Shown in pieces: positions 1 through 64,000 of a DNA stretch of 64,000 bases (positions within the stretch are counted from its first letter, which is position 1; every line of letters starts with the position of its first letter). The notes below the pieces were generated by a model, which ran no database searches, was not told the origin of the DNA, and saw nothing but the letters and a program-made list of their open reading frames with translations. The stretch comes from Candidatus Omnitrophota bacterium. Its GTDB lineage: Bacteria; Omnitrophota; Gorgyraeia; Gygaellales; Profunditerraquicolaceae. The stretch lies in NCBI GenBank assembly GCA_028715785.1, contig JAQURC010000004.1, positions 21,885-85,884 on the forward strand, given 5' to 3'. The translations under genes were made by a program, and so were the position numbers.

Positions 1-469
1 TGCGCAAAAAATGCAGGAAAGCCAGCGCGGTATATACTTCGAAAAATGAAAGCCCGCCGTATTTTGAATGGCGATTATATTTATTTATTACCGGTTTTAA
101 TTCTTTGACTAAACCGGTCAGCTCATTTTTAGAAATCATGCCTTCAAAGCTGCCTGCCTTTTGCTTACCGCCGCAGGGGCGCGGTTCTAAGATTCTAATC
201 CTCTCCCGGAAATCATTCAGGTGAGGAGAAGTATAGAGCCCGACGGAAAAACCCGCCTCCCTGAGAACGTAGGCCGCAAAAGCGCAAGTTGAGCCTTTGC
301 CTTTGGTCCCGGCAACATGAATAACGCGCAGGGAATTTTGGGGATTTCCGATTATCGACAAAAAATCCCGCATACGAACCAGCCTGATTGTTTCTTTATA
401 GGGATAGTTTATGTTTTTTTCGTAGTTAGCGAAGGAGTCCAGGTATCTTATTGCTTCCGGATAAATCAT
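1..469 (-). CDS. folC: Folylpolyglutamate synthase / dihydrofolate synthase FolC, N-terminal part. The gene continues beyond the left edge of the window.
   Basis: Minus-strand translation from the ATG at 469 reads [19 protein letters not shown]...[47 protein letters not shown], which is the Mur-ligase/FolC P-loop region. It is absent from the ORF track because no stop codon falls inside the window. Confidence 0.8.
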
Positions 470-482
470 CTTTTAAAATCAA

Positions 483-562
483 GGGGACGGTCCTGTTTTT
501 CTATACTTTGTAGCTGACGTTTAAACGTCAGCTACTCTGTGGATAAAAAACAGGGCCGCCCC
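483..562. repeat. Palindromic intergenic repeat family R1, copy a. It has 17-nt imperfect terminal inverted repeats, a central perfect 26-nt palindrome GTAGCTGACGTTTAAACGTCAGCTAC (510-535) and a DnaA-box consensus TGTGGATAA (538-546).
   Basis: A 64-nt stretch (484-547) is identical to 3007-3070. The ends GGGGACGGTCCTGTTTTT and AAAAACAGGGCCGCCCC are inverted complements. It lies between the purH stop (571) and the folC start (469). Confidence 0.85.
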
Positions 563-570
563 CTTTATTT

Positions 571-2124
571 TCAATGCTTGAAGTGCCTTATGCCGGTAGT
601 AACCATGGCAATCTTATATTTATCGCAGGAAGCGATAATTTCTTGATCGGCGATAGAGCCTCCGGGCTGGATTATCGCTTTGGCCCCGGCCTTATGCGCC
701 CAGGAGATGGCGTCTGCTTTGGGGAAAAAGGCGTCCGAAGCCAAACAGCAATTTTTACTTAAGCTTCCGGCTTTATTTTTGGCAATCATTACCGAATCTA
801 CGCGGGACATCTGCCCGGCGCCGATACCGACGGTCCGGGTCCCGGAAGCCAAAATAATCGCGTTTGATTTTACGTGCTTGGCCACCTTCCAGGCAAAAAT
901 TAAAGTTTCCAGTTCTTTTTTACCGGGTTTCTTTTTGGTTACGACTTTAAGCTTATTCAAATCCAGGGTTGCTAAATCTTTACTCTGTAAAAGCAGGCCG
1001 CCGCTGACGCGTTTGACCTGCGGCTCATCGACAACATCCAGATCCTTTAGCTCAATCAGGCGTAAATTTTTCTTCTCTTTAAATAAATTTATTGCTTCCT
1101 GATCAAAGCCGGGAGCGATAATACATTCCAGAAACCCGCTCTTGAGTATAATTTTGGCGGTGGCCAAATCCATTCTTCTGTTTAAAGCCACGATACCGCC
1201 GAAGGATGAAAGCTTGTCGGTTTTCCAGGCGTTTAAATATGCCCGCTCCAGTTTTTTATCTTCCGCAACTCCGCAGGGATTGTTGTGCTTGACGATTACC
1301 GCCGCCGGATTTTGAAACTCTTTGACTAATTCCAGGGCAGCGTCAAGATCCAGGATATTGTTAAAAGAAAGTTCTTTACCTTGCAGTTGTTTTAAATTAA
1401 TCAAGCCGGCGGACTTCCCCTTTTCCCTGTAGAAAGCCCCCTTTTGATGCGGATTTTCTCCGTAACGCAAATCTTGGATTTTTTCAAAAGCTAAAACAAG
1501 CTCTTGAGGGAAAGCTCCTGTTTCTTTTTTAGTTTTATAAAAATTGGATAAATAATTATGGATTGAGGCGTCATATTTACTGGTGTGCCCGTAAACTTCA
1601 ACGCCTAATTCAACCATTAAATCTTCGGATAAAGCGCCGTTATTCTTTTTTAGCTCGGAGATTACCTGAGGATAACGCTGCGGATTACAAATTACCGCTA
1701 CCGACTGACAGTTTTTAGCGGCTGAACGCAGCAGGGAAGACCCGCCGATATCGATATTTTCAATAACCTCTTCAATGCTTACTCCGGGCTTCTGCGCGGC
1801 CCTTTCAAAAGGGTATAGATTAACCACGACCATATCAATGGGAGAGATGTCATGTTCGGCTATTGTCCGCAGGTGTTCGGGGTTATTGCGCAGGGCAAGC
1901 AGCCCGGCGTGGATCTTAGGATGCAGGGTCTTCACCCTTCCGTCGAGTATCTCCGGGAATCCCGTGTAAGCGGAAACTTCGGTTACCGCGATATTATTCT
2001 GGCGCAAAAGTTTTGCCGTACCGCCGGTAGAAATGATCTCCACGCCAAAATTCTTTAATTCCCCGGCTAATTCGATAATGCCGGTTTTATCCGATAAACT
2101 GATCAGGGCCCTTTGAATTTTTAT
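571..2124 (-). CDS. purH: Bifunctional AICAR transformylase / IMP cyclohydrolase PurH.
   Basis: Full-length similarity to PurH: the MGS-like N-domain MIKIQRALISLSDKTGIIELA and the AICARFT domain. The track ORF extends to 2244, but its first 40 aa are Arg-rich and non-homologous, so the start is more likely the Met at 2124. Confidence 0.9.
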   Translation of the reverse strand: MKIQRALISLSDKTGIIELAGELKNFGVEIISTGGTAKLLRQNNIAVTEVSAYTGFPEILDGRVKTLHPKIHAGLLALRNNPEHLRTIAEHDISPIDMVVVNLYPFERAAQKPGVSIEEVIENIDIGGSSLLRSAAKNCQSVAVICNPQRYPQVISELKKNNGALSEDLMVELGVEVYGHTSKYDASIHNYLSNFYKTKKETGAFPQELVLAFEKIQDLRYGENPHQKGAFYREKGKSAGLINLKQLQGKELSFNNILDLDAALELVKEFQNPAAVIVKHNNPCGVAEDKKLERAYLNAWKTDKLSSFGGIVALNRRMDLATAKIILKSGFLECIIAPGFDQEAINLFKEKKNLRLIELKDLDVVDEPQVKRVSGGLLLQSKDLATLDLNKLKVVTKKKPGKKELETLIFAWKVAKHVKSNAIILASGTRTVGIGAGQMSRVDSVMIAKNKAGSLSKNCCLASDAFFPKADAISWAHKAGAKAIIQPGGSIADQEIIASCDKYKIAMVTTGIRHFKH

Positions 2125-2292
2125 CATTTGAAGAGTATAAGTTGTGTCATTGCCAGGAGCGCAGCGGTTGCGAGGCGAAGCCGAAGCAAACCAGCAGCCC
2201 CTCGCAACTGGATTCCTTCGCTTCGCTCGGAACAGGCTGCGCAATCTAAAAAAGGATTGCTTCGCCCCTTCGGGGCTCGCGATGACACAGGA
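2125..2292 (-). promoter_or_regulatory. Structured purH 5' leader. Candidate riboswitch, possibly the ZTP/pfl class that often precedes purH. It also contains the ychF-like terminator hairpin GCCCCTTCGGGGC (2264-2276).
   Basis: The 168-nt spacer is GC-rich with several interlocking inverted repeats: GAGGCGAAGCCGAAGC pairs with GCTTCGCTTCGCTC, and UGUGUCAU at the 5' end pairs with AUGACACA just before the start codon. Confidence 0.3.
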
Positions 2293-2994
2293 TTATTTGT
2301 TAAACCTAAAATTCACCAGATCCGCATCCTGCATTACATAATCTTTTTGCTCAAGCCGCATCTTGCCCGCCTGCTTGGCGCCGGTCTCTCCGCCGCAAGA
2401 AATAAAATCGCCAAAGCTTATGATCTCGGCGCGGATAAAACCCTGTTGGATATCGGAATGGATCGCTCCGGCTGCCTCCCAGGCAGTGGTCCCTTTCTTG
2501 ATCAACCAGGCGCGATTTTCTTTGTCTCCGACGGTAAGAAAACTTATAAAGCCGCTCTCCGCCAATACCCTGCCCAGCAAAACACCCATATTCTCCAGTT
2601 CCTCTTTATTTACTACAACCACCGGCTTAAGAGTAAAAAGGCCATACCCTGAGATGACTTCTTTTTCCTGACCGGTTAATCCGATTGCGGAAATAAAATC
2701 CTCCTTCTCCAGGGCCGCTTTCATTTTATCCAATATTATTTTTTCTTTTTCTTCCGGGGATTTACTCAGGCGGGTTTCCACAAAATCCAGGTCATGAAGG
2801 ATTAGATCCGTCTTGGCATCTTTGGGGATAATTATAGCATCTGCTTCGGCTGCCGCATCCTCACCGGCCAGCTCTACCTGAACGTAAGTTTTTTTCTTGG
2901 CGCAAACCAGTTTATCCGCCTGGTCGAGCTTGTCGTTTTTAACGTTATGTTTTCCCAAAACAGCTTCGGGTATGGCAAAAGCGCTTATTTTCAT
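2293..2994 (-). CDS. YchF/Obg-family GTPase homolog lacking the N-terminal P-loop G-domain. The 233-aa ORF covers only the helical insert and TGS/C-terminal domain, so it may be a pseudogene remnant.
   Basis: The C-terminus AWLIKKGTTAWEAAGAIHSDIQQGFIRAEIISFGDFI...DYVMQDADLVNFRFN matches the YchF C-terminal domain, and FTLKPVVVVNKEE matches the YchF helical domain. No G1-G3 motifs are present. The R1 repeat sits 12 nt upstream of its ATG. Confidence 0.6.
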   Translation of the reverse strand: MKISAFAIPEAVLGKHNVKNDKLDQADKLVCAKKKTYVQVELAGEDAAAEADAIIIPKDAKTDLILHDLDFVETRLSKSPEEKEKIILDKMKAALEKEDFISAIGLTGQEKEVISGYGLFTLKPVVVVNKEELENMGVLLGRVLAESGFISFLTVGDKENRAWLIKKGTTAWEAAGAIHSDIQQGFIRAEIISFGDFISCGGETGAKQAGKMRLEQKDYVMQDADLVNFRFNK

Positions 2995-3006
2995 AATAGG
3001 AATCTA

Positions 3007-3087
3007 GGGGACGGTCCTGTTTTTCTATACTTTGTAGCTGACGTTTAAACGTCAGCTACTCTGTGGATAACAAATAGAACCGTCCAC
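3007..3087. repeat. Palindromic intergenic repeat family R1, copy b. Central perfect palindrome at 3034-3059, DnaA-box consensus TGTGGATAA at 3062-3070.
   Basis: 64 nt identical to copy a. It lies between the kamA stop (3094) and the ychF-like start (2994). Confidence 0.85.
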
Positions 3088-3093
3088 TTTATT

Positions 3094-4281
3094 TTATTCC
3101 AGGTAGGTGTAAATCTTGCCCTTATAATTGCGCAGCACATATTTACCCTTGGCCTGGGAAAGGATATAATTTGGCCCCACAGGTATCTTTCCGCCGCCGC
3201 CGGGCCCGTCGATAACATAGGTCGGAACGGCGTAACCTGAAGTATGCCCGCGCAATTTCTCGATAATATTTATCCCCACGGCTACCGGGGTGCGGAAATG
3301 CTGTGTGCCCCTTACCGGGTCGCACTGATAAATATAATATGGCCTTACTCTCATTTGCAGAAGATCATGCATCAGGCGCTTCATAATAAACGGCCGGTCG
3401 TTGATGCCCTTAAGGAGCACCGACTGGCTGCCTAAAGGTATGCCGCTTTCAGAAAGCAAATCGCAGGCATTCTTGCAGCGCTTAGTAATCTCTTTGGGAT
3501 GATTAAAATGGATGCTCATCCAGATAGGAGAATATTTCTTGATCATATTTACCAGATTTTCGGTAACCCGCTGCGGTAAAGTTGCCGGGATACGCGTACC
3601 GATCCTCAACAATTCGACATGCGATATGTCGCGGATCTTGGCAATCAGGGATTCCAATGCCTCATCCTCTAAGGTAAGCGGATCCCCTCCGGAAATCAAT
3701 ACATCCCTGATCTTACGGTTAGCTTTAATATACTCTATGGCCGCATCGAATTTAGTTTCGGGGTTTGTTTCTTTTTCTTCATGATCACCCACGAGGCGCC
3801 GCCGGGTGCAATGCCGGCAATACATCGCGCAATGCTCCGTAGCCAATAAGAGGACCCTGTCCGGATAGCGGTGCACCAGATGCGGCGCCGGAGAATCCCG
3901 GTCTTCAGCGCAAGGATCGGCCATTTCGTGCGGGGAAATCGAGAATTCATCGCCGACCGGTACAGACTGCCTGCGGATGGGGCAATCCGGATCTTCGGTA
4001 TCAATCAGGCTTGCCCAATAAGGAGTAACGGCCATGGCCAACCTTCCCTTGGCTTTATCAATTCCTTTTTCCTCCTGGGGAGTAAGTTTAATGATCTGGG
4101 TCAATTCTTCCTTGGTGCGTATCCTGTGTTTAAGCTGCCAATGCCAATCCTCCCAATCCAACGGGTTGACATCCTTAAAGAGCGGGATCTGCTGATAATC
4201 GCGCCAACGCCTCGGAGGCCGCGGCATAACCGGCGTTTCAATTTGTGTTTTTTGGTTTTCTGAACCTTCGGGGTTACTCAA
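3094..4281 (-). CDS. kamA: Lysine 2,3-aminomutase family radical-SAM enzyme (KamA/EpmB-like).
   Basis: Radical SAM cluster motif CAMYCRHCTRRR, then ISGGDPL and the KamA-family C-terminal region. The ORF carries a roughly 50-aa N-terminal extension. Its start overlaps the stop of the upstream ATP-grasp gene by 4 nt. Confidence 0.85.
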   Translation of the reverse strand: MSNPEGSENQKTQIETPVMPRPPRRWRDYQQIPLFKDVNPLDWEDWHWQLKHRIRTKEELTQIIKLTPQEEKGIDKAKGRLAMAVTPYWASLIDTEDPDCPIRRQSVPVGDEFSISPHEMADPCAEDRDSPAPHLVHRYPDRVLLLATEHCAMYCRHCTRRRLVGDHEEKETNPETKFDAAIEYIKANRKIRDVLISGGDPLTLEDEALESLIAKIRDISHVELLRIGTRIPATLPQRVTENLVNMIKKYSPIWMSIHFNHPKEITKRCKNACDLLSESGIPLGSQSVLLKGINDRPFIMKRLMHDLLQMRVRPYYIYQCDPVRGTQHFRTPVAVGINIIEKLRGHTSGYAVPTYVIDGPGGGGKIPVGPNYILSQAKGKYVLRNYKGKIYTYLE

Positions 4282-5279
4282 TTCAGCCTTTTCCTTTCCG
4301 AGGCACTCATCAGTATTGCCTCAATAAGATCCTCATACCTCATCCCTGCGGCATATGCCATTATAGGAAAATTGGATTCTTTGGGGTCTAATCCCGGTAA
4401 AGGGTTGATCTCCAGGACATACGGCACATTAAATTTATCCAAACGGATGTCGGTCCGGGAAATATCCAAACAGCCTACGGCACGGTGCGTACGTAAAGCC
4501 ACGTCCTTTACCCTTGCTTCTATATCTTTATCCAGCCTTGCCGGGCAATGGAATTCAGGGACCAGCCCCAATTCGCTGTTACCCTGGAACTCTTTCATCT
4601 TCCAGGAATAAAAATACTCCCCGCTTTTTTTACAATTGGAAAAATCGATCTCTAAAATCGGAAGCACGCGGGTTTTTCCATTTTCCAAGATCCCCACGGT
4701 CAACTCTTTGCCTACGATAAATTCCTCAACCAGGGCCTCCTGCCGGTACACGTCTATAGACTCCCTGACCTTCTTGAAAAGGTCTTCTTTATTTTCAACG
4801 ACGTTGGTCTTGTTTATCCCCTTTGCCGATCCTTCGCAATTAGGCTTGACAATCAACGGGAACCGCAGCTGCGCATCCAAAGGTTCATCCCCTTTGACAA
4901 AAAGCTGAAAATTGGGGGTGGGGATATTTTCCGCCTGTAATATTTTCTTGGTCAGCCCCTTATTCAATGCCAGGGCCAAAGAGAAGGTGTCTGAACCGGT
5001 ATAAGGTATATTTAAATAATCCAGCACTGCCGGCACTTCGGATTCGCGGAACCTGCCTTGTTTGCCTTCGGCGATATTAAATACCATATCTACGCGATTT
5101 TTCCTGAAATATGAAAATAAGGCCGGATACTCCACATCGATTGCCTCGACGGAATGGCCTTTGTTTTTAAGGGCCGAAACAACGCAATTGATCGTTTCCT
5201 CCGAATCGCATTCGGAGAAATAATCCGCCGGCTTTTGCGGGTCTTTCTTTTTTAAATTGTAGGTCAGGGTAACTTTCAT
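4278..5279 (-). CDS. D-alanine--D-alanine ligase-family ATP-grasp ligase, paralog 1.
   Basis: Ddl-family hallmarks: FNIAEGKQGRFRESEVPAVLDYLNIPYTGSD, PLIVKPNCEGSAKGI, EALVEEFIVGKELTV and VLEINPLPGL. It is 333 aa long and directly abuts paralog 2. Confidence 0.8.
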   Translation of the reverse strand: MKVTLTYNLKKKDPQKPADYFSECDSEETINCVVSALKNKGHSVEAIDVEYPALFSYFRKNRVDMVFNIAEGKQGRFRESEVPAVLDYLNIPYTGSDTFSLALALNKGLTKKILQAENIPTPNFQLFVKGDEPLDAQLRFPLIVKPNCEGSAKGINKTNVVENKEDLFKKVRESIDVYRQEALVEEFIVGKELTVGILENGKTRVLPILEIDFSNCKKSGEYFYSWKMKEFQGNSELGLVPEFHCPARLDKDIEARVKDVALRTHRAVGCLDISRTDIRLDKFNVPYVLEINPLPGLDPKESNFPIMAYAAGMRYEDLIEAILMSASERKRLN

Positions 5280-6293
5280 CTAATTTAATCCGTTGCGCGC
5301 AATAGCGCTGCTTAGGATCTTGCCGACCATCTGGTCGTAAGTAATGCCGATATTTTTGGCAACAAGCATAAAAACATCTTCGGTAGATAGGGAAGGCAGC
5401 GGATTTATCTCCAGCACATAAGGGTTGCCGTCATTATCGACCCTGAAATCCACCCTGCCAAAATCCCGGCACTCGACGCTGCGATAAACCTTTAAAGCCA
5501 GCTCATCCAGCTTTTTCTTTAAATCATTGGTTATCTTTGCCGGGCAGATATATTCTAACCTGTCGGAAGTAATTCGCGCAAAGGTATAAAATTTGTCGTT
5601 TAATTTTAATTTTCCGTCTATCTTTATCTGCACTACCGGCATAACTTCGGGGTCCTGATTACCGACCAGCGCCACGGTGAACTCCTGCCCGGAGATAAAT
5701 TCCTCGACTAAAGCCGGCTGTTTGTAGGTTTTAGTGATAAAATCCACTTGTTTCTTAAGTTCATCGGCGCTTTCCACGCGCGAGTTTTCACTGAGGCCTT
5801 TGGATGAGCCTTCGAAGCGCGGCTTGACAATCAACGGGAACCGGCAATGGTCCTGGTCAATCAAAGCCTCCGCGGAACTTACTTCGAAAAACTTAGGGGT
5901 GGGGATTTTTTCGGCGATAAAAATTTTTTTGGCCATCACCTTATCCAGGGTGAGCCCCAAAGTCAAGGCGTCTGCTCCGACAAAAGGAACTCCGGCCATT
6001 TCCAGCAAAATCGGCACCTGGGATTCGCGGTTCCTGCCGGTTAAACCCTCGGAGATATTAAAAACAATATCTACCCCCAAATTATCGATTTTTTCCAGCA
6101 AGTTATTGGCATTGCCTATCTTCTTTACTTTAAAACCGTTGGCGGCAATGGCTTCGGCGATAACATTGATCGTCGAAAGGGCGTCAAACTCCGCGTTGGC
6201 ATCAAGCGGATCCCCTTCCTTGAATTTATAATCTGTTTTTAAATCGTAGGTTAATCCCACAGTTTTCATGATTTTATCTCTTTTTACCGCCAT
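5280..6293 (-). CDS. D-alanine--D-alanine ligase-family ATP-grasp ligase, paralog 2.
   Basis: Same motif set as paralog 1: FNISEGLTGRNRESQVPILLEMAGVPFVGAD, PLIVKPRFEGSSKGL, PALVEEFISGQEFTV and VLEINPLPSL. It is 337 aa long and is the first gene of the tightly packed three-gene cassette. Confidence 0.8.
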   Translation of the reverse strand: MAVKRDKIMKTVGLTYDLKTDYKFKEGDPLDANAEFDALSTINVIAEAIAANGFKVKKIGNANNLLEKIDNLGVDIVFNISEGLTGRNRESQVPILLEMAGVPFVGADALTLGLTLDKVMAKKIFIAEKIPTPKFFEVSSAEALIDQDHCRFPLIVKPRFEGSSKGLSENSRVESADELKKQVDFITKTYKQPALVEEFISGQEFTVALVGNQDPEVMPVVQIKIDGKLKLNDKFYTFARITSDRLEYICPAKITNDLKKKLDELALKVYRSVECRDFGRVDFRVDNDGNPYVLEINPLPSLSTEDVFMLVAKNIGITYDQMVGKILSSAIARNGLN

Positions 6294-6564
6294 TAATCCG
6301 GGAAGTTGGCTCCAAGCCTTGCTTTTTTAATGAAATCCTTGATAATTTAACCCCCATGGTATAAAAAAAGGGCCCGGTTTAAATTACTTTTGCCGCAAGC
6401 CCATTATGAATCTATCCAATTTTTTCCAACTTAGTTTATCAACCTCCAAAATTTTATGCAAAATATTGTATCTATGTTATTTTTTTACCACAATATATTG
6501 TCATTGTCAAGCATTTTTTGCTCAAAAAGAATCTGGCGCCGGTTATTGTTACCGTCGGGAAATG

Positions 6565-7191
6565 TTATTTTTGAAAAGTTATTCCCGCCTGATTGATATC
6601 GTTTACCAACTGCTCAAAATCAGTGAATACGCAGCCTCTTATGCCCAGGGATTTGGCGCTCTCCACCAATTCCGCCCGGTCATCGGTATAAAATATCTCC
6701 TGCGGGCCAACCTGCAGCCGGCCGATAACCTGTTCGTAGATTCTTTTGTCCGGTTTAATTGCCCCCAGTTCAAAAGAAAGGAAAATTTGATCGAACACGC
6801 TGAATACCGGAAAGTTCTTCTTCACATATTCATAGTGCAGAACATTAATATTGGAAAGCAGGGCCGTTTTGTAATAAGCGCGCAGGGAATTGGCTAACCG
6901 GAAAACCGAGCGGTTCTTGGGGCTTAAGAAAAAAATGTCATTCCAGATCGGCACAAACGATGCATAGCTGAGTTTTAAATCCAGCATATTTTTAACTTCC
7001 AGGTAAAAATTTTCCGGGGTTATTTTTCCCGCTTCAAAATCCACCGTTACCCGGGATTCAAAAAAAAGATTGTAGATCTCAAGAGCGGTCTTGGGGCAAA
7101 AAGCCGAAATTCTTTCTGCCGCCCGCTTATGGTCAAAATCCACCAAGACCCTTCCTAAATCAAACAGGATAACTTTAATCTCACCGTCCAT
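6565..7191 (-). CDS. HAD-superfamily phosphatase (subfamily IA-like).
   Basis: Motif I region IKVILFDLGRVLVDFD and a C-terminal FTDD motif. The probable start is the Met at 7191. The track ORF extends to 7263 and would overlap the upstream gene. Confidence 0.65.
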   Translation of the reverse strand: MDGEIKVILFDLGRVLVDFDHKRAAERISAFCPKTALEIYNLFFESRVTVDFEAGKITPENFYLEVKNMLDLKLSYASFVPIWNDIFFLSPKNRSVFRLANSLRAYYKTALLSNINVLHYEYVKKNFPVFSVFDQIFLSFELGAIKPDKRIYEQVIGRLQVGPQEIFYTDDRAELVESAKSLGIRGCVFTDFEQLVNDINQAGITFQK

Positions 7192-7195
7192 AAAT

Positions 7196-8212
7196 TCAGT
7201 TCCCCTTATCATTATTCTTCCTGAAAAGATCCAGGAACTTATCTTCATATTCCTTATAAACATTCCACTTATCCAGCTCGGCTTTTAATTCATTTGCCTT
7301 GGCAATATTCAGGCGGCTTTCTGTAAAAAGCTTTTCGATCTTTTCTTTTACCGAAGCAGGCAGTTTAGTGAGCTGGCTTAAAGTTTTTTTAATCAACTCC
7401 ACCTCTTCTTCGCCGATAGGGGCGGATTGGCCGGATGCGCCTAAATTCAAATAATCAAGAAGTTTATTAATTTCATTCTCCATGTTCTGCGCTTGTTCTT
7501 TTAGCGGCTGCACATTTATCTGTATATCCAATATTTTTCCCAGCCCCTGAAGCACCGCAGCCGAAGCCTTGGGATTTTCAATCTGGATAGTATAAAGGGG
7601 GATGTCTCCGAGCAGGCAAAAGCCGGCTAACCCGGCCTTCTTGGCTATCCCTAAAAATAAACCGTTCATTCCGCTGATCTGGCCGTCGGTTAGCTCGTTA
7701 AAATCATATTTCTTTAAGCCCTCTTTGGTTTTTTGGTCCGTAGCCGCAAACCACAGATGCGAATCCTGCGTGTGGTCGGTTGCCTGGGGCATCGAGGCAA
7801 AACTGACGACTGACTCTACGCCCAGGCTTTTTGCCAGGCCGATAATTATCCTGGCATAACTGTCTGCTTTGGATAGATCCGGCTGGGCATTGCTTAGGAA
7901 AATAACCAGGTCATTTTTTCCGGAGCCGCCGCGTTTGGCGGCGGGATTTTTCCAATAATAAAATTTACCCTGCGGCAGCGGCGGGACCTCTAATACCCCT
8001 TGAGAAATTACGCTGCCGGTTAAATAAAAAAACTCCTCCGGGGCAATACTGGCGAATTCAACCGCTTTTAATTCCTGGACCAGGTAATTGGCGGCCTTAA
8101 ACGCCACCTCCCCCATGCCCGGCCAGGCGGCAATAAGGTAAGGTTTTTTAAGCCGGGGTTTTTTAGAAATTATCAAAGGCTCCATATCATAGCTCCTTCG
8201 GTTAGGTATCAA
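7196..8212 (-). CDS. PAC2-family protein (proteasome-assembly-chaperone-like fold).
   Basis: N-terminal LIAAWPGMGEVAFKAANYL resembles the PAC2 family signature. The C-terminal 90 aa are predicted coiled coil. The family assignment is from memory and is not verified. Confidence 0.4.
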   Translation of the reverse strand: MIPNRRSYDMEPLIISKKPRLKKPYLIAAWPGMGEVAFKAANYLVQELKAVEFASIAPEEFFYLTGSVISQGVLEVPPLPQGKFYYWKNPAAKRGGSGKNDLVIFLSNAQPDLSKADSYARIIIGLAKSLGVESVVSFASMPQATDHTQDSHLWFAATDQKTKEGLKKYDFNELTDGQISGMNGLFLGIAKKAGLAGFCLLGDIPLYTIQIENPKASAAVLQGLGKILDIQINVQPLKEQAQNMENEINKLLDYLNLGASGQSAPIGEEEVELIKKTLSQLTKLPASVKEKIEKLFTESRLNIAKANELKAELDKWNVYKEYEDKFLDLFRKNNDKGN

Positions 8213-9332
8213 ACTTATATTTTTTCAAAAATTCCACCAGCACTCTTGCGCCGTTATAAAGATTACCCAAATAGGCATACTCATCGGCAATATGCGCGCA
8301 GCCTTCTGTGCCAAAACCGGTGGCAATCGCCGGAATATTTCTTTCTTTAAAAAAACTTATTACGGTTGCCCCTTCCGAGCCGCTGATGCGCGGCTTGACC
8401 TTTAAACTTTTCATCGCCGAAACTAAACTGCTAACCAGAGGATGGCGCGGATCGATATAATAAGGTTTTTGAATCCCCTGGATTTCAATTTTAAAATTCT
8501 TAGTGTATTTGGCAATTGTTTTTCTTAAAGAGCTTAGGAGCGCTTTGGCAGAGGAGCCGGGGAGAAACCTGAAATCAAGCTCGAATTCGCACCAGTCGCT
8601 GACTACGTTAACCTTATCTCCGCCTTTAATTGTCCCGGTATTTATGGTCGGCTGATGCAGGTATTTATTTTTAGGAAAAATTTTGTTTTGTTTTTTAAGA
8701 TCGACGATTACCTTAGCCGCGATCTCGATGGCATTTACCCCTAACCAGGGATAGGCGCCGTGCGCTTTTTTACCGTAAATGCGCACCTTAAGATGCATCA
8801 GACCCTTCTGGGTAATTACGATTTCAAAGTTATCAGCATCTAAGACAACCGCGGCGTCGGCTTTTAAAATCCTGCGCTTAAGCAAGGGGACCAAACCTAA
8901 CCCTGAACCGCTCTCTTCATCGGCGGTGGCGGCAAAAATTAAATTATAATCAAGCCCGGCCTCATCTTCAACCAGCGCGTTAATTGCTTCCAGTAAACTG
9001 GCTAAATTCCCTTTGCAATCCGTTGCCCCTAAACCGTAAATTCTATTTCCGATAATTTTAGCACAAAACGGGGATTTCTTCCAGCTCTTGCCTGCCGGAA
9101 CAGTATCAAGATGCGGAGTAAGCAAAAGCGACTTGGCGCGATTTTTGCCTTCAAGGATAGCCAGGACATTCGCTCTTTTGCGGCCAAAGGCATAGGTTTT
9201 GACTTTTAAGCCCAGGGCCTTTAAATACCCGCCGACAAAACCGGCAACCCTGCTTTCATCCCCGGGCGGATTCTGGGAATCCAGGGAAATTAATTTTTGA
9301 ACGGTTTTTATCAAGCGTTTTTTATTGACCAT
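8202..9332 (-). CDS. M20-family metallohydrolase (ArgE/DapE-like peptidase or deacylase).
   Basis: LLTPHLDTVPAG matches the M20 zinc-binding motif, and GATDCKGN and the dimerisation domain are present. 376 aa. Confidence 0.75.
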   Translation of the reverse strand: MVNKKRLIKTVQKLISLDSQNPPGDESRVAGFVGGYLKALGLKVKTYAFGRKRANVLAILEGKNRAKSLLLTPHLDTVPAGKSWKKSPFCAKIIGNRIYGLGATDCKGNLASLLEAINALVEDEAGLDYNLIFAATADEESGSGLGLVPLLKRRILKADAAVVLDADNFEIVITQKGLMHLKVRIYGKKAHGAYPWLGVNAIEIAAKVIVDLKKQNKIFPKNKYLHQPTINTGTIKGGDKVNVVSDWCEFELDFRFLPGSSAKALLSSLRKTIAKYTKNFKIEIQGIQKPYYIDPRHPLVSSLVSAMKSLKVKPRISGSEGATVISFFKERNIPAIATGFGTEGCAHIADEYAYLGNLYNGARVLVEFLKKYKFDT

Positions 9333-9960
9333 GGAGCGGGCAAATTCCGCATTTAGGATCCTGCTTGCGGCAGTAATCCTTGGCTAATTTCACTAAAAGA
9401 GCGTGATACTCATTAAACAGTTTCGCATCCTTCTTAAGGTTAGACATAAAAATATCCTGCACTTGAGAATAATCGGCTGCTTCTTTGATTAATCCGTGCC
9501 GTAAAAATATCCTTTTGGTATAGGCATCGACGACAAATATGGGTTTATTTAAAGCGTAAAGCAATATGGAATCGGCGGTCTCCGGGCCGATGCCGTTTAC
9601 CGCCAGCAATTGCCTGCGCAGGCGCGTTAAATCCTGGGCAGCCATGGATTTAATTTTTGCCGCATAGTTATCCAAGAAAAATTTTAGGAAGCTTTTAAGC
9701 CGGGCCGCTTTAACATTATAATACCCGGCGCTCCTAATCAAACCGGCAAGCTTTTTTGGCTTAAGCCGATAAAGTTTCCGGGGGTTTAATAATTTCTTTT
9801 CTTTAAGGGCTGTAACTGCCTTTTCAACATTGGACCAATTGGTATTCTGGGTAAGGATTGCCCCCACCATCACTTCAAAAGCAGTATCGGCAGGCCACCA
9901 ATGCTGCGCTCCAAAGGCAGAATAAAGCCGCCTGAATATGCGGTTTAACTTATGCTTCAT
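9322..9960 (-). CDS. Endonuclease III-like HhH-GPD base-excision repair protein with a C-terminal 4Fe-4S Cys cluster.
   Basis: VMVGAILTQNTNWSNVEKA, the HhH motif LLAVNGIGPETADSIL, the catalytic-region VVDAYTKRIF and the C-terminal C-X6-C-X2-C-X5-C. Confidence 0.75.
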   Translation of the reverse strand: MKHKLNRIFRRLYSAFGAQHWWPADTAFEVMVGAILTQNTNWSNVEKAVTALKEKKLLNPRKLYRLKPKKLAGLIRSAGYYNVKAARLKSFLKFFLDNYAAKIKSMAAQDLTRLRRQLLAVNGIGPETADSILLYALNKPIFVVDAYTKRIFLRHGLIKEAADYSQVQDIFMSNLKKDAKLFNEYHALLVKLAKDYCRKQDPKCGICPLHGQ

Positions 9961-11897
9961 TCTTTAAGCTCTAAAGGATTAAAACCGTAATAGGCAAAAA
10001 GAGTATATGCCGTGCCGGAAACTGATCCGGTATGGCTGCCTTTAGGAGTCATCCAGCCGTGCCCGGTATCAACATGCTCTTGAGTAGCATAAGGCAGGCA
10101 GCCTTCTCCCTGCCCGGAGGGAGAAGAGCTGGAAATAACCATGTTCCCTAATTCACTCAGGTACATCTGCGCTTTTTTCCCATAATCAACCGCTTTAGGC
10201 ATATCCGCGCCGCCTTTAGAATAAAAATCTTCCATGATTTTATAAGACACGACCATCTGGGCAGTCCACTCCGAAGAAACCACGCCGCCGCGGGCTGTAT
10301 GCAGCTGCGGAGCAAAATCAAACCCTTTTATCTTTACGCTCTGGCCGTTTAAGCGCAGGAAATCCGCCTCAACCCCGCAATTCTCTTCGACAAACCCCAT
10401 AATTTTATCCGGATCCATCCCCAGCTCTTTGAGTTTCCGCGGGCCGATCGCGGCGATCGACCAGGCATAAGTATCCGTGGCAATAGTCGAATCCCCTTTA
10501 CCGCGCTTAACCGGCAGATCCGGCCGGTCATAGGTATGCTCAAGAAGCCAGGTGATCGTCTTTTGGCCGGCTTGCGCGTATTTTTTCTTCCCCGTAACCT
10601 TAGCCAGCATATTAAAAAACGCATAAGCATCGAGATTATGTTCCGTAGAATACCAATCTATTTCCGGGCCGCCGCGAAGGCCGCCGTCTGCATCCGCGTT
10701 CTGCAGGTCAATAATCGTTTGGGCGATACTTTCAGCTAACCCCAGATAACTCTTATCCTTACTACCCTGCATATACTGCATAATAGCCAGGCCTACCCAG
10801 AGATTGGGCCCGCTGTGCATGATAAATTCCGCCGGGGCTCCGTCATTGACATAATAGGCATTAAGGAACCAGCCATTTTCTCTTTTGGCCTTATGAGCAA
10901 AAAATTCCAGGATTTTTTTTGCGCGGTCAAAATCCCCAAAATAAGTATAGACCTGGATAAGCAAGGCCAGATCGTAAGTAAATGACCAGTTGGCAATATC
11001 TTGATCCCCTTCAAAACTCGATACCAGACCGGTGCGGTTATTCTGATGCACCTTAAGCCATTGGTACATCTTGTCAAAATTAGCTTTTTCAAGGACTACT
11101 TTCTTTTCATCTAACCGGGATAATTCTTTAACCGCGACATTTTCAGTGCGCAAGGCATCGGTTAATTTACTTTCTAAAACAAGTCTCTCCGCGGTTAAGG
11201 CGGCGATCGATTCGTTAAGCTGCTTGATCTGATTCAGATTACTTGCTTCGGTTTGGGCTTTTTGCGACTCAACAGATTTAATCCTCTCTTCTAAATCTTT
11301 CAGCCGCACCTGAAGGTCCTGCCGCTGCGCAACGATTTCCCCTATTTTTTGTTCGGCCAGGCGGGAATCTTTTAATACGCCGGCCAGCCTTTCAACCAGC
11401 AGCTTATTACTGCGGGTTAAGTTAAAATTCAGATAACTATTGATACCTAAAATTAAGGTGACGAATACAATCGCCGATAAAGCCACCGGAATAAAAAGCT
11501 TTTTTAACCAGGCATAGCGCATCAATTCATTATTCTGCTTGGCTGATATACGGTCATAATTTAATCCTACCTGGCATTTGCGCTTGCCTTCGGAGGTTTC
11601 TTTGAACCAGACAATACTGGCTTGGGCGGGAATCGATTTTTTACTAACGGGGATGTCGATCTCCAGTGATAATTTGCATTTCTTCTCTTTGATCAGCTTA
11701 AGCATCTCCGGGCCGATATTATTGATGAAAAGGCAGATGCCGCCGCGGCCGATATTATTCGTAAAGCCCTGCAGCCAGCTGGAAAGAAAAGTCTTACCAT
11801 CCAGGTCCTCCAGGCGAAACTGCACCGGAAACACCGTATCCAAACGCAGGTATTTACGCTGCTCTACTGCCGGCTTTATTTTATTTTTAAATGACAT
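9957..11897 (-). CDS. Multidomain protein: N-terminal PilZ domain, one TM helix, a long coiled coil, and a C-terminal (alpha/alpha)-toroid glycoside-hydrolase-like domain.
   Basis: PilZ motifs RKYLRLDTVFPVQF and NIGRGGICL. Hydrophobic segment LFIPVALSAIVFVTLILGI. Heptad-rich region 170-290. The C-terminal 350 aa are Trp/Tyr-rich, which suggests a six-hairpin glycosidase-like fold. Confidence 0.55.
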   Translation of the reverse strand: MSFKNKIKPAVEQRKYLRLDTVFPVQFRLEDLDGKTFLSSWLQGFTNNIGRGGICLFINNIGPEMLKLIKEKKCKLSLEIDIPVSKKSIPAQASIVWFKETSEGKRKCQVGLNYDRISAKQNNELMRYAWLKKLFIPVALSAIVFVTLILGINSYLNFNLTRSNKLLVERLAGVLKDSRLAEQKIGEIVAQRQDLQVRLKDLEERIKSVESQKAQTEASNLNQIKQLNESIAALTAERLVLESKLTDALRTENVAVKELSRLDEKKVVLEKANFDKMYQWLKVHQNNRTGLVSSFEGDQDIANWSFTYDLALLIQVYTYFGDFDRAKKILEFFAHKAKRENGWFLNAYYVNDGAPAEFIMHSGPNLWVGLAIMQYMQGSKDKSYLGLAESIAQTIIDLQNADADGGLRGGPEIDWYSTEHNLDAYAFFNMLAKVTGKKKYAQAGQKTITWLLEHTYDRPDLPVKRGKGDSTIATDTYAWSIAAIGPRKLKELGMDPDKIMGFVEENCGVEADFLRLNGQSVKIKGFDFAPQLHTARGGVVSSEWTAQMVVSYKIMEDFYSKGGADMPKAVDYGKKAQMYLSELGNMVISSSSPSGQGEGCLPYATQEHVDTGHGWMTPKGSHTGSVSGTAYTLFAYYGFNPLELKE

Positions 11898-11983
11898 TGG
11901 CTCTCCTAAACCGAGAAAATCATTCTTTAAAAAACTCGCGAATTATATTTTATAACAAATGGCGGTTAATGCAATGTGAATTG

Positions 11984-12571
11984 TTAGGCGGGCTTAAAAG
12001 CAAAAAGGCTGGAGAAGCTGGTAAAACCGGTAATACCTTTTTGCGCGCAGATGATTTTAAGCCTGGTAAAAACCTCCCAGGTCATCTCCACGTCGGAAAG
12101 GGCCCGGTGCTCTTGTTTTGCCTCCACTCCCAGCTTCTGCGCTACAAACCAAAGCGCGTAGCGGGGCAGATCCGGCATGAGCCTTTTGGCCATGGCCAAC
12201 ACGTCAAAAACAGCGATATTATCAATTGCAGGGAAGTCGATCAACTTAAGTTCACTATTCAAAAAACTTAAATCAAATCCCGCGTTGTAGGAGCAAAGGC
12301 AGCTGCCGGCAATAAAATCTAAAAACTTGGGCATTACTGTCTCTGTGGCCGGGGCGTCTTTTAACATCTCCGGAGTGATTTTATTTACGGCAAAAGCCTC
12401 GGGAGAAACCGGCCGGCCAGGATTGACTAAAGCATCAAATACAGCTAACCTCTGTTTGCCCTTGACCCGCAAGGCCGCCAGCTCAACAATACGGTCTCCG
12501 GCATCAGGATACAAACCGGTGGTCTCGGTATCAAATATGCTAAATTCTACTTCATCGATATCTTCAGGCAT
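11984..12571 (-). CDS. DnaQ-like 3'-5' exonuclease (DEDDh family).
   Basis: Exo I motif FSIFDTETTGL and Exo III region with HRALSDV. 195 aa. Confidence 0.8.
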   Translation of the reverse strand: MPEDIDEVEFSIFDTETTGLYPDAGDRIVELAALRVKGKQRLAVFDALVNPGRPVSPEAFAVNKITPEMLKDAPATETVMPKFLDFIAGSCLCSYNAGFDLSFLNSELKLIDFPAIDNIAVFDVLAMAKRLMPDLPRYALWFVAQKLGVEAKQEHRALSDVEMTWEVFTRLKIICAQKGITGFTSFSSLFAFKPA

Positions 12572-13460
12572 CGCCTGTTACGATATAGGCCGGAATTAAA
12601 CGCCTGGGCTTATAAGACAGCTTCACTTGGCGTAAATTCTCTAAACCTGAATCGTCCATAATATTAATATACTTATAATCTTCTAATTCCCGGCAAAACC
12701 GGCGAAAAATAAATTGCGCCAACCCTTTAACCGAAAGATCGGTTATTTCATAAAGGATGCAAAATGTATCGCTATTTAACCGGTACCCAAAACTAAAGGC
12801 TTTGATTTTTTTATCGCTCCTGACGACAATACCTTCTAAGCCCAGCTGTTTATAATTATCAAGCGCCTCTTTAATTACCTTGCGGTTGTCCTCAAGCATG
12901 CCGCGATAAAGATCGTCGCTGGATTGTGTTTTGCGCAGCGCCGCCCAGGAATTAAACAAACTTAAGCAACTGTCTTTATCCGCCAACTTCAACTTGCGCC
13001 AGTCAAAATCATAGTGTTTGATGAAATAATTACAGGAGGCGCGCTGGGATTTAAATTTATTCCCCCGTAGAAGCGCCAAATCGTCCTTTAAACAAAGGTA
13101 GTCGGGGTATTTCTCGCGGCCAAGATATCCTAAAGCACGATAATACTCCAAATCCCCCTCTTCAATATTTTCAATACGGCTGATATCTTTATTTTTATTA
13201 ATACTATCCATGACCGCAAAGGCCTGTTTTACAACTTGCGGCCTCTTTTCTTTTGCCAGCGGCCCCAGATACATAAAACAGCCGGTCTGATCGCGAAAAA
13301 ATACACAGAGGCTATTTTCAATAACAACCCAGCCGATATCATAGAGGGAGCGCCAGATGTAGATATTGGCAAAAGAGTAGGCTGCCAGCTCATGCGGGGC
13401 TAAAGCGAGATACCGGTTAAACAGCCTATGGTCTTTTAAAATTAATCTATTTAGTTTCAT
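12564..13460 (-). CDS. Stand-alone DUF2156-like protein. This is the MprF C-terminal domain type, a GNAT-fold putative aminoacyl-tRNA-dependent transferase.
   Basis: FANIYIW and LRGNKFKSQRASCNYFIKHY resemble the conserved segments of the phosphatidylglycerol lysyltransferase C-terminal domain. The start is taken as MKLNRL at 13460. The family assignment is unverified. Confidence 0.45.
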   Translation of the reverse strand: MKLNRLILKDHRLFNRYLALAPHELAAYSFANIYIWRSLYDIGWVVIENSLCVFFRDQTGCFMYLGPLAKEKRPQVVKQAFAVMDSINKNKDISRIENIEEGDLEYYRALGYLGREKYPDYLCLKDDLALLRGNKFKSQRASCNYFIKHYDFDWRKLKLADKDSCLSLFNSWAALRKTQSSDDLYRGMLEDNRKVIKEALDNYKQLGLEGIVVRSDKKIKAFSFGYRLNSDTFCILYEITDLSVKGLAQFIFRRFCRELEDYKYINIMDDSGLENLRQVKLSYKPRRLIPAYIVTGDA

Positions 13461-13471
13461 GATGATGAAAC

Positions 13472-13535
13472 GGGACGTCCTCAAAAGGGACACCCTGCTA
13501 TATGTTACAAGGGTGTCCCCGCGGAGGACGTCCCC
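13472..13535 (-). other. Large nested perfect hairpin. It spans the stop codon of the YkgJ-like gene and ends 12 nt before the DUF2156 start.
   Basis: The outer stem GGGACGTCCTC / GAGGACGTCCC is 11 bp. The inner stem GGGACACCC / GGGTGTCCC is 9 bp. The 15-nt loop contains the TAA stop at 13505-13507. Confidence 0.7.
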
Positions 13536-14032
13536 TTCTTCAGGTTCAACTCAGCGACCTCGCGTACCTCTTCATAGGCCTGGATGACCTGGGGGTTATC
13601 TTTGAGCATTTTTAGCACTTGCGGAGAATTAAGATAATTAGTCAGATAAATAATATAATCTTTGGCCTCCTGGCTGTTTATTTTTTCAGAGACGTAAGGG
13701 CAATTCAAATCAACGGTTAAGAGCACTTTTCCTTTGCGTAAATTAATCAAAAAGGGATAAAGCTGGCATTCAAACGGCCGGATATCGTAGATTTTGCATT
13801 TATTGTCTGTGCTGCCTAAAAACGGGCAGATAAAATCCGCGCCATCGGGATTAGGGATAAGGTGCAGGCGCCGGTTAATAGAAATAGAGGCGGCCGGGAT
13901 ACCTTTTTTATCCAATAACTCCTGGATCTCCTCGTCCAGAAGGCAGGGGCTCCATACGGAATCTGCTTCTTTAAACCTGCAGCAGCCGCGGCATTTGATG
14001 CAAAACTCCTGCGGGACGAATTGTTTGATCAT
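13505..14032 (-). CDS. YkgJ-family Cys-cluster protein (putative Fe-S or zinc-binding, CxxCxxCC).
   Basis: N-terminal CIKCRGCCRF with additional conserved Cys residues. 175 aa. Confidence 0.6.
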   Translation of the reverse strand: MIKQFVPQEFCIKCRGCCRFKEADSVWSPCLLDEEIQELLDKKGIPAASISINRRLHLIPNPDGADFICPFLGSTDNKCKIYDIRPFECQLYPFLINLRKGKVLLTVDLNCPYVSEKINSQEAKDYIIYLTNYLNSPQVLKMLKDNPQVIQAYEEVREVAELNLKKGTSSAGTPL

Positions 14033-14370
14033 TTTACAATGCTCCCCGGCTTTAATTTTTTATCCGGGCTGACTACTGCCAGCGTGTTTTCATCCGAACC
14101 GGCCAGAATCATACCCTGGCTTTCTACCCCGCGCAAAACTACCGGATCTAAATTATCGACCAAGACTACCTGCTTGCCGATTAATTCTTCTTTTGAATAG
14201 AAAGCCTTGATCCCGGCAACTACCTGCTTTTGCCTGCCGCCTAAATCCAGGGTTAAAATTAATAATTTGTCCGCGTTGGGATGGTCATTAACTTCTTTTA
14301 TTTCCGCTATCCTTAATTCTAACTTTCTAAAATCATCGATGGTTGCCATTTTCTCCTCCGTTCCAGGCAA
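14029..14370 (-). CDS. tRNA-binding domain protein (CsaA / Trbp111 / MetRS C-terminal-like).
   Basis: DFRKLELRIAEIKEVNDHPNADKLLILTLDLGGRQKQVVAGI...GMILAG matches the OB-fold tRNA-binding domain. Confidence 0.75.
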   Translation of the reverse strand: MPGTEEKMATIDDFRKLELRIAEIKEVNDHPNADKLLILTLDLGGRQKQVVAGIKAFYSKEELIGKQVVLVDNLDPVVLRGVESQGMILAGSDENTLAVVSPDKKLKPGSIVK

Positions 14371-14431
14371 GAAATAAAACTTGAGGCTATGATATCACTA
14401 CCGGCAGGAAAACTCAAGATAAAGTACTGAA

Positions 14432-14674
14432 TCAGGCGGTTGCCCGTACAAAAATACACCCCGCCAACTCCTTATCCGCCGCAAATTGCGATTGCCCGAT
14501 TTGAAAAACATAGGAAGGAAATTTCTGGATCAACACTATTGACATTCCGGCTAAAACCCCCATCGCCGCAAGTTTTTGGAGTTTCTTATGGTCCTTGGTA
14601 TGGATATAAGCAACTTTGGCTTTTTGGTTTACCTGCAAATTGACAAGAGAAGAAGTAACATCACTTATTTTCAT
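14432..14674 (-). CDS. feoA: Ferrous iron transport protein FeoA.
   Basis: Small SH3-like protein: LQVNQKAKVAYI...KLAAMGVLAGMSIVLIQK. The probable start is the Met at 14674. Confidence 0.7.
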   Translation of the reverse strand: MKISDVTSSLVNLQVNQKAKVAYIHTKDHKKLQKLAAMGVLAGMSIVLIQKFPSYVFQIGQSQFAADKELAGCIFVRATA

Positions 14675-14843
14675 CGGGTTTGCTTCCTTTCTTAAAATAC
14701 TCCGGCCATTTTGGCTTTGGCGGCGTCTCAAAACCGCAATTCGGGCATCTAATAAGCTTGCAACCTTTCATAACAGGGCAACTTTTGCAGGCTTCTTCTG
14801 CCTTTTTCTCGTTAAATTCATATCCGCATAAACTACATTTCAT
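14661..14843 (-). CDS. Small Cys-rich zinc-ribbon protein (60 aa) inside the feo operon. It may be FeoC-like or a FeoB-associated Cys-rich protein.
   Basis: MKCSLCGYEFNEKKAEEACKSCPVMKGCKLIRCPNCGF carries CxxC, CxxC and CxxC pairs. Its ATG overlaps the feoB stop in an ATGA arrangement. It falls below the ORF-track length cutoff as an independent start. Confidence 0.5.
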   Translation of the reverse strand: MKCSLCGYEFNEKKAEEACKSCPVMKGCKLIRCPNCGFETPPKPKWPEYFKKGSKPDENK

Positions 14844-16288
14844 AGGCTGATTCCCAAAATATTTAATATAAGATTCATTATAAATCCTGCGGTAAACGAG
14901 AAAAGCAGGATAAAGACTGAAATCCCCACACCGGTTTTCCAGCCCCTTTCTTTCACATTCATCAAAAATTGCGCGATACAAGGCAAAAACAATGTCAAAG
15001 TTACGCAGGCCACGACCAGCTGATTGCCGGTAAATAACCCCGCCTTTTTAATATCATACAGCCCGCCGGCGCCATAATCTCTCCTAAAGAATCCGAATAA
15101 GAAGGCAACCGCGGTTTTATCCGGCAAGCCAATCCAGCGGATAGGGTATTCTAAAATTTTGGTAAGCAAGCTAAACAGGCCCGTGATCTGGCCGATCCAG
15201 ATCATCATACTTGCCAATATAAACATGGGGAATATCTCCATAAAATACCATTTGACTCTCGTATAGGTTTTGATAAACACATTGGATAATTTAGGCAGCC
15301 GCAGAGGCGGGATTTCCATATAAAACGACGGCGAATCTCCCGGCAACACCTTGGAAGAAAGGAACCCTATTAAAACAAAAACCAATCCTACCACCCCTGC
15401 CCAGATCCACAATCCCTTGCTATTTCCTTCTAGCAAAGAAAGAATTACCCCCAACTGCGCTGCGCAAGGAATGGCTAAAGCGAGCAAAATAGTAGCAATA
15501 ATTCTTTCCCTTTTTGTAGGAAGTGTCCGGGTAACCATTGTCGCCATCGTATCGCACCCCAAGCCAAGGACCATGGGTATTACCGCCCTTCCGGTTAAGC
15601 CAATTTTTTTAAAAATCCTGTCTATCAATAAGGCCAGGCGCGGCAGATAACCCGTATCCTCGATAATTGCAAAGGCGATAAAGAACGTTGTGACGATAGG
15701 TAATATCAAAGCTACGGCATAACGCAGGCCTAAAGTGATCATCCCGTATTCACCCACAAATAATTCACGGAACAAATGCCGGGGGATAATTGAGCTGACT
15801 ACTTGCGTTATCCAGGGATTGATATGATTTTCAAAGATATCTGTCTCAATGAAATCAACCACTGTGCCTGCGCCAAATTCACCCACAAATTTATAGATAC
15901 CACAATAAAGTATTACCAGCAAAATAGGTATGCCCGTAACAGGATTTATCATTACCCTGCTAAGTTTTTCCTTAAACGGCAATCCGGGCTTCGGCAAGTG
16001 CTCTATGGCTCCACTTACAATACTACTTGCTTCCTCCTGCCTGCGTTGAGAAATTATATAAGAAAGCGGCTCCTGAAAATGCGTTTTGGCATGATTTACG
16101 ATTTCCATAATCTGGGCAAAGCTTTCCGCTTCGCTGGATTTCACCAGCGACATAATCTCCTCATCCTCCTGAAGCAACAATAGGCCGATAGAACGCTTAG
16201 AGATGCCGTGGTCCGCTCCTAGTAAATTTTCTATCTTCTCCAAAGAGTTTTCTAAGATATCGCCGGGGTATTTACATGTTTCTGACAT
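14840..16288 (-). CDS. feoB: FeoB C-terminal part (helical GDI-like domain plus polytopic membrane permease), encoded as a separate gene.
   Basis: Gate-motif membrane core with multiple TM segments. It has its own SD GGGAGG 8 nt upstream of the ATG at 16288, and it overlaps the end of the G-domain gene by 17 nt in a different frame. Confidence 0.8.
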   Translation of the reverse strand: MSETCKYPGDILENSLEKIENLLGADHGISKRSIGLLLLQEDEEIMSLVKSSEAESFAQIMEIVNHAKTHFQEPLSYIISQRRQEEASSIVSGAIEHLPKPGLPFKEKLSRVMINPVTGIPILLVILYCGIYKFVGEFGAGTVVDFIETDIFENHINPWITQVVSSIIPRHLFRELFVGEYGMITLGLRYAVALILPIVTTFFIAFAIIEDTGYLPRLALLIDRIFKKIGLTGRAVIPMVLGLGCDTMATMVTRTLPTKRERIIATILLALAIPCAAQLGVILSLLEGNSKGLWIWAGVVGLVFVLIGFLSSKVLPGDSPSFYMEIPPLRLPKLSNVFIKTYTRVKWYFMEIFPMFILASMMIWIGQITGLFSLLTKILEYPIRWIGLPDKTAVAFLFGFFRRDYGAGGLYDIKKAGLFTGNQLVVACVTLTLFLPCIAQFLMNVKERGWKTGVGISVFILLFSFTAGFIMNLILNILGISL

Positions 16289-16850
16289 ATTCTTCAATCC
16301 TCCCTTTCAAGATATCTATGCCTCTGCCTGTGGTCGAGACGGTGGAAACAACAGGAACTTTTAAATCTTTTTCTAAATGCTGCGAGTTTATTTTCATGCC
16401 GATTTTTTCCGCCTCATCGATAATATTCAAAACCAGCACGACCTTAAGTTTGGCCTCGATTAACTGTAATGTAAGGGGCAGCATTCTCTCTAAGTTTTTG
16501 GCATCAACGATATGGATGATGATATCGGGTTTTTCTTCAATCAATATATTCCTGGCCACCCGCTCCTCTTCGGTAATCGGCAGCAATGAATACATGCCCG
16601 GTGTATCGATAACCTCAAGTTCCCTGTCGCCTATTCTGGTTTTTCCTCTGGCTACTTCAACTGTAGTCCCCGGATAATTGGATACCGTAACATATGCCCC
16701 TGTCAGGCGGTTAAACATAACAGATTTACCGACGTTAGGGCTGCCCACAATCGCAATTTTACTCAAATTACCCCTAATCTCTCCCCCTTTCTTGCCGCAA
16801 CAAGAACCTGTTGGCTTAAATCCTTTAAATAATTTGTTAACAAAATCCAT
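16272..16850 (-). CDS. feoB: FeoB N-terminal GTPase (G) domain, encoded as a separate gene.
   Basis: G1 GSPNVGKS, G2 PGTT, G3 DTPG and G4 NIID. An SD GGAG precedes the Met at 16850. The ORF ends exactly at the G-domain / helical-domain boundary. Confidence 0.8.
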   Translation of the reverse strand: MDFVNKLFKGFKPTGSCCGKKGGEIRGNLSKIAIVGSPNVGKSVMFNRLTGAYVTVSNYPGTTVEVARGKTRIGDRELEVIDTPGMYSLLPITEEERVARNILIEEKPDIIIHIVDAKNLERMLPLTLQLIEAKLKVVLVLNIIDEAEKIGMKINSQHLEKDLKVPVVSTVSTTGRGIDILKGRIEEYVRNM

Positions 16851-16887
16851 TGGGGTCTCCTCTCTCTTTTTCGTTCTAAAATAAGCC

Positions 16888-17868
16888 CTAAAATGTATAA
16901 ACAAAAGTAAAAACTACTGAATCGTTTGCATCAGCGTTAGTCCCTGTCACCACACGCTGATACGCTATTAAGGTTTGAATCTTATCATTTGACCAACCAA
17001 ACCCCGGAGCAATGGTCAAATAATTTATATTTGAATCAAGAGTTCTTGCTCCATTTTGTCTTTTATCTCCCTGCAGAAACCCGTTTGCCTCAAACATAAG
17101 ATTGAACCCTTTTGACAGAAAATATTCTACTCCGAAATCATAATTAAGGTAGTTTGCATAACGGGTCTTGACACCGTCAACGTGCGCTTGCTGCGGGAAA
17201 TTGTAGACGGCATCAGCATGAAAAATAAACGGTTTTAATTTCTTGCTAAGATTTATCCCAAACCCCTGATCCCAGGAACCGCCTCCTGATCCGGCACCCA
17301 TCAAATCCGCCCCTAACTTATCAGGATCCGCATTCTCATATTTTCCTGTGGGCATTTTAAGCTGAAACAATCCTGTTATATGAGGCATCCAGCCCTTTTC
17401 TTCAAGGGCACAGTAACGCATAAAAAGATAACTATCGCCAAGGCCTTCTGAATGAGCGCTGGAACCATCCTGTTTGACATAATTTTGCTGATAAACCATC
17501 TGGGCATCAAGCTCAAGCCTATTCGTAAGGCCATATTGGGCAAAAAGCTGTTGCTGAAACTGGTACTTCTTATCACCACCGGGTAAAGAATCATAGTGGC
17601 CATCCGCGTTGAAGGTGCCTCTGGTGCGGTTATAAAAGAAAAATGGCTGGATCACAAACTTGCCTTTGCCGCAAAGCGGCGCTGTCCAAGTAGTAAGCGG
17701 GCCTGCGGAAACCGGCTCCCATTCATCATGCGCTTCGTGGCTTTGCTCAGAGGAAAGCAAACCACCGCCCTCCGGCTTGTGACTTTCACTGTGAGCGAAA
17801 CTATAATCCGCTTGATTCAACAATATAAAACTTACAATCGCCGGAATTAACAATACCCCCTTAAACAT
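16888..17868 (-). CDS. Outer-membrane beta-barrel protein (putative porin) with a His-rich N-terminal segment.
   Basis: Signal peptide MFKGVLLIPAIVSFILLNQADYSFA. A mature His/Glu-rich stretch HSESHKPEGG..HEAHDEW. Alternating amphipathic strands and a C-terminal Phe (TFVYTF). Confidence 0.6.
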   Translation of the reverse strand: MFKGVLLIPAIVSFILLNQADYSFAHSESHKPEGGGLLSSEQSHEAHDEWEPVSAGPLTTWTAPLCGKGKFVIQPFFFYNRTRGTFNADGHYDSLPGGDKKYQFQQQLFAQYGLTNRLELDAQMVYQQNYVKQDGSSAHSEGLGDSYLFMRYCALEEKGWMPHITGLFQLKMPTGKYENADPDKLGADLMGAGSGGGSWDQGFGINLSKKLKPFIFHADAVYNFPQQAHVDGVKTRYANYLNYDFGVEYFLSKGFNLMFEANGFLQGDKRQNGARTLDSNINYLTIAPGFGWSNDKIQTLIAYQRVVTGTNADANDSVVFTFVYTF

Positions 17869-17900
17869 AAATTTCTCTCCCTTATCCACAACCCTGTCCT

Positions 17901-18620
17901 TTAGAAAAGCACTCCTACAATCATCCTGGTCTGTAAATCATCCGCCCTTTCATTCAGCCCAAATACAGCCCCTGCCGCTATAAACGCTTTTTTAAAAGCA
18001 TATGAAACCGTCGGCCCAAGAGCATATTTCTCTTTCGGATAATTCCCTTTGGATTCGAAGCCGGCCTTAAACCGGGGCGTAAACGCGTAGTTAATACCCG
18101 CCGCATACTCATGGTCGGTTTTTCCTTCCCTTTCAAGGTTACGCTTAATAATCTGGTTATAGCTAAGGTTAAAACCGCCGATGTCTTTAGCCAATACGAG
18201 TTTTGCCTCTCCGACGTTGGGCTTAGAAAAATCATCATCACGAATGTATTCAAAATAAAGGAGCGGGTCAACAAAGAATTTACCCTTTTCTCCGATCCGA
18301 TAACGCGTCCTCAATTTAAACCCCTCGTATTCGCTGTCATTTTCGTATTTCTTATTTTTAAATTTCCACGCCTGGTACATTGCAACATCCCAGCGGCTGG
18401 TTATGCCGTACTCCAGTTCAACCTGCGGCTTGACAACATTAATGTTGGACTTATGCAAATTTGGCACTTCGCTTGTTACATATGTTTCAAGTTCCCACAT
18501 CCCTTTTGGCATAATCATATACTCATAGGTCCAGACATAACTTCTTCTATCCGCATAACTAGAGGAGGTAAATCCAAACAGTATCGCTAAACTAAATATC
18601 GCCAATAAACATTTTTTCAT
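17901..18620 (-). CDS. Outer-membrane beta-barrel protein (small OMP).
   Basis: Signal peptide MKKCLLAIFSLAILFGFTSSSYA. Aromatic-rich alternating strands and a C-terminal VLF. Confidence 0.55.
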   Translation of the reverse strand: MKKCLLAIFSLAILFGFTSSSYADRRSYVWTYEYMIMPKGMWELETYVTSEVPNLHKSNINVVKPQVELEYGITSRWDVAMYQAWKFKNKKYENDSEYEGFKLRTRYRIGEKGKFFVDPLLYFEYIRDDDFSKPNVGEAKLVLAKDIGGFNLSYNQIIKRNLEREGKTDHEYAAGINYAFTPRFKAGFESKGNYPKEKYALGPTVSYAFKKAFIAAGAVFGLNERADDLQTRMIVGVLF

Positions 18621-18640
18621 TTTATCTGCCTCCTTAACAT

Positions 18641-18669
18641 TGATTTTGAGTTTCATTATCATTACTATC
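18641..18669 (-). promoter_or_regulatory. Candidate Fur box upstream of the small OMP gene.
   Basis: The reverse complement GATAGTAATGATAATGAAACTCAAAATCA resembles the GATAATGATAATCATTATC consensus. It is near-identical to the motif at 19608-19632. Confidence 0.45.
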
Positions 18670-18691
18670 CCAAAAAAAAAGGCCCTCCTTT

Positions 18692-19591
18692 CTAAATAAA
18701 AGTAAATAGATATCCCAGCGCCAGGCCCATAACGGAGACCAGGCTTAAATATATTATCAACACCTTCGCCCCGAATTCTTTCCTGAGCACTAATATCGTC
18801 CCGTAACTTGTTATGGGGCCGACTGATAGAAGGACAAAACCCGCTCCTCTATCCAATCCCTGCTTGATAAGAGCATCAACCAAGGGCACGCCCATGGTTG
18901 CGCACATATAGGTAACCAAACCAAAAATTAAAGCAAACAAATAGCCTGTGCCTCCTTTTAAATAATGTTTCACCAGGTGGCCAACCGGCATTATTGAATC
19001 CACGGAAGCTGCCATGGCCAAGCCAAGAAGCGTTTCTTTGCCGATATCTTTGGGCATCTGAATATAGGCAAACCTAAAGACGGATACCAGCCGAGAACCA
19101 AAAGGCTTTTTTGTTGTTTTAGGTTCAAGGTGGCCAAGATTCGATTCGCCGCAATTACAACCATCGTTGCTCTTTAGGATCTTTTTTAACCTAATCCTGT
19201 TGCCAATCAAACCGGCAGTTATTCCCATCAGGATTACCGAAAAGAAAAGATAAACGGCAAATTTAAGCCCCAGTAATTTAGCTGTGACAATAAGGGCATT
19301 TATAGAGGTGGCAGGAGTGGCAACAAGCATTGCCAGTATAGGACCTAAAGAAGCGCCTTTCTTACGAAAACTAACGGCAATAGGTAAACACCCCCAGCAG
19401 CAGACGGGGATAAGCGTTCCAACCAGCGTGGACCATAAAACCCCTTTAAGGCCCTTGCCTCCCAAATGCTTGTTTATCCAGGCATCCGGGATGAACTCAT
19501 GAATGATCCCGCTTAGAAGAAAACCAATCGCCAAAGCAGGGGCCATTTCGATAAAATAATGCTTAAATGAATTAATAAAATTAACCGCCAT
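18692..19591 (-). CDS. DUF318-family permease (YraQ/ArsP-like) with a Cys-rich CCWGC motif.
   Basis: Eight or more TM helices in a two-repeat topology and a VCCWGCLP motif, positioned where the ArsP family has TPFCSCS. It is the first structural gene downstream of fur. Confidence 0.5.
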   Translation of the reverse strand: MAVNFINSFKHYFIEMAPALAIGFLLSGIIHEFIPDAWINKHLGGKGLKGVLWSTLVGTLIPVCCWGCLPIAVSFRKKGASLGPILAMLVATPATSINALIVTAKLLGLKFAVYLFFSVILMGITAGLIGNRIRLKKILKSNDGCNCGESNLGHLEPKTTKKPFGSRLVSVFRFAYIQMPKDIGKETLLGLAMAASVDSIMPVGHLVKHYLKGGTGYLFALIFGLVTYMCATMGVPLVDALIKQGLDRGAGFVLLSVGPITSYGTILVLRKEFGAKVLIIYLSLVSVMGLALGYLFTFI

Positions 19592-19607
19592 AGCAATCTG
19601 CCTTTGT

Positions 19608-19632
19608 GATTTTGAGTTTCATTCTCAATATA
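19608..19632 (-). promoter_or_regulatory. Candidate Fur box upstream of the permease gene.
   Basis: TGATTTTGAGTTTCATTCTCAATAT shares 20 nt with the motif at 18641-18660. It is made of hexamer repeats of the NATWAT type. Confidence 0.45.
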
Positions 19633-19648
19633 TTATTAAAAAATATAT

Positions 19649-20083
19649 TTACCTCTTACACCTCTTGCATACGCCGTAAAGTTCCATGCGGTGCCTTTGG
19701 GGATAAAACCCGTGCTGTTTAGCCAGCTTTTCCTGCAGACTTTCGATCTGGGGATCCACTACCTCCACGAACCTGCCGCACTTGGTACAGATAAGATGAT
19801 CGTGGTGCTGATGCCCATAGAGATGCTCGTATCTGGTTGTGCCGTCCTCAAAGCTCAGCTCGCGGCAAAGGCCGCATTCGCAAAGCAATTTAAGCGTCCG
19901 GTAGATCGTGGCATATCCTATCGCCGGATATTTCTTCTGGACGGACATATAGAGTTCGTTCGCGGTCAAGTGCTTATCAATGCCTAAAAAAATATGCAGT
20001 ATCTCTTTTCTTTGCTGGCTATGCTTGAGATCTTTAGTCGCAAGGTAATCTTCGAACATCTTTGTTTCTTTTTCCGAGACCAT
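19649..20083 (-). CDS. fur: Ferric uptake regulator family transcription factor.
   Basis: A winged-helix N-domain, HHDHLICTKCG and a C-terminal CKRCKR metal site. 144 aa. Confidence 0.85.
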   Translation of the reverse strand: MVSEKETKMFEDYLATKDLKHSQQRKEILHIFLGIDKHLTANELYMSVQKKYPAIGYATIYRTLKLLCECGLCRELSFEDGTTRYEHLYGHQHHDHLICTKCGRFVEVVDPQIESLQEKLAKQHGFYPQRHRMELYGVCKRCKR

Positions 20084-20104
20084 AATAAGCCGTCCTTAGG
20101 TTAT

Positions 20105-20130
20105 GATATTGAAAATCGATATCAATATTA
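20105..20130 (-). promoter_or_regulatory. Candidate Fur box (autoregulatory) upstream of fur.
   Basis: GATATTGAAAATCGATATCAATATTA contains four NATWAT hexamers with dyad symmetry. Confidence 0.4.
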
Positions 20131-20195
20131 ACACAAATAAAAATACCTGTCAAGAAAATAATTTATAGTTTTACATTGTTCAGGCATTGCAAGCT

Positions 20196-20273
20196 GGCGG
20201 GGCCGACGAGATTCGGACTCGCGATCTCCTCCGTGACAGGGAGGCGCTTTAAGCCAGGCTAAGCTACGACCCC
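20196..20273 (-). tRNA. tRNA-Asp (anticodon GTC), with encoded CCA.
   Basis: Reverse complement: GGGGTCGTAGCTTAGCCTGG...CCTCC-CTGTCAC-GGAGG...GCGAG-TCCGAAT-CTCGT-CGGCCCC-G-CCA. The cloverleaf folds, and the anticodon loop is CUGUCAC. Confidence 0.8.
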
Positions 20274-20337
20274 TAAAGATTTGAGGCTAAATTCTAACCT
20301 AAACTGCTGCACTTTGCAACAGATTTTTAACTAAAAT

Positions 20338-20413
20338 GGTGGGCGATAGAGGACTTGAACCCCTGACCCTCTGCGTGTAAAGCAGATGCTCTAACCAACT
20401 GAGCTAATCGCCC
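20338..20413 (-). tRNA. tRNA-Val (anticodon TAC), with encoded CCA.
   Basis: Reverse complement: GGGCGATTAGCTCAGTTGGTTAGAGCATCTGCTTTACACGCAGAGGGTCAGGGGTTCAAGTCCTCTATCGCCCACCA. The anticodon loop is UUUACAC. Confidence 0.85.
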
Positions 20414-20427
20414 GTAAAATTTTGGCT

Positions 20428-20880
20428 TTAGGCAACTATGCCCAAAAGCATCAAGGTAAACGCCATGACCAGCAAGGCCACGGTTTCAGTCATCCCCAGG
20501 ACAACCAGATAGTTGCCAAAACCTTTGTCGGTCTCGCCCATGGCATCGCAGGCGCAGGCCGCGCATTTACCCTGCCATAAAGCGGAAAGCCCGATGGCCA
20601 AACCGGCAAATGCTCCGATGCTCCAGAGATATTGCCCTTTGTTGGCAATTGCCATTAATTGGCGCATAACAATCATCCCGTAAACCGTCTGGGTAAGCGG
20701 AGCGGCCACAAAAACCACCAGCATAAACGAAGCGGCTTTATTCTGCGCGAAGTTCTTTTTCCAGGCGCCGATAGCCGCCATTCCGGCAATCCCTGCCCCA
20801 CATCCGGAACCTACCGCCGCAAGCGCAAGCACTAAAATCGCGCCTAGATCCTTGAACTGCATTAACATATTATTCTCCAT
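20428..20880 (-). CDS. atpK: V/A-type ATPase proteolipid subunit K (c).
   Basis: Four TM helices with GAGIAGMAAIG and GLAIGLSALWQG. The essential Glu context (ETVAL) is present. Confidence 0.8.
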   Translation of the reverse strand: MENNMLMQFKDLGAILVLALAAVGSGCGAGIAGMAAIGAWKKNFAQNKAASFMLVVFVAAPLTQTVYGMIVMRQLMAIANKGQYLWSIGAFAGLAIGLSALWQGKCAACACDAMGETDKGFGNYLVVLGMTETVALLVMAFTLMLLGIVA

Positions 20881-20894
20881 AAATACGCTCCCCT

Positions 20895-22661
20895 CTATTC
20901 TTTTAAAGGTTTATAATTTCGGCCGCTCCAGGAAACATTGGCATGCCCTGAGAACTCCAGCACATTCAACCTGACCCCGTGCACTAAAACTCCTACCGGG
21001 CCCAGTATAATACCAAGGCTATGGCCCACCAAAACAATAAAGGCCGCCAAAATTAAAGAAACCGCGCTTGCGTTTCCCACAGAAGAAGCCATGGCGTTAA
21101 AAGCATCGGCAATAGCTACCCCGGCCAAACCTACCGCAAAAAGACGGATATATGAAACCACGTCGGTAAAATTATTCATTAGGCTTAAAGCCAACGTGCC
21201 TAAGCCTGAGCCGATGCCTTTTAAAATATTTTTTTGCGGGTTGGTAAAAATTACAACCAGCGTAATCCCGGCGATCAGCAGCCAATTGCCAAAAAACGGA
21301 AAATTATCCCCCAGGATAAGCAGTTTGGCGATAAAAAAACAACTCCACAAAATACAGGCCCAGCCAAGATCCGCTATTAAGCTTAAAGCCGGGGCCTTCA
21401 GTATTGCCCGCCAGATGTGGGCAATGGACAGGTGCGTTGCCCCGAGAAAAAAACAGAACCTCTGCAGCGTCTTTTCATCGTTAAGCGAAGGGACCAAAGG
21501 TTTATACCCCGCTTTTAAAACCCACTCCTGGCCAAAGAAGGTGCCTGTGCAAGCCCCCCATATGATAGCGCAAAAACTTAAGATGTAAAATAGAAAAAAA
21601 CTGCCGGTATTTTTCTTATTTTTCCCGGCCTGCCGGTGCAAAAAAAAGGTAATCAGGAAATAGACCAGGCCATATCCGGCATCGCCAATTAACATGCCAA
21701 AGAAAATACTGAAAAAAATGAGGAAGCACAAACTGATATCCAGCTCGCGATAACCGGGCAATATTTCAAGGAACTTAAATACCGGGCTGATTATGGCAAT
21801 CCAAGCCGGATTACGCAGCAGAACAGGGACATTATCTTGCTCTGCCGGCGCCTCAACAAGCAAAGCCCATTGCTCTTGTTTTGCCTGGTAAGTTATTCTT
21901 TCCAGGCTGTCAAAAGGAATATAACCGCTGACATAAGTCAACTCCTCCGCCTGGCCCATCCCGGCAAGGGCCTCCTGAAACTCTAATTTTTTCTGCAAGC
22001 TGCTGCGGATTTTATTTAAACTCACCCGGCAGCCAAGCTGTTGAACCAGTTGCTCTTCAATATGCTGGATTGCCTGAAGATCGTGCGCCCTGCGCGCATA
22101 CATCTGCGATAAGCTGGACGCCGGCAGGGGAATTTCTTTAAAGCCGATATCTATTTTTTTGTCCGCAATAATCAGGCAATTGGCGATTTGGCCTTTAACC
22201 GATACCTTATTGACAACAACATCTTTTGGTATCTGCCTTAACTGCTTAGTTGGTATCTGATAAATACCGGCGAAGATATTATTTTTGGCTAAATCCGCAA
22301 AATCCCGCGGGTCAAAATCACCCCATTCTTCATACTGTTTTATGTGTATGGAAAGAGACCTTAAATATTCGGTTAACTGGTCTTTGCGTTTATACAAATC
22401 GATGATGTGCCGGACGGTAAACTGCGCGTCGGCTACCTCTTGATCCTTGGGAGCATCTTGCGGCTGGATTTTTACTCCGGACAAGATGCTCAAGGCCTGA
22501 TCAATTAAGGAGATCTCCTCGATCAAAACAAGAATGTCCTTGCCCTTAGGAACTTGCGCATGTTCAACATGCAAAACTCCCAAAGAACGTAATTTGTTTA
22601 AGGCGCTCAAGCCGTCTTTAGCCTGGGTGACCACGGTTACTTTTTTCATCGGGACAATCAT
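20895..22661 (-). CDS. atpI: V/A-type ATPase subunit I (a).
   Basis: 588 aa with a hydrophilic N-terminal half and a C-terminal polytopic membrane half. The conserved Arg-containing helix is in VSYIRLFAVGLA. Confidence 0.8.
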   Translation of the reverse strand: MIVPMKKVTVVTQAKDGLSALNKLRSLGVLHVEHAQVPKGKDILVLIEEISLIDQALSILSGVKIQPQDAPKDQEVADAQFTVRHIIDLYKRKDQLTEYLRSLSIHIKQYEEWGDFDPRDFADLAKNNIFAGIYQIPTKQLRQIPKDVVVNKVSVKGQIANCLIIADKKIDIGFKEIPLPASSLSQMYARRAHDLQAIQHIEEQLVQQLGCRVSLNKIRSSLQKKLEFQEALAGMGQAEELTYVSGYIPFDSLERITYQAKQEQWALLVEAPAEQDNVPVLLRNPAWIAIISPVFKFLEILPGYRELDISLCFLIFFSIFFGMLIGDAGYGLVYFLITFFLHRQAGKNKKNTGSFFLFYILSFCAIIWGACTGTFFGQEWVLKAGYKPLVPSLNDEKTLQRFCFFLGATHLSIAHIWRAILKAPALSLIADLGWACILWSCFFIAKLLILGDNFPFFGNWLLIAGITLVVIFTNPQKNILKGIGSGLGTLALSLMNNFTDVVSYIRLFAVGLAGVAIADAFNAMASSVGNASAVSLILAAFIVLVGHSLGIILGPVGVLVHGVRLNVLEFSGHANVSWSGRNYKPLKE

Positions 22662-23275
22662 ACCGCTCCTCCCGCAAAAACAGCCTCTTCGATCTTTCGC
22701 TTGGCGATTTTACTGCGGCCTACGGCGTTAGCCATCTGGTCACCGATATAGATCTTAATCAGACGGATATTTTCTTCGGCAAGCGGGATCTTGACTTTCT
22801 CAAAAAGGTTGACTCTTTGCGTAGTGATACGCAGCTCATGCCTTAAGATAGCAATGCCTTCTTCGGCCAGCGCTACCTCTTTATTCAAAATAAAAATTTC
22901 CCTGAAGGCCTCAACCGCAAAATCAAGCCACAGGGGCATAAGGAATAAATCGTAATCCGGCGCGGCAAACTCTACCTTGTCCAATACCGGAATATCCACT
23001 CCGGCAATATTTTTAGGGTGGGTAATAATTTTTACCGGCTTTAAATATGTTTTCAAATCCACCAACGGGTCCGCAAGCAAGCCGGCCCAAAAAATAACTG
23101 CCTGCTTTTTTTTGGCTTGTGCCTGTTTTTTTATTTCAAGGAGGGAGTTCTGCTGCAGGATCTCCAGCTGTAACTGCTGTTTCTTTAGCTGCAAAGTAGG
23201 CAGATAGCGTTGAAATTGTTTTAAGGCATCGCGCTGCCTTTTTAATTCGCCTTTGGTAAATTTTATTTTTGCCAT
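22658..23275 (-). CDS. atpD: V/A-type ATPase subunit D.
   Basis: [36 protein letters not shown] matches subunit D. The start is chosen at 23275, and the ATG overlaps the atpB stop by 1 nt. Confidence 0.8.
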   Translation of the reverse strand: MAKIKFTKGELKRQRDALKQFQRYLPTLQLKKQQLQLEILQQNSLLEIKKQAQAKKKQAVIFWAGLLADPLVDLKTYLKPVKIITHPKNIAGVDIPVLDKVEFAAPDYDLFLMPLWLDFAVEAFREIFILNKEVALAEEGIAILRHELRITTQRVNLFEKVKIPLAEENIRLIKIYIGDQMANAVGRSKIAKRKIEEAVFAGGAV

Positions 23276-24570
23276 TAGTCTCTCGGCCAGAACTGCTCGA
23301 TAATCGAAAGTTTTATCCCGGTTTCTTCGGGAGAAAAACAATCCGCCAAGATTTGCCAGCCCAAATCCAGGGCTTTTTCCAGGGGGATATTTACCTTAAG
23401 CGACATCATCTTCTCTTCAAAAAACAAGCCGTATTTAAGCAATTTCTTGTCCCAGGCGCTCATCTGAAACCCCATTGACTGCTTCTCCAGGGTTTGGCGG
23501 TAATCGGCAAAAAGCTGGATCATGGTATCCATAATTGTGCGGTGGTCAGGGCGGGTTTTGCCATTTACCTGCTGTTTTAAGCGGCTCAATGACCCAAACG
23601 GCTCGATAACCGCGGATTTCAAGTAAAATTGGCCTTCGGTGATATAACCCGTATTATCCGGGACCGGATGGGTAACATCGTCTCCGGGCATGGTCGTAGC
23701 CGCAAGAATGGTAATTGAGCCTGCCCCTTCAAAATCAACCGCTTTTTCATACCGTGCAGCCAGTTGGCTGTAAAGATCCCCGGGGTAGCCGCGGTTAGAA
23801 GGGACCTGCTCCATGGTAATCGAAATTTCTTTCAAGGAATCGGCAAAATTAGTCATATCGGTTAACAAAACCAACACCCTTTTGCCTTTTAAAGCGAAAT
23901 CCTCGGCCACGGCTAAGCTAATATCCGGCACAAGTAAACACTCAACGGTGGGGTCAGACGCAGTGTGGATAAAAAATACGCAGCGGGAAAGGGCTCCGTG
24001 GGCGTTTAATGTTTCCCGAAAGAAAAGAAAGTCGTCGTATTTTAAGCCCATGCCGCCTAAAATAATAATATCCACCTCCGCCTGGATGGCAATGCGCGCC
24101 AAAAGTTCATTATAGGGCTCTCCGGCGATTGAAAAAACAGGGAGTTTTTGCGATTCTACCAGCGAATTAAAAACATCAATCATCGGAATACCGGTGCGGA
24201 TAATTTTATTGGGAATAATCCTCTTGACCGGATTTACGGAAGGAGCGCCGATAGCCGTTAGGTTCTCAGAAAGTATTGGCCCGCGGTCCAGGGGCAGGCC
24301 GCTGCCGTTAAATATGCGGCCCAATAGATTTTCTCCGGTTGCCACGCGCATCGGATGGCCCAAGAACCTTACCTTGTCTTGCGTTGATATCCCGCGGCTG
24401 CCGGCAAAAACCTGTAAAGATACTTTTGTCGAATCGATGCGGATAACCTGGGCTAAAGAAACGCTCCGGCCGCAGGTAATCTGGGCGATATCCAGGTACC
24501 CCACCCCCTGGGCCTCCACGGTAATCACATCCCCGGCGATTTGAATAATATTAGTGTAGGCTTTTTGCAT
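23275..24570 (-). CDS. atpB: V/A-type ATPase subunit B (non-catalytic).
   Basis: A/B-family alpha-beta fold without an intact P-loop: [18 protein letters not shown]. 431 aa. Confidence 0.85.
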
Positions 24571-24572
24571 AT

Positions 24573-26315
24573 TTACCCGGCTTTCACGATTTTTTTCTCT
24601 TCCAAAAATATTGTTATTTTTTCCTCTATCTCTTCAAATTCCTTACTGTTATATTCGGCGGAGTTCCAGCCGCGAAAAAGCTGGCGCAAGGCTTGAAAAA
24701 AATGCAGGGCGCTTTCTTTATTTTCCAATTTATACTCTGAATCCAATATATCGCAAATAAAGGCGAACAAATAAACCTGACGTTCCTGGGAGGTGGCCTC
24801 ATCAACCGGATCAAAGGCATTCTGCTGCAGATAAATAAAATCAAAAAACTCTCCCTTTAAATACTCGATGTAATCGTTTAATGAAGTGCCTTCTTCGCCG
24901 ATGACTTTCATCATCTGCGCGATTTCGTGGCTGCGCTGTAAAATCAAGCGGCCTTTTTCCTGGTGTTTGGGGTCAACGATGCTCTTATATTTACTCCAGC
25001 TGATTAGCGGGTCGATGGCCGGATATTTCCTGGCATCGGAACGTTCGCGCGAAAGCCCGTGAAAAGCGCCGACTACTTTTAGCGTTGCCTGGGTAACCGG
25101 CTCCTCAAAATTTCCTCCGGCAGGGCTGACCGTGCCGCCTATAGTTACCGAGCCGGTGGCGCCCCCATAAAGCCTGACTACCCCGGCGCGTTCATAAAAA
25201 GAGGCAATCCGCGACTCCAGGTATGCCGGAAACGCTTCTTCTCCCGGGATCTCCTCGAGGCGGCCGCTCATCTCGCGCATCGCCTGGGCCCAGCGGGAAG
25301 TAGAATCGGCCAGCAACAAAATATTCAGGCCCATCTGGCGGTAGTATTCCGCGATGGTCACTGCGGTATAGACGCTGGATTCACGGGCGGCAACCGGCAT
25401 CGAGCTGGTATTGCAGATAATTACCGTGCGGTCAATCAGCGGTTTATCCGTGCGCGGATCAATCAACTCGGGAAAAGTCTTTAATGTTTCCACAACTTCT
25501 CCGGCGCGCTCTCCGCAGGCGGCGATAATGACGATATCCACTTCCGCGTGGCGGCTGGTCAACTGCTGTAAAACGGTTTTTCCCGCGCCAAATGGGCCGG
25601 GGATACAATATGTGCCTCCGCGGGCCACCGGAAAAAGCGAATCGATCAGGCGCATTTTTGTGACCAGCGGTTCATGCGGCCTTATTTTTTCCGCATAAGC
25701 ACGAATCGGTATTTTTACCGGCCAGCTCTGTTGTAAAAAAACATCGTGGGTATGCCCGGCAAAATCCCTAAGCTGGGCAATCGGCTGTTTTAAATTATAC
25801 TTGCCGGCCGGGGCAATGCTTACTACCTCAAGAGAGCCGGTAAGCATAAAAGGAGCCATAATATAATGTTTAAAAAATTTCTCAGGGACAAAACCCAGCC
25901 AGCTGCCGGCTAAAACCTTATCTTTTGTTTTTACCAAAGGAGTAAAATCCCACTGCGCCTGGTTGCTTAAGGCTTCAAGATAGACGCCGCGTTTTAAGAA
26001 AAACCCGCATTTTTGAGCCAGCGCCGGCAGGGGGTTCTGCAGGCCGTCAAAGATTTGACCCAACAGGCCCGGGCCAAGCTCTACGGAAAGAAGTTGATTG
26101 CTAAACTCAACCGGCTCCCCGACTTTTAAGCCTTGCGTACTTTCATAAACCTGCATCTCTGCCTGGTTGGCGCGCACGCGGATAACTTCCGCTTTTAAGC
26201 GCTCCTGGCCGGCAATGATATAGGCAACCTCATTTTGGATGATATTGCCCTCAACCTGGGCGGTAACCATGTTGGCATTAACTTTAATCACACTCCCGGT
26301 TCTCTTTTTTTCCAT
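24573..26315 (-). CDS. atpA: V/A-type ATPase catalytic subunit A.
   Basis: P-loop GPFGAGKT and the non-homologous insert typical of the A subunit. 580 aa. Confidence 0.9.
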
Positions 26316-26317
26316 AA

Positions 26318-26851
26318 TTAATTTAAAAATACCGCGTCAAATAAATGTTCTTTATCCGCCTTCTCCGCCTCATACCAGCGTTCCAGGATTTTAAGCTTTA
26401 ACGCGTAAATCAATAAAAAATCAAAATCAAAATAATGCCCAAAAGACAGCCGCTCTAAAAAATCCCACCTCTCCTGGTCCAGGATCTTTTCCGCTTCCAA
26501 CACATTGGCGCTGTGCCGATGCGCAGCCAAAGCCATATGGCCGATATGGAGTTCCTGGCGGTCAGGAAGCCGGATAAATTTCGCGGGGTCTATCTTTTTG
26601 CCCCTGGCCCTAACGCGGGCCAGTTCATTTCTCAAGGTTACTTCAAAGTTCACCCATTTCCTCAGGCATCCGGTTGCGCTGGAATTCAAAAAATCAATGT
26701 CTTGATAACAGGCGTTACGTAGAATCTCAATCTCTGTTCCCGGAATAAAACTATTGCACTTAGCAAAAAAAACCTCCAGACCAAACGGCGGCTTGGCGGA
26801 AAAATTAAGCATCGGCAGGCTGGAGATCAAATATGTATAATAAGAGGCCAT
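26318..26851 (-). CDS. Hypothetical protein conserved in V-ATPase operons (DUF2764-like; family assignment uncertain).
   Basis: 177 aa, positioned between the E and A subunit genes as in the Chlamydia/Spirochaete-type ntp operons. No recognisable catalytic motif. Confidence 0.4.
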   Translation of the reverse strand: MASYYTYLISSLPMLNFSAKPPFGLEVFFAKCNSFIPGTEIEILRNACYQDIDFLNSSATGCLRKWVNFEVTLRNELARVRARGKKIDPAKFIRLPDRQELHIGHMALAAHRHSANVLEAEKILDQERWDFLERLSFGHYFDFDFLLIYALKLKILERWYEAEKADKEHLFDAVFLN

Positions 26852-27454
26852 TTATCCGGGTTTTAAAATTTTATCTAATTCGGGTTTTAGCGAGCCGGTT
26901 ATATACTCGATCAGTGCAGTATCGCTAAAATCAAAGATGGATTTGCCCGCGTCAAAACTGATTATAAATCCGCGATCAATGCCGTCGCTAGACTTTAAAA
27001 TTATTTGTTTCTTGGTTTCCTGCGCCAAATGTTTGAGAAACCCCTTCTCTAATTTTTCTTTATCTTTTTCATTTAAGGAAACAATGATTTCAGAGCCCAA
27101 AGAAAGCGGCGCGCTTTTAATCAAGGCCCCGATAATTTCGGCCAGTTCTTCTGCGGCTAAAGCCCGGCCAAGTTCGGCCCTGGTCAAATTACCCAGCATT
27201 GCATTGACCTCTTTCCTTAAACTGATTAACAAATCCCGGCCGGCCTGTTTTAAAGAAGCGTTTGTAGACTCACCCAGTTTTTCTGCCTGGGTATTTGCAT
27301 TTTCAATAATTCGCTTGGCTTCTGATTTTGCCGCGCTAATTATTTCCTTGGCCTGCGAATCCGCTGCGGCTTTTATTTGGGCTGCCTGCTCCTGGGCGGC
27401 CTTTACCCCTTCCCGCTGGATCTTTGCGATCAAATCTTTAATTTCCTGCGCCAT
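26852..27454 (-). CDS. atpE: V/A-type ATPase subunit E.
   Basis: An Ala/Glu/Lys-rich N-terminal helix MAQEIKDLIAKIQREGVKAAQEQAAQIKAAAD and a globular C-terminus. 200 aa. Confidence 0.75.
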   Translation of the reverse strand: MAQEIKDLIAKIQREGVKAAQEQAAQIKAAADSQAKEIISAAKSEAKRIIENANTQAEKLGESTNASLKQAGRDLLISLRKEVNAMLGNLTRAELGRALAAEELAEIIGALIKSAPLSLGSEIIVSLNEKDKEKLEKGFLKHLAQETKKQIILKSSDGIDRGFIISFDAGKSIFDFSDTALIEYITGSLKPELDKILKPG

Positions 27455-28133
27455 ATAAATCTCCCAAAAGTTCTTCTGCCTTTTTAAGCGGATCCGCTGC
27501 TTTTAAAATCGGCCGGCCGATAACTAAAAAATTACTCCCGGCGCCTACCGCTTCTTTTACCGTAGCTGTCCGCTTCTGGTCGTCACCAACGGAATTATTC
27601 GTTCTTATCCCCGGAGTAACCATTAAAAAACTCTTTTTTATTTTTTTCCGTAAAGCCGCTGCCTCGCGCGCAGAGCAGACAACTCCATCTAAACCGGAGG
27701 CTAACCCCTGTCGCGCTAATTTTAAAACTTCTCCTGAACTGGCTTTTTGGCTGGTTAAAACCGTAACTCCGATTAACAGCGGCCTTTTTAACCCGGATAC
27801 TTTCGCCAGATGCCTGGCGGATGCTGCGGCCGCCTCGATCATTTCTTTGCCGCCGGAAATATGCAAGGTAAGCATTTTTACCTTCAGGCGCACAGCTTCT
27901 GCCACGGCGCTTGAAACAGTATTAGGGATATCCAAATATTTAAGGTCTAAAAAAACTTCCGCGCCTTTCTGATGTATTAACTCAACAACCTTTGGCCCAT
28001 AAGCAGTAAAAAGCTGGCTTCCGACCTTAAAGATTTTTATTTTGGGATAAAGCTTGTTCACAAAATCCGCGGCACTTTCCAGAGTATCTACGTCTAAGGC
28101 AAGTATGATTTGAGGTTTATTTAATCTTGGCAC
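27438..28133 (-). CDS. pyrF: Orotidine 5'-phosphate decarboxylase.
   Basis: IILALDV and the active-site region KVGSQLFTAYGPKVV...FLDLKYLDIPNTV. Confidence 0.85.
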   Translation of the reverse strand: MPRLNKPQIILALDVDTLESAADFVNKLYPKIKIFKVGSQLFTAYGPKVVELIHQKGAEVFLDLKYLDIPNTVSSAVAEAVRLKVKMLTLHISGGKEMIEAAAASARHLAKVSGLKRPLLIGVTVLTSQKASSGEVLKLARQGLASGLDGVVCSAREAAALRKKIKKSFLMVTPGIRTNNSVGDDQKRTATVKEAVGAGSNFLVIGRPILKAADPLKKAEELLGDLYGAGN

Positions 28134-29056
28134 GCTCTTAATTTTCCCGTAAGCTGGCTTAAATCCGGAATATTATTGCCCGCCATATATTTCTCTAATC
28201 CGGAGATAATTTCCAGGCTTACTCCGGGATTAATAAAGTTTGCCGTCCCGATACTGATCGCGCTGGCGCCGGCAAGCAAAAACTCCAAAGCGCTTTCCGT
28301 GTCTATTATACCACCCATGCCGATAATGGGAATCTTAATCTTATTATAAGCCTCCCAGACCATCTTAACGGCTACGGGCCGGATTGCCGGCCCGCTTAAA
28401 CCGCCCACCCAAGAACCTAGTTTAGGAATACGTTTATTTACATCTATACTCATACCGCCAAGGGTGTTGATTAAGGCCAGCGCATCGCTGCCGGCATCCT
28501 GGGCCGCCTGGGCAATTTCACTGATTGAAGTTACATTGGGAGAAAGTTTGGTGATTAAGCATTTTTGTGTGAATTTACGTACCGAGCCGATCACTTCAAA
28601 GGTATCTTTGGTATCCTGAGAGATAAGTTTATTTTTCTGCAGATTGGGGCAGGATATATTTAATTCGATTGCGGACACTTCATTTATTTTATCCAGCTGC
28701 TCAATCAGAACAAGAAATTCATCCGGGCTTTCTTCGGCGGCAATACTTACAATAAGCGGAACAGCCAGTTTCTTCAGGAAAGGAAGTTTCTCTCTGATAA
28801 ATTTATCGATGCCGGGATTTTCCAGGCCGATAGAATTAAGCATGCCGGCAGGGGTTTCACATGTCCGGGGAGGAAGATTCCCGTAGCGGGGCTTGACAGT
28901 AATGGTCTTGGTAACAATGGCTCCCAATTTTTTCAGGTCGATAAAATCCTTGAACTCTTCGGCATAACCGAATGTGCCGCTGGCCGCCATTACGGGATTC
29001 TTCAGCTTAAGCTTGCCTATGCTCAAGCTTAAATCGGGCTTGATCCGTTTTACCAT
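28121..29056 (-). CDS. pyrD: Dihydroorotate dehydrogenase (class 1B catalytic subunit).
   Basis: NPVMAASGTFGY, GAIVTKTIT, NISCPN and GGI..GMGGI motifs. Confidence 0.85.
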   Translation of the reverse strand: MVKRIKPDLSLSIGKLKLKNPVMAASGTFGYAEEFKDFIDLKKLGAIVTKTITVKPRYGNLPPRTCETPAGMLNSIGLENPGIDKFIREKLPFLKKLAVPLIVSIAAEESPDEFLVLIEQLDKINEVSAIELNISCPNLQKNKLISQDTKDTFEVIGSVRKFTQKCLITKLSPNVTSISEIAQAAQDAGSDALALINTLGGMSIDVNKRIPKLGSWVGGLSGPAIRPVAVKMVWEAYNKIKIPIIGMGGIIDTESALEFLLAGASAISIGTANFINPGVSLEIISGLEKYMAGNNIPDLSQLTGKLRACQD

Positions 29057-29847
29057 ATCAACTCCTGGCTTAAAAAAACCGGGCCGTCCTTACAAACTCT
29101 TTGGTAACCGTCTTTAGTAGAGACAACGCAGCCTAAACAAGCCCCGATCCCGCAGGCCATATGCTCCTCTAAAGAAAGCTGCGCATTAATTTTATTTTCC
29201 CGGGCAATTTCACTTACCGCCTTTAACATCGCGCGCGGCCCGCAGGTATAGATGACCGATGACCGGTGACCGGTGACCGATAGCTGCTGTTTTAACAAAT
29301 CTGTAACTTTGCCTCTAAACCCAACTGAGCCGTCGTCGGTAGCCAACCTCACGGTGCATCCCAAAGCCTTAAACTCTTGCGCGCAAAGAACCTGCTTTTT
29401 TGTCTTGGCTCCAATTAATATAATGGTGTCATTGCCAGCCCCGGAGGGGCGAAGCAATCTTTGCGCAAGAAAAACCAGCGGGGCAACCCCCATGCCGCCG
29501 GCAACTAAGATATTTTTTCCTGCTTTTGCTTTAATTGCCCCCCTGTAATCAAACCCATTACCCAGCGGGCCGATAATATCCAGAAGCTCACCGGGTTTTC
29601 TTTGGGACAAAACCTGCGTGCCTGCTCCGACAACTTCATAAAAAAGCTTAACTTTTCTGCCCTTTACCCTATGGACGCTGATCGGCCTTCTTAATAACGG
29701 CTCAAGCCCATTGTTAACTTTAATATTCACGAATTGTCCCGGTAAGGCATTTTTGGCAATTACGCCTGATTCAAATTCTAAATGCCAATAATTACCACTG
29801 AATCTTTTATTGGAGATTATCTTGGTTTTTATCTGCGCTATTTTCAT
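29050..29847 (-). CDS. pyrK: Dihydroorotate dehydrogenase electron-transfer subunit (FAD / 2Fe-2S).
   Basis: Ferredoxin-reductase-like fold, C-terminal Cys cluster ACGIGACLGCVV. Confidence 0.8.
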   Translation of the reverse strand: MKIAQIKTKIISNKRFSGNYWHLEFESGVIAKNALPGQFVNIKVNNGLEPLLRRPISVHRVKGRKVKLFYEVVGAGTQVLSQRKPGELLDIIGPLGNGFDYRGAIKAKAGKNILVAGGMGVAPLVFLAQRLLRPSGAGNDTIILIGAKTKKQVLCAQEFKALGCTVRLATDDGSVGFRGKVTDLLKQQLSVTGHRSSVIYTCGPRAMLKAVSEIARENKINAQLSLEEHMACGIGACLGCVVSTKDGYQRVCKDGPVFLSQELIW

Positions 29848-30529
29848 TATTTTGCCTGGTCCATTTACTAAGTAAAATTACCAAGATTACAAATAAAATA
29901 AAAGTTAAGAAAAGCCACAGGGATTGTTGAAGATAAACCCTAAATCCTTCCACCCTGATATCCTCCCAAGATTCTACCAGTAAAACAAGCAAAAGAAGCG
30001 TTATAATCGAGCCGACCTCCTTCTTAAACCAGCTTAACTTTACGGGAAGATAGCTGCTGATATCTAATTTTATCATGCTCGATAATGCAGGAAAAATGCG
30101 CGGGACCTTCCTGCAGTATTCTTCGTATGCCCCCGGAAATATCTTCAAAAGCTTTTTTTCTTCTTTATAGATCAGCAGTAAATAGCGGATAATAAAAACT
30201 GTAATAAAAATTGCTGCCGCCCACCATTGAAATACCGCCAGGACCACCCCTAAACCGATTAGAAATATCCCCAGATACATCGGGTTGCGCACAATTTGAT
30301 ACGGCCCGCCCTGGATTAATGCCTGGCTTTGCTCGGAATACTCTGCTTTATACCCGCGGGCGGAAACCCTGATGATTTGCCCCAAAAGAATAAGCGCAAA
30401 GCCTAAAAGCTCTATTATTTCTTCCCCAGGGTCATTTGAATAGTTACGGATAAAAACTTTGGGGAAAAACGCGACTACAATGACGGCGCAGACCATAATT
30501 ATCCCGTTAATCTTAAGGCGTTTTTTCAT
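29807..30529 (-). CDS. Isoprenylcysteine carboxyl methyltransferase (ICMT/PEMT)-family membrane methyltransferase.
   Basis: LIQGGPYQIVRNPMYLGIFLIGLG matches the family core. It has three additional C-terminal TM helices. Confidence 0.6.
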   Translation of the reverse strand: MKKRLKINGIIMVCAVIVVAFFPKVFIRNYSNDPGEEIIELLGFALILLGQIIRVSARGYKAEYSEQSQALIQGGPYQIVRNPMYLGIFLIGLGVVLAVFQWWAAAIFITVFIIRYLLLIYKEEKKLLKIFPGAYEEYCRKVPRIFPALSSMIKLDISSYLPVKLSWFKKEVGSIITLLLLVLLVESWEDIRVEGFRVYLQQSLWLFLTFILFVILVILLSKWTRQNNENSADKNQDNLQ

Positions 30530-30532
30530 GGA

Positions 30533-31333
30533 TTATTTTTGGCACTTACTACAAAAATAAGTGCCTCTTCCTCCCTGCGTAATTCTTTTTATCGGGCTGC
30601 GGCAGACAAAACACGGCTTGCCCTGCCGGCCGTAAACCTGATGAAAACGCGCGTAATCCCCGGGTTTGCCCGAAAGGCGCACATAATCATCTACCGAAGA
30701 GCCGCCATGTTTAATTGCGCTGTTTAATACATCTTTTATTTCTTTATATAAAGCTTGTTTTTCTTTCTCGGTTAAACTCGATGCGGCCCGGCGCGGCTCA
30801 ATCCTGGACCGGAATAAGATTTCCGCCGCGTAAAGATTGCCGATCCCGGAAATAAAAGACTGGTCCATAAGCAGAGGCTTGATCTTGGTTTTCTTTTTAG
30901 AAAGCATATCCTTAAAATCGGCGAAAGTCAAATCAAATGGCTCAGGCCCCAGCCCCTGGACAAATTTTAATTTTTTCCAGTCGCTAACCAGGCGCAGTTC
31001 TCCAAACAGGCGCTGGTCATTAAAATCTAAAGTTGTGCCGTCGAAAAAATGGATTGCCAGCCTGCTTGCGCTGCTGCCTCCGGGATAGACTAATTGCCCG
31101 GTCATCTTTAAGTGCACGGCCAAATACCGGCCATTGGATAATTCAAAAATTAACAGTTTTGCCCGGCGGAAAATATTTTTTATCGTCTGCCCTTCCAAAG
31201 ATCGCTTAAATTCTGCTGGCGCCGGAAAACGCACAACCTTAGGATTATGCAGGCAAACCTCGGTAATTTTTTTACCCGGGATTACCTGCTGCAGCTCGCG
31301 CTTAATTGTCTCTACTTCCGGCAGTTCCGGCAT
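30533..31333 (-). CDS. mutM: Formamidopyrimidine-DNA glycosylase.
   Basis: N-terminal MPELPEVE and C-terminal zinc finger CFVCRSPIKRITQGGRGTYFCSKCQ. Confidence 0.9.
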   Translation of the reverse strand: MPELPEVETIKRELQQVIPGKKITEVCLHNPKVVRFPAPAEFKRSLEGQTIKNIFRRAKLLIFELSNGRYLAVHLKMTGQLVYPGGSSASRLAIHFFDGTTLDFNDQRLFGELRLVSDWKKLKFVQGLGPEPFDLTFADFKDMLSKKKTKIKPLLMDQSFISGIGNLYAAEILFRSRIEPRRAASSLTEKEKQALYKEIKDVLNSAIKHGGSSVDDYVRLSGKPGDYARFHQVYGRQGKPCFVCRSPIKRITQGGRGTYFCSKCQK

Positions 31334-31334
31334 A

Positions 31335-32903
31335 TTAATTTATTTTCCTGCCTTTTATCTTGTAATATTCCTGCAACGGTTTCACTTTGAGTTTTTTCTT
31401 TAACAATACTTCTATGCCGCTGACCGTGGCCTGGGCCCCAAAGATGGTCGTGGTGTAAGGGATACCGTGCAAAATAACCTGTGAGCGTATTTTTACCTCA
31501 TCAAGCCGCGGGATCCTTCCCGAAGGGGTATTGATTACCAGTTGGATCTTAGCCTCCTTCATTAAATCCAGAACATTGGGATTTCCCTCTGAAATTTTTG
31601 GTAAAACTTTTGAGGCAATCTTGCTTTTGACTAGCGCCGCAGCTGTTCCGCTGGAAGCATAGATCTTAAACCCCAAATCTTTAAGTTTTTTGGCGATTAA
31701 AATAATATTCCTTTTGTCGCGGTCATTAACGGAAATAAAGACGTTGCCTTTTTTAGGTAGTTTTTGCCCGGCAGCCAGCTGACTCTTGATATAGGCCTGG
31801 CCAAAATCCGCGTCAATCCCCATCACCTCTCCGGTAGATTTCATCTCCGGCCCCAGAATTATATCTACCCCCGGAAAACGGTTAAAAGGAAAAACCGATT
31901 CCTTGATTGCCACGTGCCGGGGAATAATTTCTTTGGTAAAACCTAATTCTTTTAATTTTTTCCCTAACATTACCTTGGTTGCCAATTTTGCCAGGGGCAC
32001 TCCGATTACCTTGGAAACAAATGGCACAGTACGTGAAGCGCGGGGATTAACCTCTAAAACGTAAACTTTTCCATCCTTTACCGCGTACTGCACATTCATC
32101 AGGCCGACTACATGCAATTCACTGGCCATATGTACCGTCGCCAGGCGGATTTGTTTTAATATTTCTGCCGATAGCGTATAGGTAGGAAGGGACATTGCCG
32201 CGTCCCCGGAATGCACACCGGCCTGCTCGATATGCTCCATAATCCCGCCGATTATAAAATCCCTGCCGTCGCCGACTAAATCCACATCGACCTCTATGGC
32301 ATCTTCCAAAAATTTATCAACCAGAATCGGATGCTCTCCGGAAACCGCTGCCGCCGCTTTAATAAACTTTTCTAAAACCTGTTCATCATAAGCAATTTCC
32401 ATCGCCCTGCCGCCTAATACATAGGAAGGCCGCACCAATACCGGATAACCGATCCTGTTAGCGACCTCTTTTGCCTCCTCAAAAGTAAACGCCGTCCCAT
32501 TAACCGGCTGTAAAAGGCCGAGTTTATCGAGCATTTGCTTAAAACGTTTGCGGTCTTCGGCAATATCAATGCTGTCGGCGCTTGTCCCTAAAAGCTTAAT
32601 TCCCGCTTTAAGCAAAGGAACCGCCAGATTAAGCGGGGTCTGCCCCCCAAACTGCACAATTACTCCAAGCGGTTTTTCTCTTTCAATGATGTTCATAATG
32701 TCTTCGAAAGTAAGCGGCTCAAAATAAAGCCGGTCAGAGGTATCATAATCAGTTGAGACTGTTTCAGGGTTGCAGTTAACCATAATACTTTCTATGCCTT
32801 CTTCTTTTAAAGCGTACGCCGCGTGGCAGCAGCAATAATCGAATTCAATCCCCTGACCAATACGATTGGGCCCACCGCCCAAAATAATTACTTTTTTTCT
32901 CAT
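31335..32903 (-). CDS. carB: Carbamoyl-phosphate synthase large subunit, C-terminal half only (second ATP-grasp module plus MGS-like domain), present as a stand-alone gene.
   Basis: MRKKVIILGGGPNRIGQGIEFDYCCCHA matches the start of the second CarB repeat. The MGS-like domain is at the C-terminus. No N-terminal half and no carA are adjacent. Confidence 0.8.
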   Translation of the reverse strand: MRKKVIILGGGPNRIGQGIEFDYCCCHAAYALKEEGIESIMVNCNPETVSTDYDTSDRLYFEPLTFEDIMNIIEREKPLGVIVQFGGQTPLNLAVPLLKAGIKLLGTSADSIDIAEDRKRFKQMLDKLGLLQPVNGTAFTFEEAKEVANRIGYPVLVRPSYVLGGRAMEIAYDEQVLEKFIKAAAAVSGEHPILVDKFLEDAIEVDVDLVGDGRDFIIGGIMEHIEQAGVHSGDAAMSLPTYTLSAEILKQIRLATVHMASELHVVGLMNVQYAVKDGKVYVLEVNPRASRTVPFVSKVIGVPLAKLATKVMLGKKLKELGFTKEIIPRHVAIKESVFPFNRFPGVDIILGPEMKSTGEVMGIDADFGQAYIKSQLAAGQKLPKKGNVFISVNDRDKRNIILIAKKLKDLGFKIYASSGTAAALVKSKIASKVLPKISEGNPNVLDLMKEAKIQLVINTPSGRIPRLDEVKIRSQVILHGIPYTTTIFGAQATVSGIEVLLKKKLKVKPLQEYYKIKGRKIN

Positions 32904-32974
32904 TTTACTCCACTTCCTTTAGTTTTTTACCTAATTTATGGGATAATTACTCCACTTCTAAATTATAGGTTATT

Positions 32975-33047
32975 TGCGCCTGGCAGGAATTGAACCTGCA
33001 CCACTAGCTTCGGAGGCTAGTGCGCTATCCGTTGCGCTACAGGCGCG
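32975..33047 (-). tRNA. tRNA-Arg (anticodon CCG), CCA not encoded.
   Basis: Reverse complement: GCGCCTGTAGCGCAACGGATAGCGCACTAGCCTCCGAAGCTAGTGGTGCAGGTTCAATTCCTGCCAGGCGCA. The anticodon loop is CUCCGAA. Confidence 0.8.
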
Positions 33048-34289
33048 TTAAAACAAACTTAATTGCTCTTCGCTCTTCTCCTGCTGCCCATGGTCATCAA
33101 ATATGGAGATGATGCCATATTCGCCGTCAAAACCTGCCTTGATATTAACTTTGCCGGCGCGCACGCGTAAAATGCCTTCCACAACTTTAGGAGGCAGGCT
33201 TTTGAGCAACTCCTCTTTTGAAGCTTCGAGTAAAATATTAAATTCAGTGCCAAATTTAGCTAAATAACCGCGATAGTCTCTTTCAACATTTATCGAAGCC
33301 TTGCCTATACCTTTGGCTTCAGCAATGATTTCGGCAAAAGGAATTAAATTTTTAAAAGGAATGGCGTTTTCAGGCTTAAATCCTTCCGGTCGGTCGGCTA
33401 ATTTCTCAACGCGGTTAACCACCCCAACGGTAACCGGCTTGCCGCACTTAGGGCATTTCCCATTATGCTCTCTGGTTTCCTGGGGTGACATGCGCATACC
33501 GCAGAGGCGGTGCCCGTCAAAATGGTATTTACCCTCCTCGGGGAAAAATTCAATGGTGTATAAAAATCTGGTCTTGTCTTTGGTTTTTAAAACCTCGCGG
33601 ATAGTTTTGTAATCTAACTGGCAATTAAAAACATTGGCCTCCCGGCCGATCTTCTGCGGCGAATGCGAATCGCTGTTGGAAATCAACGTAAACCTGTCCA
33701 GGGCGCTGAGGCGCCAATTCATCGCCGGATCGCTGGATAAACCAGTTTCCAGGGCAAATATTTTGGGAGTTTCTTTTTCAAAACAATCTTCGATCTTATC
33801 GAAGCCGGACATCGAACCAAACACGCTAAACCAGGGGGTCCAGATATGGCCCGGGATTACCATGCAATTTTCATCAATATCAAAAACAATGCGCGCAAGT
33901 TCGTCGGCGGCAATCCCGACAATCGGCCGGCCGTCAGAAGATAAATTCGCCCCGCGGCGGCTAAGCGCGTTATTAATTTTATCAACCACCGCAAAAGACG
34001 GAGCGAAAATAAGGTTATGGATCCGGTACCCTCTGCCTCCCTTAGAATAGATACTGCTGATTTCCGCGGTCAGCATAAAATACACGCCGGCATATTTGAA
34101 TAACCCATTTCCGCAATCTTCCAATGTGTGCTTTAATTCCTCCAGCCATAGATGATGAGTAAAATCACCCGTACCCATTAAAGTAATCCCTTTTAATTTG
34201 GCCCACTCCGCTAGATGCTTAATATCCATATCGCGGCTGGTTGCCCGGGAGTATTTAGAGTGGATGTGAAAATCGGCGATAAACTCCAT
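33048..34289 (-). CDS. PHP-domain nuclease resembling endonuclease Q (EndoQ), with a C4 zinc finger.
   Basis: PHP motif FIADFHIHSKYSRATS, further His/Asp metal ligands, a CPKCGK...C zinc ribbon and a C-terminal helical domain. 413 aa. Confidence 0.55.
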   Translation of the reverse strand: MEFIADFHIHSKYSRATSRDMDIKHLAEWAKLKGITLMGTGDFTHHLWLEELKHTLEDCGNGLFKYAGVYFMLTAEISSIYSKGGRGYRIHNLIFAPSFAVVDKINNALSRRGANLSSDGRPIVGIAADELARIVFDIDENCMVIPGHIWTPWFSVFGSMSGFDKIEDCFEKETPKIFALETGLSSDPAMNWRLSALDRFTLISNSDSHSPQKIGREANVFNCQLDYKTIREVLKTKDKTRFLYTIEFFPEEGKYHFDGHRLCGMRMSPQETREHNGKCPKCGKPVTVGVVNRVEKLADRPEGFKPENAIPFKNLIPFAEIIAEAKGIGKASINVERDYRGYLAKFGTEFNILLEASKEELLKSLPPKVVEGILRVRAGKVNIKAGFDGEYGIISIFDDHGQQEKSEEQLSLF

Positions 34290-34291
34290 AT

Positions 34292-35566
34292 TTACCTTTT
34301 ATAAACTACCTGTCCTTTGCAGATCGTATAATCTACCGCGCCTTTTAGAGAGTAACCAAGAAACGCGGAATTCTTGGATTTAGAAACTAAATTTTGTTTA
34401 TCAACTACCCAGGGCTCTTGATCAGAAACGATAATTATATCCGCAGGCGTCCCTTTAGCTAACCTGCCTGCCTCTAAACCCAGGATTTTAGCGGGGTTTA
34501 AACAGTATTTTTCAACCAGCCCCGGCCAATCCAAAACCCCTTTGGCTAATAATTCATTTATGCCGGCGGAAAGCTCGGTCTCCAGCCCCACTACCCCGAA
34601 TTCGGCGCGCTCAAACTCAATATCTTTTTCATTCTCAGTGTGCGGGGCATGGTCGGAGGCAATCACATCGATTGTGCCGTCTTTTAACCCCTGCTTTATC
34701 GCCATAAGATCTTTCTTGCTTCTTAAGGGCGGATTCATTTTCATATTCGTATCATATCCTAAAAGGGCGTCTTCGGTAAGGGTAAAATAGTGCGGGGCTG
34801 TTTCACAGGTTACCTTAATGCCTGTTTTTTTCGCCTGAGCAATTATCTCCACCGACTCCCGGCAGCTCACATGGGCAATATGCACCGCGGAGGCAGCCTT
34901 CTTGGCCAATTCGATATCCCTGCGAACCCGTTTATACTCTGATTCGTTAGAAATGCCGCGCAAACCCAGGCGCGTAGAATTAAAACCCAAATTGATTACC
35001 CCTTTTCCCGAAAGTTTTTTATCCTCAGAATGGCAGATCGTTAAAAGCCCGGCTTGTTTTGCTTTTTTGAGCGCCTCCAACATCAACTCATCGCTATCCA
35101 CCGAACATCCATCATCGGAGATAGCATAAACGCCGCTTTTCTTTAGCGCGGCGATATCACTTAACTCTTCACCTAAACGTCCTTTGGTAATTGTTCCGCA
35201 AATAAGCACATTCACCTTCGCGTCTTTCTTGATTATTTCTTGCAACAACCTGACGCCCTCCGGGCAATCCATCGCCGGCTGGGTGTTGGGCATGGCTAAA
35301 ACCGTGGTTACTCCGCCTTTGGCAGCAGCCAGCGTGGCAGTAGCTACTGTTTCCTTGTCTTCCCTGCCGGGCTGGCGTAAATGCACATGCATATCGATAA
35401 TGCCCGGGGCGACAATCTTATTATCGGCATCGATTATGGTTGCCTCCTGAGCTTGAATATTTTTGGCAACTTTGGATATTTTATTTCCTTCAACCAGGAT
35501 ATCCAGCTTTGCGTCAATTTTATTTTCCGGGTCAATTACCCTGCCGCCTTTAATCAATATGCTCAT
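34292..35566 (-). CDS. pyrC: Dihydroorotase.
   Basis: DMHVHLRQPG, a carboxylated-Lys region and DHAPH. 424 aa. Confidence 0.85.
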   Translation of the reverse strand: MSILIKGGRVIDPENKIDAKLDILVEGNKISKVAKNIQAQEATIIDADNKIVAPGIIDMHVHLRQPGREDKETVATATLAAAKGGVTTVLAMPNTQPAMDCPEGVRLLQEIIKKDAKVNVLICGTITKGRLGEELSDIAALKKSGVYAISDDGCSVDSDELMLEALKKAKQAGLLTICHSEDKKLSGKGVINLGFNSTRLGLRGISNESEYKRVRRDIELAKKAASAVHIAHVSCRESVEIIAQAKKTGIKVTCETAPHYFTLTEDALLGYDTNMKMNPPLRSKKDLMAIKQGLKDGTIDVIASDHAPHTENEKDIEFERAEFGVVGLETELSAGINELLAKGVLDWPGLVEKYCLNPAKILGLEAGRLAKGTPADIIIVSDQEPWVVDKQNLVSKSKNSAFLGYSLKGAVDYTICKGQVVYKR

Positions 35567-36494
35567 TTTTTGCTTCCCTTGCCTGGCTGACTAAAAATAA
35601 AACCGCCATTCTTACGGCAATGCCGTTAGTTACCTGCTCCAGGATTACTGAATTTTTCCCGTCGGCTACTTCGCTGGACATCTCAATTCCGCGGTTAATC
35701 GGTCCGGGGTGCATCACCACAACATCTTTTTTGGCTTTAGCCAGTCTTTCTTCGGTAATTCCAAACTTTTTGAAATAGTCCAGCTGCTCGGGAAAAGCTG
35801 TGCCTTCATCACGCTCAAACTGCATTCTTAAAACATTCACCGCGTCGGCTTTTTTTAAAACCTCGTCGATATTGCTGGAGGTTTTTGCTCCGGTTAGTTC
35901 GATTCCCACGGGAAGCAGCATCTCCGGCGCGCAAAGCGTAACGTTGGCCCCTAATTTGGTCAGGCCCCAGATATTTGAACGGGCAACCCGGGAATGGGCG
36001 ATGTCGCCGACAATGGCGACATTTAAACCTTTTATTTTCCCTAATTTTTCTTTTAAGGTAAAGATATCCAGCAACGCCTGGGTAGGATGTTCATGCCAAC
36101 CGTCTCCGGCATTGACCACGCTGATATCCAGGGCCCGGGCGAGCATATTGGCCGCGCCGGAATAATTATGCCGCATAATAATTATGTCGGCTTTCAGCGC
36201 CTGGATGTTTTTGCCCGTATCGATTAAAGTTTCGCCTTTGCGCACGCTGGATGTTTCGGTGGCGATATTAATCACATCGGCAGAAAGCCTTTTGGCGGCC
36301 ACCTCAAAAGATACGCGGGTGCGCGTCGATGGTTCGTAAAAAAGATTCACCGCGGTTTTGCCGCGTAAGGCGGGGACTTTTTTGATCTCGCGGGTGGAAA
36401 CTTCTTTAAAAGATTCGGCGGTATCTAAGATAAGTTCAATCTCTTCCGGCGATAAATATTCCAGACCCAAAAGATCCTTCTTGGTCCAAGCCAT
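35550..36494 (-). CDS. pyrB: Aspartate carbamoyltransferase catalytic subunit.
   Basis: STRTR, HPTQ and HPGP motifs. The start is chosen at MAWTKKD (36494), overlapping the pyrR stop by 1 nt. Confidence 0.85.
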   Translation of the reverse strand: MAWTKKDLLGLEYLSPEEIELILDTAESFKEVSTREIKKVPALRGKTAVNLFYEPSTRTRVSFEVAAKRLSADVINIATETSSVRKGETLIDTGKNIQALKADIIIMRHNYSGAANMLARALDISVVNAGDGWHEHPTQALLDIFTLKEKLGKIKGLNVAIVGDIAHSRVARSNIWGLTKLGANVTLCAPEMLLPVGIELTGAKTSSNIDEVLKKADAVNVLRMQFERDEGTAFPEQLDYFKKFGITEERLAKAKKDVVVMHPGPINRGIEMSSEVADGKNSVILEQVTNGIAVRMAVLFLVSQAREAKNEHID

Positions 36495-37033
36495 TATTGC
36501 CTCTCCGCGATTAATACCTCTTCGCTGCCATCGGATTCTTGCAGGCACACTTCCACGGATTCTTTATTGGAAGTCGGGATATTTTTACCCACAAAATCCG
36601 CCCGGATGGGCAGTTCCCGGTGCCCGCGGTCAACCAAAACTGCCAGCTGGATTGATCTGGGCCGGCCCAAATCAATTAAGGCGTCCAATGCCGCCCGGAT
36701 GGTGCGGCCGGTGTAGAGCACATCATCAACTAAGACTAAATTCTTTTCGTTAATATCAAAATCTATTTCGGTTTTTCGCACCCTGGGCTGGCCGGAAGCC
36801 AAAGCCAAATCGTCGCGGTAAAGCGTAATATCCAAAGCGCCGGTTTCAATCTCTTTGCCCTCAATCTTTTTGATACATTCGGCAATGCGCTGGGCGATAT
36901 AAACCCCGCGGTTCCTAATGCCAATTACACATAGCCCCGCGGTGCCCTTGTTTTTTTCGATAATTTCATGGGCAATGCGGGTAATCGCCCGGCTAATTCC
37001 TTCCTGGTCTAGTATTTTAGCTTTTTCTTTCAT
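36494..37033 (-). CDS. pyrR: Bifunctional pyrimidine operon regulatory protein / uracil phosphoribosyltransferase PyrR.
   Basis: PRTase motif [16 protein letters not shown]. 179 aa, first gene of the pyr array. Confidence 0.85.
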
Positions 37034-37039
37034 CTATTT

Positions 37040-37140
37040 TCCTTCTATGCAAAAAAATACCCCTGGCTGTGTTTGCCAAGGGTTCATATTTTTTCCCGCT
37101 ATCTTACTCATCTTATTTGCCTTGCCAGCTTCTCTGAGCC
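37040..37140 (-). promoter_or_regulatory. Candidate PyrR-dependent transcription attenuator in the pyrR leader. It comprises a PyrR-binding-loop-like sequence and an intrinsic terminator.
   Basis: On the minus-strand RNA, GCUCAGAGAAGCUGGCAAGG (37121-37140) resembles the PyrR binding loop. It is followed by the hairpin CCCUUGGC-AAACACA-GCCAGGGG and UAUUUUUUU (37051-37082), directly before the pyrR RBS. Confidence 0.5.
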
Positions 37141-37167
37141 GGGCTTAAAGGTCCATTGATTGTCTTA

Positions 37168-37195
37168 AGTATACCACCGGCCATCTCTTTGTCAA
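37168..37195 (-). promoter_or_regulatory. Sigma-70-type promoter for the pyr operon.
   Basis: Minus strand: TTGACA, a 17-nt spacer, then TATACT. It overlaps the 3' end of rsmI. Confidence 0.5.
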
Positions 37196-37197
37196 GA

Positions 37198-37851
37198 CTA
37201 AATTACGATTACGAACTCGCCGCGGGGCTTGCTTTGGGCAAGCTTTTCTTGAATATTTTTGGAACTGGCGCGCAAGACTTCTTCGAATTTCTTGGTTAAT
37301 TCCCGGGCAACCGTAATTTCCTTGTCCCCAAAAACCGTATTTATATCTTCAAGGCTGGCCAAGATCCTGTGGCAGGATTCATAAAAAACCAGGGTGCACC
37401 CAAGTTGCTTTAATTTCTCCAGTTGATTTTTGCGCGCACCGGTCCGGTTAGGCAGAAAACCGGCAAAATAAAATTCATGGCAGGGCTTTCCGGAAAGCAC
37501 CAGGGCATTGACAAAAGCCGCCGGGCCGGGGATAAAAGTCATTTCCAGGCCATTTTTAATCGCCAGGTTAATTAAATTATATCCGGGGTCAAGAATTCCC
37601 GGGGTGCCGGCATCGGAAACCAGGGCGATATCTTTTCCTTCTTTCAGCAACCCGACTAAATAGTCGCCCTTGGTAAACCGGTTGTGCTGAAAAAAACTAG
37701 TAGTGGGAGTTTTAATCCCGTAATGCGCAAGTAAAATTTTAGTGTGCCGCGTGTCTTCACAGGCAATTAAATCTACGCTTTTTAAAACCTCGATTGCCCT
37801 CTGCGTGCAGTCTCCTAAATTGCCGATTGGAGTAGCGACGATATAAAACAT
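37198..37851 (-). CDS. rsmI: 16S rRNA (cytidine1402-2'-O)-methyltransferase RsmI (tetrapyrrole-methylase fold).
   Basis: MFYIVATPIGNLGDCTQRAIEVLKSVDLIACEDTRHT. 217 aa. Confidence 0.8.
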   Translation of the reverse strand: MFYIVATPIGNLGDCTQRAIEVLKSVDLIACEDTRHTKILLAHYGIKTPTTSFFQHNRFTKGDYLVGLLKEGKDIALVSDAGTPGILDPGYNLINLAIKNGLEMTFIPGPAAFVNALVLSGKPCHEFYFAGFLPNRTGARKNQLEKLKQLGCTLVFYESCHRILASLEDINTVFGDKEITVARELTKKFEEVLRASSKNIQEKLAQSKPRGEFVIVI

Positions 37852-39689
37852 TATTCCACGGTTACGGACTTGGCTAAATTACGCGGTTGATCCACGTCGC
37901 AGCCGCGCTTGACGGCAATATGATACGCCAACAACTGCAGCGGCAGGACTACTAAAAGCGGAGAAAATATTTCATCGATCTTGGGGACATAAATTACTTC
38001 ACGGGTTAATTCTTTAATCTCTTTGTCCCCTTCGGTGGCAATAGCAATAATTCTTCCTTTTCGAGAGCGGATCTCCTGAATATTGGAAACCATCTTTTCA
38101 TAAACCTTGGAGCTGGGCGCGATACAAACCACCGCCCGATATTCATCGATTAAGGCAATCGGCCCGTGCTTCATCTCTCCGGCCGCGTATCCTTCTGCCG
38201 GGATATAGGAAATCTCTTTTAATTTCAATGCCCCTTCCAGGGCCGAAGGATAATTTACGTTCCTGCCTAAATATAAAAATGACCCTAAATGCGAATGCCT
38301 GCGGGCAAGGGTAGCAATACTTTTCTGCAATTTTAAAATCTCAACCTGGTATTTGGGAACCTTGCGCAGTTCATCCAGCAATTTTTTAATTTTAGCGGCA
38401 GGCAAAACATCCCTTATTTGCGCCAAATAAAAAGCAAACAAATAAAGCGCGGCCAACTGCGCGGTATAGGCCTTGGTCGAGGCAACTCCGATCTCCGGGC
38501 CCGCGTGGGTGTAAATTATACCGTCGGATTCCCGGGTCAAGGTTGAACCCAAAACATTGCAGATGGAGATTACGCTTGAGCCGCGCCGCTTTGCCTCTCT
38601 TACCCCGGCCAAAGTATCCGCGGTCTCTCCGGACTGGCTTATCGCGATAACCAGCGTCTGCGGCCCGATCAAAAGATCGCGGTACCGGAACTCGCTGGAA
38701 ACATCGATTTGCGTGGAAATTCCGCAGACCGACTCCAGCGCGTATTTGGCGACCAGGCCGGCATGATAGGCTGTGCCGCAAGCAACGATAAAAATATTTT
38801 TTACATCCTTAAACCTGGTTTCCGGGATATTCTGCTCTTTGAAAAATATCTTGCCGGTTTCTTTATCGATGCGGGAATTAATTAAACTTTCCAGGATCCG
38901 GGGCTGCTCATTAATTTCCTTGAGCATAAAATGATCAAACCCGGATTTTTCCGCCTGATCGATATCCCAATTAATACGCGTAGTTTCTTTAAAAATAGTT
39001 TTACCCTCAAGATTACTCACTTTAAAATTATCTTTATCTAAAACTACGATCTCGTTTTCATCAAGAAAAACCACCTCTTTGGTAAAACCTAAAACTGCCG
39101 GGACATCCGAGGCCAGAAAATTCTCCCCCTTACCTACCCCGACGATTAAAGGGCTGCCCAAGCGGGCCCCCACTAATTTATCCGGCTCTCTTGCCGCAAC
39201 TACTCCGATCGCAAAAGAACCTGTCAATAATTTAAGCGCCTTAGCTACCGCCTCTTCAAGCGGAATATTTTTATAAAACTTTTCGATTAAGTGCGCGATT
39301 ACTTCGGTATCTGTCTGGCCGGCAAAAGCATGGCCTTCTTCGATCAGCTGGGCTTTAAGGGATTCATAATTTTCAATGATTCCGTTATGCACAATGGCGA
39401 TCTGGCCGGAACAGTCATGGTGCGGATGGGCGTTAACCTGCGTAGGGGCGCCGTGGGTGGCCCAGCGCGTGTGGGCAATGCCAACTGTGCCGCCAAGCGG
39501 TTTATTTTTAACTAATTTTTCTAATACGCTGATTTTTCCGGGGGATTTTCTTATGCCGATATTATTTTTTTTGGGAAGGATTACGGCTATGCCGCTGGAA
39601 TCGTAGCCGCGGTACTCTAGACGTTTTAACCCGGCTAAAAGAATAGGCTGTACCTCTTTATCACCGATATATCCGACTATGCCACACAT
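37851..39689 (-). CDS. glmS: Glutamine--fructose-6-phosphate aminotransferase.
   Basis: N-terminal MCGIVGY with the catalytic Cys, two SIS domains and the C-terminal KSVTVE. Confidence 0.9.
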   Translation of the reverse strand: MCGIVGYIGDKEVQPILLAGLKRLEYRGYDSSGIAVILPKKNNIGIRKSPGKISVLEKLVKNKPLGGTVGIAHTRWATHGAPTQVNAHPHHDCSGQIAIVHNGIIENYESLKAQLIEEGHAFAGQTDTEVIAHLIEKFYKNIPLEEAVAKALKLLTGSFAIGVVAAREPDKLVGARLGSPLIVGVGKGENFLASDVPAVLGFTKEVVFLDENEIVVLDKDNFKVSNLEGKTIFKETTRINWDIDQAEKSGFDHFMLKEINEQPRILESLINSRIDKETGKIFFKEQNIPETRFKDVKNIFIVACGTAYHAGLVAKYALESVCGISTQIDVSSEFRYRDLLIGPQTLVIAISQSGETADTLAGVREAKRRGSSVISICNVLGSTLTRESDGIIYTHAGPEIGVASTKAYTAQLAALYLFAFYLAQIRDVLPAAKIKKLLDELRKVPKYQVEILKLQKSIATLARRHSHLGSFLYLGRNVNYPSALEGALKLKEISYIPAEGYAAGEMKHGPIALIDEYRAVVCIAPSSKVYEKMVSNIQEIRSRKGRIIAIATEGDKEIKELTREVIYVPKIDEIFSPLLVVLPLQLLAYHIAVKRGCDVDQPRNLAKSVTVE

Positions 39690-39713
39690 CGAACACTCTC
39701 CTGGCCTATTTAA

Positions 39714-39788
39714 TGACCCTGACGGGATTTGAACCCGTGTCGAGAGCTTGAAAAGCTCTTGTCCTGGACCAGGCTAGACGACAGGGTC
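39714..39788 (-). tRNA. tRNA-Glu (anticodon TTC), CCA not encoded.
   Basis: Reverse complement: GACCCTGTCGTCTAGCCTGGTCCAGGACAAGAGCTTTTCAAGCTCTCGACACGGGTTCAAATCCCGTCAGGGTCA. The anticodon loop is UUUUCAA. Confidence 0.8.
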
Positions 39789-39795
39789 TTTAGCC

Positions 39796-42228
39796 TTATT
39801 CGTTTTCTTCGGCAATGACCGGGGCAACGCAGGAAACCCGGTCTTTGTCCTGCAACTTAATCAAGCGCACGCCTTGGGATGAACGGCCGGTTTCACGGAT
39901 ATCTTTGATCGCGCAGCGTAAAAATATCCCGTTCTGGGTAATAACCATGAGTTCATCTTTATCATTTACGGTTTTTAAATTTACCGCATGGCCATTCTTA
40001 TCCGTAACCTTGATATTAATCACCCCTTTGCCGCCGCGGCTGGTTAACCGGTATTCATCGATGGTCGTGCGTTTTGCAAACCCTAACTCCGTAACCGTTA
40101 AGATCGTTGAAGCCTTTTGCGGGACCACCATATCGATAACTTCATCTTTTTTGGACAGAGATATCGCCCGCACCCCATGGGCGCCCCGGCCCATTTCGCG
40201 CACCTTATCCTCGGAAAACCTGATTGCCTTGCCCTGTTTGGTCCCGATAAGCAATTCCTGTTTTCCGTCGGTCATCTCCACGCCGATTAACACATCGTCC
40301 TTGTCTAAAGTAATCCCGATAATCCCGCCTTTGCGCGGGTTACCGTAAGCTTCAAGTTTAGTTTTTTTGATTTGGCCTAATTTAGTGACCATGACTAAAT
40401 ATTTATCCGCGGAAAATTCTTTTACCGGAATAGTCGAGCTGACCTTGGCCGACTGCTCCATTTGCACAAGATTAATAATCGCCTTGCCTTTAGATATGCG
40501 GCTGGCCTGAGGAATTTCATAAACCTTCAGCCAGTGCACCTGCCCTTTATCGGTAAAAATCAACAAGTAATCTTTGGTGGAAGCGACAAAAAGATGCTCG
40601 CTAAAATCCTCTTCTTTTAATTCCGCTCCGGTTGCCCCGGTGCCGCCGCGTTTTTGCTTACGGTAGGCGCTTACCGGCAGGCGCTTAATATAACCGCTAT
40701 GGCTGATAGTTACAACCACGTCCTCTTCGGCAATTAAATCCTCGACCTCCAGATCTTCGGCTTCCCCGACAATATCCGTGCGGCGGCTGTCGCCATATTT
40801 CTTCTTTAATTCTTCCAGTTCTTCTTTAATGATCGCTTCGATCTTTTTTAGTGAGCCGAGGATCGCCCGGCATTCTTCGATTTTCTTTAAAAGTTCCGCG
40901 TACTCGGCGTCAATTTTATCGCGCTCAAGAGCGGTCAGGCGCTGCAGCTGCATTTCTAGAATTGCCTGGGATTGAATCTCAGAGAGCTCAAACTCTTTCA
41001 TTAAATTTAATTTGGCGCTCTCTACGCTTTTGGAGGTCTTGATAACCCTGATAATCCGGTCGATAAATTTAAGCGCGATTTTCAAGCCTTCTAAAATATG
41101 CGCGCGTTTTAAAGCTTTGTCTAACTCAAACTGCGTGCGCCTGCGGATAACTACTTTGCGGTGCTCGATATAACAATCCAACACCTGGCGCAAACTTAAA
41201 ACCTTGGGACGGTTATCAACTAAGGCTAACATAATAATACCAAAGGTGTTTTCCAGCTGAGTATGCTTAAAAAGCTGGTTTAAAACAATCTGAGACTCGG
41301 TGTCGCGCTTAAGCTCAACGACAATGCGCATGCCTTCTTTATCCGATTCATCGCGAATATCGGAAATGCCTTCGATCTTTTTCTCATCAACTAAACCGGC
41401 GATTGACTCGATCAGGGCTGACTTTTGCACCTGATAGGGAATCTCGGTAAAAATAATCAAGTCTTTGCCGTTCTTCTGGTGCTCCACAGTGGCCTTGGCC
41501 CGCACTACAAGCCTGCCTCTTCCTGTAGTATACGCATCCTTAATTCCACCCTTGCCGCAAATTAAACCGCCGGTGGGGAAATCCGGCCCCTTAATATAGT
41601 GCATCAAATCTTTAATTTCCGCTTCGGGATGGTCAAGGATATGAATAATCGCGTCGCAAACTTCGTTTAAATTATGCGGCGGAATATTGGTGGCCATGCC
41701 TACGGCAATGCCGCTTGAACCGTTAACCAAAAGGTTGGGCAGGGTCGCCGGTAACAACAACGGCTCCTTTAAGGAAGAATCGAAGTTGGGCCCAAAATTT
41801 ACGGTTTCTTTTTCAATATCATCCAACATTTCATCGCTGACTGCTGCCAGGCGGGCCTCGGTATAACGCATCGCCGCGGCGGCGTCACCGTCCACTGATC
41901 CAAAGTTTCCCTGGCCGTCAACTAAAGGGTAACGCAAAGAAAAATCCTGCGCCATCCTGACCAGCGTGTCGTAAATCGCCACGTCTCCGTGCGGATGGTA
42001 CTTACCCATGGTTTCACCGACGATACGGGCGCATTTTTTGTAGGGCTTGGAATGTTCCAGGTTAAGTTCGCGCATGGCGTAAAGGATGCGCCGGTGCACG
42101 GGCTTTAAGCCATCGCGGACATCCGGCAGGGCCCGGCCGACAATTACGCTCATGGCGTAATTTAAATAGGAGTCCTTGACCTCATCCTCGATATAAACCT
42201 GAATTATTTTGTCGTTGCGCGTATACAT
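39796..42228 (-). CDS. gyrA: DNA gyrase subunit A.
   Basis: Active-site Tyr region AAMRYTE, the QRDR-like segment and C-terminal beta-pinwheel repeats. 810 aa. Confidence 0.9.
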
Positions 42229-42230
42229 AA

Positions 42231-44672
<2,442 letters not shown>

Positions 44673-44957
44673 TTAAATTTCTCCGATACGGAAAATTATA
44701 TTTTTTAATCCCGGGTTTTCTTTTTTTAACTTACCCAGCAGCTCTTCTTTCTTTAAACTTAAAATATACAGCCAAGAGGAAGAATCCACGCTTAAACCCA
44801 AAACACCCTTGCTGAAATATTTAACTTTTATATGCCCCAACTCTTTCTTTGTCAAGGCTTTTTTTAACCACTGCTGCGGCTGGGCATCCGCCAAAACACC
44901 TTTTTTGGCGCTTAAGCCCCGCATAAGTTCATCCAGCGTATTTTTTAAAAGTTCCAT
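44673..44957 (-). CDS. DUF721 (DciA-like) protein.
   Basis: 94 aa. SSSWLYILSLKKEELLGKL matches the DUF721 C-terminal pattern. It sits between dnaN and gyrB, in the usual recF position. Confidence 0.55.
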   Translation of the reverse strand: MELLKNTLDELMRGLSAKKGVLADAQPQQWLKKALTKKELGHIKVKYFSKGVLGLSVDSSSWLYILSLKKEELLGKLKKENPGLKNIIFRIGEI

Positions 44958-44961
44958 ATTA

Positions 44962-46056
44962 CTAGTTAAGGCGCATGGGTAAAACTATGTAAACATAACC
45001 GCTGATCCGGATAACCCCGGGTTTTTCTGTATCCGTTAACTCTAAACCAATTACTTCTTCGTTCAAATTCTTCAAAACATCCATTAAATATACCGGGTTA
45101 AAACCAATCACCAGCTCCCTGCCCTGATATTCTACCGCCAATTCTTCATGAAACTCGCCGACATCGGGAGTAGACTTGGAAATTACCAGTTTATTCTTAA
45201 AAACCTCGAATTTTACCGCCTGATAATCCGGCGTTGCCAAAAGCGCGGCTCTTTTTATCGCCAATAAAAACTGGTTACGCTGCACCTTCATTTTATTTTC
45301 AGATACCGCGGGAACAACTTGTTTGTAATCGGGAAATTCCCCTTCGATTAAACGAGATACAACCGCCACGCCGCCTAAATCGAACAAGGCCTGATTACTG
45401 CTAATCACCAAAGATAATTCTCCCTCATCTTTCAGGTTACGGTTTAATTCCTGTATTGTTTTAATCGGGACAACCATGCTTACTTCAGCTTCGGGCTCGG
45501 CTGTGGTTAGTTTTCTCTCCGCAACCGCCAATCTCTTGCCATCGGTAGCCACCAAGGTTAACACCCCTTTACTAATCTTAAAAAGAATACCGTTTAAAAC
45601 ATAGCGGGTTTCATCAAAAGACACCGCAAATGCGGTTAACGATAATATTTCTTTTAAAACCCCTTGATTAATTTTAATAGCTTTCTTGTCTTTGAACTCA
45701 GGTAGTTTTGGAAACTCTTCTTTGGCCAATCCCATAATCTTAAATTGGCACATATCCGAATCAACGAGAACCTGATTGTTTTTTTTGGTGCCAACATTAA
45801 TAATATCCGAAGGGAACTCTTTAATTATATCGCTAAACCTCTTAGCCGGAATCGTGATTGCTCCCGGTTCCTGCATATCCACAGGGATTACACAGGTTAT
45901 CCCGATATCTAAATCCGTTGCTGTTAATTTTACCATCCCTAACTGGACATCAATTAAGATATTAGAAAGGATGGGTAATGCGGATTTGGTGGTAATTATG
46001 TTTTGTACGGCTTGAATTGCGTTAACCAGGTTTGTTTTTTCGACTTTAAATTTCAT
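44962..46056 (-). CDS. dnaN: DNA polymerase III beta sliding clamp.
   Basis: MKFKVEKTNLVNAIQAVQNIITTKSALPILSNILI, three-domain beta clamp. 364 aa. Confidence 0.9.
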   Translation of the reverse strand: MKFKVEKTNLVNAIQAVQNIITTKSALPILSNILIDVQLGMVKLTATDLDIGITCVIPVDMQEPGAITIPAKRFSDIIKEFPSDIINVGTKKNNQVLVDSDMCQFKIMGLAKEEFPKLPEFKDKKAIKINQGVLKEILSLTAFAVSFDETRYVLNGILFKISKGVLTLVATDGKRLAVAERKLTTAEPEAEVSMVVPIKTIQELNRNLKDEGELSLVISSNQALFDLGGVAVVSRLIEGEFPDYKQVVPAVSENKMKVQRNQFLLAIKRAALLATPDYQAVKFEVFKNKLVISKSTPDVGEFHEELAVEYQGRELVIGFNPVYLMDVLKNLNEEVIGLELTDTEKPGVIRISGYVYIVLPMRLN

Positions 46057-46197
46057 TTTAGGCTCCCCTTTTATTTATATATATTTAAAAACTTAAAATA
46101 ACAGTAGTCATAAAGGGCCCGCATGTTTGTTTACAAAGACTTAACTTGTTGCAATATGTCTAATTATAACAAATATTGTAATCTAATAACCTGGGGA

Positions 46198-47535
46198 TCA
46201 CTGTTTAATAACTTGAATAATTTTTTCCACCCGGGTCTTTAATTCCGGGTTACGGTGTATGTCTTCCTTGAGTTTATTATAAGAATGTAAAACTGTTGTG
46301 TGGTCCTTGCCGCCAAAAAGCTCTCCAATCTCCGGCAGAGACAGATCAGTCAACTCCCTGCTTAGATACATCGCGATTTGTCTTGGGAACACGACTTGTT
46401 TATTGCGCCGCTTGGTTTTAAGGTCTTGCAGGGAAATCCCGAATTCTTCAACCACGCAGCGCTGGATAAAATCCACCGTGATTAATTTTGTCGGCTCCTT
46501 GAGCAGGTCTTTTAAAACATCTTTAGTTAATTGCAGGGTAATCGGGGCCTCCTCCAGTAAAGAATAAGCAATGGTCCTGACCAAAGCCCCTTCTAGTTCG
46601 CGGATGTTAGTCTTGATTAATTGGGCGATAAAAAAAATTACTTCATCGGGGACATTAACCGGTTCGCGCTCAATTTTTTTCTTAAGGATGGCCACGCGGG
46701 TTTCTAAATCCGGAGGCTGGATATCGGTGGCCAGCCCCCAGCCGAACCGTGAAACCAGCCTTTCCTGTAAATTGGTAATTTCTTTGGGGGGCCGGTCCGA
46801 AGAAAACACGATCTGTTTGTGCGCATCATATAAAGTATTAAAAGTGTGAAAAAATTCTTCCTGGGTCGATTCCTTTCCGGCGATAAAGTGGATATCGTCG
46901 ATAACCAAAACATCGAGATTGCGGTATTTTTGGCGGAAGGCCGCGGTGGAACGGTGGACGATAGCGTCGATCAGTTCGTTGGTAAATTTTTCACTTGAGA
47001 CATAGCATATTTTTACGCCCGCTGGATTACTGTTTTTTATTTGATGGCAGATCGCCTGGATCAGGTGGGTTTTGCCCAGCCCCACCCCGCCGTAAATAAA
47101 TAGCGGGTTATATGTTTTGGCCGGTGAATTGGCCACTGCCAGCGAATAAGCGTGCGCATGCCGGTTGGACGGACCCACCACAAAATTTTCAAATGTATAA
47201 CGCGAATTAAGATTGATAAATCCGGCAGCCGGAGCGGTTTTAATATTTGCTTCGGGATAAGAATGAACAGCGCTTAAATCTTCCTGCACACTGCTAACAA
47301 CCAGCCTTACTAACAGATTATCCAGTCCTTTATGTTTTAAGGTTTCCAGAATAAGGTTGAGATAATGTTTTTCTACCCAATCTTTGAAAAACTGATCCGG
47401 CGCCTCCAGGTTGATACTTTGGTTATCCTGGATAGAAAGCCTCAATGGCGCTATCCAGGTAGCGTAGATAGTTTCTCCTAAGCTGGCCTTTAAATCTCTT
47501 TGCGTTTCTTCCCAATTTTTAGTAAGCTCGAACAT
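46198..47535 (-). CDS. dnaA: Chromosomal replication initiator DnaA.
   Basis: AAA+ Walker A GGVGLGKTHL, sensor motifs and the C-terminal DnaA-box-binding domain with RDHTTV. Confidence 0.9.
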   Translation of the reverse strand: MFELTKNWEETQRDLKASLGETIYATWIAPLRLSIQDNQSINLEAPDQFFKDWVEKHYLNLILETLKHKGLDNLLVRLVVSSVQEDLSAVHSYPEANIKTAPAAGFINLNSRYTFENFVVGPSNRHAHAYSLAVANSPAKTYNPLFIYGGVGLGKTHLIQAICHQIKNSNPAGVKICYVSSEKFTNELIDAIVHRSTAAFRQKYRNLDVLVIDDIHFIAGKESTQEEFFHTFNTLYDAHKQIVFSSDRPPKEITNLQERLVSRFGWGLATDIQPPDLETRVAILKKKIEREPVNVPDEVIFFIAQLIKTNIRELEGALVRTIAYSLLEEAPITLQLTKDVLKDLLKEPTKLITVDFIQRCVVEEFGISLQDLKTKRRNKQVVFPRQIAMYLSRELTDLSLPEIGELFGGKDHTTVLHSYNKLKEDIHRNPELKTRVEKIIQVIKQ

Positions 47536-47842
47536 GATTTTCTGACGGGGATCTACAGAGTTAACAGTTTATGCACAACTTGCATAAATCTGTGGATAAA
47601 ACAGGCGACCCGATTTTCTCTAAACAGAGTTATTATAACAGAGAGCAAACTCCTTGCAAGAAAAAAAGATAAACGTGAGTTATTATACAACAATATGTTG
47701 AAGCGTCAATAAAAAACTTGACCTCCAAATAAATCTATGTTACAATTCACAAAAATCAAGAAGATCGCTTTCATAAATTGCGGCTGATTTTCCAAGCCCC
47801 GTGTTTTCCATGAAAACAGGGGGCAAAAAAAGGAGATCCTGA
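47536..47842. other. Putative oriC in the dnaA-rpmH intergenic spacer, which also holds the divergent promoters. A consensus DnaA box TGTGGATAA lies at 47591-47599 and a 1-mismatch box TTATGCACA at 47569-47577. AT-rich stretches flank them.
   Basis: Gene orientation flips exactly here. A perfect 9-mer DnaA box is present, and the spacer lies between dnaA and rpmH as in many bacteria. Confidence 0.55.
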
Positions 47843-47980
47843 ATGAAAAAAAATTTAAAGACACCCACAAATATTGTCGGTAAAAAACGCCACGGGTTCC
47901 GCAGTAAAATGGCTTCTAAATCCGGACGTAAACTTTTGGCCCGTCGACGGAGCAAGGGCAGAAAACGACTTTGCATTTAA
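47843..47980 (+). CDS. rpmH: 50S ribosomal protein L34.
   Basis: [45 protein letters not shown], with SD AGGAG 7 nt upstream. 45 aa, below the ORF-track cutoff. Confidence 0.9.
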
Positions 47981-48195
47981 AAGTAAACCGCCCGGTGCTT
48001 GCGTTAATAGCGCTATACCAGGGATATGTAAGGCCGGCTATTCCGGCATGTTGCCGTTTTGAACCCAGCTGTTCCGAGTACGCAAAACAGGCAATTTTAA
48101 AATACGGATTAACTAAAGGAGTATTTAAGGGGCTAATCAGGATATTGCGCTGCCATCCTTTTTCCGGGCGGTCGGGTTATGACCCCTTAATATAA
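47971..48195 (+). CDS. yidD: Membrane protein insertion efficiency factor YidD.
   Basis: [57 protein letters not shown]. The ORF as drawn begins at TTG and overlaps the rpmH end; the true start may be the downstream GTG. Confidence 0.8.
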
Positions 48196-48199
48196 AACT

Positions 48200-49729
48200 A
48201 TGGAAAAACGCTTAGTTTTAGCTATTGGTTTGTCGCTTTTAGTATTATTGAGTTGGTCAGCCTTGATGCCTAAACCGCAACCAATTGATAATAAAGGAGT
48301 TACCGCGCCAGGTTCGCAGTTACAAACATTGCCGCCGGGCAGCTCTCCTGTTCTTCAGCCCACAATTGCCACTTCACCTCTTACGGATGTTATAAAAGAG
48401 ACGGTAAAATTTACCCAAGATAAACGCGAAATCATTTTTAACCCGGAGAGAGGTGCTATTTTAGAAGTGATTTTTAAGAATAATCTCGAGCACCGCCTGC
48501 CGCTTAAAATCGGTTTTCTGAGCGATAATAACCTTGTCTTTAAACAACAAAGCATGACGGGGGAGAGCATTACCTTTGTCCATGAAGATCAAAATAGGCG
48601 GATTATCAAGAAATTTATTATTCCTAACAATAGTTACGCCATAGAGTTAACAATTAAGGTTCAAAATTTATCCTCCTCTCCTTTAGTGCTAAATCCGCAA
48701 TTAGTTTTGGGCCGCCTGGATTTATCCGCCAAAAATCCGCAAGCGCGCTATCAAGACGTGCTTATCGGTGGAAAGGAAAAGACGGTTCATCTTTCGGCAG
48801 GAAAAGATTCCAGCAGTCAGAATGTCCAATTTGTGGGCTTGCGCGATCAGTATTTTTGCGCCATTGTTGAACCTGTTGATGTAGCAGCTGGTGCGTATGT
48901 TAAAAAAATTAACCCACAAGAATCCGAAATTGGATTAGTGACAAATGAACTAACCTTAAAACCTGGAACTCAGATTGGACATTCATATCGTGTTTACTTG
49001 GGGCCTCAAGATTTAAATATATTAAATAGTATTAATCCAGAATGGACAGCAATTATTTATTTTGGTACATTTGATTTTATTGCGCAGTTGCTATTACAAC
49101 TGCTTGGATTCTTCTATGGCTTGGTTCACAATTGGGGCTGGGCGATAATTATTTTAAGCATCGCGGTTTATCTCCTGTTATTTCCTCTATCACTTAAGCA
49201 AATGCGTTCGATGAAAGAGATGCAGGTTTTGCAGCCTAAAATCGAGGCTATGCGCAAGGAGTTTAAAGACAATCCGCAAAGATTAAATAAGGAAATAATG
49301 CAACTTTATAAGGAACATAAAGTTAACCCTCTTAGCGGTTGCCTGCCGCTTTTATTGCAAATGCCCATATTTTTTGCCCTTTATCAGGCATTGATCCGTT
49401 CAGTAGCTTTAAGAGGGGCGCATTTTTGGTGGATTACGGACCTATCTTCACCGGATAAGCTTTTTGTTTTCAAAAATTCGATACCTTTTTTAGGCAATCA
49501 GTTAAATATCCTTCCAATTCTAATGGCTATTGGGATGTATGTGCAACAGAAGATATCTATGGGAAAGGCGGTTGGAGAAGCTGCTCAGCAACAGAAGATA
49601 ATGTCCATTATTATGCCGATCATGTTTGGAGTGATTTTCTATCAAATGCCATCGGGGTTAGTGCTTTATTGGTTTGTAAATAGCATATTGATGTTGGGCT
49701 ACCAATTTCGTATTAATAGTCAAAAATGA
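48200..49729 (+). CDS. yidC: Membrane protein insertase YidC.
   Basis: N-terminal TM, a large periplasmic domain and the C-terminal 60-kDa IMP core with 5 TMs. 509 aa. Confidence 0.9.
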   Translation: MEKRLVLAIGLSLLVLLSWSALMPKPQPIDNKGVTAPGSQLQTLPPGSSPVLQPTIATSPLTDVIKETVKFTQDKREIIFNPERGAILEVIFKNNLEHRLPLKIGFLSDNNLVFKQQSMTGESITFVHEDQNRRIIKKFIIPNNSYAIELTIKVQNLSSSPLVLNPQLVLGRLDLSAKNPQARYQDVLIGGKEKTVHLSAGKDSSSQNVQFVGLRDQYFCAIVEPVDVAAGAYVKKINPQESEIGLVTNELTLKPGTQIGHSYRVYLGPQDLNILNSINPEWTAIIYFGTFDFIAQLLLQLLGFFYGLVHNWGWAIIILSIAVYLLLFPLSLKQMRSMKEMQVLQPKIEAMRKEFKDNPQRLNKEIMQLYKEHKVNPLSGCLPLLLQMPIFFALYQALIRSVALRGAHFWWITDLSSPDKLFVFKNSIPFLGNQLNILPILMAIGMYVQQKISMGKAVGEAAQQQKIMSIIMPIMFGVIFYQMPSGLVLYWFVNSILMLGYQFRINSQK

Positions 49730-49926
49730 AAAAAGCAAAATACGTGGAATCTGAAGGTAAAACCATGGAAGAGGCGATTGAAAAGGCCCTAAAAGCATTA
49801 AAATTGCCTCGCAGCCAGGTTAAAATCGAGAGTCTGTCCGAAGAGAAAAAAGGCCTTTTTGGTATGCCCGGAGCTAAGCCGGCAAAAGTACGCGTAAGTG
49901 TGATTTCGAGCAAAGAAAACACTTGA
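49726..49926 (+). CDS. Jag/KhpB N-terminal-domain-only protein.
   Basis: EGKTMEEAIEKALKALKLPRSQVKIESLSEEKKGLFGMPGAKPAKVRV matches the Jag_N domain. No KH or R3H domains follow. Confidence 0.6.
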   Translation: MKKAKYVESEGKTMEEAIEKALKALKLPRSQVKIESLSEEKKGLFGMPGAKPAKVRVSVISSKENT

Positions 49927-50006
49927 CAACTGTTTTTGTTCTGAGATAATTGATTTAGTTGAAAGATATGTTCCGTGTGGAACATATTATAACTATAATA
50001 ATATCA

Positions 50007-50798
50007 ATGGGTAAGATAATTACAATCTGCAACCAGAAAGGCGGGGTAGGAAAAACTACCACTTCGATTAACCTCGCGGCATATCTGGCGATGGCCGGAA
50101 AGAAGGTTATGCTCATTGATTTAGATCCTCAGGCCAATGCTACCAGCGGTATAGGAATAAACAAGCACGACATTCAAAAAAGCACTTATCATATTTTACT
50201 TGAAGAAGCAAAACTCGCCGATATTTTACAAAAAACCGCAATTGATAATTTAGTATTAGCTCCTTCTAATTTAGATTTGACCGGCGCAGAAGTAGAACTG
50301 GTCGGGGCATTGGGACGGGAATATAGGTTAAAGAGGGCGCTGCAAATTGAAAAAAATAATTATGATTTTATGATTATCGATTCCCCGCCTTCTTTAGGAC
50401 TGCTGACGATTAATGGATTATGCGCCGCTGACTCCGTAATCATTCCTGTCCAATGTGAATATTATGCCTTAGAAGGATTAACGCAACTACATAATACTAT
50501 TAGGCTTGTGAAAGAAAACCTTAATCCTTCTCTAAGTGTGGAAGGGGTGCTTTTAACCATGGCAGATTTTCGCACTAACCTGACCAAGGAAGTTATTCAG
50601 GAAGCGCGCGCTCATTTTAAAGATAAAGTTTATAGCACGGTTATCCCCAGGAATATTCGGCTTACCGAGGCTCCGAGTTTTGGCAAACCCATTATTTTAT
50701 ATGATAGCAATTCTCTGGGGGCGCAGAAGTACGAAGAGCTGAGTAAAGAAATTTTGGGTTCACCAGTAAATTCACCAATTCCAACACCCCGCGCTTAG
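50007..50798 (+). CDS. parA: Chromosome partitioning ATPase ParA (Soj).
   Basis: Deviant Walker A KGGVGKTT. The start is chosen at MGKIITI (50007). The track ORF begins earlier, at 49959. Confidence 0.85.
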   Translation: MGKIITICNQKGGVGKTTTSINLAAYLAMAGKKVMLIDLDPQANATSGIGINKHDIQKSTYHILLEEAKLADILQKTAIDNLVLAPSNLDLTGAEVELVGALGREYRLKRALQIEKNNYDFMIIDSPPSLGLLTINGLCAADSVIIPVQCEYYALEGLTQLHNTIRLVKENLNPSLSVEGVLLTMADFRTNLTKEVIQEARAHFKDKVYSTVIPRNIRLTEAPSFGKPIILYDSNSLGAQKYEELSKEILGSPVNSPIPTPRA

Positions 50799-50828
50799 AA
50801 GGTGTTGCGCGGGTGTGCCCTTGTGGGC
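50783..50828. repeat. GC-rich hairpin repeat family R2, copy a. It overlaps the last codons and stop of parA and ends 8 nt before the parB SD.
   Basis: AACACCCCGCGCTTAGAAGGTGTTGCGCGGGTGTGCCCTTGTGGGC is 44/46 identical to 57908-57953. A 10-bp GC stem with one bulge is followed by a GCCC-TTGT-GGGC minihairpin. Confidence 0.8.
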
Positions 50829-50844
50829 AAAAAGGAGCGGTTTA

Positions 50845-51702
50845 ATGGAGAGAAGAGCTTTAGGAAAAGGCCTGGCAGCGTTAATTCCCGAAAAAGCAGC
50901 TGATACCACGATACATAAAGAAGAAATTATTTATGTCCAGTTTGGACAAATAAAACCAAATCCATTTCAACCGCGGGAAGATTTTGATCCGCAAAGCATT
51001 GAAGAGCTGGCCCAGTCGATTAAAGAGAAAGGCGTTATTCAGCCGCTTTTAGTCAGGCAAAGAGGGGATAATTATGAATTAATTGCCGGAGAAAGAAGGT
51101 TACGTGCAGCTAACTCCTTGGGGCTCAAAGAGATACCAGTTATTGTACGCGATGTAAGCGACCAGGACTCTCTGGAATTAGCCTTGATTGAAAATATCCA
51201 AAGAGAAGGATTAAACCCCATTGAAGAAGCGCATGCCTATCAACACCTGATCGATAAATTCCAGGTCAGCCAGGAGAAGATCAGCGAGGCTTTAGGCAAG
51301 GCCAGGGTTTCGATTACCAATACCCTGCGTTTGCTTAAGCTCCCGCATGAAATTCAGGAGGAGATGAAAAAAGGCCGCATTAGTTTTGCCCATGGCCGCG
51401 CCCTGCTTGAGGTTGAAGACGCAAACGATCAGCGCAGGCTCACCCAGGATATTATTTCTAAAGGGCTTTCAGTGCGCGAACTGGAGAACCTGATTAAAAG
51501 CAAACGGCCCAAATCAATCAAAAGAAGCATCGGGCCAGGCCAGCGTGAACCGATAGTGGCGGTTTTGGAAGAACAACTGCAGCATGCCTTGGCCACCAAA
51601 GTCAGGATCAGCAAGAGAAAGAAACGCGGGCATATCAATATCGAGTTTTATTCACAGGAAGATTTGGAGCGCATAGTCAATGTCATTAAAGGAGGAAAAT
51701 AG
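50845..51702 (+). CDS. parB: Chromosome partitioning protein ParB (Spo0J).
   Basis: ParB box GERRLRA and an HTH. The start is chosen at MERRALGKG (50845), preceded by AAAAGGAG. The track ORF starts inside the R2 repeat, at 50815. Confidence 0.85.
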   Translation: MERRALGKGLAALIPEKAADTTIHKEEIIYVQFGQIKPNPFQPREDFDPQSIEELAQSIKEKGVIQPLLVRQRGDNYELIAGERRLRAANSLGLKEIPVIVRDVSDQDSLELALIENIQREGLNPIEEAHAYQHLIDKFQVSQEKISEALGKARVSITNTLRLLKLPHEIQEEMKKGRISFAHGRALLEVEDANDQRRLTQDIISKGLSVRELENLIKSKRPKSIKRSIGPGQREPIVAVLEEQLQHALATKVRISKRKKRGHINIEFYSQEDLERIVNVIKGGK

Positions 51703-51705
51703 ATA

Positions 51706-52209
51706 ATGGACCAGGCAGTCTTAATTTTAATTAAGCCCGACGGGCTAAAGAAATCCCTGACGGGCAATATCCTTACGCGCCTGTCTGAGACCAAGCTTGA
51801 AATTGTTGCCGCAAAAATGGTGCGTGTATCCAAAGAGCTGGCCGAAGACCATTACAGGCATTTAAAAGACAAGCCTTTCTTTGACGAAATCATTAAATAT
51901 TTACGGGGAGAGCTGCATGACCGCAAAAAAGTTATGGCCCTGGTTTATTGGGGCAATGATGCGATAAAGAAATGCCGGGATTTAGCCGGCTCGACCAATC
52001 CCGAAGAAGCAGAGTCAACTTCTATCCGCGGTTCTTACGGCAGGATTACTACCGGCGGAGTTTATGAAAACGTAATCCATGTCTCATCCAATGATTCCGA
52101 AGCCGAAAGAGAGATCAAGCTTTGGTTTAGCCCCGATGAAATTATCGTGGACCTCTATGCGACAAAAAATATCGTGCAGAAGGAATTTAAGAATAGGGTT
52201 TGGGCTTAA
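51706..52209 (+). CDS. ndk: Nucleoside diphosphate kinase.
   Basis: LILIKPDG and NVIHVSSNDSEAEREIKLWF, with the active-site His in NVIH. 167 aa. Confidence 0.8.
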   Translation: MDQAVLILIKPDGLKKSLTGNILTRLSETKLEIVAAKMVRVSKELAEDHYRHLKDKPFFDEIIKYLRGELHDRKKVMALVYWGNDAIKKCRDLAGSTNPEEAESTSIRGSYGRITTGGVYENVIHVSSNDSEAEREIKLWFSPDEIIVDLYATKNIVQKEFKNRVWA

Positions 52210-53048
52210 GAATGGGAAAAACGATCAGCAGTATGACCGGTTTTGGCAGCCACGAGGTAGAAATTGATTCTGTGGGCAGAATCAGCGTGGAATTAAGATG
52301 CACTAACCATAAATTTTTGGAGGCAGTTTTTAATTTACCCGAAGGATGGATCTCTCTGGAGGATAAATTCAAAAAAGAAATCGAAGGTAAAATCAGCCGG
52401 GGCAGGATTTATTGCGCCATCAACATACGGGAGCAGGTGGCGCAGGGGATATTTGTAAACCGCAAGCTGCTCAAAAATTATTTGCACCAGCTAAATAGCA
52501 TCAAGAAAGAATTCAGGATTAACGATGGCCTGACCCTCGATTCATTGATCCGGCTGCCGGGGATTTTATCGCTTAAAGAAAATAAACCCACAGGCGGACA
52601 CGTCTGGGAACAACTGAAACCCATCTTTTTGCAAGCGCTTACGGGATTGTTGAGCGCCCGTCATAAGGAGGGCAGCGCCTTGGCCTGTTTGCTAAAAAAC
52701 AGAAGCCAGCAGTTGAAGAAAGACCTAACTTTTATTAAACAGCGTTTTACAGTGGCGATAAAAAACAGGCTTGATAAGATCCCGGCTCAAGAAGAACGCT
52801 CGGCTTTTTTAAAAGGGGCGGATATTGCCGAAGAGATCGACCGCCTGCATTTTCACATAAACAATTTTCAGCAAAAGATTGTCAAAGGCGGCGTGGTTGG
52901 CAAAGAGCTGGATTTTATCACCCAGGAGATGCAGCGGGAGGCCAACACCTTGGCGGCAAAATCATTTGATCTGGCTATTTCGGGCCGGGCAGTGCAGATG
53001 AAAAGCCAAATTGAGAAGATCCGCGAACAGGTGCAAAATATAGAGTAG
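52200..53048 (+). CDS. yicC: YicC-family stress-induced protein.
   Basis: MTGFGSHEVEIDSVGRISVELRCTNHKFLE, the YicC N-domain, and the DUF1732 C-terminal region. 282 aa. Confidence 0.8.
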   Translation: MGLRMGKTISSMTGFGSHEVEIDSVGRISVELRCTNHKFLEAVFNLPEGWISLEDKFKKEIEGKISRGRIYCAINIREQVAQGIFVNRKLLKNYLHQLNSIKKEFRINDGLTLDSLIRLPGILSLKENKPTGGHVWEQLKPIFLQALTGLLSARHKEGSALACLLKNRSQQLKKDLTFIKQRFTVAIKNRLDKIPAQEERSAFLKGADIAEEIDRLHFHINNFQQKIVKGGVVGKELDFITQEMQREANTLAAKSFDLAISGRAVQMKSQIEKIREQVQNIE

Positions 53049-53647
53049 TGAAAGCCGACAAAAGACAAAACAAGCCGGGCAAAATTTTTGTTATCTGCGG
53101 GCCGTCAGGCTCCGGCAAAACCACCCTTCTGACCAGCTTAATCCAAGATAAAAAAATAGGCAAGTTGCTTGCAAAGTCACGCTCTCTTACCACCCGCCCA
53201 AAGCGCTCGGGAGAAAAGCAGGGCAGGGACTATTTTTTTGTTACCGCTCCGGAGTTCCGGCGGCTGTTAAAAGCAAAAAAAATTCTTGAATGGACCAGGT
53301 ATTTGGGCTATTATTACGGAACGCCCAGGGAGCCGCTGGAGAGCCAAATTAAAGGCGGCAGAAACCTCGGTTTATGTTTGGATCTTAAGGGCGCCCGGAT
53401 CCTTAAAAAAATATATCCTAAAAACACGGTAACGGTTTTTGTTTTACCGCCTTCGCTTAATGTGCTTAAAGCCAGGATCGAAAACCGCTGCAGCAAGACC
53501 AATAAAAAAGAGGTAGCCCGGCGCATACGCCTTGCGCGCAGGGAGCTATTGGCAGCTTCCGGTTTTGACTACTGCATCCTGAATCAAAACCTGCAAATCG
53601 CACTCAAAGAGTTAAAAGATATATTTTTACAAGAGATCGGCGCTTAA
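53048..53647 (+). CDS. gmk: Guanylate kinase.
   Basis: P-loop GPSGSGKTT and SLTTRPKRSGEKQGRDYFFV. Confidence 0.85.
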   Translation: MKADKRQNKPGKIFVICGPSGSGKTTLLTSLIQDKKIGKLLAKSRSLTTRPKRSGEKQGRDYFFVTAPEFRRLLKAKKILEWTRYLGYYYGTPREPLESQIKGGRNLGLCLDLKGARILKKIYPKNTVTVFVLPPSLNVLKARIENRCSKTNKKEVARRIRLARRELLAASGFDYCILNQNLQIALKELKDIFLQEIGA

Positions 53648-53671
53648 CATTTTACTTTTGGGGGGGTAAAG

Positions 53672-53881
53672 ATGGGTTATCAGGGCAGGGAGAAGATGTT
53701 AGACAAGAGCATGGGGTCAATTTATAAACTGGTAATTTTGGCTTCTAAAAGGGCTTTGGAGATCGCCGAAGGCCAGCCAAAATTAGTGGCAGATGATGCT
53801 TCGGTAAAGCCTTCTACCGTGGCTTTACATGAAATTACCGAAGGTAAGATCGAGGCCAGAAAAACAAAGGCAAAAGAATAA
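53672..53881 (+). CDS. rpoZ: DNA-directed RNA polymerase omega subunit.
   Basis: SIYKLVILASKRALEI matches the RpoZ core, in the conserved gmk-rpoZ context. 69 aa. Confidence 0.75.
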   Translation: MGYQGREKMLDKSMGSIYKLVILASKRALEIAEGQPKLVADDASVKPSTVALHEITEGKIEARKTKAKE

Positions 53882-54426
53882 TGGCCAAAACAGAGAAGAA
53901 TATCATTTTGGGAGTAACTGCCAGTATTGCTATTTATAAAGCCTGCGAGCTGGTCCGGATGCTCAAAAAATGCGGCTTTACCGTCAATGTGGTGATGACC
54001 AAAGAAGCTCAGGAGTTGATTAAGCCGGTTGTTTTTCAAGCCTTGAGCGGCAACCGGGTCTATCGGGGCGGAATATTTGACGAGCAGGATACCTGGGAAA
54101 TTGAGCACATATCCTTGGCGGAAAAAGCGGACCTGATTTTGATTGCTCCGGCAACCGCCAATATCATCGCCAAACTTGCCTGCGGTATCTGCGATGATCT
54201 TTTAAGCTGCACGGTCTGCGCAAGCAGGGCCAGGGTTTTGATCGCTCCGGCGATGAATGAGAATATGTACAAAAATAAGATCACCCAAAGCAATATCGCG
54301 AAATTAAAATCCCGCGGTTATAAATTTATCGGCCCGGTTAGCGGAATGCTTGCTTGCGGGGCGGCGGGGGTGGGTTGTTTGGCGGAGACTGAAGAGATTG
54401 TCAAGCAGGTGAAAAAAATATTATAA
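53881..54426 (+). CDS. coaC: Phosphopantothenoylcysteine decarboxylase flavoprotein (CoaC domain only, not fused to CoaB).
   Basis: IILGVTASIAIYKACELVRMLKK, PAMNENMY and a substrate-recognition clamp with ACG. 181 aa. Confidence 0.75.
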   Translation: MAKTEKNIILGVTASIAIYKACELVRMLKKCGFTVNVVMTKEAQELIKPVVFQALSGNRVYRGGIFDEQDTWEIEHISLAEKADLILIAPATANIIAKLACGICDDLLSCTVCASRARVLIAPAMNENMYKNKITQSNIAKLKSRGYKFIGPVSGMLACGAAGVGCLAETEEIVKQVKKIL

Positions 54427-54430
54427 TTTT

Positions 54431-54505
54431 GGCGACGTAGCCAAGTGGTAAGGCAGTTGTCTGCAAAACAACTATTCAGCGGTCCGATTCCGCTCGTCGC
54501 CTCCA
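54431..54505 (+). tRNA. tRNA-Cys (anticodon GCA), with encoded CCA.
   Basis: GGCGACGTAGCCAAGTGGTAAGGCAGTTGTCTGCAAAACAACTATTCAGCGGTCCGATTCCGCTCGTCGCCTCCA. The anticodon loop is CUGCAAA. Confidence 0.85.
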
Positions 54506-54520
54506 AATTTTTGTTGAAAA

Positions 54521-55195
54521 ATGCCGCAAAAAAGAAAAGAATTAAAAATTGAAGGGGCTAATCTTTGGTATCTGGTAGGGTTGATTACCAGCGACGGATG
54601 TTTATCGAAAGATGGTAGGCATGTAGATATTACATCTAGCGACCATGACTTTCTTAGCAAAATAAAAAACAAATTTAGCTTAACAAATAGAATAGGCATT
54701 AAGAATAAAGAAAAGATCAACTTAGCGTATTATATACAGATATCCAATAAGAATTTTTATGATTTTTTATTATCAATTGGTTTGATTCCAAATAAGTCCT
54801 TAACTTTAGGCAGACTTGATGTTCCCAAAGAATTTTTTAATGATTTTTTAAGGGGTTTAATAGGCGGGGATGGTTCATTGCGTAGTTGGCGACATGCAAC
54901 AAATTTACACATGCAGTGGTCTTTGAGTGTATTTTCAGCATCTGAAGTATTTATCAAATGGCTGCAAACCGTAATAGAAGCATATTTGAGTTGCAGAGGA
55001 AAGATACATTCTGTATTAAGGCCCGATCGTATCAACCCTATTTATACACTAAAATATGGTAAAATGGCTGCGAAAGAGATTACGAAACACTGTTATTATG
55101 AAAATTGTTTTGGTTTAGACAGAAAAATAAAATTAGCACAAGAGTGCCTTGGCTCATATGGGGGTTGGACTCAAAGTAAAACAGTTCTTAATTAA
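54521..55195 (+). CDS. Free-standing double-motif LAGLIDADG homing endonuclease.
   Basis: Motif 1 LVGLITSDGCL and motif 2 FLRGLIGGDGSL are about 95 aa apart. 224 aa. The region is visibly AT-rich relative to its flanks. Confidence 0.8.
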   Translation: MPQKRKELKIEGANLWYLVGLITSDGCLSKDGRHVDITSSDHDFLSKIKNKFSLTNRIGIKNKEKINLAYYIQISNKNFYDFLLSIGLIPNKSLTLGRLDVPKEFFNDFLRGLIGGDGSLRSWRHATNLHMQWSLSVFSASEVFIKWLQTVIEAYLSCRGKIHSVLRPDRINPIYTLKYGKMAAKEITKHCYYENCFGLDRKIKLAQECLGSYGGWTQSKTVLN

Positions 55196-55206
55196 AATTT
55201 AATATT

Positions 55207-55289
55207 GGGCAGGTGTTGGAATGGCAGACAATGGAGACTTAAAATCTCCCGTTCGCAAGAGCATGAGGGTTCGACTCCCTCCCTGCCCA
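55207..55289 (+). tRNA. tRNA-Leu (anticodon TAA), type II with a long variable arm, CCA not encoded.
   Basis: GGGCAGGTGTTGGAATGGCAGACAATGGAGACTTAAAATCTCC-CGTTCGCAAGAGCAT-GAGGGTTCGACTCCCTCCCTGCCCA. The anticodon loop is CUUAAAA. The gene is continuous, with no intron. Confidence 0.8.
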
Positions 55290-55298
55290 CTAAAATCA

Positions 55299-55372
55299 GG
55301 GCTCATAGCTCAGTTGGTTAGAGCGTTGCGTTGACATCGCAAAGGTCAGTGGTTCAAGTCCACTTGGGCCCA
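55299..55372 (+). tRNA. tRNA-Val (anticodon GAC), CCA not encoded.
   Basis: GGGCTCATAGCTCAGTTGGTTAGAGCGTTGCGTTGACATCGCAAAGGTCAGTGGTTCAAGTCCACTTGGGCCCA. The anticodon loop is UUGACAU. Confidence 0.85.
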
Positions 55373-55399
55373 ATTAAACTTTTTTATTAAGTATAAAAT

Positions 55400-57160
55400 A
55401 TGGATCTATCTACTTTAAGGCATTCATGTTCCCATGTTCTGGCTCAGGCGGTAAAAGAGCTGTGGCCAGAGGTAAAATTAGCCATTGGCCCGGCAATCGA
55501 AGACGGATTTTACTATGATTTTGATAAAGAGGGGCCTTTTAGCGACGAGGATCTGTTGGCGATTGAAGAGAAGATGCGCCAGATTATCGCAAAAAATGAG
55601 CCTTTTTTACGCGAAGAATTAGATAAGGCCCAGGCAATCAAATTATTTAAGCAGCTAAAAGAAGATTATAAGGTCCAGCTTATCCAGGATTTAGCGGGCC
55701 AGGCGATTTCTATTTATAAAACCGGCCAGGCTTTTTTGGATCTTTGCCGCGGGCCGCATATAAAATCTACCGGAGAAATCAAGGTTTTTAAGCTGTTGTC
55801 GGTTGCCGGGGCTTATTGGCACGGGATTGAAACTAACCCCATGCTGCAGAGGATTTACGGCACCTGTTTTAATTCGCAAAAAGAGCTGGATGAGTATTTA
55901 AAAAATTTAGAGGAAGCGAAATCGCGCGACCACCGAAAATTGGGTCCGCAATTAGGGTTCTTTGATATTTATCATGAGCAGGCAGGTGCAGGGCTGGTGT
56001 TTTATCATCCCAAGGGAGCGCTCCTGCGCACGATCATCGAGGATTACGAGAGAAAAGAGCATTTAAAACGCGGATACCAGATTGTAATTACCCCGCATAT
56101 CATGGATGCTGCCCTCTGGAAAACCAGCGGCCATTATGATTATTACAAAGAAAACATGTACACCTTTGCTACCGAAGGCAAGGAGTTTGTTTTGAAGCCG
56201 ATGAATTGCCCGGGGCATATTTTGATCTATAAATCAAAAACCAGAAGTTATAAAGACCTGCCCATACGTTTATTTGAACTGGGTACGGTTTACCGCCGGG
56301 AAAAAGCGGGGGTTTTACACGGGCTGTTGCGCGTGCGCGGGTTTACCCAAGATGACGCCCACGTTTTCTGTTTACCCGAACAATTACCGGATGAAATTAA
56401 AAAAATCATCGATTTTGTTTTTGAAACAATGAAGGTATTTGGTTTTAATCAGTGGGGAGTGGAATTAAGCACCCGCCCTGAAAAATATATCGGCTCGGAG
56501 GAAGATTGGCAGAAGGCGACCGAGGCATTAGAAAATGCCTTAAAAGATAAAGGCATCCCTTATGAAATCAACCAGGGGGACGGCGCGTTTTACGGCCCGA
56601 AAATCGATATCAAGTTAAAAGACGCGCTGAAGAGGACCTGGCAATGCGCGACTATTCAATGCGACTTCGCGCTGCCTAAAAGATTTGATCTGGTTTATAT
56701 TGATACCGACGGAAAAGAAAAACAGCCGATCATGCTGCACCGTGTTCTATTGGGCAGCTTAGAGCGTTTTATCGGGGCTTTGATTGAGCATTATAAAGGA
56801 GAGCTGCCCTTATGGCTTAGCCCTTGCCAGGTTTTATTAATTCCGCTTAAAGAAACAGTTATTTCTTATGCTCAGACAGTAAAGAGCAAGTTGGAAGACA
56901 ATAATATACGCGTTGAACTGGATACGCGCAATGAAACCCTGAATAAAAAAATCCGTGAAGCCGAGCTGAATAAAATTCCCTACTGTTTAATTATCGGTGA
57001 GCGTGAAGCAAAACAGGAGCAGGTAAGCGTGCGTAAAAAAGGAAGCGGCCAGCGGCTTTGGCAAGAGGAAGCCAAACCACGGCCTGCCGGCCAGCAGGGC
57101 GCGGTTGCTTTAGATAAATTTATCGAGGAATTAACTAACCGGATTAAGGAGCATAAATAG
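55400..57160 (+). CDS. thrS: Threonine--tRNA ligase lacking the N-terminal TGS domain.
   Basis: Editing domain with HSCSHVLAQAV, class II catalytic core and a C-terminal anticodon-binding domain. At 586 aa it starts at the N2 domain. Confidence 0.85.
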   Translation: MDLSTLRHSCSHVLAQAVKELWPEVKLAIGPAIEDGFYYDFDKEGPFSDEDLLAIEEKMRQIIAKNEPFLREELDKAQAIKLFKQLKEDYKVQLIQDLAGQAISIYKTGQAFLDLCRGPHIKSTGEIKVFKLLSVAGAYWHGIETNPMLQRIYGTCFNSQKELDEYLKNLEEAKSRDHRKLGPQLGFFDIYHEQAGAGLVFYHPKGALLRTIIEDYERKEHLKRGYQIVITPHIMDAALWKTSGHYDYYKENMYTFATEGKEFVLKPMNCPGHILIYKSKTRSYKDLPIRLFELGTVYRREKAGVLHGLLRVRGFTQDDAHVFCLPEQLPDEIKKIIDFVFETMKVFGFNQWGVELSTRPEKYIGSEEDWQKATEALENALKDKGIPYEINQGDGAFYGPKIDIKLKDALKRTWQCATIQCDFALPKRFDLVYIDTDGKEKQPIMLHRVLLGSLERFIGALIEHYKGELPLWLSPCQVLLIPLKETVISYAQTVKSKLEDNNIRVELDTRNETLNKKIREAELNKIPYCLIIGEREAKQEQVSVRKKGSGQRLWQEEAKPRPAGQQGAVALDKFIEELTNRIKEHK

Positions 57161-57174
57161 AAAGGGAGGCTGCT

Positions 57175-57681
57175 ATAAAAAAGTTTATTCGGATTAACGA
57201 CAGGATCAGTTCCCCGCAGGTCAGGGTCATCGGCCATGACGGGGGCCAATTAGGAGTGATGTCTGTGCAAAGGGCAATAGAGATTGCCAATCAACACGAT
57301 CTGGATTTAGTCGAGGTCGCCCCGGCGGCTACCCCGCCGGTTTGCCGGATCATTGAATTCAGTAAATTTAAATATGACCTTGAGAAGAAGGAACGTGAAT
57401 CAAAGAAGCATCAAAAACAGGGGCGTTTAAAAGAAATCCGGCTTAAGCCCAATATCGATGAGCATGATTTCGAAACCAAGGTTAAGCAGGTGGTAAGTTT
57501 TTTGAAGAAAAAAGATAAAGTCAGGGTCAACCTTTTTTTCCGCGGCAGGCAGATGGAGCATGTGGATCTGGGAAGAAAGGTTTTAGATAAATTTATCGCC
57601 GTAACACAGAGCGATGGGCAGGTAGAGAAGGCGCCGTCATTAGAAGGCAGAATTATGTCTTTTGTGATTGCCCCGAAATAA
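57175..57681 (+). CDS. infC: Translation initiation factor IF-3, probably initiated at a non-AUG codon (ATA/ATT-type).
   Basis: The in-frame upstream translation IKKFIRINDRISSPQVRVIGHDGGQLGVMS is conserved IF-3 N-domain, so the real start lies upstream of the first ATG at 57256. SD GGGAGG is at 57164-57169 and ATA at 57175. The exact start codon is uncertain. Confidence 0.75.
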   Translation: MKKFIRINDRISSPQVRVIGHDGGQLGVMSVQRAIEIANQHDLDLVEVAPAATPPVCRIIEFSKFKYDLEKKERESKKHQKQGRLKEIRLKPNIDEHDFETKVKQVVSFLKKKDKVRVNLFFRGRQMEHVDLGRKVLDKFIAVTQSDGQVEKAPSLEGRIMSFVIAPK

Positions 57682-57701
57682 GGTATAATAAGGAGATCAA
57701 T

Positions 57702-57902
57702 ATGGGTAAATTAAAAACAAAAAGAGGGGTGGCTAAACGCTTTAAACTTAGCAAGAGAGGCAAGGTTAGATATTCAGCCGGTGGTAAAAGCCACCTGGCT
57801 TCATCTAAAAAAACAAAGAAGATAAGGAACTTAAAGAGGCGCAGGACGCTTAGCGGTAAAAAAGAGGTAAGGTTTATTAAGTCCATGTTACCTTATGGAT
57901 AG
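57702..57902 (+). CDS. rpmI: 50S ribosomal protein L35.
   Basis: MGKLKTKRGVAKRFKLSKRGKVRYSAGGKSHL. 66 aa. Confidence 0.9.
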   Translation: MGKLKTKRGVAKRFKLSKRGKVRYSAGGKSHLASSKKTKKIRNLKRRRTLSGKKEVRFIKSMLPYG

Positions 57903-57907
57903 ATTCT

Positions 57908-57953
57908 AACACCCCGCGCTTATAAGGAGTTGCGCGGGTGTGCCCTTGTGGGC
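57908..57953. repeat. GC-rich hairpin repeat family R2, copy b, between rpmI and the rplT SD.
   Basis: AACACCCCGCGCTTATAAGGAGTTGCGCGGGTGTGCCCTTGTGGGC. It ends 2 nt before the AGGAGA SD of rplT. Confidence 0.8.
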
Positions 57954-57965
57954 TAGGAGAAAATA

Positions 57966-58313
57966 ATGGCAAAGGCTAAACATAGTGTAGCAACGCGTAA
58001 AAGGAAAAAGAGAGTTTTAAAGCAGGCTAAAGGATTCTGGGGGGACCGCAGCAAGCAATATCAACAGGCAGAAAGAGTCCTGATGCATGCGCTTAAATAT
58101 GCTTATCGGGACCGCCGGAATAAAAAACGGGAAATCCGCAGCCTCTGGATTGTACGGATTAACGCGGCTTGCCGGGAGGCAGGGATTACTTACAGCGCAT
58201 TTATGAGCGGGCTAAAGAAATCCAAAATCAACCTGGATCGCAAGATCCTGGCGGATTTAGCGGTAAGGGACAACCATGCTTTTAAAAAGCTGGTGGATAT
58301 AGTTAAGAAATAA
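57966..58313 (+). CDS. rplT: 50S ribosomal protein L20.
   Basis: [26 protein letters not shown]. 115 aa. Confidence 0.9.
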
Positions 58314-58318
58314 AGATA

Positions 58319-58357
58319 CCCGGCGCTAATGTAGAATTGCGCCGGTGCGTGTTTGTA
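58319..58357 (+). terminator. Rho-independent terminator after rplT.
   Basis: CCCGGCGC-UAAUGUAGAAUU-GCGCCGG(UG) followed by the U-rich CGUGUUUGU. Confidence 0.55.
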
Positions 58358-58371
58358 CACGAGAGGTTATT

Positions 58372-59025
58372 ATGCATGTAATTATTGTGGGTTGCGGCAG
58401 GGTAGGCTCAGAGCTGGCTAAGCTTTTGTCCGGGGAAGGCCACGATGTAGTGGTTATCGATAAATCCCGCGAATCCTTTAACCGCCTCGGAGATACTTTT
58501 AACGGTCTGACCATGGTCGGCAACGGTTTTGACCTGGCCCTTTTAAGGCAGGTGGGAATTGAGAAGGCGGATGCTTTTTGCGCGGTAGCCAACGGAGATA
58601 ATACTAATTTAATCAGCGCCCAGGTGGCTAAAAAGATCTTCCGCGTGCCCAAGGTTTTTGCCCGTATTTATGACCCGCAGCGCGCGCATATTTACGCGGC
58701 GCTCGGTTTGGATATTATCAGCGGAACGATGCTTTTTTCCGCCATGCTTCGGGACAAGATCATTGAAAGCAGGTTTTCCAGTTATTTAATCGAATCCAAG
58801 GATTTAGGGGTCATTGAAATCGAGGTAAAGGACAGCTTGGTGGGTAAAACTATCCAAGATATAAATATTCCGGGGGATTTTATTGTGGTTGCCCTGCGCA
58901 GGATGCAGGGGGTTATTATCCCTGAACCAAAAACCGTCTTAAAAGATAAGGATATCTTAATGGGGGTAGTCAAGGTCGCCAGCCTTAAAGAAGTCCGGGA
59001 AAAGTTTCAACTAAAGGGAAAATAG
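58372..59025 (+). CDS. trkA: K+ transport system NAD-binding subunit (TrkA/KtrA-like), copy 1.
   Basis: Rossmann GCGRVGSELAKLL and a C-terminal TrkA-C domain. The start is chosen at MHVIIVG (58372), downstream of the terminator. Confidence 0.8.
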   Translation: MHVIIVGCGRVGSELAKLLSGEGHDVVVIDKSRESFNRLGDTFNGLTMVGNGFDLALLRQVGIEKADAFCAVANGDNTNLISAQVAKKIFRVPKVFARIYDPQRAHIYAALGLDIISGTMLFSAMLRDKIIESRFSSYLIESKDLGVIEIEVKDSLVGKTIQDINIPGDFIVVALRRMQGVIIPEPKTVLKDKDILMGVVKVASLKEVREKFQLKGK

Positions 59026-59027
59026 CC

Positions 59028-59690
59028 ATGTATATTTTGATCGTCGGGGCAGGTAAAGTGGGTTATTTTTTGGCAAAGCGGCTATATCAGAGCAAACACA
59101 CGGTCAGCATTATCGACAAAGACCGCCAGATCTGCGAAGAGATCGCCAAAGAGCTTGAGATCCTGGTGGTTAACGGCGACGGATGCGATCCAAAAATACT
59201 CGAAGAAGCAGGCGTGCAACGCGCCGATGTGGTGGCCGCGGTGACCGGTGACGATGAGGACAATCTGGTTATCTGCCAGTTAGCCAAAGAAAAGTTTAAC
59301 CTGCAGCGCACAGTCGGCCGGGTGAATAATCCCGATAATGAACATACTTTTAGCGAGTTAGGCATTGATGTGCCGGTTGACTCAACCAAAATTATTGCCA
59401 AGATTATCGAAGAAGAAGTTTCCTTCTCTGATTTTGTAAATTTGATGAGTTTTAAACGCGGCAAGCTGGCGATTGTGCGCGTTGATCTTCCCAGCGACGC
59501 CCCGGTTATTAATAAGCAGCTAAAAGATATTAATTTACCCAAGGATGCGGTATTGGTTTCTATTGTCAGGGGGGAAGAGGTGATCCTGCCAAAAGGAGAC
59601 ACCGTGCTTAAAGCCGGGGATGATGTTATCGCTCTTACTTTAATCGGCAATGAGCCGCAGCTTTTGAGCCTTTTAGCCGGGAAGCTTTAA
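59028..59690 (+). CDS. trkA: K+ transport system NAD-binding subunit (TrkA/KtrA-like), copy 2.
   Basis: GAGKVGYFLAKRL and a TrkA-C domain. 220 aa. Confidence 0.8.
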   Translation: MYILIVGAGKVGYFLAKRLYQSKHTVSIIDKDRQICEEIAKELEILVVNGDGCDPKILEEAGVQRADVVAAVTGDDEDNLVICQLAKEKFNLQRTVGRVNNPDNEHTFSELGIDVPVDSTKIIAKIIEEEVSFSDFVNLMSFKRGKLAIVRVDLPSDAPVINKQLKDINLPKDAVLVSIVRGEEVILPKGDTVLKAGDDVIALTLIGNEPQLLSLLAGKL

Positions 59691-59807
59691 AATAATGAGA
59701 TTTAAACCCGCCTTAAATATTATATTCGGCATCACCACGGAAATTTTATACTCCCTGCTTATAATCCTAACCGCCTTTTTATTTTGTTGGATATCTCTTA
59801 TTAAGCT

Positions 59808-61310
59808 ATGATTCTTAAACCCCGTCTGGAAGATTTAAAGATTATCGGTTTTTATCTGGGCAAAATCATTTTAGGCCTGGCCCTAACCATGTTTATTCCG
59901 ATTTTTATCGGATTATCTTTTGGGGAGATAAACCCGATTTTAGATTTTGCCGTTGCTCTTGAGATTGCCGTTATCATCGGCCTGCTGTTTAGCAAGTTCT
60001 GCCGCACGGATAAGGATTTGAATTGGATGCAGGGGATGATTGTGGTCAGCCTTTCCTGGATTGCCGCTATGGTTTTAAGCGCGGTCCCCCTCTATCTCAG
60101 CGGACATTATAAATCATTTCTGGACGCCTGCTTTGAGACCATGTCCGGTTTTACTACGACCGGCCTAAGCTTGGTCCAAGACCTAGACCACCTTTCTTAC
60201 GCGCACAATCTTTGGAGGCACCTGGGGCCGTTTATCGGAGGCCAGGGGATTGCCATTATTGCCCTTTCGTTTTTACTTAAAGGCACCAGCGGCGCCTTTA
60301 AAATGTATGTAGGCGAAGGCCGGGATGAGCGGTTACTCCCCAATGTTGTGCATACTGCTCAGTTTATCTGGTTAATCAGCATAATCTATTTGATTATTGG
60401 CACCCTTGCCCTGGGTATAGCCGGCATCAGCATCGGGCTAAAACCGGTAAATTCATTTTTCCACGGCGCCTGTATTTTTATGGCGGGTTTTGATACCGCC
60501 GGTTTTGCCCCGCAATCCCAGAATATACTTTATTACCACAGTTTAATCTTTGAGATAATCACTATCGTCATAATGATTATCGGTTCGCTAAACTTCAATT
60601 TCCATTATCAATTGTGGATGGGCAATCGTAAAGAAACATTCAAGAATATCGAAAGCCGGACATTTTTTATCAGCAGTATGTTGACATTTCTTATTGTGGC
60701 CATTGGTTTGAATCAGCTGGGAGTATACCCTCAGGCAATCGTTTTATTCCGTAAAGGATTTTTTCAGCTGATTTCCGCCCATACCACCACCGGCTATATG
60801 ACGGTCTACGCCCAGCAGTTTATTACCGATTGGGGGAACCTGGCTTTATTCGGTTTGATCTGCGCCATGGCTTTGGGAGGCTGTATTTGTTCTACTGCCG
60901 GCGGTATAAAAATGTTACGCGTAGGAGTTATCTGTAAAGCCCTGAAAGAAGACTTAAAAAGGATTATTATGCCCGAGAAAGCAATTATTATTGAAAAGTT
61001 TCATCATATAAAAGAGATATTTTTGGAGGACAAAATTGTCAGGAGCGCCTTGACCATCACTTTGGCTTATATCGTTTTGTATGGTTTAGGAGCGTTGGTG
61101 GGGATGTTTTATGGCCACCCTTTTTTAGAATCGCTTTTTGAGTCTACGTCGGCGGCTGCCAACGTTGGATTATCCTGCGGCATTACCAGCGCCGCTATGC
61201 CCGCGGCGCTAAAAATTACTTATATCATCCAAATGTGGGCAGGCCGTTTGGAATTTATGTCGGTGTTTGCCATAATCGGATTTCTCATGGCGGCAATTAA
61301 GGGAAAATGA
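59808..61310 (+). CDS. trkH: K+ transporter membrane subunit TrkH/KtrB family.
   Basis: Four MPM repeats with selectivity-filter-like glycines (TTTG, TTGY). 500 aa. Confidence 0.8.
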   Translation: MILKPRLEDLKIIGFYLGKIILGLALTMFIPIFIGLSFGEINPILDFAVALEIAVIIGLLFSKFCRTDKDLNWMQGMIVVSLSWIAAMVLSAVPLYLSGHYKSFLDACFETMSGFTTTGLSLVQDLDHLSYAHNLWRHLGPFIGGQGIAIIALSFLLKGTSGAFKMYVGEGRDERLLPNVVHTAQFIWLISIIYLIIGTLALGIAGISIGLKPVNSFFHGACIFMAGFDTAGFAPQSQNILYYHSLIFEIITIVIMIIGSLNFNFHYQLWMGNRKETFKNIESRTFFISSMLTFLIVAIGLNQLGVYPQAIVLFRKGFFQLISAHTTTGYMTVYAQQFITDWGNLALFGLICAMALGGCICSTAGGIKMLRVGVICKALKEDLKRIIMPEKAIIIEKFHHIKEIFLEDKIVRSALTITLAYIVLYGLGALVGMFYGHPFLESLFESTSAAANVGLSCGITSAAMPAALKITYIIQMWAGRLEFMSVFAIIGFLMAAIKGK

Positions 61311-61795
61311 AGAACAACTTCCGGCTATTTTTAATAATCTCGTTTTTTGTTTTACTTCTTGGCCCGCGGGCCGCTTTTTCCCATGGTTTAAGCAGTAATG
61401 AGCTGCTTAAAAATGCCAAGCAGTATGATGGAAAGCCAATTACCTATTCCGGGGAAGCAATCGGGGATGTAATGTCCCGCGGCGAATTTGCCTGGGTAAA
61501 TCTAAATGACGGCGAGAATGCCATTGGCGCCTGGGTAAACGGGATTTTAGCCAAAGAAATAAATTTTACGGGAACCTACAGGTCCCGAGGGGATATTTTG
61601 GAGATAACCGGCATATTCCACCGCGCCTGCCTGGAGCACGGCGGAGACCTGGATATTCACGTCCAAACATTACGCAAGATTTCCAGCGGTAATATTATTA
61701 ACCATAAATTGGATTTTCTTAAAGTGAAATTAGCCCTTATTTTATTCGGGGCGCTATTTTTAATATGGATATTAACCTTATTCAAACGCAAATAG
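61307..61795 (+). CDS. Hypothetical exported protein with a C-terminal membrane anchor.
   Basis: Signal peptide MKNNFRLFLIISFFVLLLGPRAAFS and a C-terminal TM LALILFGALFLIWILTLF. 162 aa. It overlaps the pheS start by 31 nt. Confidence 0.45.
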   Translation: MKNNFRLFLIISFFVLLLGPRAAFSHGLSSNELLKNAKQYDGKPITYSGEAIGDVMSRGEFAWVNLNDGENAIGAWVNGILAKEINFTGTYRSRGDILEITGIFHRACLEHGGDLDIHVQTLRKISSGNIINHKLDFLKVKLALILFGALFLIWILTLFKRK

Positions 61796-62778
61796 AAAGC
61801 GATTTATCCGCCGTTACTACCGCAGTTGCCTTAGAAGAGGTGCGGGTCAAATATTTAGGCAGGAAGGGTTTGTTGGCCGAGTTGACCGGCGCGATACCTG
61901 GACTTCCCGTTGAGCAACGCGGGGCCTTTGGCAAAGAAGTCAACGCTTTAAAAAACAAACTCCTAAACCTGATCGCAGAAAAGGAAAAGGTTTTAAAAAA
62001 TAGCGGCAGTGTTTTAAAAAAAGAAAATTTAGACCTGGGGATGCCCGGGATTGCCCAGGAGCTGGGCAGTATCCACCCGATTACCCAGATTATCGATGAA
62101 ATTTGCGCTATATTTACCCGTATGGGTTTTTCGATTGTCCGGGGGCCGGAAATTGAAACCGAATATAATAATTTTACCGGCTTAAACATCCCGCTGGAGC
62201 ATCCTTCGCGCGACGCCTTTGATACTTTTTATCTGAAAAATTATTCCAAGTTCCTCCTGCGCAGCCACACCTCTCCGGTGCAGGTGCGCGCGATGAAGGC
62301 GCATAAACCGCCGTTAGCCATCGTTGTCCCCGGAAGGGTATACCGGCCGGACGCGGTGGACGCCAGCCACCTTTTTATGTTCCATCAGATCGAAGGGTTT
62401 CTGGTCGATGAAAATATAAAGTTCTCCGATTTAAAAGGGATTTTGGAACTTTTTGCAAAGAGCGTTTTTGGGCAGGAGATCAAAATGCGCTTTCGGCCCC
62501 ACTTTTTCCCTTTTACCGAGCCTTCGGCGGAAGTGGATATCTCCTGTATTATCTGTAAGGGCAAGGGGTGCTCTGTCTGCGGCAGAAAAGGGTGGCTGGA
62601 GATCCTGGGAGCCGGTATGATCCATCCGAATGTATTTAAACAGGTGGGCTATAACCCGGAAAAATATACGGGATTTGCTTTTGGCATGGGGGTGGAAAGA
62701 ATCGCCATGTTAAAATACGGCATCAATGATATACGATTATTTTTTGAGAACGATTTAAGATTCTTAAAACAATTTTAA
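61765..62778 (+). CDS. pheS: Phenylalanine--tRNA ligase alpha subunit.
   Basis: Class II motifs, FRPHFFPFTEPSAEVDI and GAGMIHPNV. Confidence 0.9.
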   Translation: MDINLIQTQIESDLSAVTTAVALEEVRVKYLGRKGLLAELTGAIPGLPVEQRGAFGKEVNALKNKLLNLIAEKEKVLKNSGSVLKKENLDLGMPGIAQELGSIHPITQIIDEICAIFTRMGFSIVRGPEIETEYNNFTGLNIPLEHPSRDAFDTFYLKNYSKFLLRSHTSPVQVRAMKAHKPPLAIVVPGRVYRPDAVDASHLFMFHQIEGFLVDENIKFSDLKGILELFAKSVFGQEIKMRFRPHFFPFTEPSAEVDISCIICKGKGCSVCGRKGWLEILGAGMIHPNVFKQVGYNPEKYTGFAFGMGVERIAMLKYGINDIRLFFENDLRFLKQF

Positions 62779-62781
62779 AAG

Positions 62782-64000
62782 ATGAAAGTTACTTACAGCT
62801 GGTTAAAAGATTTTGTGGATTTAAAAATCGCGCCTGTTCAGTTGGCGGAAAAGCTGACTATGGCGGGCTTAGAGGTAGTTTCCCTGGAAGAGGCGGGCAA
62901 AGATTATATCTTTGAAATTGAAATCACCTCAAACCGGCCGGACTGGCTCAGCGTTTTAGGAATTGCCCGTGAGGTTGGGGCGATTTGCGGCTTAAAACTC
63001 AAGACAGTTAATCTTAAAGAGACAAAGATCAAGGTTAAAGACCGCCTGCCGGTAAAAATCTCGGTCAGCGATAAAAAGGACTGCCCGTTTTACAGCGCCA
63101 GAGTAATTTGCGACGTTAAGGTCGGGCCGTCTCCTGACTGGCTTAAGCAAAGATTGGAATCTCTTGGCTGCCGCAGCGTCAATAATATTGTGGATATTAC
63201 CAATTATATTTTATTTGAGACCGGCCAGCCCCTGCATGCCTTTGACCTGGATACCCTCAACCAAAAAGAAATTAATGTGCGCCGGGGGAGAGCCGATGAA
63301 AAAATTATTACTATCGACGGGCAACAAAAAATATTGGATCCGGAAATTTTGGTGATTGCCGATAAAGATAAGCCGGTAGCCATTGCCGGGATTATGGGGG
63401 GTAAAGAAAGCGAAGTAACTTTTAAGACGCGCAATATTTTACTTGAATCCGCGGTATTTAACCCCATCCTGGTGCGCCGGGGTAAACAAAAATTGGGTTT
63501 GCAGTCTGAATCCGCTTATCGCTTTGAAAGAGGGGTGGATTTAGAAACCGCCAAAACCGCTTCTTTGGCCGCGCAGGAACTAATCCTTAAACTAGCATCC
63601 GGAAAGCCCTGCGCCTACAAAAGCGCAGGGGCGCTTAAGCCGTCTAACCGCGTAATTAATCTGGATCTGGTTTATGTAAATAAAATATTGGGCCTGGCTA
63701 TTCCCGCGGTTAAGATCAAACAGATTTTAAGCCGGTTAGGTCTGGGAGTAAAAGCCAAAACAAAAAATATTCTGGCGGTAAAAATCCCCGGTTTTCGCCA
63801 GGACATTAAGTTGCCGATAGACTTGGTTGAGGAGCTGGCCCGGATTTATGGATATGCTAAAATTCCCCAGAGCGTTCCGGCGATAAGGCCCAGCCGGAAT
63901 ATTTCCGATAAAAGCGATTTTACCGGCCTCATAAAAAATATATTAAGCGGTTTGGGGTTGCGCGAAGTAATTACTTACAGCCTGGTTGACCGGGCCCTGC
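62782..64000 (+). CDS. pheT: Phenylalanine--tRNA ligase beta subunit, N-terminal part. The gene continues beyond the right edge of the window.
   Basis: MKVTYSWLKDFVDLKIAPVQLAEKLTMAGLEV is the canonical PheT start and tRNA-binding domain, followed by the B3/B4 domain. It is absent from the ORF track because no stop codon falls inside the window. Confidence 0.85.
   Translation, partial: MKVTYSWLKDFVDLKIAPVQLAEKLTMAGLEVVSLEEAGKDYIFEIEITSNRPDWLSVLGIAREVGAICGLKLKTVNLKETKIKVKDRLPVKISVSDKKDCPFYSARVICDVKVGPSPDWLKQRLESLGCRSVNNIVDITNYILFETGQPLHAFDLDTLNQKEINVRRGRADEKIITIDGQQKILDPEILVIADKDKPVAIAGIMGGKESEVTFKTRNILLESAVFNPILVRRGKQKLGLQSESAYRFERGVDLETAKTASLAAQELILKLASGKPCAYKSAGALKPSNRVINLDLVYVNKILGLAIPAVKIKQILSRLGLGVKAKTKNILAVKIPGFRQDIKLPIDLVEELARIYGYAKIPQSVPAIRPSRNISDKSDFTGLIKNILSGLGLREVITYSLVDRAL

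Follow-up and report, generated by a model that had tools for sequence, protein, structure and literature searches.

A self-contained operon, in which lysine would be changed into beta-lysine and then joined by ATP-grasp ligation into a small beta-lysyl peptide or another beta-lysine-containing amide, is proposed on the minus strand of the 64,000-nt stretch of Omnitrophota DNA analysed here (the window), and we give this reading a probability of about 0.6. Beta-lysine is known to be acetylated into an osmolyte, transferred to EF-P by an aaRS-like enzyme, or built into antibiotics by NRPS, and an ATP-grasp route would be, if true, a fourth kind of beta-lysine chemistry. The ligases involved represent an uncharacterised clade that is sister to Ddl, a much-studied antibiotic target, and across thousands of genomes and metagenomes automatic annotation wrongly labels this clade as D-Ala-D-Ala ligase. 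The literature on lysine 2,3-aminomutase or beta-lysine with ATP-grasp or Ddl enzymes or with Omnitrophota yielded no description of these genes in combination; PMC11237513, which mentions kamA and ATP-grasp, is irrelevant to it.

Exactly three minus-strand ORFs made up the operon in the ORF list, namely lig1 (5280-6293, 337 aa) and lig2 (4278-5279, 333 aa), which encode Ddl-like ATP-grasp ligases, and kamA (3094-4281, 395 aa, TTG start), which encodes a lysine 2,3-aminomutase (radical SAM/PLP); all three family assignments were confirmed by Pfam and NCBIfam searches. As the earlier note had described, the genes are packed without spacers: the stop TAG of lig1 is followed immediately by the ATG of lig2, and the TGA stop of lig2 and the TTG start of kamA share a 4-nt overlap (TTGA). 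Lig2 is translationally coupled to kamA. The true start of lig1 is probably Met9 (ATG at 6269), since most database homologues have the resulting 329 aa and an ATG is found there in 69/77 related loci. The two ligases had also been described as diverged from each other, and their identity was 39% (E 8e-71). The neighbours of the triad are purH, a YchF-like gene, and HAD, PAC2 and M20 genes.

In the proposed pathway L-lysine would first be converted into (3S)-beta-lysine by KamA through radical-SAM/PLP chemistry, as its close homology suggests. Then Lig2 could use ATP to turn a carboxylate into an acyl-phosphate and form an amide bond with beta-lysine as one partner, and Lig1, whose catalytic residues are intact and whose substrate loops are different, may add a further residue or unit, so that the product would be a small beta-lysyl peptide of two or three residues, or a short oligomer, in the cytoplasm. 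We infer the steps beyond KamA from gene linkage. Two points speak against this reading. Elsewhere one ligase with KamA is the minimal conserved module, so that one reaction could be carried out by a heterodimer of Lig1 and Lig2; and an essential macromolecule as the target of modification would also be compatible with the very high sequence conservation and the housekeeping genes around the triad.

KamA was 62% identical to Clostridium lysine 2,3-aminomutase, and it was aligned to residues 6-367 of the 416 residues of the C. subterminale LAM (2A5H) with 486.6 bits. In this alignment CxxxCxxC (CAMYCRHC), QCD (YIYQCD) and IDGPGGGGK were retained, together with the PLP lysine (GGGGK) and the Asp residues binding the lysine epsilon-amine, which are D293 and D330 in C. 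subterminale numbering. The AblA model TIGR03820 was passed marginally (526.9, cutoff 525.4), with about 57 C-terminal positions of the model unmatched; KamA is shortened and ends without the C-terminal multimerisation domain that the clostridial enzyme has. Scores were below the cutoffs for the EpmB model TIGR03821 (253.3 vs 369.3), and the glutamate (466.9 vs 650) and arginine (416.7 vs 600) 2,3-aminomutase models TIGR04368 and TIGR04468. An EpmB orthologue was rejected, because the score was far under the cutoff while the LAM/AblA model was passed, and KamA is assigned by sequence as a lysine-type 2,3-aminomutase. No efp or epmA homologue was detected by tblastn with approximate queries in the window and related loci (1.27 Mb).

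The gene neighbourhood of kamA with two ligases, proposed earlier as a check, turned out to be conserved as a unit, and the triad was contiguous in 66/66 related Omnitrophota loci which possessed all three genes. The triad proteins had a median identity of 83-86%, whereas PurH reached 75% and the YchF-like protein 72.5% across the same genomes. Omnitrophota is a candidate phylum whose members are mostly uncultured nanobacteria, and since the operon is conserved in them above the level of purine biosynthesis, its product is probably central to their physiology. The suggestion that the HAD, M20 and PAC2 genes take part in the same process did not hold, and they were rejected as pathway members on synteny: their presence around the triad was variable, HAD lay directly upstream in only 27/80 loci, and unrelated genes replaced the flanks elsewhere. 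None of the genes in the 2-kb inserts by the triad, including an EF-G-like GTPase, a glycosyltransferase, an O-antigen-ligase-like gene and others, was consistently linked to it.

The conservation above that of PurH among housekeeping genes could also mean that the ligases attach KamA-made beta-lysine to a protein, such as EF-P in an EpmA-independent way or a protein of the ribosome, or to a precursor of the cell envelope. An EF-G-like GTPase (33 loci) and the YchF-like protein (59 loci) were encoded just downstream, and the ligases gave weak Pfam TTL and RimK matches. However, these translation-factor genes were separable from the triad, the Ddl subfamily is generally known solely for small substrates, and the GNAT partners of distant versions point to small-molecule capping, so that such a macromolecular target is considered unlikely. 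The shortened KamA resembles the EF-P-linked YjeK/EpmB, which was described as having no C-terminal multimerisation domain (PMC2821294), but the likeness to EpmB/EpmA ends there: KamA is LAM-type and far from the EpmB cutoff, the tblastn search gave no epmA or efp nearby, and the ligases are ATP-grasp enzymes instead of aaRS paralogues.

Ligases of this family are tied to KamA independently in other lineages. The order lig1-lig2-kamA was also found in two loci of a deeper lineage (L086 and L087) at 52-61% identity (about 55%), and two-gene cassettes of one ligase and kamA were present in L090-L094. A metagenome scan seeded with the single ligase gave only three close loci. In fusion lineages a counterpart of Lig2 was attached to the C-terminus of KamA. 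The NJ tree put the ligase domains of two unrelated fusion proteins of KamA and a ligase (P0160 and P0205) into separate clades, pointing to two independent fusion events. Lig2 grouped with the lone ligase encoded in the two-gene cassettes, with which it shares the loop LDPKE(S/G)NFP, and is the primary KamA partner. A ligase-GNAT fusion (L083) and neighbouring ligase and GNAT genes (L084, L088) were also observed, and these acetyltransferases of distant versions may hint at a small-molecule flavour of the product. The GNATs of L083 and L084 had no match to the AblB model, and an AblB identity was rejected for them.

Two known systems are similar to these arrangements. For N-epsilon-acetyl-beta-lysine synthesis by AblA/AblB, which occurs in methanogens and some bacteria, a LAM-type aminomutase above the AblA cutoff likewise acts first and an adjacent enzyme derivatises beta-lysine, but in the triad the partners are two ATP-grasp ligases instead of the AblB acetyltransferase, and no GNAT was found in or beside it by the ORF list and domain search. 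In NAGGN synthesis the bifunctional Ngg (GNAT and ATP-grasp) follows a logic of acetylation and ATP-grasp dipeptide formation, which the GNAT-linked ligases above may mirror; the triad differs in having no GNAT and a substrate that would be derived from beta-lysine and not glutamine.

Double ligase domains were carried by 45/163 family representatives. In three independent contexts the gene of a double-ligase fusion adjoined, and usually overlapped, a BapA/DmpA-type (S58) beta-aminopeptidase gene. The recurrence of intact module pairs and fusions, and a peptidase pairing which recalls cyanophycin synthetase and cyanophycinase, would fit polymer synthesis, where two ATP-grasp modules build an oligo- or polyamide of beta-lysine (a beta-peptide, cyanophycin-like reserve or polycation), each forming one bond type or serving as primer and elongator. 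This is improbable for the triad, however, as Ddl-type enzymes are dipeptide ligases, neither a primer-binding nor an additional domain was seen in Lig1 and Lig2, KamA was not near the S58-linked fusions, and no S58 gene was present in the flanks of the Omnitrophota triad loci. A broader and equally speculative idea is that KamA-linked ligases and the sister double-ligase fusions make natural beta-peptides, that is, oligomers or polymers of beta-lysine or other beta-linked residues, for which the adjoining S58 peptidases would be dedicated hydrolases. The pairing of these ligases with BapA-type beta-aminopeptidases, which have no known natural substrate, offers a specific entry point for the study of beta-peptide metabolism in nature. 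If this idea were true, a widespread ATP-grasp system for the synthesis and turnover of beta-peptides would exist, and the long-missing physiological substrate of beta-aminopeptidases would be supplied.

The fold of both ligases is that of Ddl, which is also their nearest family by sequence. A Dala_Dala_lig_C domain (Pfam/NCBIfam) was identified in Lig2, whose predicted model (pLDDT 96.7) matched the three-domain structures of Ddl with TM 0.80-0.88 at 24-28% identity. However, the ligases were only 24-29% identical to Ddl/VanA, and neither reached any of the curated cutoffs for Ddl, Van or the Ddl subfamilies, with 162.2 (Lig1) and 160.2 (Lig2) on TIGR01205 (cutoff 245.65) and 188.7 and 200.8 on NF002378 (cutoff 243). 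The HMM searches placed them outside true Ddl, one of the options in the earlier note, and they are assigned to a separate clade that is sister to D-Ala-D-Ala ligase and distinct from the cell-wall enzyme. All strong PDB matches of the family profile were Ddl-type ligases (194 bits), which means that the structure of no family member has been solved; the next-best solved relative after Ddl was BL00235 (70.7 bits).

The residues were compared in DdlB numbering, using a reference sequence of 306 aa which agrees with the PDB alignments. K97, K144, E180, R255, D257, E270 and N272, which serve ATP and Mg binding and acyl-phosphate catalysis, were kept in both ligases, as were the D-Ala-binding E15 and S150. 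H63, E68, Y216 and L282 were replaced in both: H63 became E, E68 became R, Y216 became E in Lig2 and was not preserved in Lig1, and L282 became V or N. Lig1 was additionally replaced at K215, G276 and S281, with Asp at the S281 position in the loop SLSTEDVF, and the N-terminal GGxSxE region was rebuilt in the ligases. The claim that the full D-Ala-D-Ala-ligase motif set is kept was therefore right for the ATP, Mg and catalytic residues, but not for the GGxSxE region and several D-Ala-binding residues. H63E/E68R was a family signature found in about 160/179 domains, with Y216 and L282 also replaced. The signature residues occurred also in members having no KamA nearby, namely the Myxococcota fusions and an archaeal lone ligase, so they do not by themselves specify beta-lysine.

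The omega loop and the C-terminal substrate loop differed sharply between Lig1 and Lig2 and each was conserved among its own orthologues, so that two active sites acting on different substrates are more likely. It could still be thought that Lig1 and Lig2 form a heterodimer which performs a single beta-lysine ligation with no second step, as Ddl is a homodimer, one ligase with KamA suffices in related lineages, their genes lie end to end and two-module fusions are common. But every catalytic residue is kept in both proteins, the loops differ as above, and the NJ tree placed the two in separate clades and not as recent duplicates, so that such a division of one reaction seems quite improbable. 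That they are divergent peptidoglycan D-Ala-D-Ala ligases of the organism, adjacent to kamA by accident, is highly improbable: Ddl was the best match in every library and fold search and no other Ddl-like gene was found in the window or the related loci examined, but all Ddl cutoffs were missed, D-Ala-binding residues were replaced, no mur/dcw gene was near the triad in the window or in related loci, the ligase is coupled or fused to KamA, and the archaeal member lies among ribosomal and fibrillarin genes.

The invariant triad, its counterparts at about 55% identity, the fusions, the Ddl scores under the cutoffs and the LAM/AblA score agree with the earlier idea of a dedicated pathway of KamA and two ligases, distinct from both cell-wall Ddl and EF-P modification. 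Carnosine synthase, BacD/YwfE and BL00235 are also ATP-grasp enzymes, which link a second amino acid to one that is unusual or of the beta type, with a free dipeptide as the product, but they belong to another ATP-grasp subfamily. To our knowledge, none of the carnosine synthases or L-amino-acid ligases uses beta-lysine or is coupled to an aminomutase.

The spacer upstream of the operon (6294-6564, 271 nt), noted earlier as an AT-rich promoter region, indeed had a G+C content of 34.7% compared with 45.1% for the whole window, and contained a sigma-70-type promoter (6482-6510, minus strand; TTGACA, 17 nt, TGgTAAAAA) which was conserved in 76/78 related loci examined. A candidate leader attenuator followed on the minus strand (6363-6447), composed of GGAGG (6443-6447), a putative mini-ORF TTG GAA AAA ATT GGA TAG (MEKIG*, 6412-6429), a GC hairpin forming the terminator stem (6370-6402) and a T-run (6363-6369). 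GGAGG was followed by TTG 12-14 nt on in 70/73 distinct leaders, codon 3 was the Lys codon AAA in 61/70, and the stop lay at most 15 nt ahead of the stem or within it in 69/70. The hairpin was the sole conserved structure by RNAalifold, with compensatory changes at 4/6 pairs.

These features suggest attenuation control. Transcription from the one conserved promoter would run through a leader with a mini-ORF of 3-6 codons (M-E/K-K...) whose end falls directly at an intrinsic terminator, and, more speculatively, ribosome-mediated attenuation might link the operon to lysine supply. Against this, the GGAGG-to-TTG spacing exceeds the usual, the length of the mini-ORF varies among leaders, and no antiterminator helix was found in the fold analysis. 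A riboswitch was rejected in favour of the mini-ORF leader, because the Rfam search of the leader gave no match at E<=1 and no aptamer fold was obtained by RNAalifold. A generic promoter and terminator scan found sites no more numerous than in shuffled sequence and was not used as evidence.

The palindromic element reported at the end of the cassette was recovered as a perfect 26-nt palindrome, GTAGCTGACGTTTAAACGTCAGCTAC (3034-3059, no strand), which lies downstream of kamA, closes the operon and could fold into a hairpin (-17 kcal/mol). The same palindrome was located once more at 510-535, after purH; by chance no such copy would be expected.

Three minus-strand ORFs, encoding two Ddl-like ATP-grasp ligases, lig1 (5280-6293, 337 aa) and lig2 (4278-5279, 333 aa), and a lysine 2,3-aminomutase, kamA (3094-4281, 395 aa), were found back to back in the ORF listing of the window, with the coordinates that the earlier note had reported. 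The sequence also agreed with its description of the junctions, with lig1 and lig2 joined without spacer (TAG directly followed by ATG) and lig2 overlapping kamA by 4 nt (TTGA), and of an AT-rich upstream region (6294-6564, 271 nt), whose G+C content was 34.7% versus 45.1% for the window. The start of lig1 is probably the ATG at 6269, since most database homologues were 329 aa long and an ATG existed at this position in 69 of 77 related loci. No further Ddl-like gene was present in the window. The palindrome said to end the operon was perfect, 26 nt long, and located downstream of kamA (3034-3059). An identical copy of it, GTAGCTGACGTTTAAACGTCAGCTAC, was revealed at 510-535, each copy lying just 3' of a minus-strand gene (kamA and purH), while 0 second copies were expected by chance, and it resembles a repeated element of the REP or terminator type. 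The variable spacers of related loci were filled with other palindromes.

KamA matched the structure of Clostridium subterminale lysine 2,3-aminomutase (2A5H) with 486.6 bits, and in this alignment it retained CxxxCxxC for the cluster, the GGGGK lysine that binds PLP and the two aspartates holding the lysine epsilon-amine. It passed the curated AblA-type lysine aminomutase model (526.9, cutoff 525.4) and fell below those for glutamate aminomutase (467, cutoff 650) and arginine aminomutase (417, cutoff 600). The possibility that it was an orthologue of EpmB, the aminomutase of EF-P beta-lysylation, was not borne out either (253, cutoff 369). The protein ended at the equivalent of residue 367 in the 416-residue clostridial enzyme, so the C-terminal multimerisation domain was missing, as noted for EF-P-linked YjeK (PMC2821294). 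Despite this YjeK-like feature, KamA is clearly of the lysine 2,3-aminomutase type as judged by its sequence.

A scan of the genome collection gave 80 loci, each encoding a relative with 76-92% identity to lig1; almost all belonged to Candidatus Omnitrophota MAGs, and some carried a Planctomycetales label. The three genes were contiguous in all 66 loci holding them, which upheld the proposal of a conserved unit. Within the same genome set, the median identity of lig1, lig2 and KamA was 83-86%, with 75% for PurH, 72.5% for the YchF-like protein and 67-76% for other neighbours. The HAD, M20 and PAC2 genes, proposed as possible members of the process, could not be kept in it, because the conserved unit was the triad and the wider flanks varied; HAD was directly upstream in only 27 of the 80 loci, and unrelated genes were inserted beside the triad in other loci. 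The YchF-like gene followed the triad immediately in 26 of 66 loci. Its 233-aa product (2293-2994, minus strand) matched YchF in the C-terminal (DUF933/TGS-like) part alone and lacked the P-loop GTPase domain. Of the 59 related loci that conserved this gene, 33 had an EF-G-like GTPase (about 650 aa) inserted between it and kamA.

To look beyond Omnitrophota, an exhaustive phmmer search was made with lig2; at E<=1e-30 it gave 1,135 cluster representatives, from which 163 sequences were retrieved, including 45 double-ligase fusions and two KamA-ligase fusions. The order lig1-lig2-kamA was found at 52-61% identity in two distant loci (L086 and L087), while five others (L090-L094) had a single ligase and kamA only, between H+-PPase and cysE/lipB. 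KamA-ligase fusions were followed by a ligase-GNAT fusion in L083 and by a ligase and a GNAT in L084, and L088 carried a double ligase with a GNAT. The GNATs of L083 and L084 gave no match to the AblB model, so they could not be assigned to AblB. In a neighbour-joining tree the two KamA fusions were separated, their ligase domains belonging to distinct clades, and this suggests that KamA and ligase were fused independently in each. The ligase that is the only partner of KamA branched as the sister group of lig2 and its relatives.

Gene fusion, translational coupling and adjacency conserved at three divergence depths show that the ligases work together with KamA. From the fusions, a complex of KamA with lig2 is predicted. 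The simplest chemistry for the triad would be a route of three steps, in which lysine would be converted into (3S)-beta-lysine by KamA, beta-lysine would be ligated in an ATP-dependent reaction by lig2, and a second ligation would be catalyzed by lig1, giving a small beta-lysyl peptide or short oligomer. Alternatively, lig1 and lig2 could form a heterodimer for a single step; they stand side by side in every complete triad, and single-ligase cassettes with kamA also exist. The ligases could also make a polymer, or beta-lysine could be attached to a macromolecule as a modification. A small molecule is favoured by the GNAT partners elsewhere, which suggest a free amine open to capping, as in N-epsilon-acetyl-beta-lysine or NAGGN. 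For modification of EF-P, neither efp nor epmA was found by tblastn in the window and 1.27 Mb of related loci.

The weakest rival, that the ligases are genuine Ddl, is very unlikely, since both have the Ddl fold yet scored under the cutoff of every curated Ddl, Van and Ddl-subfamily model. Each carried a Dala_Dala_lig_C domain, and the lig2 structure model (pLDDT 96.7) was superposed on Ddl structures with TM 0.80-0.88 at 24-28% identity. HMMER alignments of the ligases to these structures mostly covered the part after about residue 60. Residues were mapped in E. coli DdlB numbering on a 306-aa reference, which agreed with the PDB alignments. The claim of a full Ddl motif set held for K97, K144, E180, R255, D257, E270, N272 and E15, and failed in both ligases at H63 (Glu), E68 (Arg), Y216 (lost) and L282 (replaced); lig1 had Asp at the S281 position. 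E63 existed in 162 and R68 in 158 of 179 ligase-family domains. Strong PDB matches to the family profile were Ddl-type ligases only (194 bits); an L-amino-acid ligase came next with 70.7 bits, and this search revealed no solved structure for the lig1/lig2 clade. The two ligases had diverged from each other as claimed (39% identity). The C-terminal loop LDPKE(S/G)NFP was common to lig2 and the single ligase of two-gene kamA cassettes, while lig1 had SLSTEDVF and an omega loop also unlike that of lig2. Canonical ddl was absent by tblastn from the window and 1.27 Mb of related loci.

Literature searches gave no description of a pathway combining KamA with Ddl-like ATP-grasp ligases, and NCBIfam held no dedicated model for these ligases, which were named only 'ATP-grasp domain-containing protein' or 'D-alanine--D-alanine ligase (family protein)' in databases. 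The enzyme superfamilies, and amino-acid ligase pathways as a kind, are already known.

Without kamA, a double-ligase fusion (about 680-720 aa) was followed by a Peptidase_S58 gene in three independent contexts (L081:8001-11432, L085:3181-6368 and L095:676-3811), overlapping it in L085 and L095 and adjoining it in L081. Over its full length, the S58 protein was homologous to BapA, a beta-peptidyl aminopeptidase (256 bits), and to DmpA. Fusion and peptidase may be a synthesis/hydrolysis pair for a (beta-)peptide. A lone ligase directly 3' of Nop5 and fibrillarin genes on an archaeal contig (L096:7001-8005) indicated that the family extends beyond murein-containing bacteria. Double-ligase fusions of about 700 aa were common in cultured Myxococcota (Stigmatella, Hyalangium, Corallococcus, Archangium), which are tractable organisms for genetics on this family. 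The Stigmatella fusion (L098:9399-12178) had uninformative neighbours; ahead of it lay a pair of small hypothetical genes, one of which overlapped the start of the fusion.

Upstream of lig1, a promoter TTGACA-17 nt-TGnTAAAAA (6482-6510, minus strand) was common to 76 of 78 related loci, and together with the leader, which contained an SD-TTG mini-ORF (MEKIG*) running up to a covarying intrinsic terminator, it occupied 6363-6510 on the minus strand. GGAGG was followed 12-14 nt on by a TTG opening the mini-ORF in 70 of 73 distinct leaders. Codon 2 was GAA or AAA, codon 3 was AAA (Lys) in 61 of the 70, and MEKIG*, MEK* and MKK* were the commonest peptides. In 69 of 70, a GC hairpin with T-run had the stop inside its stem or at most 15 nt ahead of it; this hairpin was the sole conserved leader structure, with compensatory changes in 4 of 6 core pairs. 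No Rfam match was found for this leader, which we infer to be a candidate ribosome-mediated attenuator keyed to the lysine codon. The distant triads had a leader unlike that of Omnitrophota (L086:6772-6936 and L087:1036-1200), in which an element with a closed multi-helix fold, roughly 80 nt long, was followed by a terminator. Its P1 GTGATGTG/CGCGTCAC enclosed the hairpin GCGATCTGTGGYGGATCGC; it also had no Rfam match, and looks riboswitch-like from these two sequences. Single-ligase cassettes had a near-leaderless TTGACT/TATAAT promoter.

Several other minus-strand genes were observed in the window. A stand-alone MprF C-terminal domain (PF09924) protein of 309 aa (12564-13493), without the membrane flippase part, was encoded 6 kb away from the triad, with synteny in about 22 loci; this phosphatidylglycerol lysyltransferase domain is possibly linked to lysine chemistry. 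FeoB appeared split between two overlapping ORFs, one for its GTPase domain (16272-16904) and one for its membrane domain (14840-16297); the gene could be truly split, or a frameshift or faulty assembly could account for this. Two further proteins were conserved across many Omnitrophota loci: a bacterial member of the PAC2 (proteasome-assembly-chaperone) family, extended at its C-terminus (7196-8212), and a protein of 646 aa that carries PilZ at its N-terminus and a region weakly similar to GH76 (9957-11897).

Follow-up and report, generated by a model that had tools for sequence, protein, structure and literature searches.

What does a free-standing DUF2156 protein do when its gene is embedded among those of a tRNA-binding protein, a cysteine-cluster protein and an exonuclease? 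What has been learned of DUF2156 comes almost wholly from MprF-type lipid aminoacylation, whereas the proteins considered here make up a large separate branch. We found such a gene cluster in a 64,000-nt stretch of Omnitrophota DNA, hereafter the window, for which an aminoacyl-tRNA-dependent transferase system had been proposed. We asked which enzyme family the DUF2156 protein belongs to, which of its neighbors is its closest partner, and which donor and substrate such an enzyme would use.

Layout and conservation of the four-gene cluster

The four genes are listed in Table 1. All of them lie on the minus strand and, as the original prediction had it, they overlap at two junctions, once by 4 nt between the tRNA-binder and YkgJ genes (ATGA, 14029-14032) and once by 8 nt between the DUF2156 and exonuclease genes (12564-12571). 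The span first assigned to the cluster, 12564-14370, contains three of the genes and leaves the exonuclease outside. We placed the start of the tRNA-binder gene at the ATG preceded by GGAGG; the TTG at 14370 is the start of the longest ORF. The DUF2156 protein most likely starts at the ATG at 13460, giving 298 aa as in more than 100 homologues, and not at the GTG at 13493. This start leaves a 44-nt gap behind the YkgJ gene in this genome, whereas in most relatives the two genes abut or overlap. Between feoA and the tRNA-binder gene, which are 60 nt apart, there is a promoter-like site. It agrees with the consensus at 9 of 12 positions, but such sites are not enriched relative to shuffled sequences, and it is a possible, weak candidate for the operon promoter. 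Neither Rfam families nor tRNA genes were found near the cluster.

Table 1. Features of the gene cluster, with positions counted from the first letter of the window
Feature	Position	Strand	Basis
Trbp111/MetRS-beta-type tRNA-binding OB-fold protein, 106 aa	14029-14349	minus	PF01588, TIGR00399
YkgJ-family CxxCxxCC cysteine-cluster protein, 175 aa	13505-14032	minus	PF03692
Free-standing tandem-GNAT DUF2156/LPG_synthase_C protein, BT_3689 (2HQY) branch, 298 aa	12564-13460	minus	PF09924
DEDDh (DnaQ-like) 3'-5' exonuclease, 195 aa	11984-12571	minus	PF00929, TIGR00573
Promoter-like site, TTGAGT, 17-nt spacer, TG-TATCAT	14389-14417	minus	consensus scan only

The same gene order and strand recur in about 120 Omnitrophota loci, with identities down to 34-51% and with varying flanking genes, an arrangement far beyond chance. 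Of 99 testable loci, at least 96 have the tRNA-binder gene immediately upstream, and 101 of 108 have the exonuclease gene immediately downstream, five lacking it. An identical ATGA overlap joins the binder and YkgJ genes in 66 of 76 loci, and an overlap of 4-8 nt joins the DUF2156 and exonuclease genes in 54 of 77. The gene pairing is thus kept well outside this genome. Judged by order and overlap, the four genes are a translationally coupled operon that is retained across the uncultured phylum Omnitrophota.

The DUF2156 protein and its YkgJ partner

Profile HMM comparison confirmed the domain call, with a score of 112.7 bits against PF09924 over profile positions 10-297 of 298 and a tandem-GNAT fold. 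Placement in the aminoacyl-PG synthase branch of the family did not hold. An AF2 model (pLDDT 91.5) retrieved 2HQY in Foldseek with a TM score of 0.87, against 0.63-0.68 for MprF domains, and 2HQY was the sole match in profile searches of the PDB, where the MprF, L-PGS and A-PGS chains were unmatched by profiles A2 (E ≤1) and A4 (E ≤10). The protein is 23-27% identical to BT_3689, the Bacteroides thetaiotaomicron protein of 2HQY, with full-length homology and the same fold, but only 9-16% identical to the domains of MprF and the aminoacyl-PG synthases. Profiles, identity and fold thus place it in the BT_3689 branch. The flippase or membrane domain is absent, as had been noted: the GNAT pair fills all 298 aa, and homologues are either similarly short, at about 298 aa, or extended by a YkgJ domain. 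With neither a membrane domain nor a sequence-level match to the synthase domains, we rejected an MprF-type lipid aminoacylase as a reading of the YkgJ-DUF2156 pair. The DUF2156 protein has in common with the C-terminal domain of MprF, with ErgS and with VlmA the PF09924 domain, the tandem GNAT and a positively charged helix between the halves; in partner proteins it differs from MprF and the aminoacyl-PG synthases. From BT_3689 it is set apart by gene context: the Bacteroides gene has lrgAB, pta-ackA and a further GNAT gene for neighbors, and genes for a YkgJ protein, a tRNA binder or an exonuclease are not among them.

The helix between the GNAT halves, GNKFKSQRxxxNxFxK, is basic and is the best-conserved motif of the protein. 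In the second GNAT, Gly246-x-Ala248 at the beta4-alpha3 loop is invariant, and G246 is invariant family-wide; this loop is suggestive of acetyl-CoA binding without being decisive. More than 1,260 homologues were found, the best 120 listed being 69-100% identical and mostly about 298 aa long, and at E ≤1e-3 there are 3,698 DUF2156 cluster representatives. A tblastn search against plasmids returned only unfused DUF2156 of Bacteroidales and Acetoanaerobium.

The YkgJ protein, which the original prediction had treated as a bystander, scores 36.2 bits against PF03692 (cutoff 23). Across 83 sequences its cysteines C11, C14, C17, C18, C69, C79, C89 and C111 never vary, and the protein presumably binds Fe-S or Zn. 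A sequence search for a related solved structure found none. Among the relatives of YkgJ, a metal cluster has been demonstrated only for the remote FliB, a [4Fe-4S] flagellin lysine methylase; DpdM, a preQ1 methylase, is likewise remote. The CxxCxxCC motif with four more conserved cysteines, eight in total, is shared with FliB. In contrast to FliB and DpdM, the protein is paired or fused with DUF2156, and it has no detectable similarity to their models. Homology to FliB or DpdM was retained only as a remote lead, since no NCBIfam model, that of FliB included, matched.

Of the 149 nearest representatives of 50%-identity clusters, 60 (about 40%) carry YkgJ and DUF2156 on one polypeptide, always with the eight-cysteine YkgJ part at the N-terminus, and all 57 that reach at least 400 aa are such fusions. 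The fused protein gives a confident fold prediction (pLDDT 91.2, pTM 0.74). Fusion to a tRNA-binding or exonuclease domain was found in none of the representatives, and no tRNA binder or exonuclease adjoins the fused gene in 42 of 45 loci outside the four-gene lineages. The link to RNA may therefore be specific to Omnitrophota or merely syntenic. As read from the fusions, it is the YkgJ protein, and not the tRNA binder, that stands closest to DUF2156 as a partner. The dedicated tRNA-binding partner that had been proposed is coupled to the cluster within Omnitrophota, but the fusion partner elsewhere is YkgJ. Gene order and fusion together mark the YkgJ protein and the soluble tandem-GNAT protein of the BT_3689 branch as a two-part enzymatic core, which is a single polypeptide in many other lineages. 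Our literature search found no paper describing this pairing.

The tRNA-binding protein and the exonuclease

The tRNA-binding domain of the first gene product is well supported (PF01588, 104.8 bits, E 2.6e-30), but its classification as CsaA type had to be revised. It exceeds the curated threshold of TIGR00399 metG_C_term (130.9, cutoff 116.65) and stays below that of the CsaA model TIGR02222 (54.1, cutoff 119.65). The best PDB relatives are the MetRS C-domains 5H34 and 1MKH (105-108 bits) and Trbp111 of Aquifex aeolicus, 1PYB (92 bits), while CsaA structures reach only 30-40 bits. We therefore rejected identity with the CsaA chaperone and regard the protein, a 106-aa OB-fold, as Trbp111/MetRS-beta type, in line with its NCBI name 'methionine--tRNA ligase subunit beta'. 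Unlike MetRS beta it is translationally coupled to a cysteine-cluster protein and a GNAT transferase, with no MetRS gene nearby: a search by KMSKS motif and by BLAST, with E. coli MetRS as query, found no MetRS core gene in the window or within 4-6 kb in the fetched loci. The binder is thus not merely the tail, or 3' remnant, of an adjacent split metG. At one locus (L162) the tRNA_bind domain shares an ORF with a PGI-like region and not with MetRS.

The exonuclease matches PF00929 at 128.1 bits and the dnaq-family model TIGR00573 at 104.6 (cutoff 71.5). At least 95% of 78 sequences keep residues D14, E16, D100, H155 and D160, which represent Exo I-III and the catalytic His, and the enzyme is predicted to be catalytically intact. 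Most Omnitrophota orthologues are about 273 aa long and end in a C-terminal WYL domain, which has been lost in several lineages including that of the window. Orthology to RNase T was rejected: 'RNase_T' is the generic Pfam name of the DEDDh family, and the 25 best NCBIfam matches, led by PolC, DnaQ and DEDD models, include no RNase T-specific model. An anti-phage defence system was likewise rejected, as PADLOC gave no match for the tRNA binder, the YkgJ protein, DUF2156 or the fused protein and only generic DEDDh/WYL matches for the exonuclease.

Donor and substrate

Regarding the donor, 2HQY is stated to hold acetyl-CoA in its active site, and knockout proteomics in H. pylori is reported to show that four lysines of RNase J depend on the DUF2156 protein HPB8_1270 for their acetylation (PMC10700544). 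As these sole functional data on the BT_3689 branch favor acetyl-CoA, the aminoacyl-tRNA-dependent transferase of the original prediction persists as one of two live options but is no longer the default. We lean slightly towards acyl-CoA as donor, and consider a tRNA-linked substrate plausible in Omnitrophota. In the joint reading, for which we estimate a probability of roughly 0.4, a GNAT enzyme using acyl-CoA N-acylates an amine, the substrate in Omnitrophota is linked to tRNA or another RNA, and the exonuclease works on the same RNA. The GNAT subunit would take acyl-CoA, most simply acetyl-CoA, as the nearest solved or genetically studied relatives appear to do, and would N-acylate an amine of a substrate bound or processed with the help of the cysteine-cluster subunit. 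The tRNA would be brought in by the Trbp111-like dimer. Acceptors could be the amino group of aminoacyl-tRNA, a base of the tRNA or lysine residues in RNA-handling proteins, and the DEDDh(-WYL) exonuclease would work on the RNA from its 3' end.

For the RNA link speak the genuine Trbp111/MetRS-C binder, the intact exonuclease and the conserved basic inter-GNAT helix. An acyl-CoA donor would fit the pta-ackA and GNAT neighbors of the Bacteroides orthologue and the invariant Gly-x-Ala loop. The acetyl-CoA evidence itself consists of what a single paper states and of knockout proteomics on a related protein, 2HQY is only 23-27% identical, and a dedicated tRNA binder suits a tRNA donor no worse than a tRNA acceptor. 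A metal cluster is not known to take part in simple acetyl transfer. Elp3 and TmcA/Nat10-Tan1 combine an acetyl-CoA-binding GNAT with an Fe-S module or a tRNA-binding adaptor and act on tRNA. The likeness to them is one of analogy, as the proteins have only the GNAT fold in common, and radical-SAM motif and helicase domain are both absent here.

A different donor is assumed in the reading in which DUF2156 moves the aminoacyl group from a charged tRNA, presented by the Trbp111-like protein, to a soluble non-lipid acceptor that YkgJ binds or modifies. We rate it as somewhat unlikely, although every biochemically characterised DUF2156 enzyme uses aminoacyl-tRNA (MprF, LysX, ErdS, ErgS and VlmA, of which ErgS and VlmA are free-standing). 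The inter-GNAT helix binds tRNA in MprF and ErdS, fused aaRS modules channel the donor in ErdS and LysX, and the near-constant coupling of the binder in Omnitrophota fits as well. Against this count the acetyl-CoA and lysine acetylation reported for the BT_3689 branch, the missing sequence-level match to solved aminoacyl-PG synthase domains and the absence of a tRNA-binding neighbor beside most fused relatives, and neither the exonuclease nor the metal-cluster partner has an obvious role in aminoacyl transfer. With tRNA binder and exonuclease absent beside most fused genes, we retain both acyl-CoA and aminoacyl-tRNA as candidate donors.

The widespread YkgJ-DUF2156 enzyme may act on tRNA. The broadest version of this idea we regard as rather doubtful: YkgJ-DUF2156 would be an unrecognised metal-cluster-dependent class of tandem-GNAT enzymes on tRNA, either passing aminoacyl groups of charged tRNA to a non-lipid acceptor or acylating tRNA or aminoacyl-tRNA, and joined in Omnitrophota by the Trbp111-like protein as a dedicated subunit presenting tRNA and by the exonuclease acting on 3' ends. 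If true, the operon would be a pathway tied to translation throughout the phylum, for which no counterpart has been described, and the enzyme, in its tRNA-acylating form, a functional analogue of TmcA/Nat10-Tan1 or Elp3. Within the Omnitrophota operon, the pairing gives YkgJ/UPF0153 and free-standing DUF2156, two families without an assigned function, a concrete hypothesis that can be tested, and it suggests a possible new way for tRNA or acyl-CoA to feed a modification reaction. We advise against the annotation 'phosphatidylglycerol lysyltransferase domain-containing' for these proteins.

Only the YkgJ-DUF2156 pair might be a functional unit, with the binder a general Trbp111/MetRS-beta protein and the exonuclease a separate housekeeping enzyme for DNA or RNA, both held in place by inherited synteny and shared expression and tRNA not being the substrate. 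This would agree with the 42 of 45 fused loci that have neither neighbor, with the lack of any fusion to their domains, with the curated NCBI model that calls the binder a MetRS subunit, with the loci missing the exonuclease or its WYL domain and with the entirely different context of BT_3689. We nevertheless find it quite unlikely, since the four-gene order persists to 34-51% identity while all other neighbors change, the recurring ATGA overlap is typical of fixed-ratio subunits and the MetRS core gene is absent near all fetched loci.

Very improbable, finally, is a pair that modifies a small-molecule amine in place of RNA or protein, for example by N-acylation or N-methylation of beta-lysine or a p-aminobenzoate-related compound. 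VlmA and similar free-standing DUF2156 enzymes do use small amines, and methylation of primary amines is known from FliB and DpdM, which are related to YkgJ. Of 42 fused-only loci, 12 have a KamA-family lysine 2,3-aminomutase gene in a divergent operon beside the fused gene, and the cluster is followed by PabB and PabC in L084, in L169 and in about 34 Omnitrophota loci. However, the KamA neighborhood is essentially that of one lineage and this window, PabB/PabC alternates with hydrogenase maturation genes and other neighbors as inherited synteny would, and FliB and DpdM are remote. A beta-lysine link, which the original prediction had raised from a cassette nearby, was rejected, as 83 other Omnitrophota loci showed no KamA within 5 kb. 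The cassette as such is real: the KamA of the window lies 8 kb from the cluster, is 47% identical to that of the fused-only loci and is a lysine 2,3-aminomutase (LAM) of the AblA type.

The four-gene operon and its conservation in Omnitrophota

The genes for the tRNA binder, the YkgJ protein, the DUF2156 protein and the exonuclease are arranged head to tail in the window and form a translationally coupled operon. The two overlaps named in the original prediction were borne out, one of 4 nt (ATGA, 14029-14032) between binder and YkgJ and one of 8 nt (12564-12571) between DUF2156 and exonuclease. Two starts were reassigned: the binder begins at ATG 14349, preceded by GGAGG, which gives a length matching that of its cluster mates, and DUF2156 begins at ATG 13460, with the same length as more than 100 homologues.

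Coordinates of the features discussed (window positions, or positions in numbered loci of relatives retrieved for comparison)
Feature	Position	Strand	Profile match	NCBI name
tRNA_bind protein, 106 aa	14029-14349	-	PF01588, E 2.6e-30	methionine--tRNA ligase subunit beta
CxxCxxCC/YkgJ protein	13505-14032	-	PF03692, 36 bits	YkgJ family cysteine cluster protein
DUF2156/LPG_synthase_C, 298 aa	12564-13460	-	PF09924, 112.7 bits, nearly full profile covered	phosphatidylglycerol lysyltransferase domain-containing protein
DEDDh exonuclease	11984-12571	-	PF00929, 128 bits	3'-5' exonuclease
PilZ protein, 646 aa	9957-11897
AblA-type lysine 2,3-aminomutase (LAM) locus	3094-6293		TIGR03820, 526.9 (cutoff 525.4)
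feo locus	14432-16904
FeoA	14432-14731
Small Cys-rich ORF	14661-14981
FeoB membrane part	14840-16297
FeoB G-domain	16272-16904
gyrA	39796-42228	-
gyrB	42231-44672	-
dnaN	44962-46056	-
dnaA	46198-47535	-
AT-rich gap, 664 nt (likely oriC)	47536-48199
yidC	48200-49729	+
RF-1-domain gene, 136 aa	L084:5274-5684
490-547-aa conserved protein	L135:2307-3950	-
723-aa ORF	L162:1724-3895

A scan with one genome per species yielded 141 stretches encoding a relative, and the best 80 of these are nearly all Omnitrophota by label, with identities down to 51%. Gene order was traced by tblastn and with HMMs built from the retrieved loci; the order binder, YkgJ, DUF2156, exonuclease on a single strand recurs throughout. 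The binder lies immediately upstream in at least 96 of 99 testable loci, and the exonuclease immediately downstream in 101 of 108, being displaced in two more and missing in five. The ATGA overlap is identical in 66 of 76 loci, and 54 of 77 show a 4-8 nt overlap between DUF2156 and exonuclease. Binder, YkgJ and DUF2156 still keep their order in a relative with 34% identity (L169). The gene pairing, on which the original prediction depended, is thus clearly conserved beyond this genome.

The window's flanking genes (PilZ, HhH-GPD, M20) are gone below about 60% identity and are replaced in distant relatives by PabB/PabC, HypF/HypD or TPR-transglutaminase genes, while on the upstream side feoAB in the window contrasts with a V-ATPase operon in close relatives. 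The PilZ protein, in which the PilZ domain at the N-terminus is accompanied by a long stretch resembling coiled coil and a region with weak likeness to GH76, adjoins the cluster in 52 loci of closer relatives. Immediately after the cluster come PabB (Chorismate_bind) and PabC (Aminotran_4) in about 34 loci from deeper branches of Omnitrophota (listed: L044, L048, L065, L071, L077, L079, L099, L084 and L169, the last with both fused in a single gene).

Partners of the DUF2156 protein

The binder had been labelled CsaA-type, which is wrong because MetRS C-domains and Trbp111 in the PDB score far higher (92-108 bits) than CsaA structures (30-40 bits); with a TIGR00399 score of 130.9 (cutoff 116.65) it is of the Trbp111/MetRS-C type. 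A MetRS core gene was found neither in the window nor in any fetched locus, which rules out the binder as the end of a split metG lying next to it. The exonuclease retains all DEDDh catalytic residues, and its model matches are of the DnaQ/PolC type, not RNase T. Most Omnitrophota orthologues are about 273 aa long and end in a WYL domain. In the window's lineage and several others (L005, L008, L084 and further loci were named with this observation) the protein is shorter, about 195 aa, and lacks WYL, so the domain was lost repeatedly. PADLOC returned only generic DEDDh and WYL matches.

Eight cysteines of the YkgJ protein are invariant, and a search by sequence found no solved structural relative. 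When 1.84 billion cluster representatives (50% identity) were searched exhaustively with HMMER, 3,698 matched with E-values no higher than 1e-3. Of the 149 best matches, 60 are fusions with YkgJ at the N-terminus of DUF2156, and these include every one of the 57 proteins with 400 aa or more; no fusion to a tRNA-binding or exonuclease domain occurs among the 149. One fused protein (P0131) was predicted with a pLDDT of 91.2 and a pTM of 0.74. Fusions are present within Omnitrophota too, as in L084 with the order ArfB-like gene, binder, fused gene, exonuclease-WYL. Scanning metagenomes with fused proteins as seeds yielded 34 four-gene loci without a fusion, 3 fused loci that have binder and exonuclease as neighbours, and 42 fused loci in which neither was found within 4 kb. 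Since fused loci mostly lack both, YkgJ and DUF2156 are the widespread unit. YkgJ is the tightest partner of DUF2156, the two form an enzyme pair of YkgJ and tandem-GNAT, and only in Omnitrophota or its near relatives have the binder and exonuclease been added.

The RF-1-domain gene (ArfB-like peptidyl-tRNA hydrolase) abuts the binder start in one Omnitrophota lineage that bears the fused enzyme. Just upstream of a fused gene and exonuclease in L162, one 723-aa ORF combines a phosphoglucose-isomerase-like region with a tRNA_bind domain; this could be either a genuine fusion or two genes read through as one. One broad non-Omnitrophota lineage (L127, L130, L131, L134, L138, L141, L142, L152, L160, L161, L166, L167) has the fused gene divergent from genes for dCTP deaminase, KamA (47% identical to the window LAM), a glutaredoxin-like protein and a 490-547-aa protein; genes for a PAS histidine kinase and CbbQ come after the fused gene. 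The 490-547-aa protein adjoins fused genes in L135 and, as homologues, in 23 loci; it matched nothing in Pfam, NCBIfam or, by sequence, the PDB.

Possible donor and acceptor of the DUF2156 transferase

The family profiles match a single PDB sequence, 2HQY (E-values 1e-38 and 4e-76), which is the free-standing 305-aa DUF2156 protein BT_3689 of Bacteroides thetaiotaomicron; MprF-type domains in the PDB gave no profile match even at E up to 10. In Foldseek the AF2 model of the window protein (pLDDT 91.5) reached a TM of 0.87 with 2HQY, compared with 0.63-0.68 for L-PGS, A-PGS and MprF. The window protein is a member of the BT_3689 branch and its current database name misleads; a stripped-down MprF is ruled out. 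The genomic context differs: the gene order around the Bacteroides orthologue is lrgA-lrgB-DUF2156-Acetyltransf_9, pta-ackA runs divergently from it, and this neighbourhood contains neither YkgJ nor a tRNA binder.

Acetyl-CoA is stated to sit in the active site of 2HQY, and deletion of the DUF2156 gene HPB8_1270 in H. pylori led to less acetylation of four RNase J lysines (PMC10700544). Family-wide invariant residues are G133 and R140 (both in a basic helix between the GNAT halves), W172, E238, G246 and K280. The loop G246-x-A248 is positioned where GNATs bind the CoA pyrophosphate. The basic helix is said to serve tRNA in MprF and ErdS and could equally contact CoA phosphates. Homology favours acyl-CoA as the donor. 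We infer, at a probability of about 0.4, an acyl-CoA-dependent N-acyl transfer: the YkgJ-DUF2156 pair would move an acyl group from acyl-CoA to a tRNA-linked or RNA-linked amine, a Trbp111-like dimer would present the tRNA, and the exonuclease would work on its 3' end.

That aminoacyl-tRNA is instead the donor, as originally proposed, is favoured by the architecture and the tRNA-binding neighbour and by its use in all biochemically defined DUF2156 enzymes (MprF, LysX, ErdS, ErgS, VlmA); this reading is somewhat less probable than the acyl-CoA one. Synteny only, with tRNA as no substrate, is less likely again and partly orthogonal to the donor question. A small-molecule amine as acceptor is improbable: it would fit the KamA-family aminomutase in the operon divergent from the fused gene (12 of 42 loci, one broad lineage), the LAM 8 kb away in the window, the recurrence of PabB/PabC downstream and the action on primary amines of the remote YkgJ relatives FliB ([4Fe-4S] lysine methylase) and DpdM (preQ1 methylase), but no model ties either to the window YkgJ protein.

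No description of a YkgJ-DUF2156 fusion or of this operon was found in the literature searched. The tandem-GNAT DUF2156 transferase is an enzyme of a known kind; new are its obligate partner and, in one phylum, its tRNA-linked context. The operon is strongly conserved and makes two large families of unknown function amenable to testing.

Other features of the window

Two D-Ala-D-Ala-ligase-like ATP-grasp genes follow LAM, no beta-lysine acetyltransferase gene was seen, and the locus may encode a beta-lysine peptide pathway. The feo locus looks split, with the FeoB G-domain and membrane part in separate overlapping ORFs and a small Cys-rich ORF overlapping the FeoB end and FeoA; the split may be natural or a frameshift. 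The region 39796-49729 is the chromosomal origin region, with a switch of the coding strand and a cumulative GC skew minimum at about 46 kb. At a distance of about 34 kb from the origin, the four-gene cluster is co-oriented with replication.

Follow-up and report, generated by a model that had tools for sequence, protein, structure and literature searches.

A putative Fur-controlled iron-acquisition island with a split feoB and an ArsP-like permease in a Candidatus Omnitrophota bacterium

What does an ArsP-like permease do among iron uptake genes? Operons in which Fur represses a porin together with the Feo system are already known, and the new element of the locus described here, and its only puzzling part, is a cysteine-motif permease of the DUF318/ArsP_1 family (PF03773). 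The locus lies at positions 14432 to 20130 of a 64-kb stretch of Candidatus Omnitrophota DNA (64,000 nucleotides; hereafter, the window) and is known from MAG sequences only. The initial annotation had called such a permease in an iron setting unusual, and rightly so: we found no paper linking the DUF318/ArsP_1 family to Fur or iron. We propose that the locus is probably a Fur-autoregulated iron-acquisition island of three Fur-box-controlled units.

All genes of the island, from fur to feoA, are on the minus strand. The first, fur (19649..20083), encodes a 144-aa Fur-family regulator (PF01475, E = 1e-36) and is followed by the permease gene (18692..19591; 299 aa; PF03773 ArsP_1, E = 1.7e-36), ompS (17901..18620; 239 aa, with a signal peptide and a C-terminal F, weakly PF13557-like), and ompL (16888..17868; a 326-aa outer-membrane barrel; PF13557, 30.6 bits versus a cut-off of 22). 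Then come feoB-N (16272..16850), which encodes the FeoB G domain as a separate protein of 192 aa (PF02421, E = 2e-59), feoB-C (14840..16288; 482 aa), which supplies the helical and membrane domain (FeoB_Cyto, two Gate domains, and FeoB_C), a Cys-rich ribbon gene (14661..14843; 60 aa and 7 Cys, in the pattern CxxC..CxxC..C..CxxC), and feoA (14432..14674; 80 aa with an SH3-like FeoA domain; PF04023, E = 2.5e-11). These coordinates and Pfam matches bear out the gene content and the one-strand order that had been read from the sequence, including the two signal-peptide outer-membrane protein (OMP) genes, feoB, the Cys ribbon ORF, and feoA after the permease gene. The ribbon ORF exists as described, and its extent has been corrected to 60 aa from a start at 14843. 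A gap of 71 nt separates the permease gene from ompS, and the third unit is tightly packed, with gaps of 32 and 37 nt (ompS/ompL/feoB-N) and then gene overlaps. The most likely start of ompS is at 18620, after AAGGAGG, the first ATG of the ORF being a less likely start. No terminator was found at the downstream end of the island.

As Fur boxes, we considered 19-bp inverted repeats that are close to GATAATGATAATCATTATC and overlap a promoter. The fur promoter (20125..20153, minus strand) consists of TTGACA, a 17-nt spacer, and TAATAT with a TG extension (10/12 matches), and it is the only promoter assigned; none was defined for the permease unit or the ompS-feoA unit. Three candidate boxes are 19-bp operators of this kind, with promoter contact seen for box F, which abuts the -10. 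More specifically, box F (GATATTGAAAATCGATATC; 20105..20123; 15/19 matches) is a palindrome directly downstream of the fur promoter -10, box P (GAGAATGAAACTCAAAATC; 19608..19626, minus strand; 14/19) ends 16 nt before the permease ATG, and box O (GATAATGAAACTCAAAATC; 18642..18660, minus strand; 15/19) occupies the permease-ompS gap. A scan of the whole 64-kb window with the E. coli 19-mer yielded 8 sites with at least 14/19 matches, versus 2.5 expected from the Markov simulations that served as the null. In addition, a Fur matrix scan, which the initial annotation had called for, was run with a matrix derived from 17 sites of relatives, the closest relative being left out. Boxes O, F, and P ranked first, second, and third among all window positions (26.7, 22.0, and 21.1 bits), whereas the null maximum had a mean of 12.3 bits and a 95th percentile of 17.3 bits. 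The sites that had been noticed upstream of fur, the permease gene, and the small OMP gene are far beyond chance. Two other high-scoring places that were checked (28322-28340 and 60554-60581) are inside ORFs.

Two of the boxes had been described as identical over 20 nt. Since the 17-mer AATGAAACTCAAAATCA, which occurs exactly twice in the window (19607-19623 and 18641-18657), is the exact repeat at both sites, the exact identity is 17 nt, or 20/21 if extended. A recent duplication was rejected as its source, because relatives also carry identical or nearly identical boxes within one genome; the near-identity instead reflects a strong clade consensus.

The arrangement of the boxes is also conserved. 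At the equivalent site upstream of fur, a box is present in relatives L001, L002, L003, L004, L009, L087, and L088, and, in all of these except L004, box P has a counterpart at the equivalent site and a third box precedes variable iron-uptake genes. This three-box layout (fur, then the permease gene, then a variable cargo) recurs in six other genomes, in which the cargo of the third box comprises an OMP and split Feo (L002), ompS (L003), Porin_O_P, FMN_bind, a His-rich Alginate_exp OMP, and split Feo (L001), FeoA-FeoB and a His-rich OMP (L009), Cupredoxin-FTR1 (L087), or two OMPs and a fused FeoB (L088). Each box of the window and its relatives shares 14 to 19 of its 19 positions with the classical iron Fur box. 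Given the high box scores, the box placement at or just after the -10, and the conserved layout, the proposed Fur control has the strongest support that sequence analysis can give.

The split of feoB, noticed at the outset, is real. In the window, feoB is not a single polypeptide: the two ORFs are in different frames with an overlap of 17 nt, and feoB-C has its own GGGAGG Shine-Dalgarno sequence. The FeoB domains are complete over the two ORFs (PF02421, PF17910, PF07670 twice, and PF07664), and each half alone misses the TIGR00437 cut-off of 315.65 (206 and 225 bits). feoB-N also carries an N-terminal GSCCG tail. A matching junction occurs at six other loci (L001, L002, L007, L026, L081, and L083), with overlaps of 17 to 35 nt, a shared relative frame, and ATG or TTG starts; these loci include an archaeal MAG, and protein identity is 61-89%. 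In a fused homologue, the junction corresponds to the linker that follows the G domain, and there are stand-alone G-domain representatives of about 200 aa whose C-termini are complete. Frameshifts can occur in MAG assemblies and the intergenic DNA is AT-rich, and one might read the split as a frameshift, a misassembly, or a pseudogene in decay, and the boxes as AT-rich chance matches. We give this almost no credence, as the conserved junction and the matrix scan contradict it: the split recurs with its start codon, Shine-Dalgarno sequence, and overlap in independent assemblies, both halves keep all their domains, and the three boxes top the 64-kb ranking at positions conserved in relatives. 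G-domain-only FeoA-FeoB fusion ORFs without a membrane region have been treated as possible sequencing errors (PMC8980893), whereas the split seen here is conserved. The FeoA-FeoB fusions of Bacteroides (PMC8980893) represent the opposite trend to the separate G-domain polypeptide of the window. With canonical FeoABC (E. coli and other Gammaproteobacteria), the window shares the FeoA SH3 domain, the G domain, the helical domain, and the two Gate motifs, but its order, feoB(N)-feoB(C)-ribbon-feoA, differs.

The start codon of the ribbon gene and the stop codon of feoB-C overlap (ATGA). The ribbon gene has 25 homologue clusters, and at 6/6 places read it follows feoB-C or, in L085 at a contig end, a 5'-cut ORF, with feoB-N also in view at four of them. 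At the six other loci with the split junction, the ribbon gene always comes next. The gene appears to be always translationally coupled to feoB-C. Its 60-aa product gave no FeoC match, only sub-threshold rubredoxin-like and UPF0547 matches, and a FeoC-like role would be an analogy only.

The feoA product is a FeoA protein encoded with feoB (PF04023, 43.9 bits versus a cut-off of 23). DNA comparison with L002 revealed that feoA arose by in-frame deletion from a gene for a 213-aa protein in which Pfam detects a DtxR-type metal-binding domain (Fe_dep_repr_C) and a FeoA domain. Unlike in canonical Feo, the FeoA domain of the window's relatives is fused to a DtxR-type metal-binding domain. The fusion, encoded beside feoB, resembles the DtxR-family protein MntR of P. 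gingivalis, which has FeoA domains (PMC4805248); however, the 213-aa relatives have no detectable Fe_dep_repress HTH, and in the window protein the metal-binding domain is deleted. A DtxR family repressor was rejected as an identity for this product, of which the FeoA domain alone is left.

Which metal does the island serve? The fur product contains an HQHHDH cluster and two CxxC pairs (CTKC and CKRC), which fits a structural zinc site of the Cys4 type and a regulatory site rich in His. Its best NCBIfam matches are Fur equivalogs, all below cut-off (top, 109 bits versus 220), and among PDB structures it matches Fur proteins best (4ets, E = 1.9e-27), with PerR and Zur behind them. Since no equivalog cut-off was reached, we infer the iron-Fur subtype from context and box type, and predict an iron-sensing Fur. 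The regulator could instead be a Mur, Zur, or PerR-type paralogue and the island an importer of manganese or zinc. This would agree with the missed Fur cut-offs, with a PerR score of 87 bits (109 for the best Fur model), and with the presence among the top PDB matches of 5fd5, a chain labelled Fur that we take to be the Rhizobium manganese regulator Mur. Moreover, the metal could be other than iron because Mn2+ can be a substrate of FeoB homologues and Mn a signal for DtxR proteins with FeoA domains; P. gingivalis has a manganese transporter, FeoB2, under the control of the FeoA-domain MntR (PMC4805248). We nevertheless consider a manganese or zinc island quite improbable, as the top-matching models and structures are Fur, the boxes agree with the classical iron type, and the cargo of relatives includes iron-specific companions (HemP, FTR1 with cupredoxin, and ferritin nearby).

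A His/Glu-rich mature N-terminus had been pointed out in one OMP, and we found it in ompL (HSESHKPEGGG..SHEAHDEW), where it is variable in the alignment. The AF2 model of ompL has a pLDDT of 69 (about 80 in the barrel), and its top Foldseek matches are FapF (5o67) and a COG4313 channel (4rl8), with E about 1e-12 and TM about 0.6 to 0.75. The Pfam match and barrel fold place ompL with the COG4313/Phenol_MetA_deg channels and, at moderate model confidence, it models as a 12-stranded channel of the COG4313/FapF type. It superposes on the barrels of the COG4313 channel Pput2725 (4rl8) and the amyloid secretion channel FapF (5o65), both of which we take to be 12-stranded. Those proteins handle hydrophobic molecules or amyloid subunits, whereas ompL is a Fur-box-preceded feo-operon gene with a His/Glu-rich tail. 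ompS scores 20.6 to 21 bits against PF13557, just under the cut-off; it is absent from the closest relative, L002, and present in L003, L004, and L088.

An experimentally verified Fur-repressed operon of porin and Feo genes is feoPABC of Acidithiobacillus ferrooxidans, for which co-transcription and a box over the promoter have been described (PMC1874648). The window resembles it in having an outer-membrane channel gene together with feo genes behind a Fur box. The feoPABC porin, however, is of the OprB family, a gene for which lies near feoB in relative L089, whereas the window encodes two small COG4313/FapF-like barrels. It also differs in its split feoB, in having feoA last and a Cys-rich ribbon in place of FeoC, and in including fur and a DUF318 permease gene in the island.

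Under our proposal, when iron is sufficient, metal-loaded Fur would bind the 19-bp boxes, which, judging from their positions, would overlap or directly follow the -10, and would block three units, i.e., fur, the permease gene, and a putative ompS-ompL-feoB(N)-feoB(C)-ribbon-feoA operon. When iron is scarce, the island would be derepressed and, as family membership suggests, the two small barrels would pass Fe2+ over the outer membrane, where the ompL tail could capture cations. The two-polypeptide FeoB (a G protein translationally coupled to a membrane permease) would then carry iron over the inner membrane, assisted by the ribbon as a FeoC-like accessory and by the stand-alone FeoA. These components would make up the complete outer-to-inner-membrane uptake route that the initial annotation had envisaged. 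Within the clade, the permease is a constant companion of fur, and the cargo of the third unit is exchangeable (Feo, FTR1, or different porins).

The permease itself is a Cys-motif DUF318 protein, as had been supposed: it matches PF03773 over its full length (126 bits; residues 6-297 of 299) and carries PVCCWGC at residues 62-68. Its invariant features in the alignment are PVCCWG, a CxC in a Lys/Arg-rich central loop, and C230 in MCATMGVP. In the structural model, which is of moderate confidence (pLDDT 72), the short helix pairs 48-60/65-77 and 214-226/231-243 bracket C64/C65 and C230, and the fold matches are elevator-type carriers. We predict a secondary carrier whose invariant cysteines lie at the tips of two re-entrant helical hairpins, and this position suggests a thiophilic metal substrate. 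An identity as an ArsP organoarsenical efflux permease was rejected, there being no ars genes around the permease in the window region or at any of 80 permease loci. SO_0444/Shew_3410, ArsP, and SaoE share PF03773 with the window permease and all have Cys motifs in a membrane segment, but they reside in ZntR, ars, and SAO loci, in contrast to the fur, DtxR, Feo, FTR1, or Cys/Fe-S operon settings found here.

An importer role would go against family precedent, since the characterised relatives are all tied to metal or metalloid resistance, or classed as exporters, and not linked to uptake. The permease may be an SO_0444-type exporter of Cu(I), Zn, or Cd, a safety valve induced alongside iron uptake that would leave the rest of the island unchanged. 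It would guard against thiophilic metals entering the derepressed, non-selective Fe2+ route, or against their poisoning of Fe-S assembly at low iron. The best NCBIfam match of the permease is indeed the SO_0444 Cu/Zn efflux family (197 bits), the Shewanella homologue is important for zinc resistance, TCDB assigns an organoarsenical exporter role to the ArsP family, and export is also predicted for SaoE. The Lys/Arg-rich loop with its CxC also fits. Furthermore, CusCBA-type RND efflux genes adjoin permease homologues at 8/80 loci (L016, L063, L023, L043, and L075 among them), without Fur boxes, and genes for periplasmic YHS-domain proteins do so at 4. On the other hand, the SO_0444 score is far under the cut-off of 300, and the permease has a membrane CC-W-G, apparently in place of the CSC (or USC) motif described for that family. 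In the closest clade, the permease gene always follows an iron regulator gene, is tied to iron importer genes as well, and is never tied to efflux genes; in L089, for example, a 64%-identical permease comes after a DtxR-type repressor gene and before feoA-feoA-feoB and the OprB porin gene. Fur boxes over the transcription start also imply expression under iron starvation, a pattern typical of uptake genes in known cases. We regard export as a serious but unlikely alternative.

Most likely, the permease is a second inner-membrane metal transporter that serves iron homeostasis, with Fe2+ import as our leading guess. A bolder and decidedly doubtful extension is that the PVCCWG subfamily constitutes an unrecognised inner-membrane importer of ferrous or thiol-/sulfide-bound iron (e.g., dissolved FeS) in anaerobes of sulfidic habitats, and that split FeoB with its ribbon is a second, distinct Feo architecture common to bacteria and archaea. 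Such an importer, if real, would explain both the partnership with fur or DtxR in one clade and the presence of the permease in Cys/homocysteine/Fe-S operons elsewhere.

Those operons, of the Rrf2-CysK-HcyBio-NifS/IscU type and without Fur boxes, host permease homologues of 47-58% identity at 40/80 loci, as counted from sulfur/Fe-S genes (CysK, HcyBio [COG1900], NIL-ferredoxin, ThiF, Rrf2, NifS, IscU, NifU, NadA, and ThiI-like) on the permease strand within four genes. The genes are often only -2 to 30 nt from their neighbours, mixed operons of the type Rrf2-CysK-FeoB-DtxR/FeoA-HcyBio-permease occur in L030, L063, and L079, and genes for CcdA and TlpA-type periplasmic reductants follow the permease gene at 12 of the 80 loci. 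The route by which anaerobes obtain iron and sulfur in sulfidic media has been stated as an open question (PMC8351635). The permease could move sulfur or iron-sulfur species (sulfide, thiols, or dissolved FeS clusters) that feed cysteine, homocysteine, and Fe-S synthesis; the clade would then have brought it under Fur control because most iron is consumed in supplying Fe-S clusters. We judge this improbable. H2S crosses membranes unaided, no family member is known as a carrier of sulfur compounds, and the YHS, CusCBA, Fur, and DtxR neighbours suggest a metal cation. The association could just as well mean that Fe-S assembly is being supplied with iron or protected from metals.

The eight-gene island lies entirely on the minus strand and, promoter included, spans window positions 20153-14432. 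A strong, sigma-70-type promoter (TTGACA-17-TAATAT) precedes fur, the first gene, which is followed by the permease gene (DUF318/ArsP_1, 299 aa), two outer-membrane barrel genes (ompS and ompL, both encoding signal-peptide proteins with a C-terminal F), feoB-N (the FeoB G domain, 192 aa), feoB-C (the FeoB helical and membrane domains, 482 aa), a gene for a small ribbon protein (60 aa, seven cysteines), and feoA (14432-14674, 80 aa). From ompS to feoA, the first two gaps measure 32 and 37 nt and the remaining three junctions are overlaps of 17, 4, and 14 nt, and from this close spacing we infer a single operon from ompS onward. We found no convincing terminator candidate 3' of feoA. The flanking genes are unrelated, with a tRNA-Asp gene, a tRNA-Val gene, and a V/A-type ATPase operon on the 5' side and a tRNA-binding-domain gene on the 3' side. 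The ATPase genes (proteolipid, I-like, and D subunits; 20428-23341) lie directly upstream of the tRNA-Val/tRNA-Asp genes that precede fur.

Three candidate Fur boxes were located in the island, upstream of fur (box F, 20105-20123, GATATTGAAAATCGATATC), the permease gene (box P, 19608-19626, GAGAATGAAACTCAAAATC), and ompS (box O, 18642-18660, GATAATGAAACTCAAAATC). Compared with the 19-position Fur box of E. coli, they agree at 15, 14, and 15 positions, respectively. At a threshold of at least 14/19, the window holds eight sites, while 2.5 are expected from simulated sequence. The initial annotation had named a Fur matrix scan as the check on Fur control, against which poorly scoring boxes would speak. 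We scanned the window with a clade matrix made from 17 boxes of relatives, excluding the closest relative. The boxes do not score poorly: box O ranks first (26.7 bits), box F second (22.0 bits), and box P third (21.1 bits). In 200 simulated windows, the maximum had a mean of 12.3 bits and a 95th percentile of 17.3. Both scans (consensus and matrix) and their simulations, together with conservation of the boxes in relatives, led us to reject an origin by chance or AT-richness. The 20-nt identity claimed for two of the boxes shrinks to an exact shared repeat of 17 nt, which reflects the tight clade consensus, GATAATGAAAATCAATATC. Recent duplication could also produce such a repeat, and we reject it because identical or near-identical boxes occur within single genomes of relatives as well. 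Two other high-scoring places were checked as possible signs of further Fur-regulated genes, one at 28322-28340 (15/19, 17 bits with the clade matrix) inside a pyrD-like (dihydroorotate-dehydrogenase-like) ORF and the other at 60554-60581 inside a TrkH-like ORF; given these intra-ORF positions, both are probably chance matches. As for the regulator itself, the nearest solved structures are Fur proteins, with PerR and Zur behind, and the protein scores below every NCBIfam equivalog cut-off.

With the permease as anchor, we retrieved 80 genome loci and later added further contigs. Six other genomes (L001, L002, L003, L009, L087, and L088, where L002 is the closest relative) share the arrangement of box and fur, box and permease gene, and box and cargo, the last being the genes behind the third box. 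The cargo itself differs: an outer-membrane protein (OMP) and split Feo in L002; ompS alone in L003; a Porin_O_P porin, an FMN-binding protein, a His-rich Alginate_exp barrel, and split Feo in L001; FeoA-FeoB plus a His-rich OMP in L009; Cupredoxin and FTR1 in L087; and two OMPs with a fused FeoB in L088. Since fur and the permease gene recur while the cargo varies, the fur-permease pair is the fixed core, to which exchangeable iron-uptake cargo is joined. In L004, fur adjoins the permease gene, a box was found upstream of fur only, and HemP lies 3' of the permease gene. In L089, a permease 64% identical to that of the window is encoded 3' of a DtxR-type repressor gene and is followed by feoA-feoA-feoB, an OprB porin gene, a second fur, and a ferritin gene. 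Relatives' other genes preceded by Fur boxes (L001 8984-12223, L009 11168-12508, and L087 9028-10936) are a Porin_O_P porin bearing an N-terminal coiled coil, a periplasmic FMN-binding protein, a Cupredoxin-FTR1 pair, and Alginate_exp-family barrels with His-rich N-termini.

Fur boxes and adjacency to fur were seen only at permeases at least 65% identical to that of the window, and more distant homologues (47-58% identical) occupy other gene contexts. Within four genes of the permease, 40 of the 80 loci carry Rrf2, CysK, HcyBio, NIL-ferredoxin, ThiF, NifS, IscU, NifU, NadA, or ThiI-like genes. In these cysteine and Fe-S operons, the gaps often amount to only a few nucleotides, with FeoB co-operonic in some cases. 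Other neighbors are CcdA or TlpA (12/80 loci), CusCBA (8/80), and periplasmic YHS proteins (4/80). Across L001-L080, where the permease lies at ~8001 in most loci, half of the loci place the PVCCWG subfamily inside Rrf2-CysK-HcyBio(COG1900)-NifS/IscU operons, and the permease gene is often followed by genes for a small signal-peptide protein, CcdA, and a TlpA-like redoxin.

The permease alignment is invariant at PVCCWG, at a CxC in the Lys/Arg-rich central loop, and at C230 in MCATMGVP. Membership in SaoE or ArsP was rejected on score and context. No solved structure with a sequence relationship to the permease was found, nor did we find a link of DUF318 to Fur or iron in the searchable literature, which misses many subscription-journal papers. 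Because the characterized relatives of the family are all linked to metal or metalloid resistance, we commit to a metal substrate and a role in iron homeostasis. Fold matches cover exporters (ArsB) as well as importers (the DASS family) and so do not separate the two directions; import is somewhat favored, since the boxes imply that the gene is expressed, alongside importers, when iron is scarce. If the permease is instead a Cu/Zn exporter, the finding becomes a modest regulatory curiosity.

The end of feoB-N lies 17 nt past the feoB-C ATG, in a different frame, with GGGAGG upstream of that ATG. A frameshift, whether a sequencing error or programmed, would give the same appearance, and a paper on FeoA-FeoB fusions raises sequencing error as a possible cause of fusion sequences without the membrane region (PMC8980893). 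We reject both forms of frameshift because the same split occurs in six other loci (L001, L002, L007, L026, L081, and the Euryarchaeota MAG locus L083), each having a separate feoB-C start codon preceded by a purine-rich stretch, and because no slippery sequence is common to the overlaps of the split loci. Across these loci the overlap is 17-35 nt, the relative frame is constant, and the start is ATG or TTG. In a fused homologue of 659 aa, the junction corresponds to the short linker that follows the G domain, and other Omnitrophota have fused FeoB (L030, L035, L063, L064, and L088). A length survey of FeoB G-domain homologues across a 50%-identity library, which contains fragments, is only suggestive of stand-alone forms, with about nine G-domain proteins of ~200 aa having complete-looking C-termini. 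Just ahead of the G1 motif, the window's FeoB-N carries a GSCCG tail (16760-16850, residues 1-30), and short N-terminal tails with Cys or His motifs (GSCCG, ASCH, GSCH, and CHQC..CH) are present in many FeoB G proteins of the group (P0247, P0252, P0256, P0261, P0282, and L083); they could be metal-sensing.

Homologues of the ribbon gene form 25 clusters, and no Pfam family was found for its product. Six places were examined, and at each of them the gene overlaps the stop codon of the ORF before it. That ORF is feoB-C except at the contig-end locus L085, where it is cut short and unannotated. A separate feoB-N is visible at four of the six, and at the five where the contig continues, a 213-216-aa Fe_dep_repr_C + FeoA protein or a short FeoA is encoded 3' of the ribbon. 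The conserved order and coupling argue for a distinct Feo architecture, predicted to comprise FeoB-N, FeoB-C, the ribbon, and an optionally metal-sensing FeoA. We found nothing on split FeoB or a FeoB-associated zinc ribbon in the searchable literature, with the same shortfall in subscription journals. The four-gene cassette (FeoB G protein, FeoB membrane protein, 60-64-aa Cys-rich ribbon, and FeoA or Fe_dep_repr_C+FeoA) recurs at L081 3024-5465, L083 2982-5829, L085, and L086, in other bacteria and an archaeal MAG (Euryarchaeota GCA_024860865.1); at L081 it is surrounded by cysteine, methionine, and ThiS/ThiF genes.

Compared at the DNA level with L002 (FeoB-C 89% identical), the window lacks ~426 nt at feoA (14432-14674 vs 4956-5597 in L002). 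The missing stretch encodes the metal-binding domain, of DtxR type, of a 213-aa Fe_dep_repr_C+FeoA protein. Since the MKISD start is kept in both genes and the deletion is in-frame, the window's FeoA is a deletion derivative. The 93-aa short FeoA of L081 is separate and independent.

Searching with ompL returned 631 homologues at E ≤1e-5, and all source-named ones come from Omnitrophota. Its model (pLDDT ~80 in the barrel) matches FapF and a COG4313 channel, and ompS is a distant paralogue. L002 has no ompS, and its third box lies directly 5' of ompL. The His/Glu-rich tail of ompL varies among homologues from absent to three HKPEGDG-type repeats, and His-rich N-terminal tails are also found on unrelated Fur-box OMPs of L001 and L009, which supports a putative role of such tails in capturing cations. 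In the ompL alignment (A2, columns 30-75; homologues P0219 and P0224), this length-variable, low-complexity region contains zero to three tandem HKPEGDGAASDNRS-like units.

A Fur-repressed Feo operon with its own porin is already established in feoPABC (PMC1874648), and the overall logic of the island is thus known. The island differs from feoPABC in its split FeoB with a ribbon partner, a FeoA stemming from a metal-sensor fusion, COG4313-type barrels, and, chiefly, a DUF318 permease as constant partner of fur. For the uncultured Omnitrophota, gene context is the only source from which physiology can be read, and our interpretation draws solely on MAG sequence and on two moderate-confidence models. 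The island offers the phylum a clear, testable Fur regulon core made up of the consensus box, the fixed pair, and the exchangeable cargo. It also shows that FeoB occurs naturally in two-polypeptide form, with a Cys-rich partner of its own, in bacteria and archaea alike, and this provides a ready-made system for studying communication between G domain and pore, an unresolved point in the Feo mechanism. In addition, a permease family otherwise associated only with metal and metalloid resistance is now tied to iron regulators and Fe-S/cysteine synthesis, which bears on how anaerobes obtain iron and sulfur in sulfidic water.

Two further observations concern the surrounding sequence. Two genes 3' of feoA, on the same strand and separated from it by the tRNA-binding-domain gene, lies a gene (13505-14032) for a 175-aa protein with a CxxCxxCC domain (PF03692, putatively zinc- or iron-chelating), and its surroundings yielded no Fur box. 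At ~44000-48000, the GC skew changes sign, with a cumulative minimum near 46 kb, and the predominant tRNA strand also switches, which could mark a replication origin or terminus.

Follow-up and report, generated by a model that had tools for sequence, protein, structure and literature searches.

A ferrous iron transporter FeoB encoded as two overlapping genes in a Candidatus Omnitrophota bacterium

The feoB locus in the window (the whole stretch of 64,000 nucleotides analysed here) most probably encodes a natural two-subunit FeoB, consisting of a GTPase (G) subunit and a membrane subunit. The two genes overlap, their arrangement is conserved among relatives, together they supply a complete set of FeoB domains, and both are under purifying selection. 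The G domain and the helical domain are parted within the variable linker that joins them, and no part of FeoB is missing. The split FeoB is a genuine variant of a well-known system whose identity is unchanged, and it is only modestly surprising because the layout is common to many anaerobic bacteria and the locus already stands as two genes in GenBank.

Gene anatomy and operon context

The feoB pair is encoded on the minus strand, which the original prediction had left unstated, and comprises the following features:

16850 (ATG)..16272, minus strand: feoB G-subunit gene, encoding a 192-aa stand-alone FeoB GTPase (Pfam FeoB_N)
16298..16306, minus strand: Shine-Dalgarno-like AAGGGAGGA of the membrane-subunit gene, read in the sequence
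16272..16288, minus strand: overlap of the two feoB genes, ATGTCAGAAACATGTAA, 17 nt
16288..14840, minus strand: feoB membrane-subunit gene, 482 aa (FeoB_Cyto, two Gate domains, FeoB_C)

The G-domain reading frame ends, as originally reported, in ...GIDILKGRIEEYVRNM (RIEEYVRNM) followed by a TAA stop at 16274..16272. The second reading frame had been said to begin at an ATG 14 nt upstream of this stop in another frame, and this is what is seen: it starts at ATG 16288..16286 in the +1 frame relative to the G gene, its product begins MSETCKYPGDILENSLEKIE..., and it terminates at a TGA (14842..14840). The G subunit possesses an N-terminal extension of ~28 aa bearing an SCCG motif, and the G1 (GSPNVGKS), G3 (DTPG) and G4 (NIID) motifs can be recognized by eye in its translation. 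GenBank holds two separate CDSs with exactly these boundaries; MDD5465578.1, named 'FeoB small GTPase domain-containing protein', is identical to the G subunit, and MDD5465577.1, named 'ferrous iron transporter B', is 100% identical to the membrane subunit.

The split can be placed where the G domain meets the helical domain, as the original prediction had it, because the Pfam domains divide between the two reading frames. The first matches FeoB_N (E 1.6e-59, residues 31-183, 154 of 156 profile positions), while the second contains FeoB_Cyto, Gate, FeoB_C and Gate in that order, with the helical domain FeoB_Cyto (PF17910) at residues 9-95 (E 1.3e-12), the two Gate domains at E 7e-30 and FeoB_C at residues 295-344 (E 5.8e-13). 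The parts by which a FeoB is recognized are all present, namely an N-terminal GTPase domain, a helical FeoB_Cyto domain and a polytopic membrane core with two Gate motifs and FeoB_C. On the 594 positions of the TIGR00437 profile, the G subunit covers positions 1-155 with 206.5 bits and the membrane subunit positions 196-591 with 224.7 bits; each score lies below the cut-off of 315.65 and their sum lies above it. No single polypeptide passes this cut-off as a whole FeoB, the protein being divided between two genes at a conserved split. When joined, the two halves are colinear across the junction with the NFeoB crystal-structure sequences 3k53, 3a1s and 2wjg, with gaps of only 1-3 residues; the G subunit matches NFeoB structure sequences at E ~1e-37, and the helical domain of the membrane subunit is colinear with that of 3k53 and 3a1s. 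A PDB sequence search with the concatenated protein returned soluble N-terminal FeoB fragments only; none of the chains included the membrane part.

The surrounding operon contains these further genes:

19649..20083, minus strand: Fur-family regulator gene at the operon head (Pfam FUR, E 1e-36)
18692..19591, minus strand: ArsP_1-type permease gene at the operon head (Pfam ArsP_1, E 1.7e-36)
17901..18662, minus strand: putative outer-membrane beta-barrel protein gene (Pfam Phenol_MetA_deg)
16888..17889, minus strand: putative outer-membrane beta-barrel protein gene (Pfam Phenol_MetA_deg)
14661..14843, minus strand: gene for a 60-aa Cys-rich protein with seven cysteines, zinc-ribbon / rubredoxin-like (open reading frame translation)
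14432..14674, minus strand: feoA, 80 aa (Pfam FeoA, E 2.5e-11)

The association of feoB with feoA and with iron-responsive regulation is read here from gene context, with feoA two genes downstream of the feoB membrane gene and a Fur-family gene at the head. The top sigma-70-like match of the region in a promoter scan lies at 20153..20125, in a region whose total matches do not exceed the shuffle expectation. The two beta-barrel genes match Phenol_MetA_deg at E 4.5e-07 and 5e-04, of which the latter (20.6 bits) is under the curated cut-off of 22; a gap of 37 nt separates this gene pair from the G-subunit gene downstream, with which it probably shares a transcript.

Immediately downstream, the ATG of the Cys-rich gene overlaps the feoB stop as ATGA, and the final 14 nt of the Cys-rich gene overlap the start of feoA. 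No family of Pfam or NCBIfam matches the Cys-rich protein above threshold. The gene directly follows feoB in 63 of 81 related loci, split and fused alike, and is a conserved companion of this FeoB subfamily. A role as an adaptor specific to the split form was considered and rejected, the gene being found at 38 of 42 fused loci as against 25 of 39 split loci.

Conservation of the split among relatives

Every one of the nearest 120 G-domain clusters (71-90% identity) is a stand-alone protein, with lengths of 164-221 aa; of the nearest 120 membrane-half clusters, 115 measure 445-493 aa. Among the 81 related genome loci, 42 are fused and 39 are split, and in each of the split ones the membrane gene occupies the +1 frame. 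The pattern among relatives, which the original prediction had left to comparison, is not one of fusion throughout: every relative of at least 79% identity carries a split feoB. The overlapping adjacent pair is found in metagenome-assembled genomes of Omnitrophota, Sedimentisphaerales and Elusimicrobiota, and the split also occurs in the isolates Caloranaerobacter azorensis DSM 13643, Brassicibacter mesophilus DSM 24659, Geosporobacter subterraneus DSM 17957, Anaerosalibacter bizertensis and Desulfotruncus alcoholivorax DSM 16058; cultured Clostridia type strains are among the carriers. A search of a representative library returned mixed lengths with many contig-end fragments and is unsuited to counting split against fused forms. 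The N-terminal Cys-Cys extension of the G protein is present in fused relatives as well, and its interpretation as a compensation for the split was rejected on this ground.

A different origin for the two reading frames would be a frameshift introduced by sequencing or assembly, or a pseudogene in decay, in which what truly is, or was, one fused feoB has been broken by a 1-nt indel. One indel within the ~38-nt stretch from the upstream TGA in the membrane-gene frame to the G-gene TAA would merge the frames, and this origin draws some further weight from the derivation of the window from a metagenome-assembled genome and from the few close relatives that are fused (P0197, P0229, P0236, P0239 and P0240). 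However, the identical frame relation and ATG codon recur in more than 100 protein clusters and 39 loci, spanning different phyla, assemblers and isolate genomes, and dN/dS is ~0.04-0.17 in either half, indicating purifying selection. Both halves also have a close relative (same 90%-identity clusters) on another contig, of 29 kb (NCBI, Logan), and the fused relatives possess extra linkers of ~10-45 aa that are mutually non-homologous, none being a simple in-frame version of the window sequence. An artefact or decayed gene is exceedingly improbable here and, by these sequence comparisons, effectively refuted for the split-FeoB family as a whole. The earlier preference for a genuine gene split over a frameshift artefact is thus upheld by the recurrence of the split in independent assemblies and isolates and by purifying selection on both halves.

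The junction and expression of the two genes

The perfect Shine-Dalgarno sequence originally claimed at a spacing of 8 to 9 nt is present, with AAGGGAGGA at 16306..16298 lying 9 nt from the ATG (10 nt from its GGAGG core). The G subunit contains a conserved helix, ...LKGRIEEY, whose Lys-Gly-Arg codons encompass the Shine-Dalgarno sequence, and the membrane-gene ATG itself consists of the Tyr codon TAT of the G subunit together with the G of the following codon. Split loci carry a purine-rich motif at the equivalent place upstream of the membrane-gene start, with a core spacing of ~10-12 nt. Its strength is uneven across split relatives, only 14 of 39 reaching a match of at least 5/6 to AGGAGG 4-12 nt upstream of the start, as against 4 of 42 fused loci. 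The junction arrangement exceeds chance, because a +1-frame ATG lies at codon offset 152 after the G1 motif, a conserved Tyr codon, in 33 of 39 split loci and in only 8 of 42 fused loci. Three split loci use GTG or TTG in place of ATG as the start codon. In the window the earliest possible start is a TTG at 16297, between the Shine-Dalgarno sequence and the ATG; it was rejected as unconserved in relatives, whereas the ATG at 16288..16286 is conserved among them and is the start used by GenBank. The overlap ranges from 8 to 44 nt across 38 split loci, mostly 17 or 20 nt, and the membrane gene is always in the +1 frame, a constancy that arises because the start ATG is formed from TAT + G.

This same constancy could be read as a sign of programmed +1 frameshifting in the overlap, with AGGGAGG acting as stimulator in the manner of prfB and with a full-length fused FeoB as product, either alone or beside a separate G protein. 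All split loci have the membrane gene in the +1 frame, the overlap is preceded by an SD-like element, and frameshifting and internal initiation may coexist at conserved frame transitions (PMC3711429). Yet the +1 relation is already accounted for by the TAT + G origin of the ATG, both the length of the overlap and the sequence between ATG and stop vary among relatives, and no common slippery motif is seen in the overlaps of split relatives. The final codons in the window are AAC-ATG-TAA, and a P-site tRNA slipping +1 from AUG to UGU would not re-pair. In prfB the SD-like stimulator lies ~3 nt from the stop, whereas here the core ends 24 nt from the stop codon (16299 to 16274), so that the conserved shift site with a close stimulator that marks a prfB-like frameshift is absent. 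What is conserved is instead an initiation signal, a start whose codon position is fixed and which follows a purine-rich tract. Frameshifting is very improbable.

The original prediction had further described the two genes as translationally coupled, and this stands in part. The downstream start lies inside the end of the upstream reading frame in a conserved position, as expected of a coupled pair, and the 17-nt overlap with its internal Shine-Dalgarno sequence makes coupling plausible. On the other hand, folding of the junction RNA against shuffled controls detected no hairpin masking the membrane-gene start above those controls (z = +0.46), and coupling is unproven because no RNA structure occludes this start. 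The Shine-Dalgarno sequence is strong and probably accessible to free ribosomes; with no RNA structure over the start, the membrane gene could also initiate on its own.

It was also suggested originally that a detached G protein might be independently regulated or made in a different amount, and such a protein might further serve other partners. Separate subunits could in principle differ in ratio, the membrane gene owns a strong and unstructured Shine-Dalgarno sequence, and matches to the G protein alone are very numerous in databases. Against this, at every examined locus the G gene lies immediately before the membrane gene and overlaps with it, the promoter scan yielded no evidence of an internal promoter, and the two halves are alike both in identity to their relatives (76-80%) and in dN/dS; many of the short database matches are moreover contig-end fragments and not free-standing genes. 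A functionally independent G protein is therefore unlikely. Both genes overlap within one Fur-headed operon, which favours co-expression and leaves independent regulation without support; co-translation or coupling of the pair is plausible.

Proposed mechanism, evolution and known systems

The following scheme would accommodate these observations. An ancestral single feoB has probably been divided within the short, variable linker that separates GTPase and helical domains, yielding a soluble G subunit of 21 kDa and a 53-kDa subunit that comprises helical domain and membrane pore. The last helix of the G subunit supplies the codons in which the ribosome binding site (KGR giving AAAGGGAGG) and the ATG (Y-V giving TATG) of the second gene are written. 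Both genes would be transcribed in the Fur-headed iron-uptake operon, followed by the Cys-rich gene and then feoA, each overlapping its predecessor. The two products are most likely made together, ribosomes on the G gene terminating 14 nt beyond the membrane-gene start and near the strong Shine-Dalgarno sequence. By analogy with structures of the fused proteins, the subunits would re-join non-covalently through the interface between G domain and helical domain known from NFeoB crystal structures, and the re-assembled pair would be expected to act as an ordinary GTP-regulated Fe2+ importer.

Fused and split forms have interchanged at least 7 times among the 81 loci in bootstrapped trees, neighbour joining giving a crude estimate of 7-11. 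It is conceivable, although rather doubtful, that the boundary between G domain and helical domain serves as an evolutionary toggle and that the GTPase in the split state is a dissociable switch subunit. If so, the ...KGRIEEY(V/A) helix would already hold both a Shine-Dalgarno sequence (AAAGGGAGG) and a +1-frame ATG (TAT-G), such that a single linker indel downstream would convert a fused FeoB into an expressible two-gene system and an insertion would revert it. The GTPase would then bind and release the channel subunit with its nucleotide cycle, as a G protein does its effector, and the split forms would offer a natural test system for FeoB as a GTP-gated channel or an active transporter.

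These forms bear in any case on the control of the membrane pore by the FeoB GTPase. The wide occurrence of naturally split FeoB indicates that the covalent link to the G domain is dispensable, and it makes available for biochemistry and structural work a G subunit that stands alone and, at 482 aa, a smaller membrane subunit, experimentally accessible because several cultured Clostridia are carriers. A modest consequence for annotation is that the pair should be treated as one transporter, and not as a pseudogene or as an orphan 'small GTPase' beside a truncated transporter.

A split FeoB was not found in the full-text literature consulted, including the main Feo evolution paper (PMC8749426), PMC8980893, PMC10353542 and a methanogen survey (PMC8351635), a scope that covers neither of the subscription reviews (Cartron 2006, Lau 2016); text searches of PMC8749426 and PMC8980893 gave no description of one. 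The word 'split' in the H. pylori paper PMC10353542 refers to feoA and feoB at different loci. The magnetosome genes mad17 and mad30 were rejected as a split FeoB, since mad30 is homologous to feoA and mad17 to feoB (PMC9376291).

FeoA-FeoB fusion proteins, described in PMC8980893 and PMC8749426 from Bacteroides fragilis and Porphyromonas gingivalis, are regarded there by Feo specialists as informative on the parts that must interact. They likewise reshape the operon by fusion or fission of Feo domains, but represent the opposite event, FeoA being joined to the FeoB N-terminus where here FeoB is divided. The GeneTack frame-transition clusters (PMC3711429), whose conserved overlapping pairs are assigned to translational coupling or gene fission, also show a conserved transition between adjacent coding regions with a downstream start near the upstream stop; their start lies at the stop, however, whereas the feoB membrane gene starts 14 nt inside the upstream gene, and FeoB is unnamed in that survey and its two text supplementary files. 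A further close comparison is the canonical single-chain FeoB (E. coli type; TIGR00437 / NF007105), whose soluble NFeoB part has been solved in 3hyt, 3k53, 3a1s and others. It shares with the split form an equal domain set and order, a colinear sequence, the G1-G5 motifs, a feoA in the operon and a nearby Fur regulator. It differs in being one polypeptide, whereas here the G domain is separate with a gene overlap of 17 nt, the G subunit carries the additional ~28-aa extension with its Cys-Cys motif, and either half alone falls under the TIGR00437 cut-off.

Anatomy of the split feoB

The feoB of the window is carried by two overlapping genes, one for the GTPase domain (G gene) and one for the helical and transmembrane domains (membrane gene):

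16850 (ATG) to 16274..16272 (TAA), minus strand: G gene, 192 aa by ORF reading, protein ending in ...GIDILKGRIEEYVRNM
16288..16286 (ATG) to 14842..14840 (TGA), minus strand: membrane gene, 482 aa by ORF reading
16306..16298, minus strand: Shine-Dalgarno-like sequence (SD) AAGGGAGGA, 9 nt before the membrane-gene ATG

The G-gene stop lies 14 nt downstream of the membrane-gene start, and the genes overlap by 17 nt (ATGTCAGAAACATGTAA), with the membrane gene in the +1 frame. Pfam finds FeoB_N in the G protein (E 1.6e-59) and FeoB_Cyto, Gate, FeoB_C and Gate in the 482-aa protein. The NCBIfam model TIGR00437 (feoB) matches the G protein over profile positions 1-155 (206.5 bits) and the membrane protein over positions 196-591 (224.7 bits); either half alone falls below the whole-protein cut-off of 315.65, and the two scores summed exceed it. 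ORF coordinates, overlap, SD and both family searches bear out every detail of the split as first observed.

Both translations were concatenated (674 aa) and searched against the sequences of solved structures (PDB). The N-terminal FeoB structures 3k53, 3a1s and 2wjg, with about 25 others, are colinear across position 192/193 with gaps of 1-3 residues, and judged by these alignments no sequence is lost at the junction. All PDB matches were soluble N-terminal FeoB fragments of <=285 residues, none spanning the membrane domain. When 81 related FeoBs are aligned, the split point falls in a short variable linker that joins the final G-domain helix (...L-K/R-x-x-I-x-x-Y) to the first helix of the helical domain (...Y-D-x-x-I-E); in fused proteins this linker has about 10-12 residues.

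Conservation of the split among relatives

A frameshift artefact or pseudogene would also produce two reading frames; this explanation was rejected on the evidence of database clusters, isolate genomes, dN/dS and GenBank CDSs. The 120 best database clusters for the G protein (71-90% identity) consist without exception of stand-alone proteins, 164-221 aa in length; for the membrane half, 115 of the best 120 clusters measure 445-493 aa. A second contig of 29 kb contributes a member to the 90%-identity cluster of each window protein, and GenBank annotates two CDSs with identical boundaries (MDD5465578.1, 'FeoB small GTPase domain-containing protein', and MDD5465577.1, 'ferrous iron transporter B'). 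The two genes also lie side by side, overlapping by 17-20 nt, on contigs of an Omnitrophota genome (487 kb), a Sedimentisphaerales MAG and an Elusimicrobiota MAG. Scanning a single genome per species gave 80 loci at 52-80% identity; these, the three loci just named and the window made up the scored set, in which 81 loci have both halves on the contig, 39 split and 42 fused. Because genomes of isolates also carry the split (Caloranaerobacter azorensis DSM 13643, Brassicibacter mesophilus DSM 24659, Geosporobacter subterraneus DSM 17957, Anaerosalibacter bizertensis, Anaerosalibacter sp. ND1 and Desulfotruncus alcoholivorax DSM 16058), mis-assembled metagenomes are excluded as its general cause. 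Both halves have pairwise dN/dS values of 0.04-0.17, with synonymous sites saturated in most pairs; in the unsaturated pair L001/L054 the G half has 0.17 and the membrane half 0.08. The original view of the split as genuine is upheld by this conservation and by the dN/dS values.

One split locus (L026, JACRDV010000067.1) lies in a 'Methanobacteriota archaeon' MAG; its membrane half is 61% identical to that of the window, its candidate membrane-gene start is GTG, and it may reflect horizontal transfer or mis-binning.

Membrane-gene start and history of the split

Relative to the G gene, the membrane gene of every split locus is read in the +1 frame; the overlaps span 8-44 nt and in most cases are 17 or 20 nt. 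The ATG of the membrane gene straddles the Tyr codon of a conserved ...IEEY(V/A) and the base that follows it (TAT-G), and the Lys-Gly-Arg codons just upstream encode the purine-rich SD. A +1-frame ATG exactly 152 codons past the GTPase motif G1 is present in 33 of 39 split loci but only 8 of 42 fused ones; three further split loci start at a GTG or TTG nearby. About a fifth of fused genes also have TAT-G at this codon, which suggests a site pre-adapted for splitting. A TTG at 16297, the start in a mechanical ORF list, was rejected as unconserved.

The simplest reading is that the two genes are co-transcribed and co-translated. Ribosomes finishing the G gene would stop 14 nt beyond the strong SD-ATG of the membrane gene, and the two products would re-form the usual contact between G and helical domains non-covalently. 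Shuffled sequence folds at least as well as the junction RNA (z = +0.46), and free ribosomes could therefore also initiate at the membrane-gene start; translational coupling in the strict form is putative. Programmed +1 frameshifting in the overlap is unlikely, since the length and sequence of the overlap are not conserved, a P-site tRNA on AUG would be unable to re-pair at +1, and the stop codon comes 24 nt after the end of the SD-like core. In all loci examined the two genes are neighbours and overlap, so the proposal that a separate G gene allows independent regulation finds no support.

In a neighbour-joining tree of the nearest membrane halves and fused outgroups, split forms make a compact clade with the fused P0239 at its base, and fused representatives lie outside it except for four nested within it (P0197 and the trio P0229/P0236/P0240). 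Between ...GRIEE(Y/F) and DIL(E/Q)ISLE... these four have additional linkers of about 10-45 aa that are not homologous to one another, which looks like secondary re-fusion. A whole-FeoB tree of the 81 loci requires a minimum of 9 split/fused changes (7-11 across 100 bootstrap replicates) and contains a split/fused sister pair, L009/L013, with 91% support. Both trees are crude neighbour-joining trees, leaving the direction and number of events uncertain; on their topology the state clearly changed repeatedly. The long linkers (the four proteins and L013 3232-5431) are exemplified by ...EAFVSGGACGRRPREIQGLLPVSPLEAKLAQQTARAVRHKDTTDIFQ...; that of P0236 and L013 has a G-protein tail and a membrane-protein N-terminal tail one after the other, the pattern to be expected if re-fusion occurred by insertion.

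Accessory parts, probable operon and known Feo systems

Further features accompany the pair:

14661..14843, minus strand: 60-aa Cys-rich protein directly after feoB, seven cysteines, MKCSLCGYEFNE...C..CP..K.CKLIRCPNCGFETPP
16763..16850, minus strand: N-terminal extension of the G protein, residues 1-29, absent from E. coli-type FeoB
19649..20083, minus strand: Fur-family regulator, preceded closely by the region's best sigma-70-like match
18692..19591, minus strand: ArsP_1-type permease, second in the cluster
17901..18662 and 16888..17889, minus strand: two putative outer-membrane barrel genes, Phenol_MetA_deg-like, the second match below the Pfam cut-off

In 63 of 81 loci (25/39 split, 38/42 fused) the Cys-rich gene directly follows feoB, overlapping it in most cases by ATGA; it is a conserved companion of this FeoB subfamily, split or fused alike. 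No Pfam or NCBIfam family scores above threshold (weak rubredoxin and zinc-ribbon matches only); the protein may be an unrecognised third Feo component, perhaps a FeoC analogue. It is also seen at L001 7008-7385, L033 2983-3165 and L013 5431-5613, and is fused to FeoA in L001, L006, L054 and L012. In many relatives FeoA, downstream of feoB, is not a free 80-aa protein (L003 7174-7818, L004 7070-7828, L007-L025) but the C-terminal domain of a DtxR-like protein of about 213 aa (Fe_dep_repr_C + FeoA). The FeoA module, joined to either partner, thus moves between architectures as readily as the G domain.

In the N-terminal Cys-Cys extension a conserved SCCG motif (relatives have SCHG or CxC) comes after an apparently amphipathic stretch (MDFVNKLFKGFK). 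Because fused members carry this extension as well as split ones, it is a trait of the subfamily and does not compensate for the split; a role in metal sensing or membrane binding is possible.

The G gene begins 37 nt beyond the barrel genes and is followed by the membrane gene (17-nt overlap), the Cys-rich gene (ATGA overlap) and feoA (14-nt overlap). This arrangement suggests that 16888..20153 and the feo genes form one iron-uptake operon with its own outer-membrane channel.

FeoA-FeoB fusions have been described and used in arguments on Feo mechanism (PMC8980893; PMC8749426). No description of a split of FeoB itself was found in the openly accessible full-text literature, and the annotation pipeline already assigns standard separate names to both halves. 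The split FeoB is therefore real, widespread and visible in databases, and apparently not discussed in the literature. Compared with known FeoB, the window pair matches in domain content, operon partners and sequence, and departs only in not being a single polypeptide.
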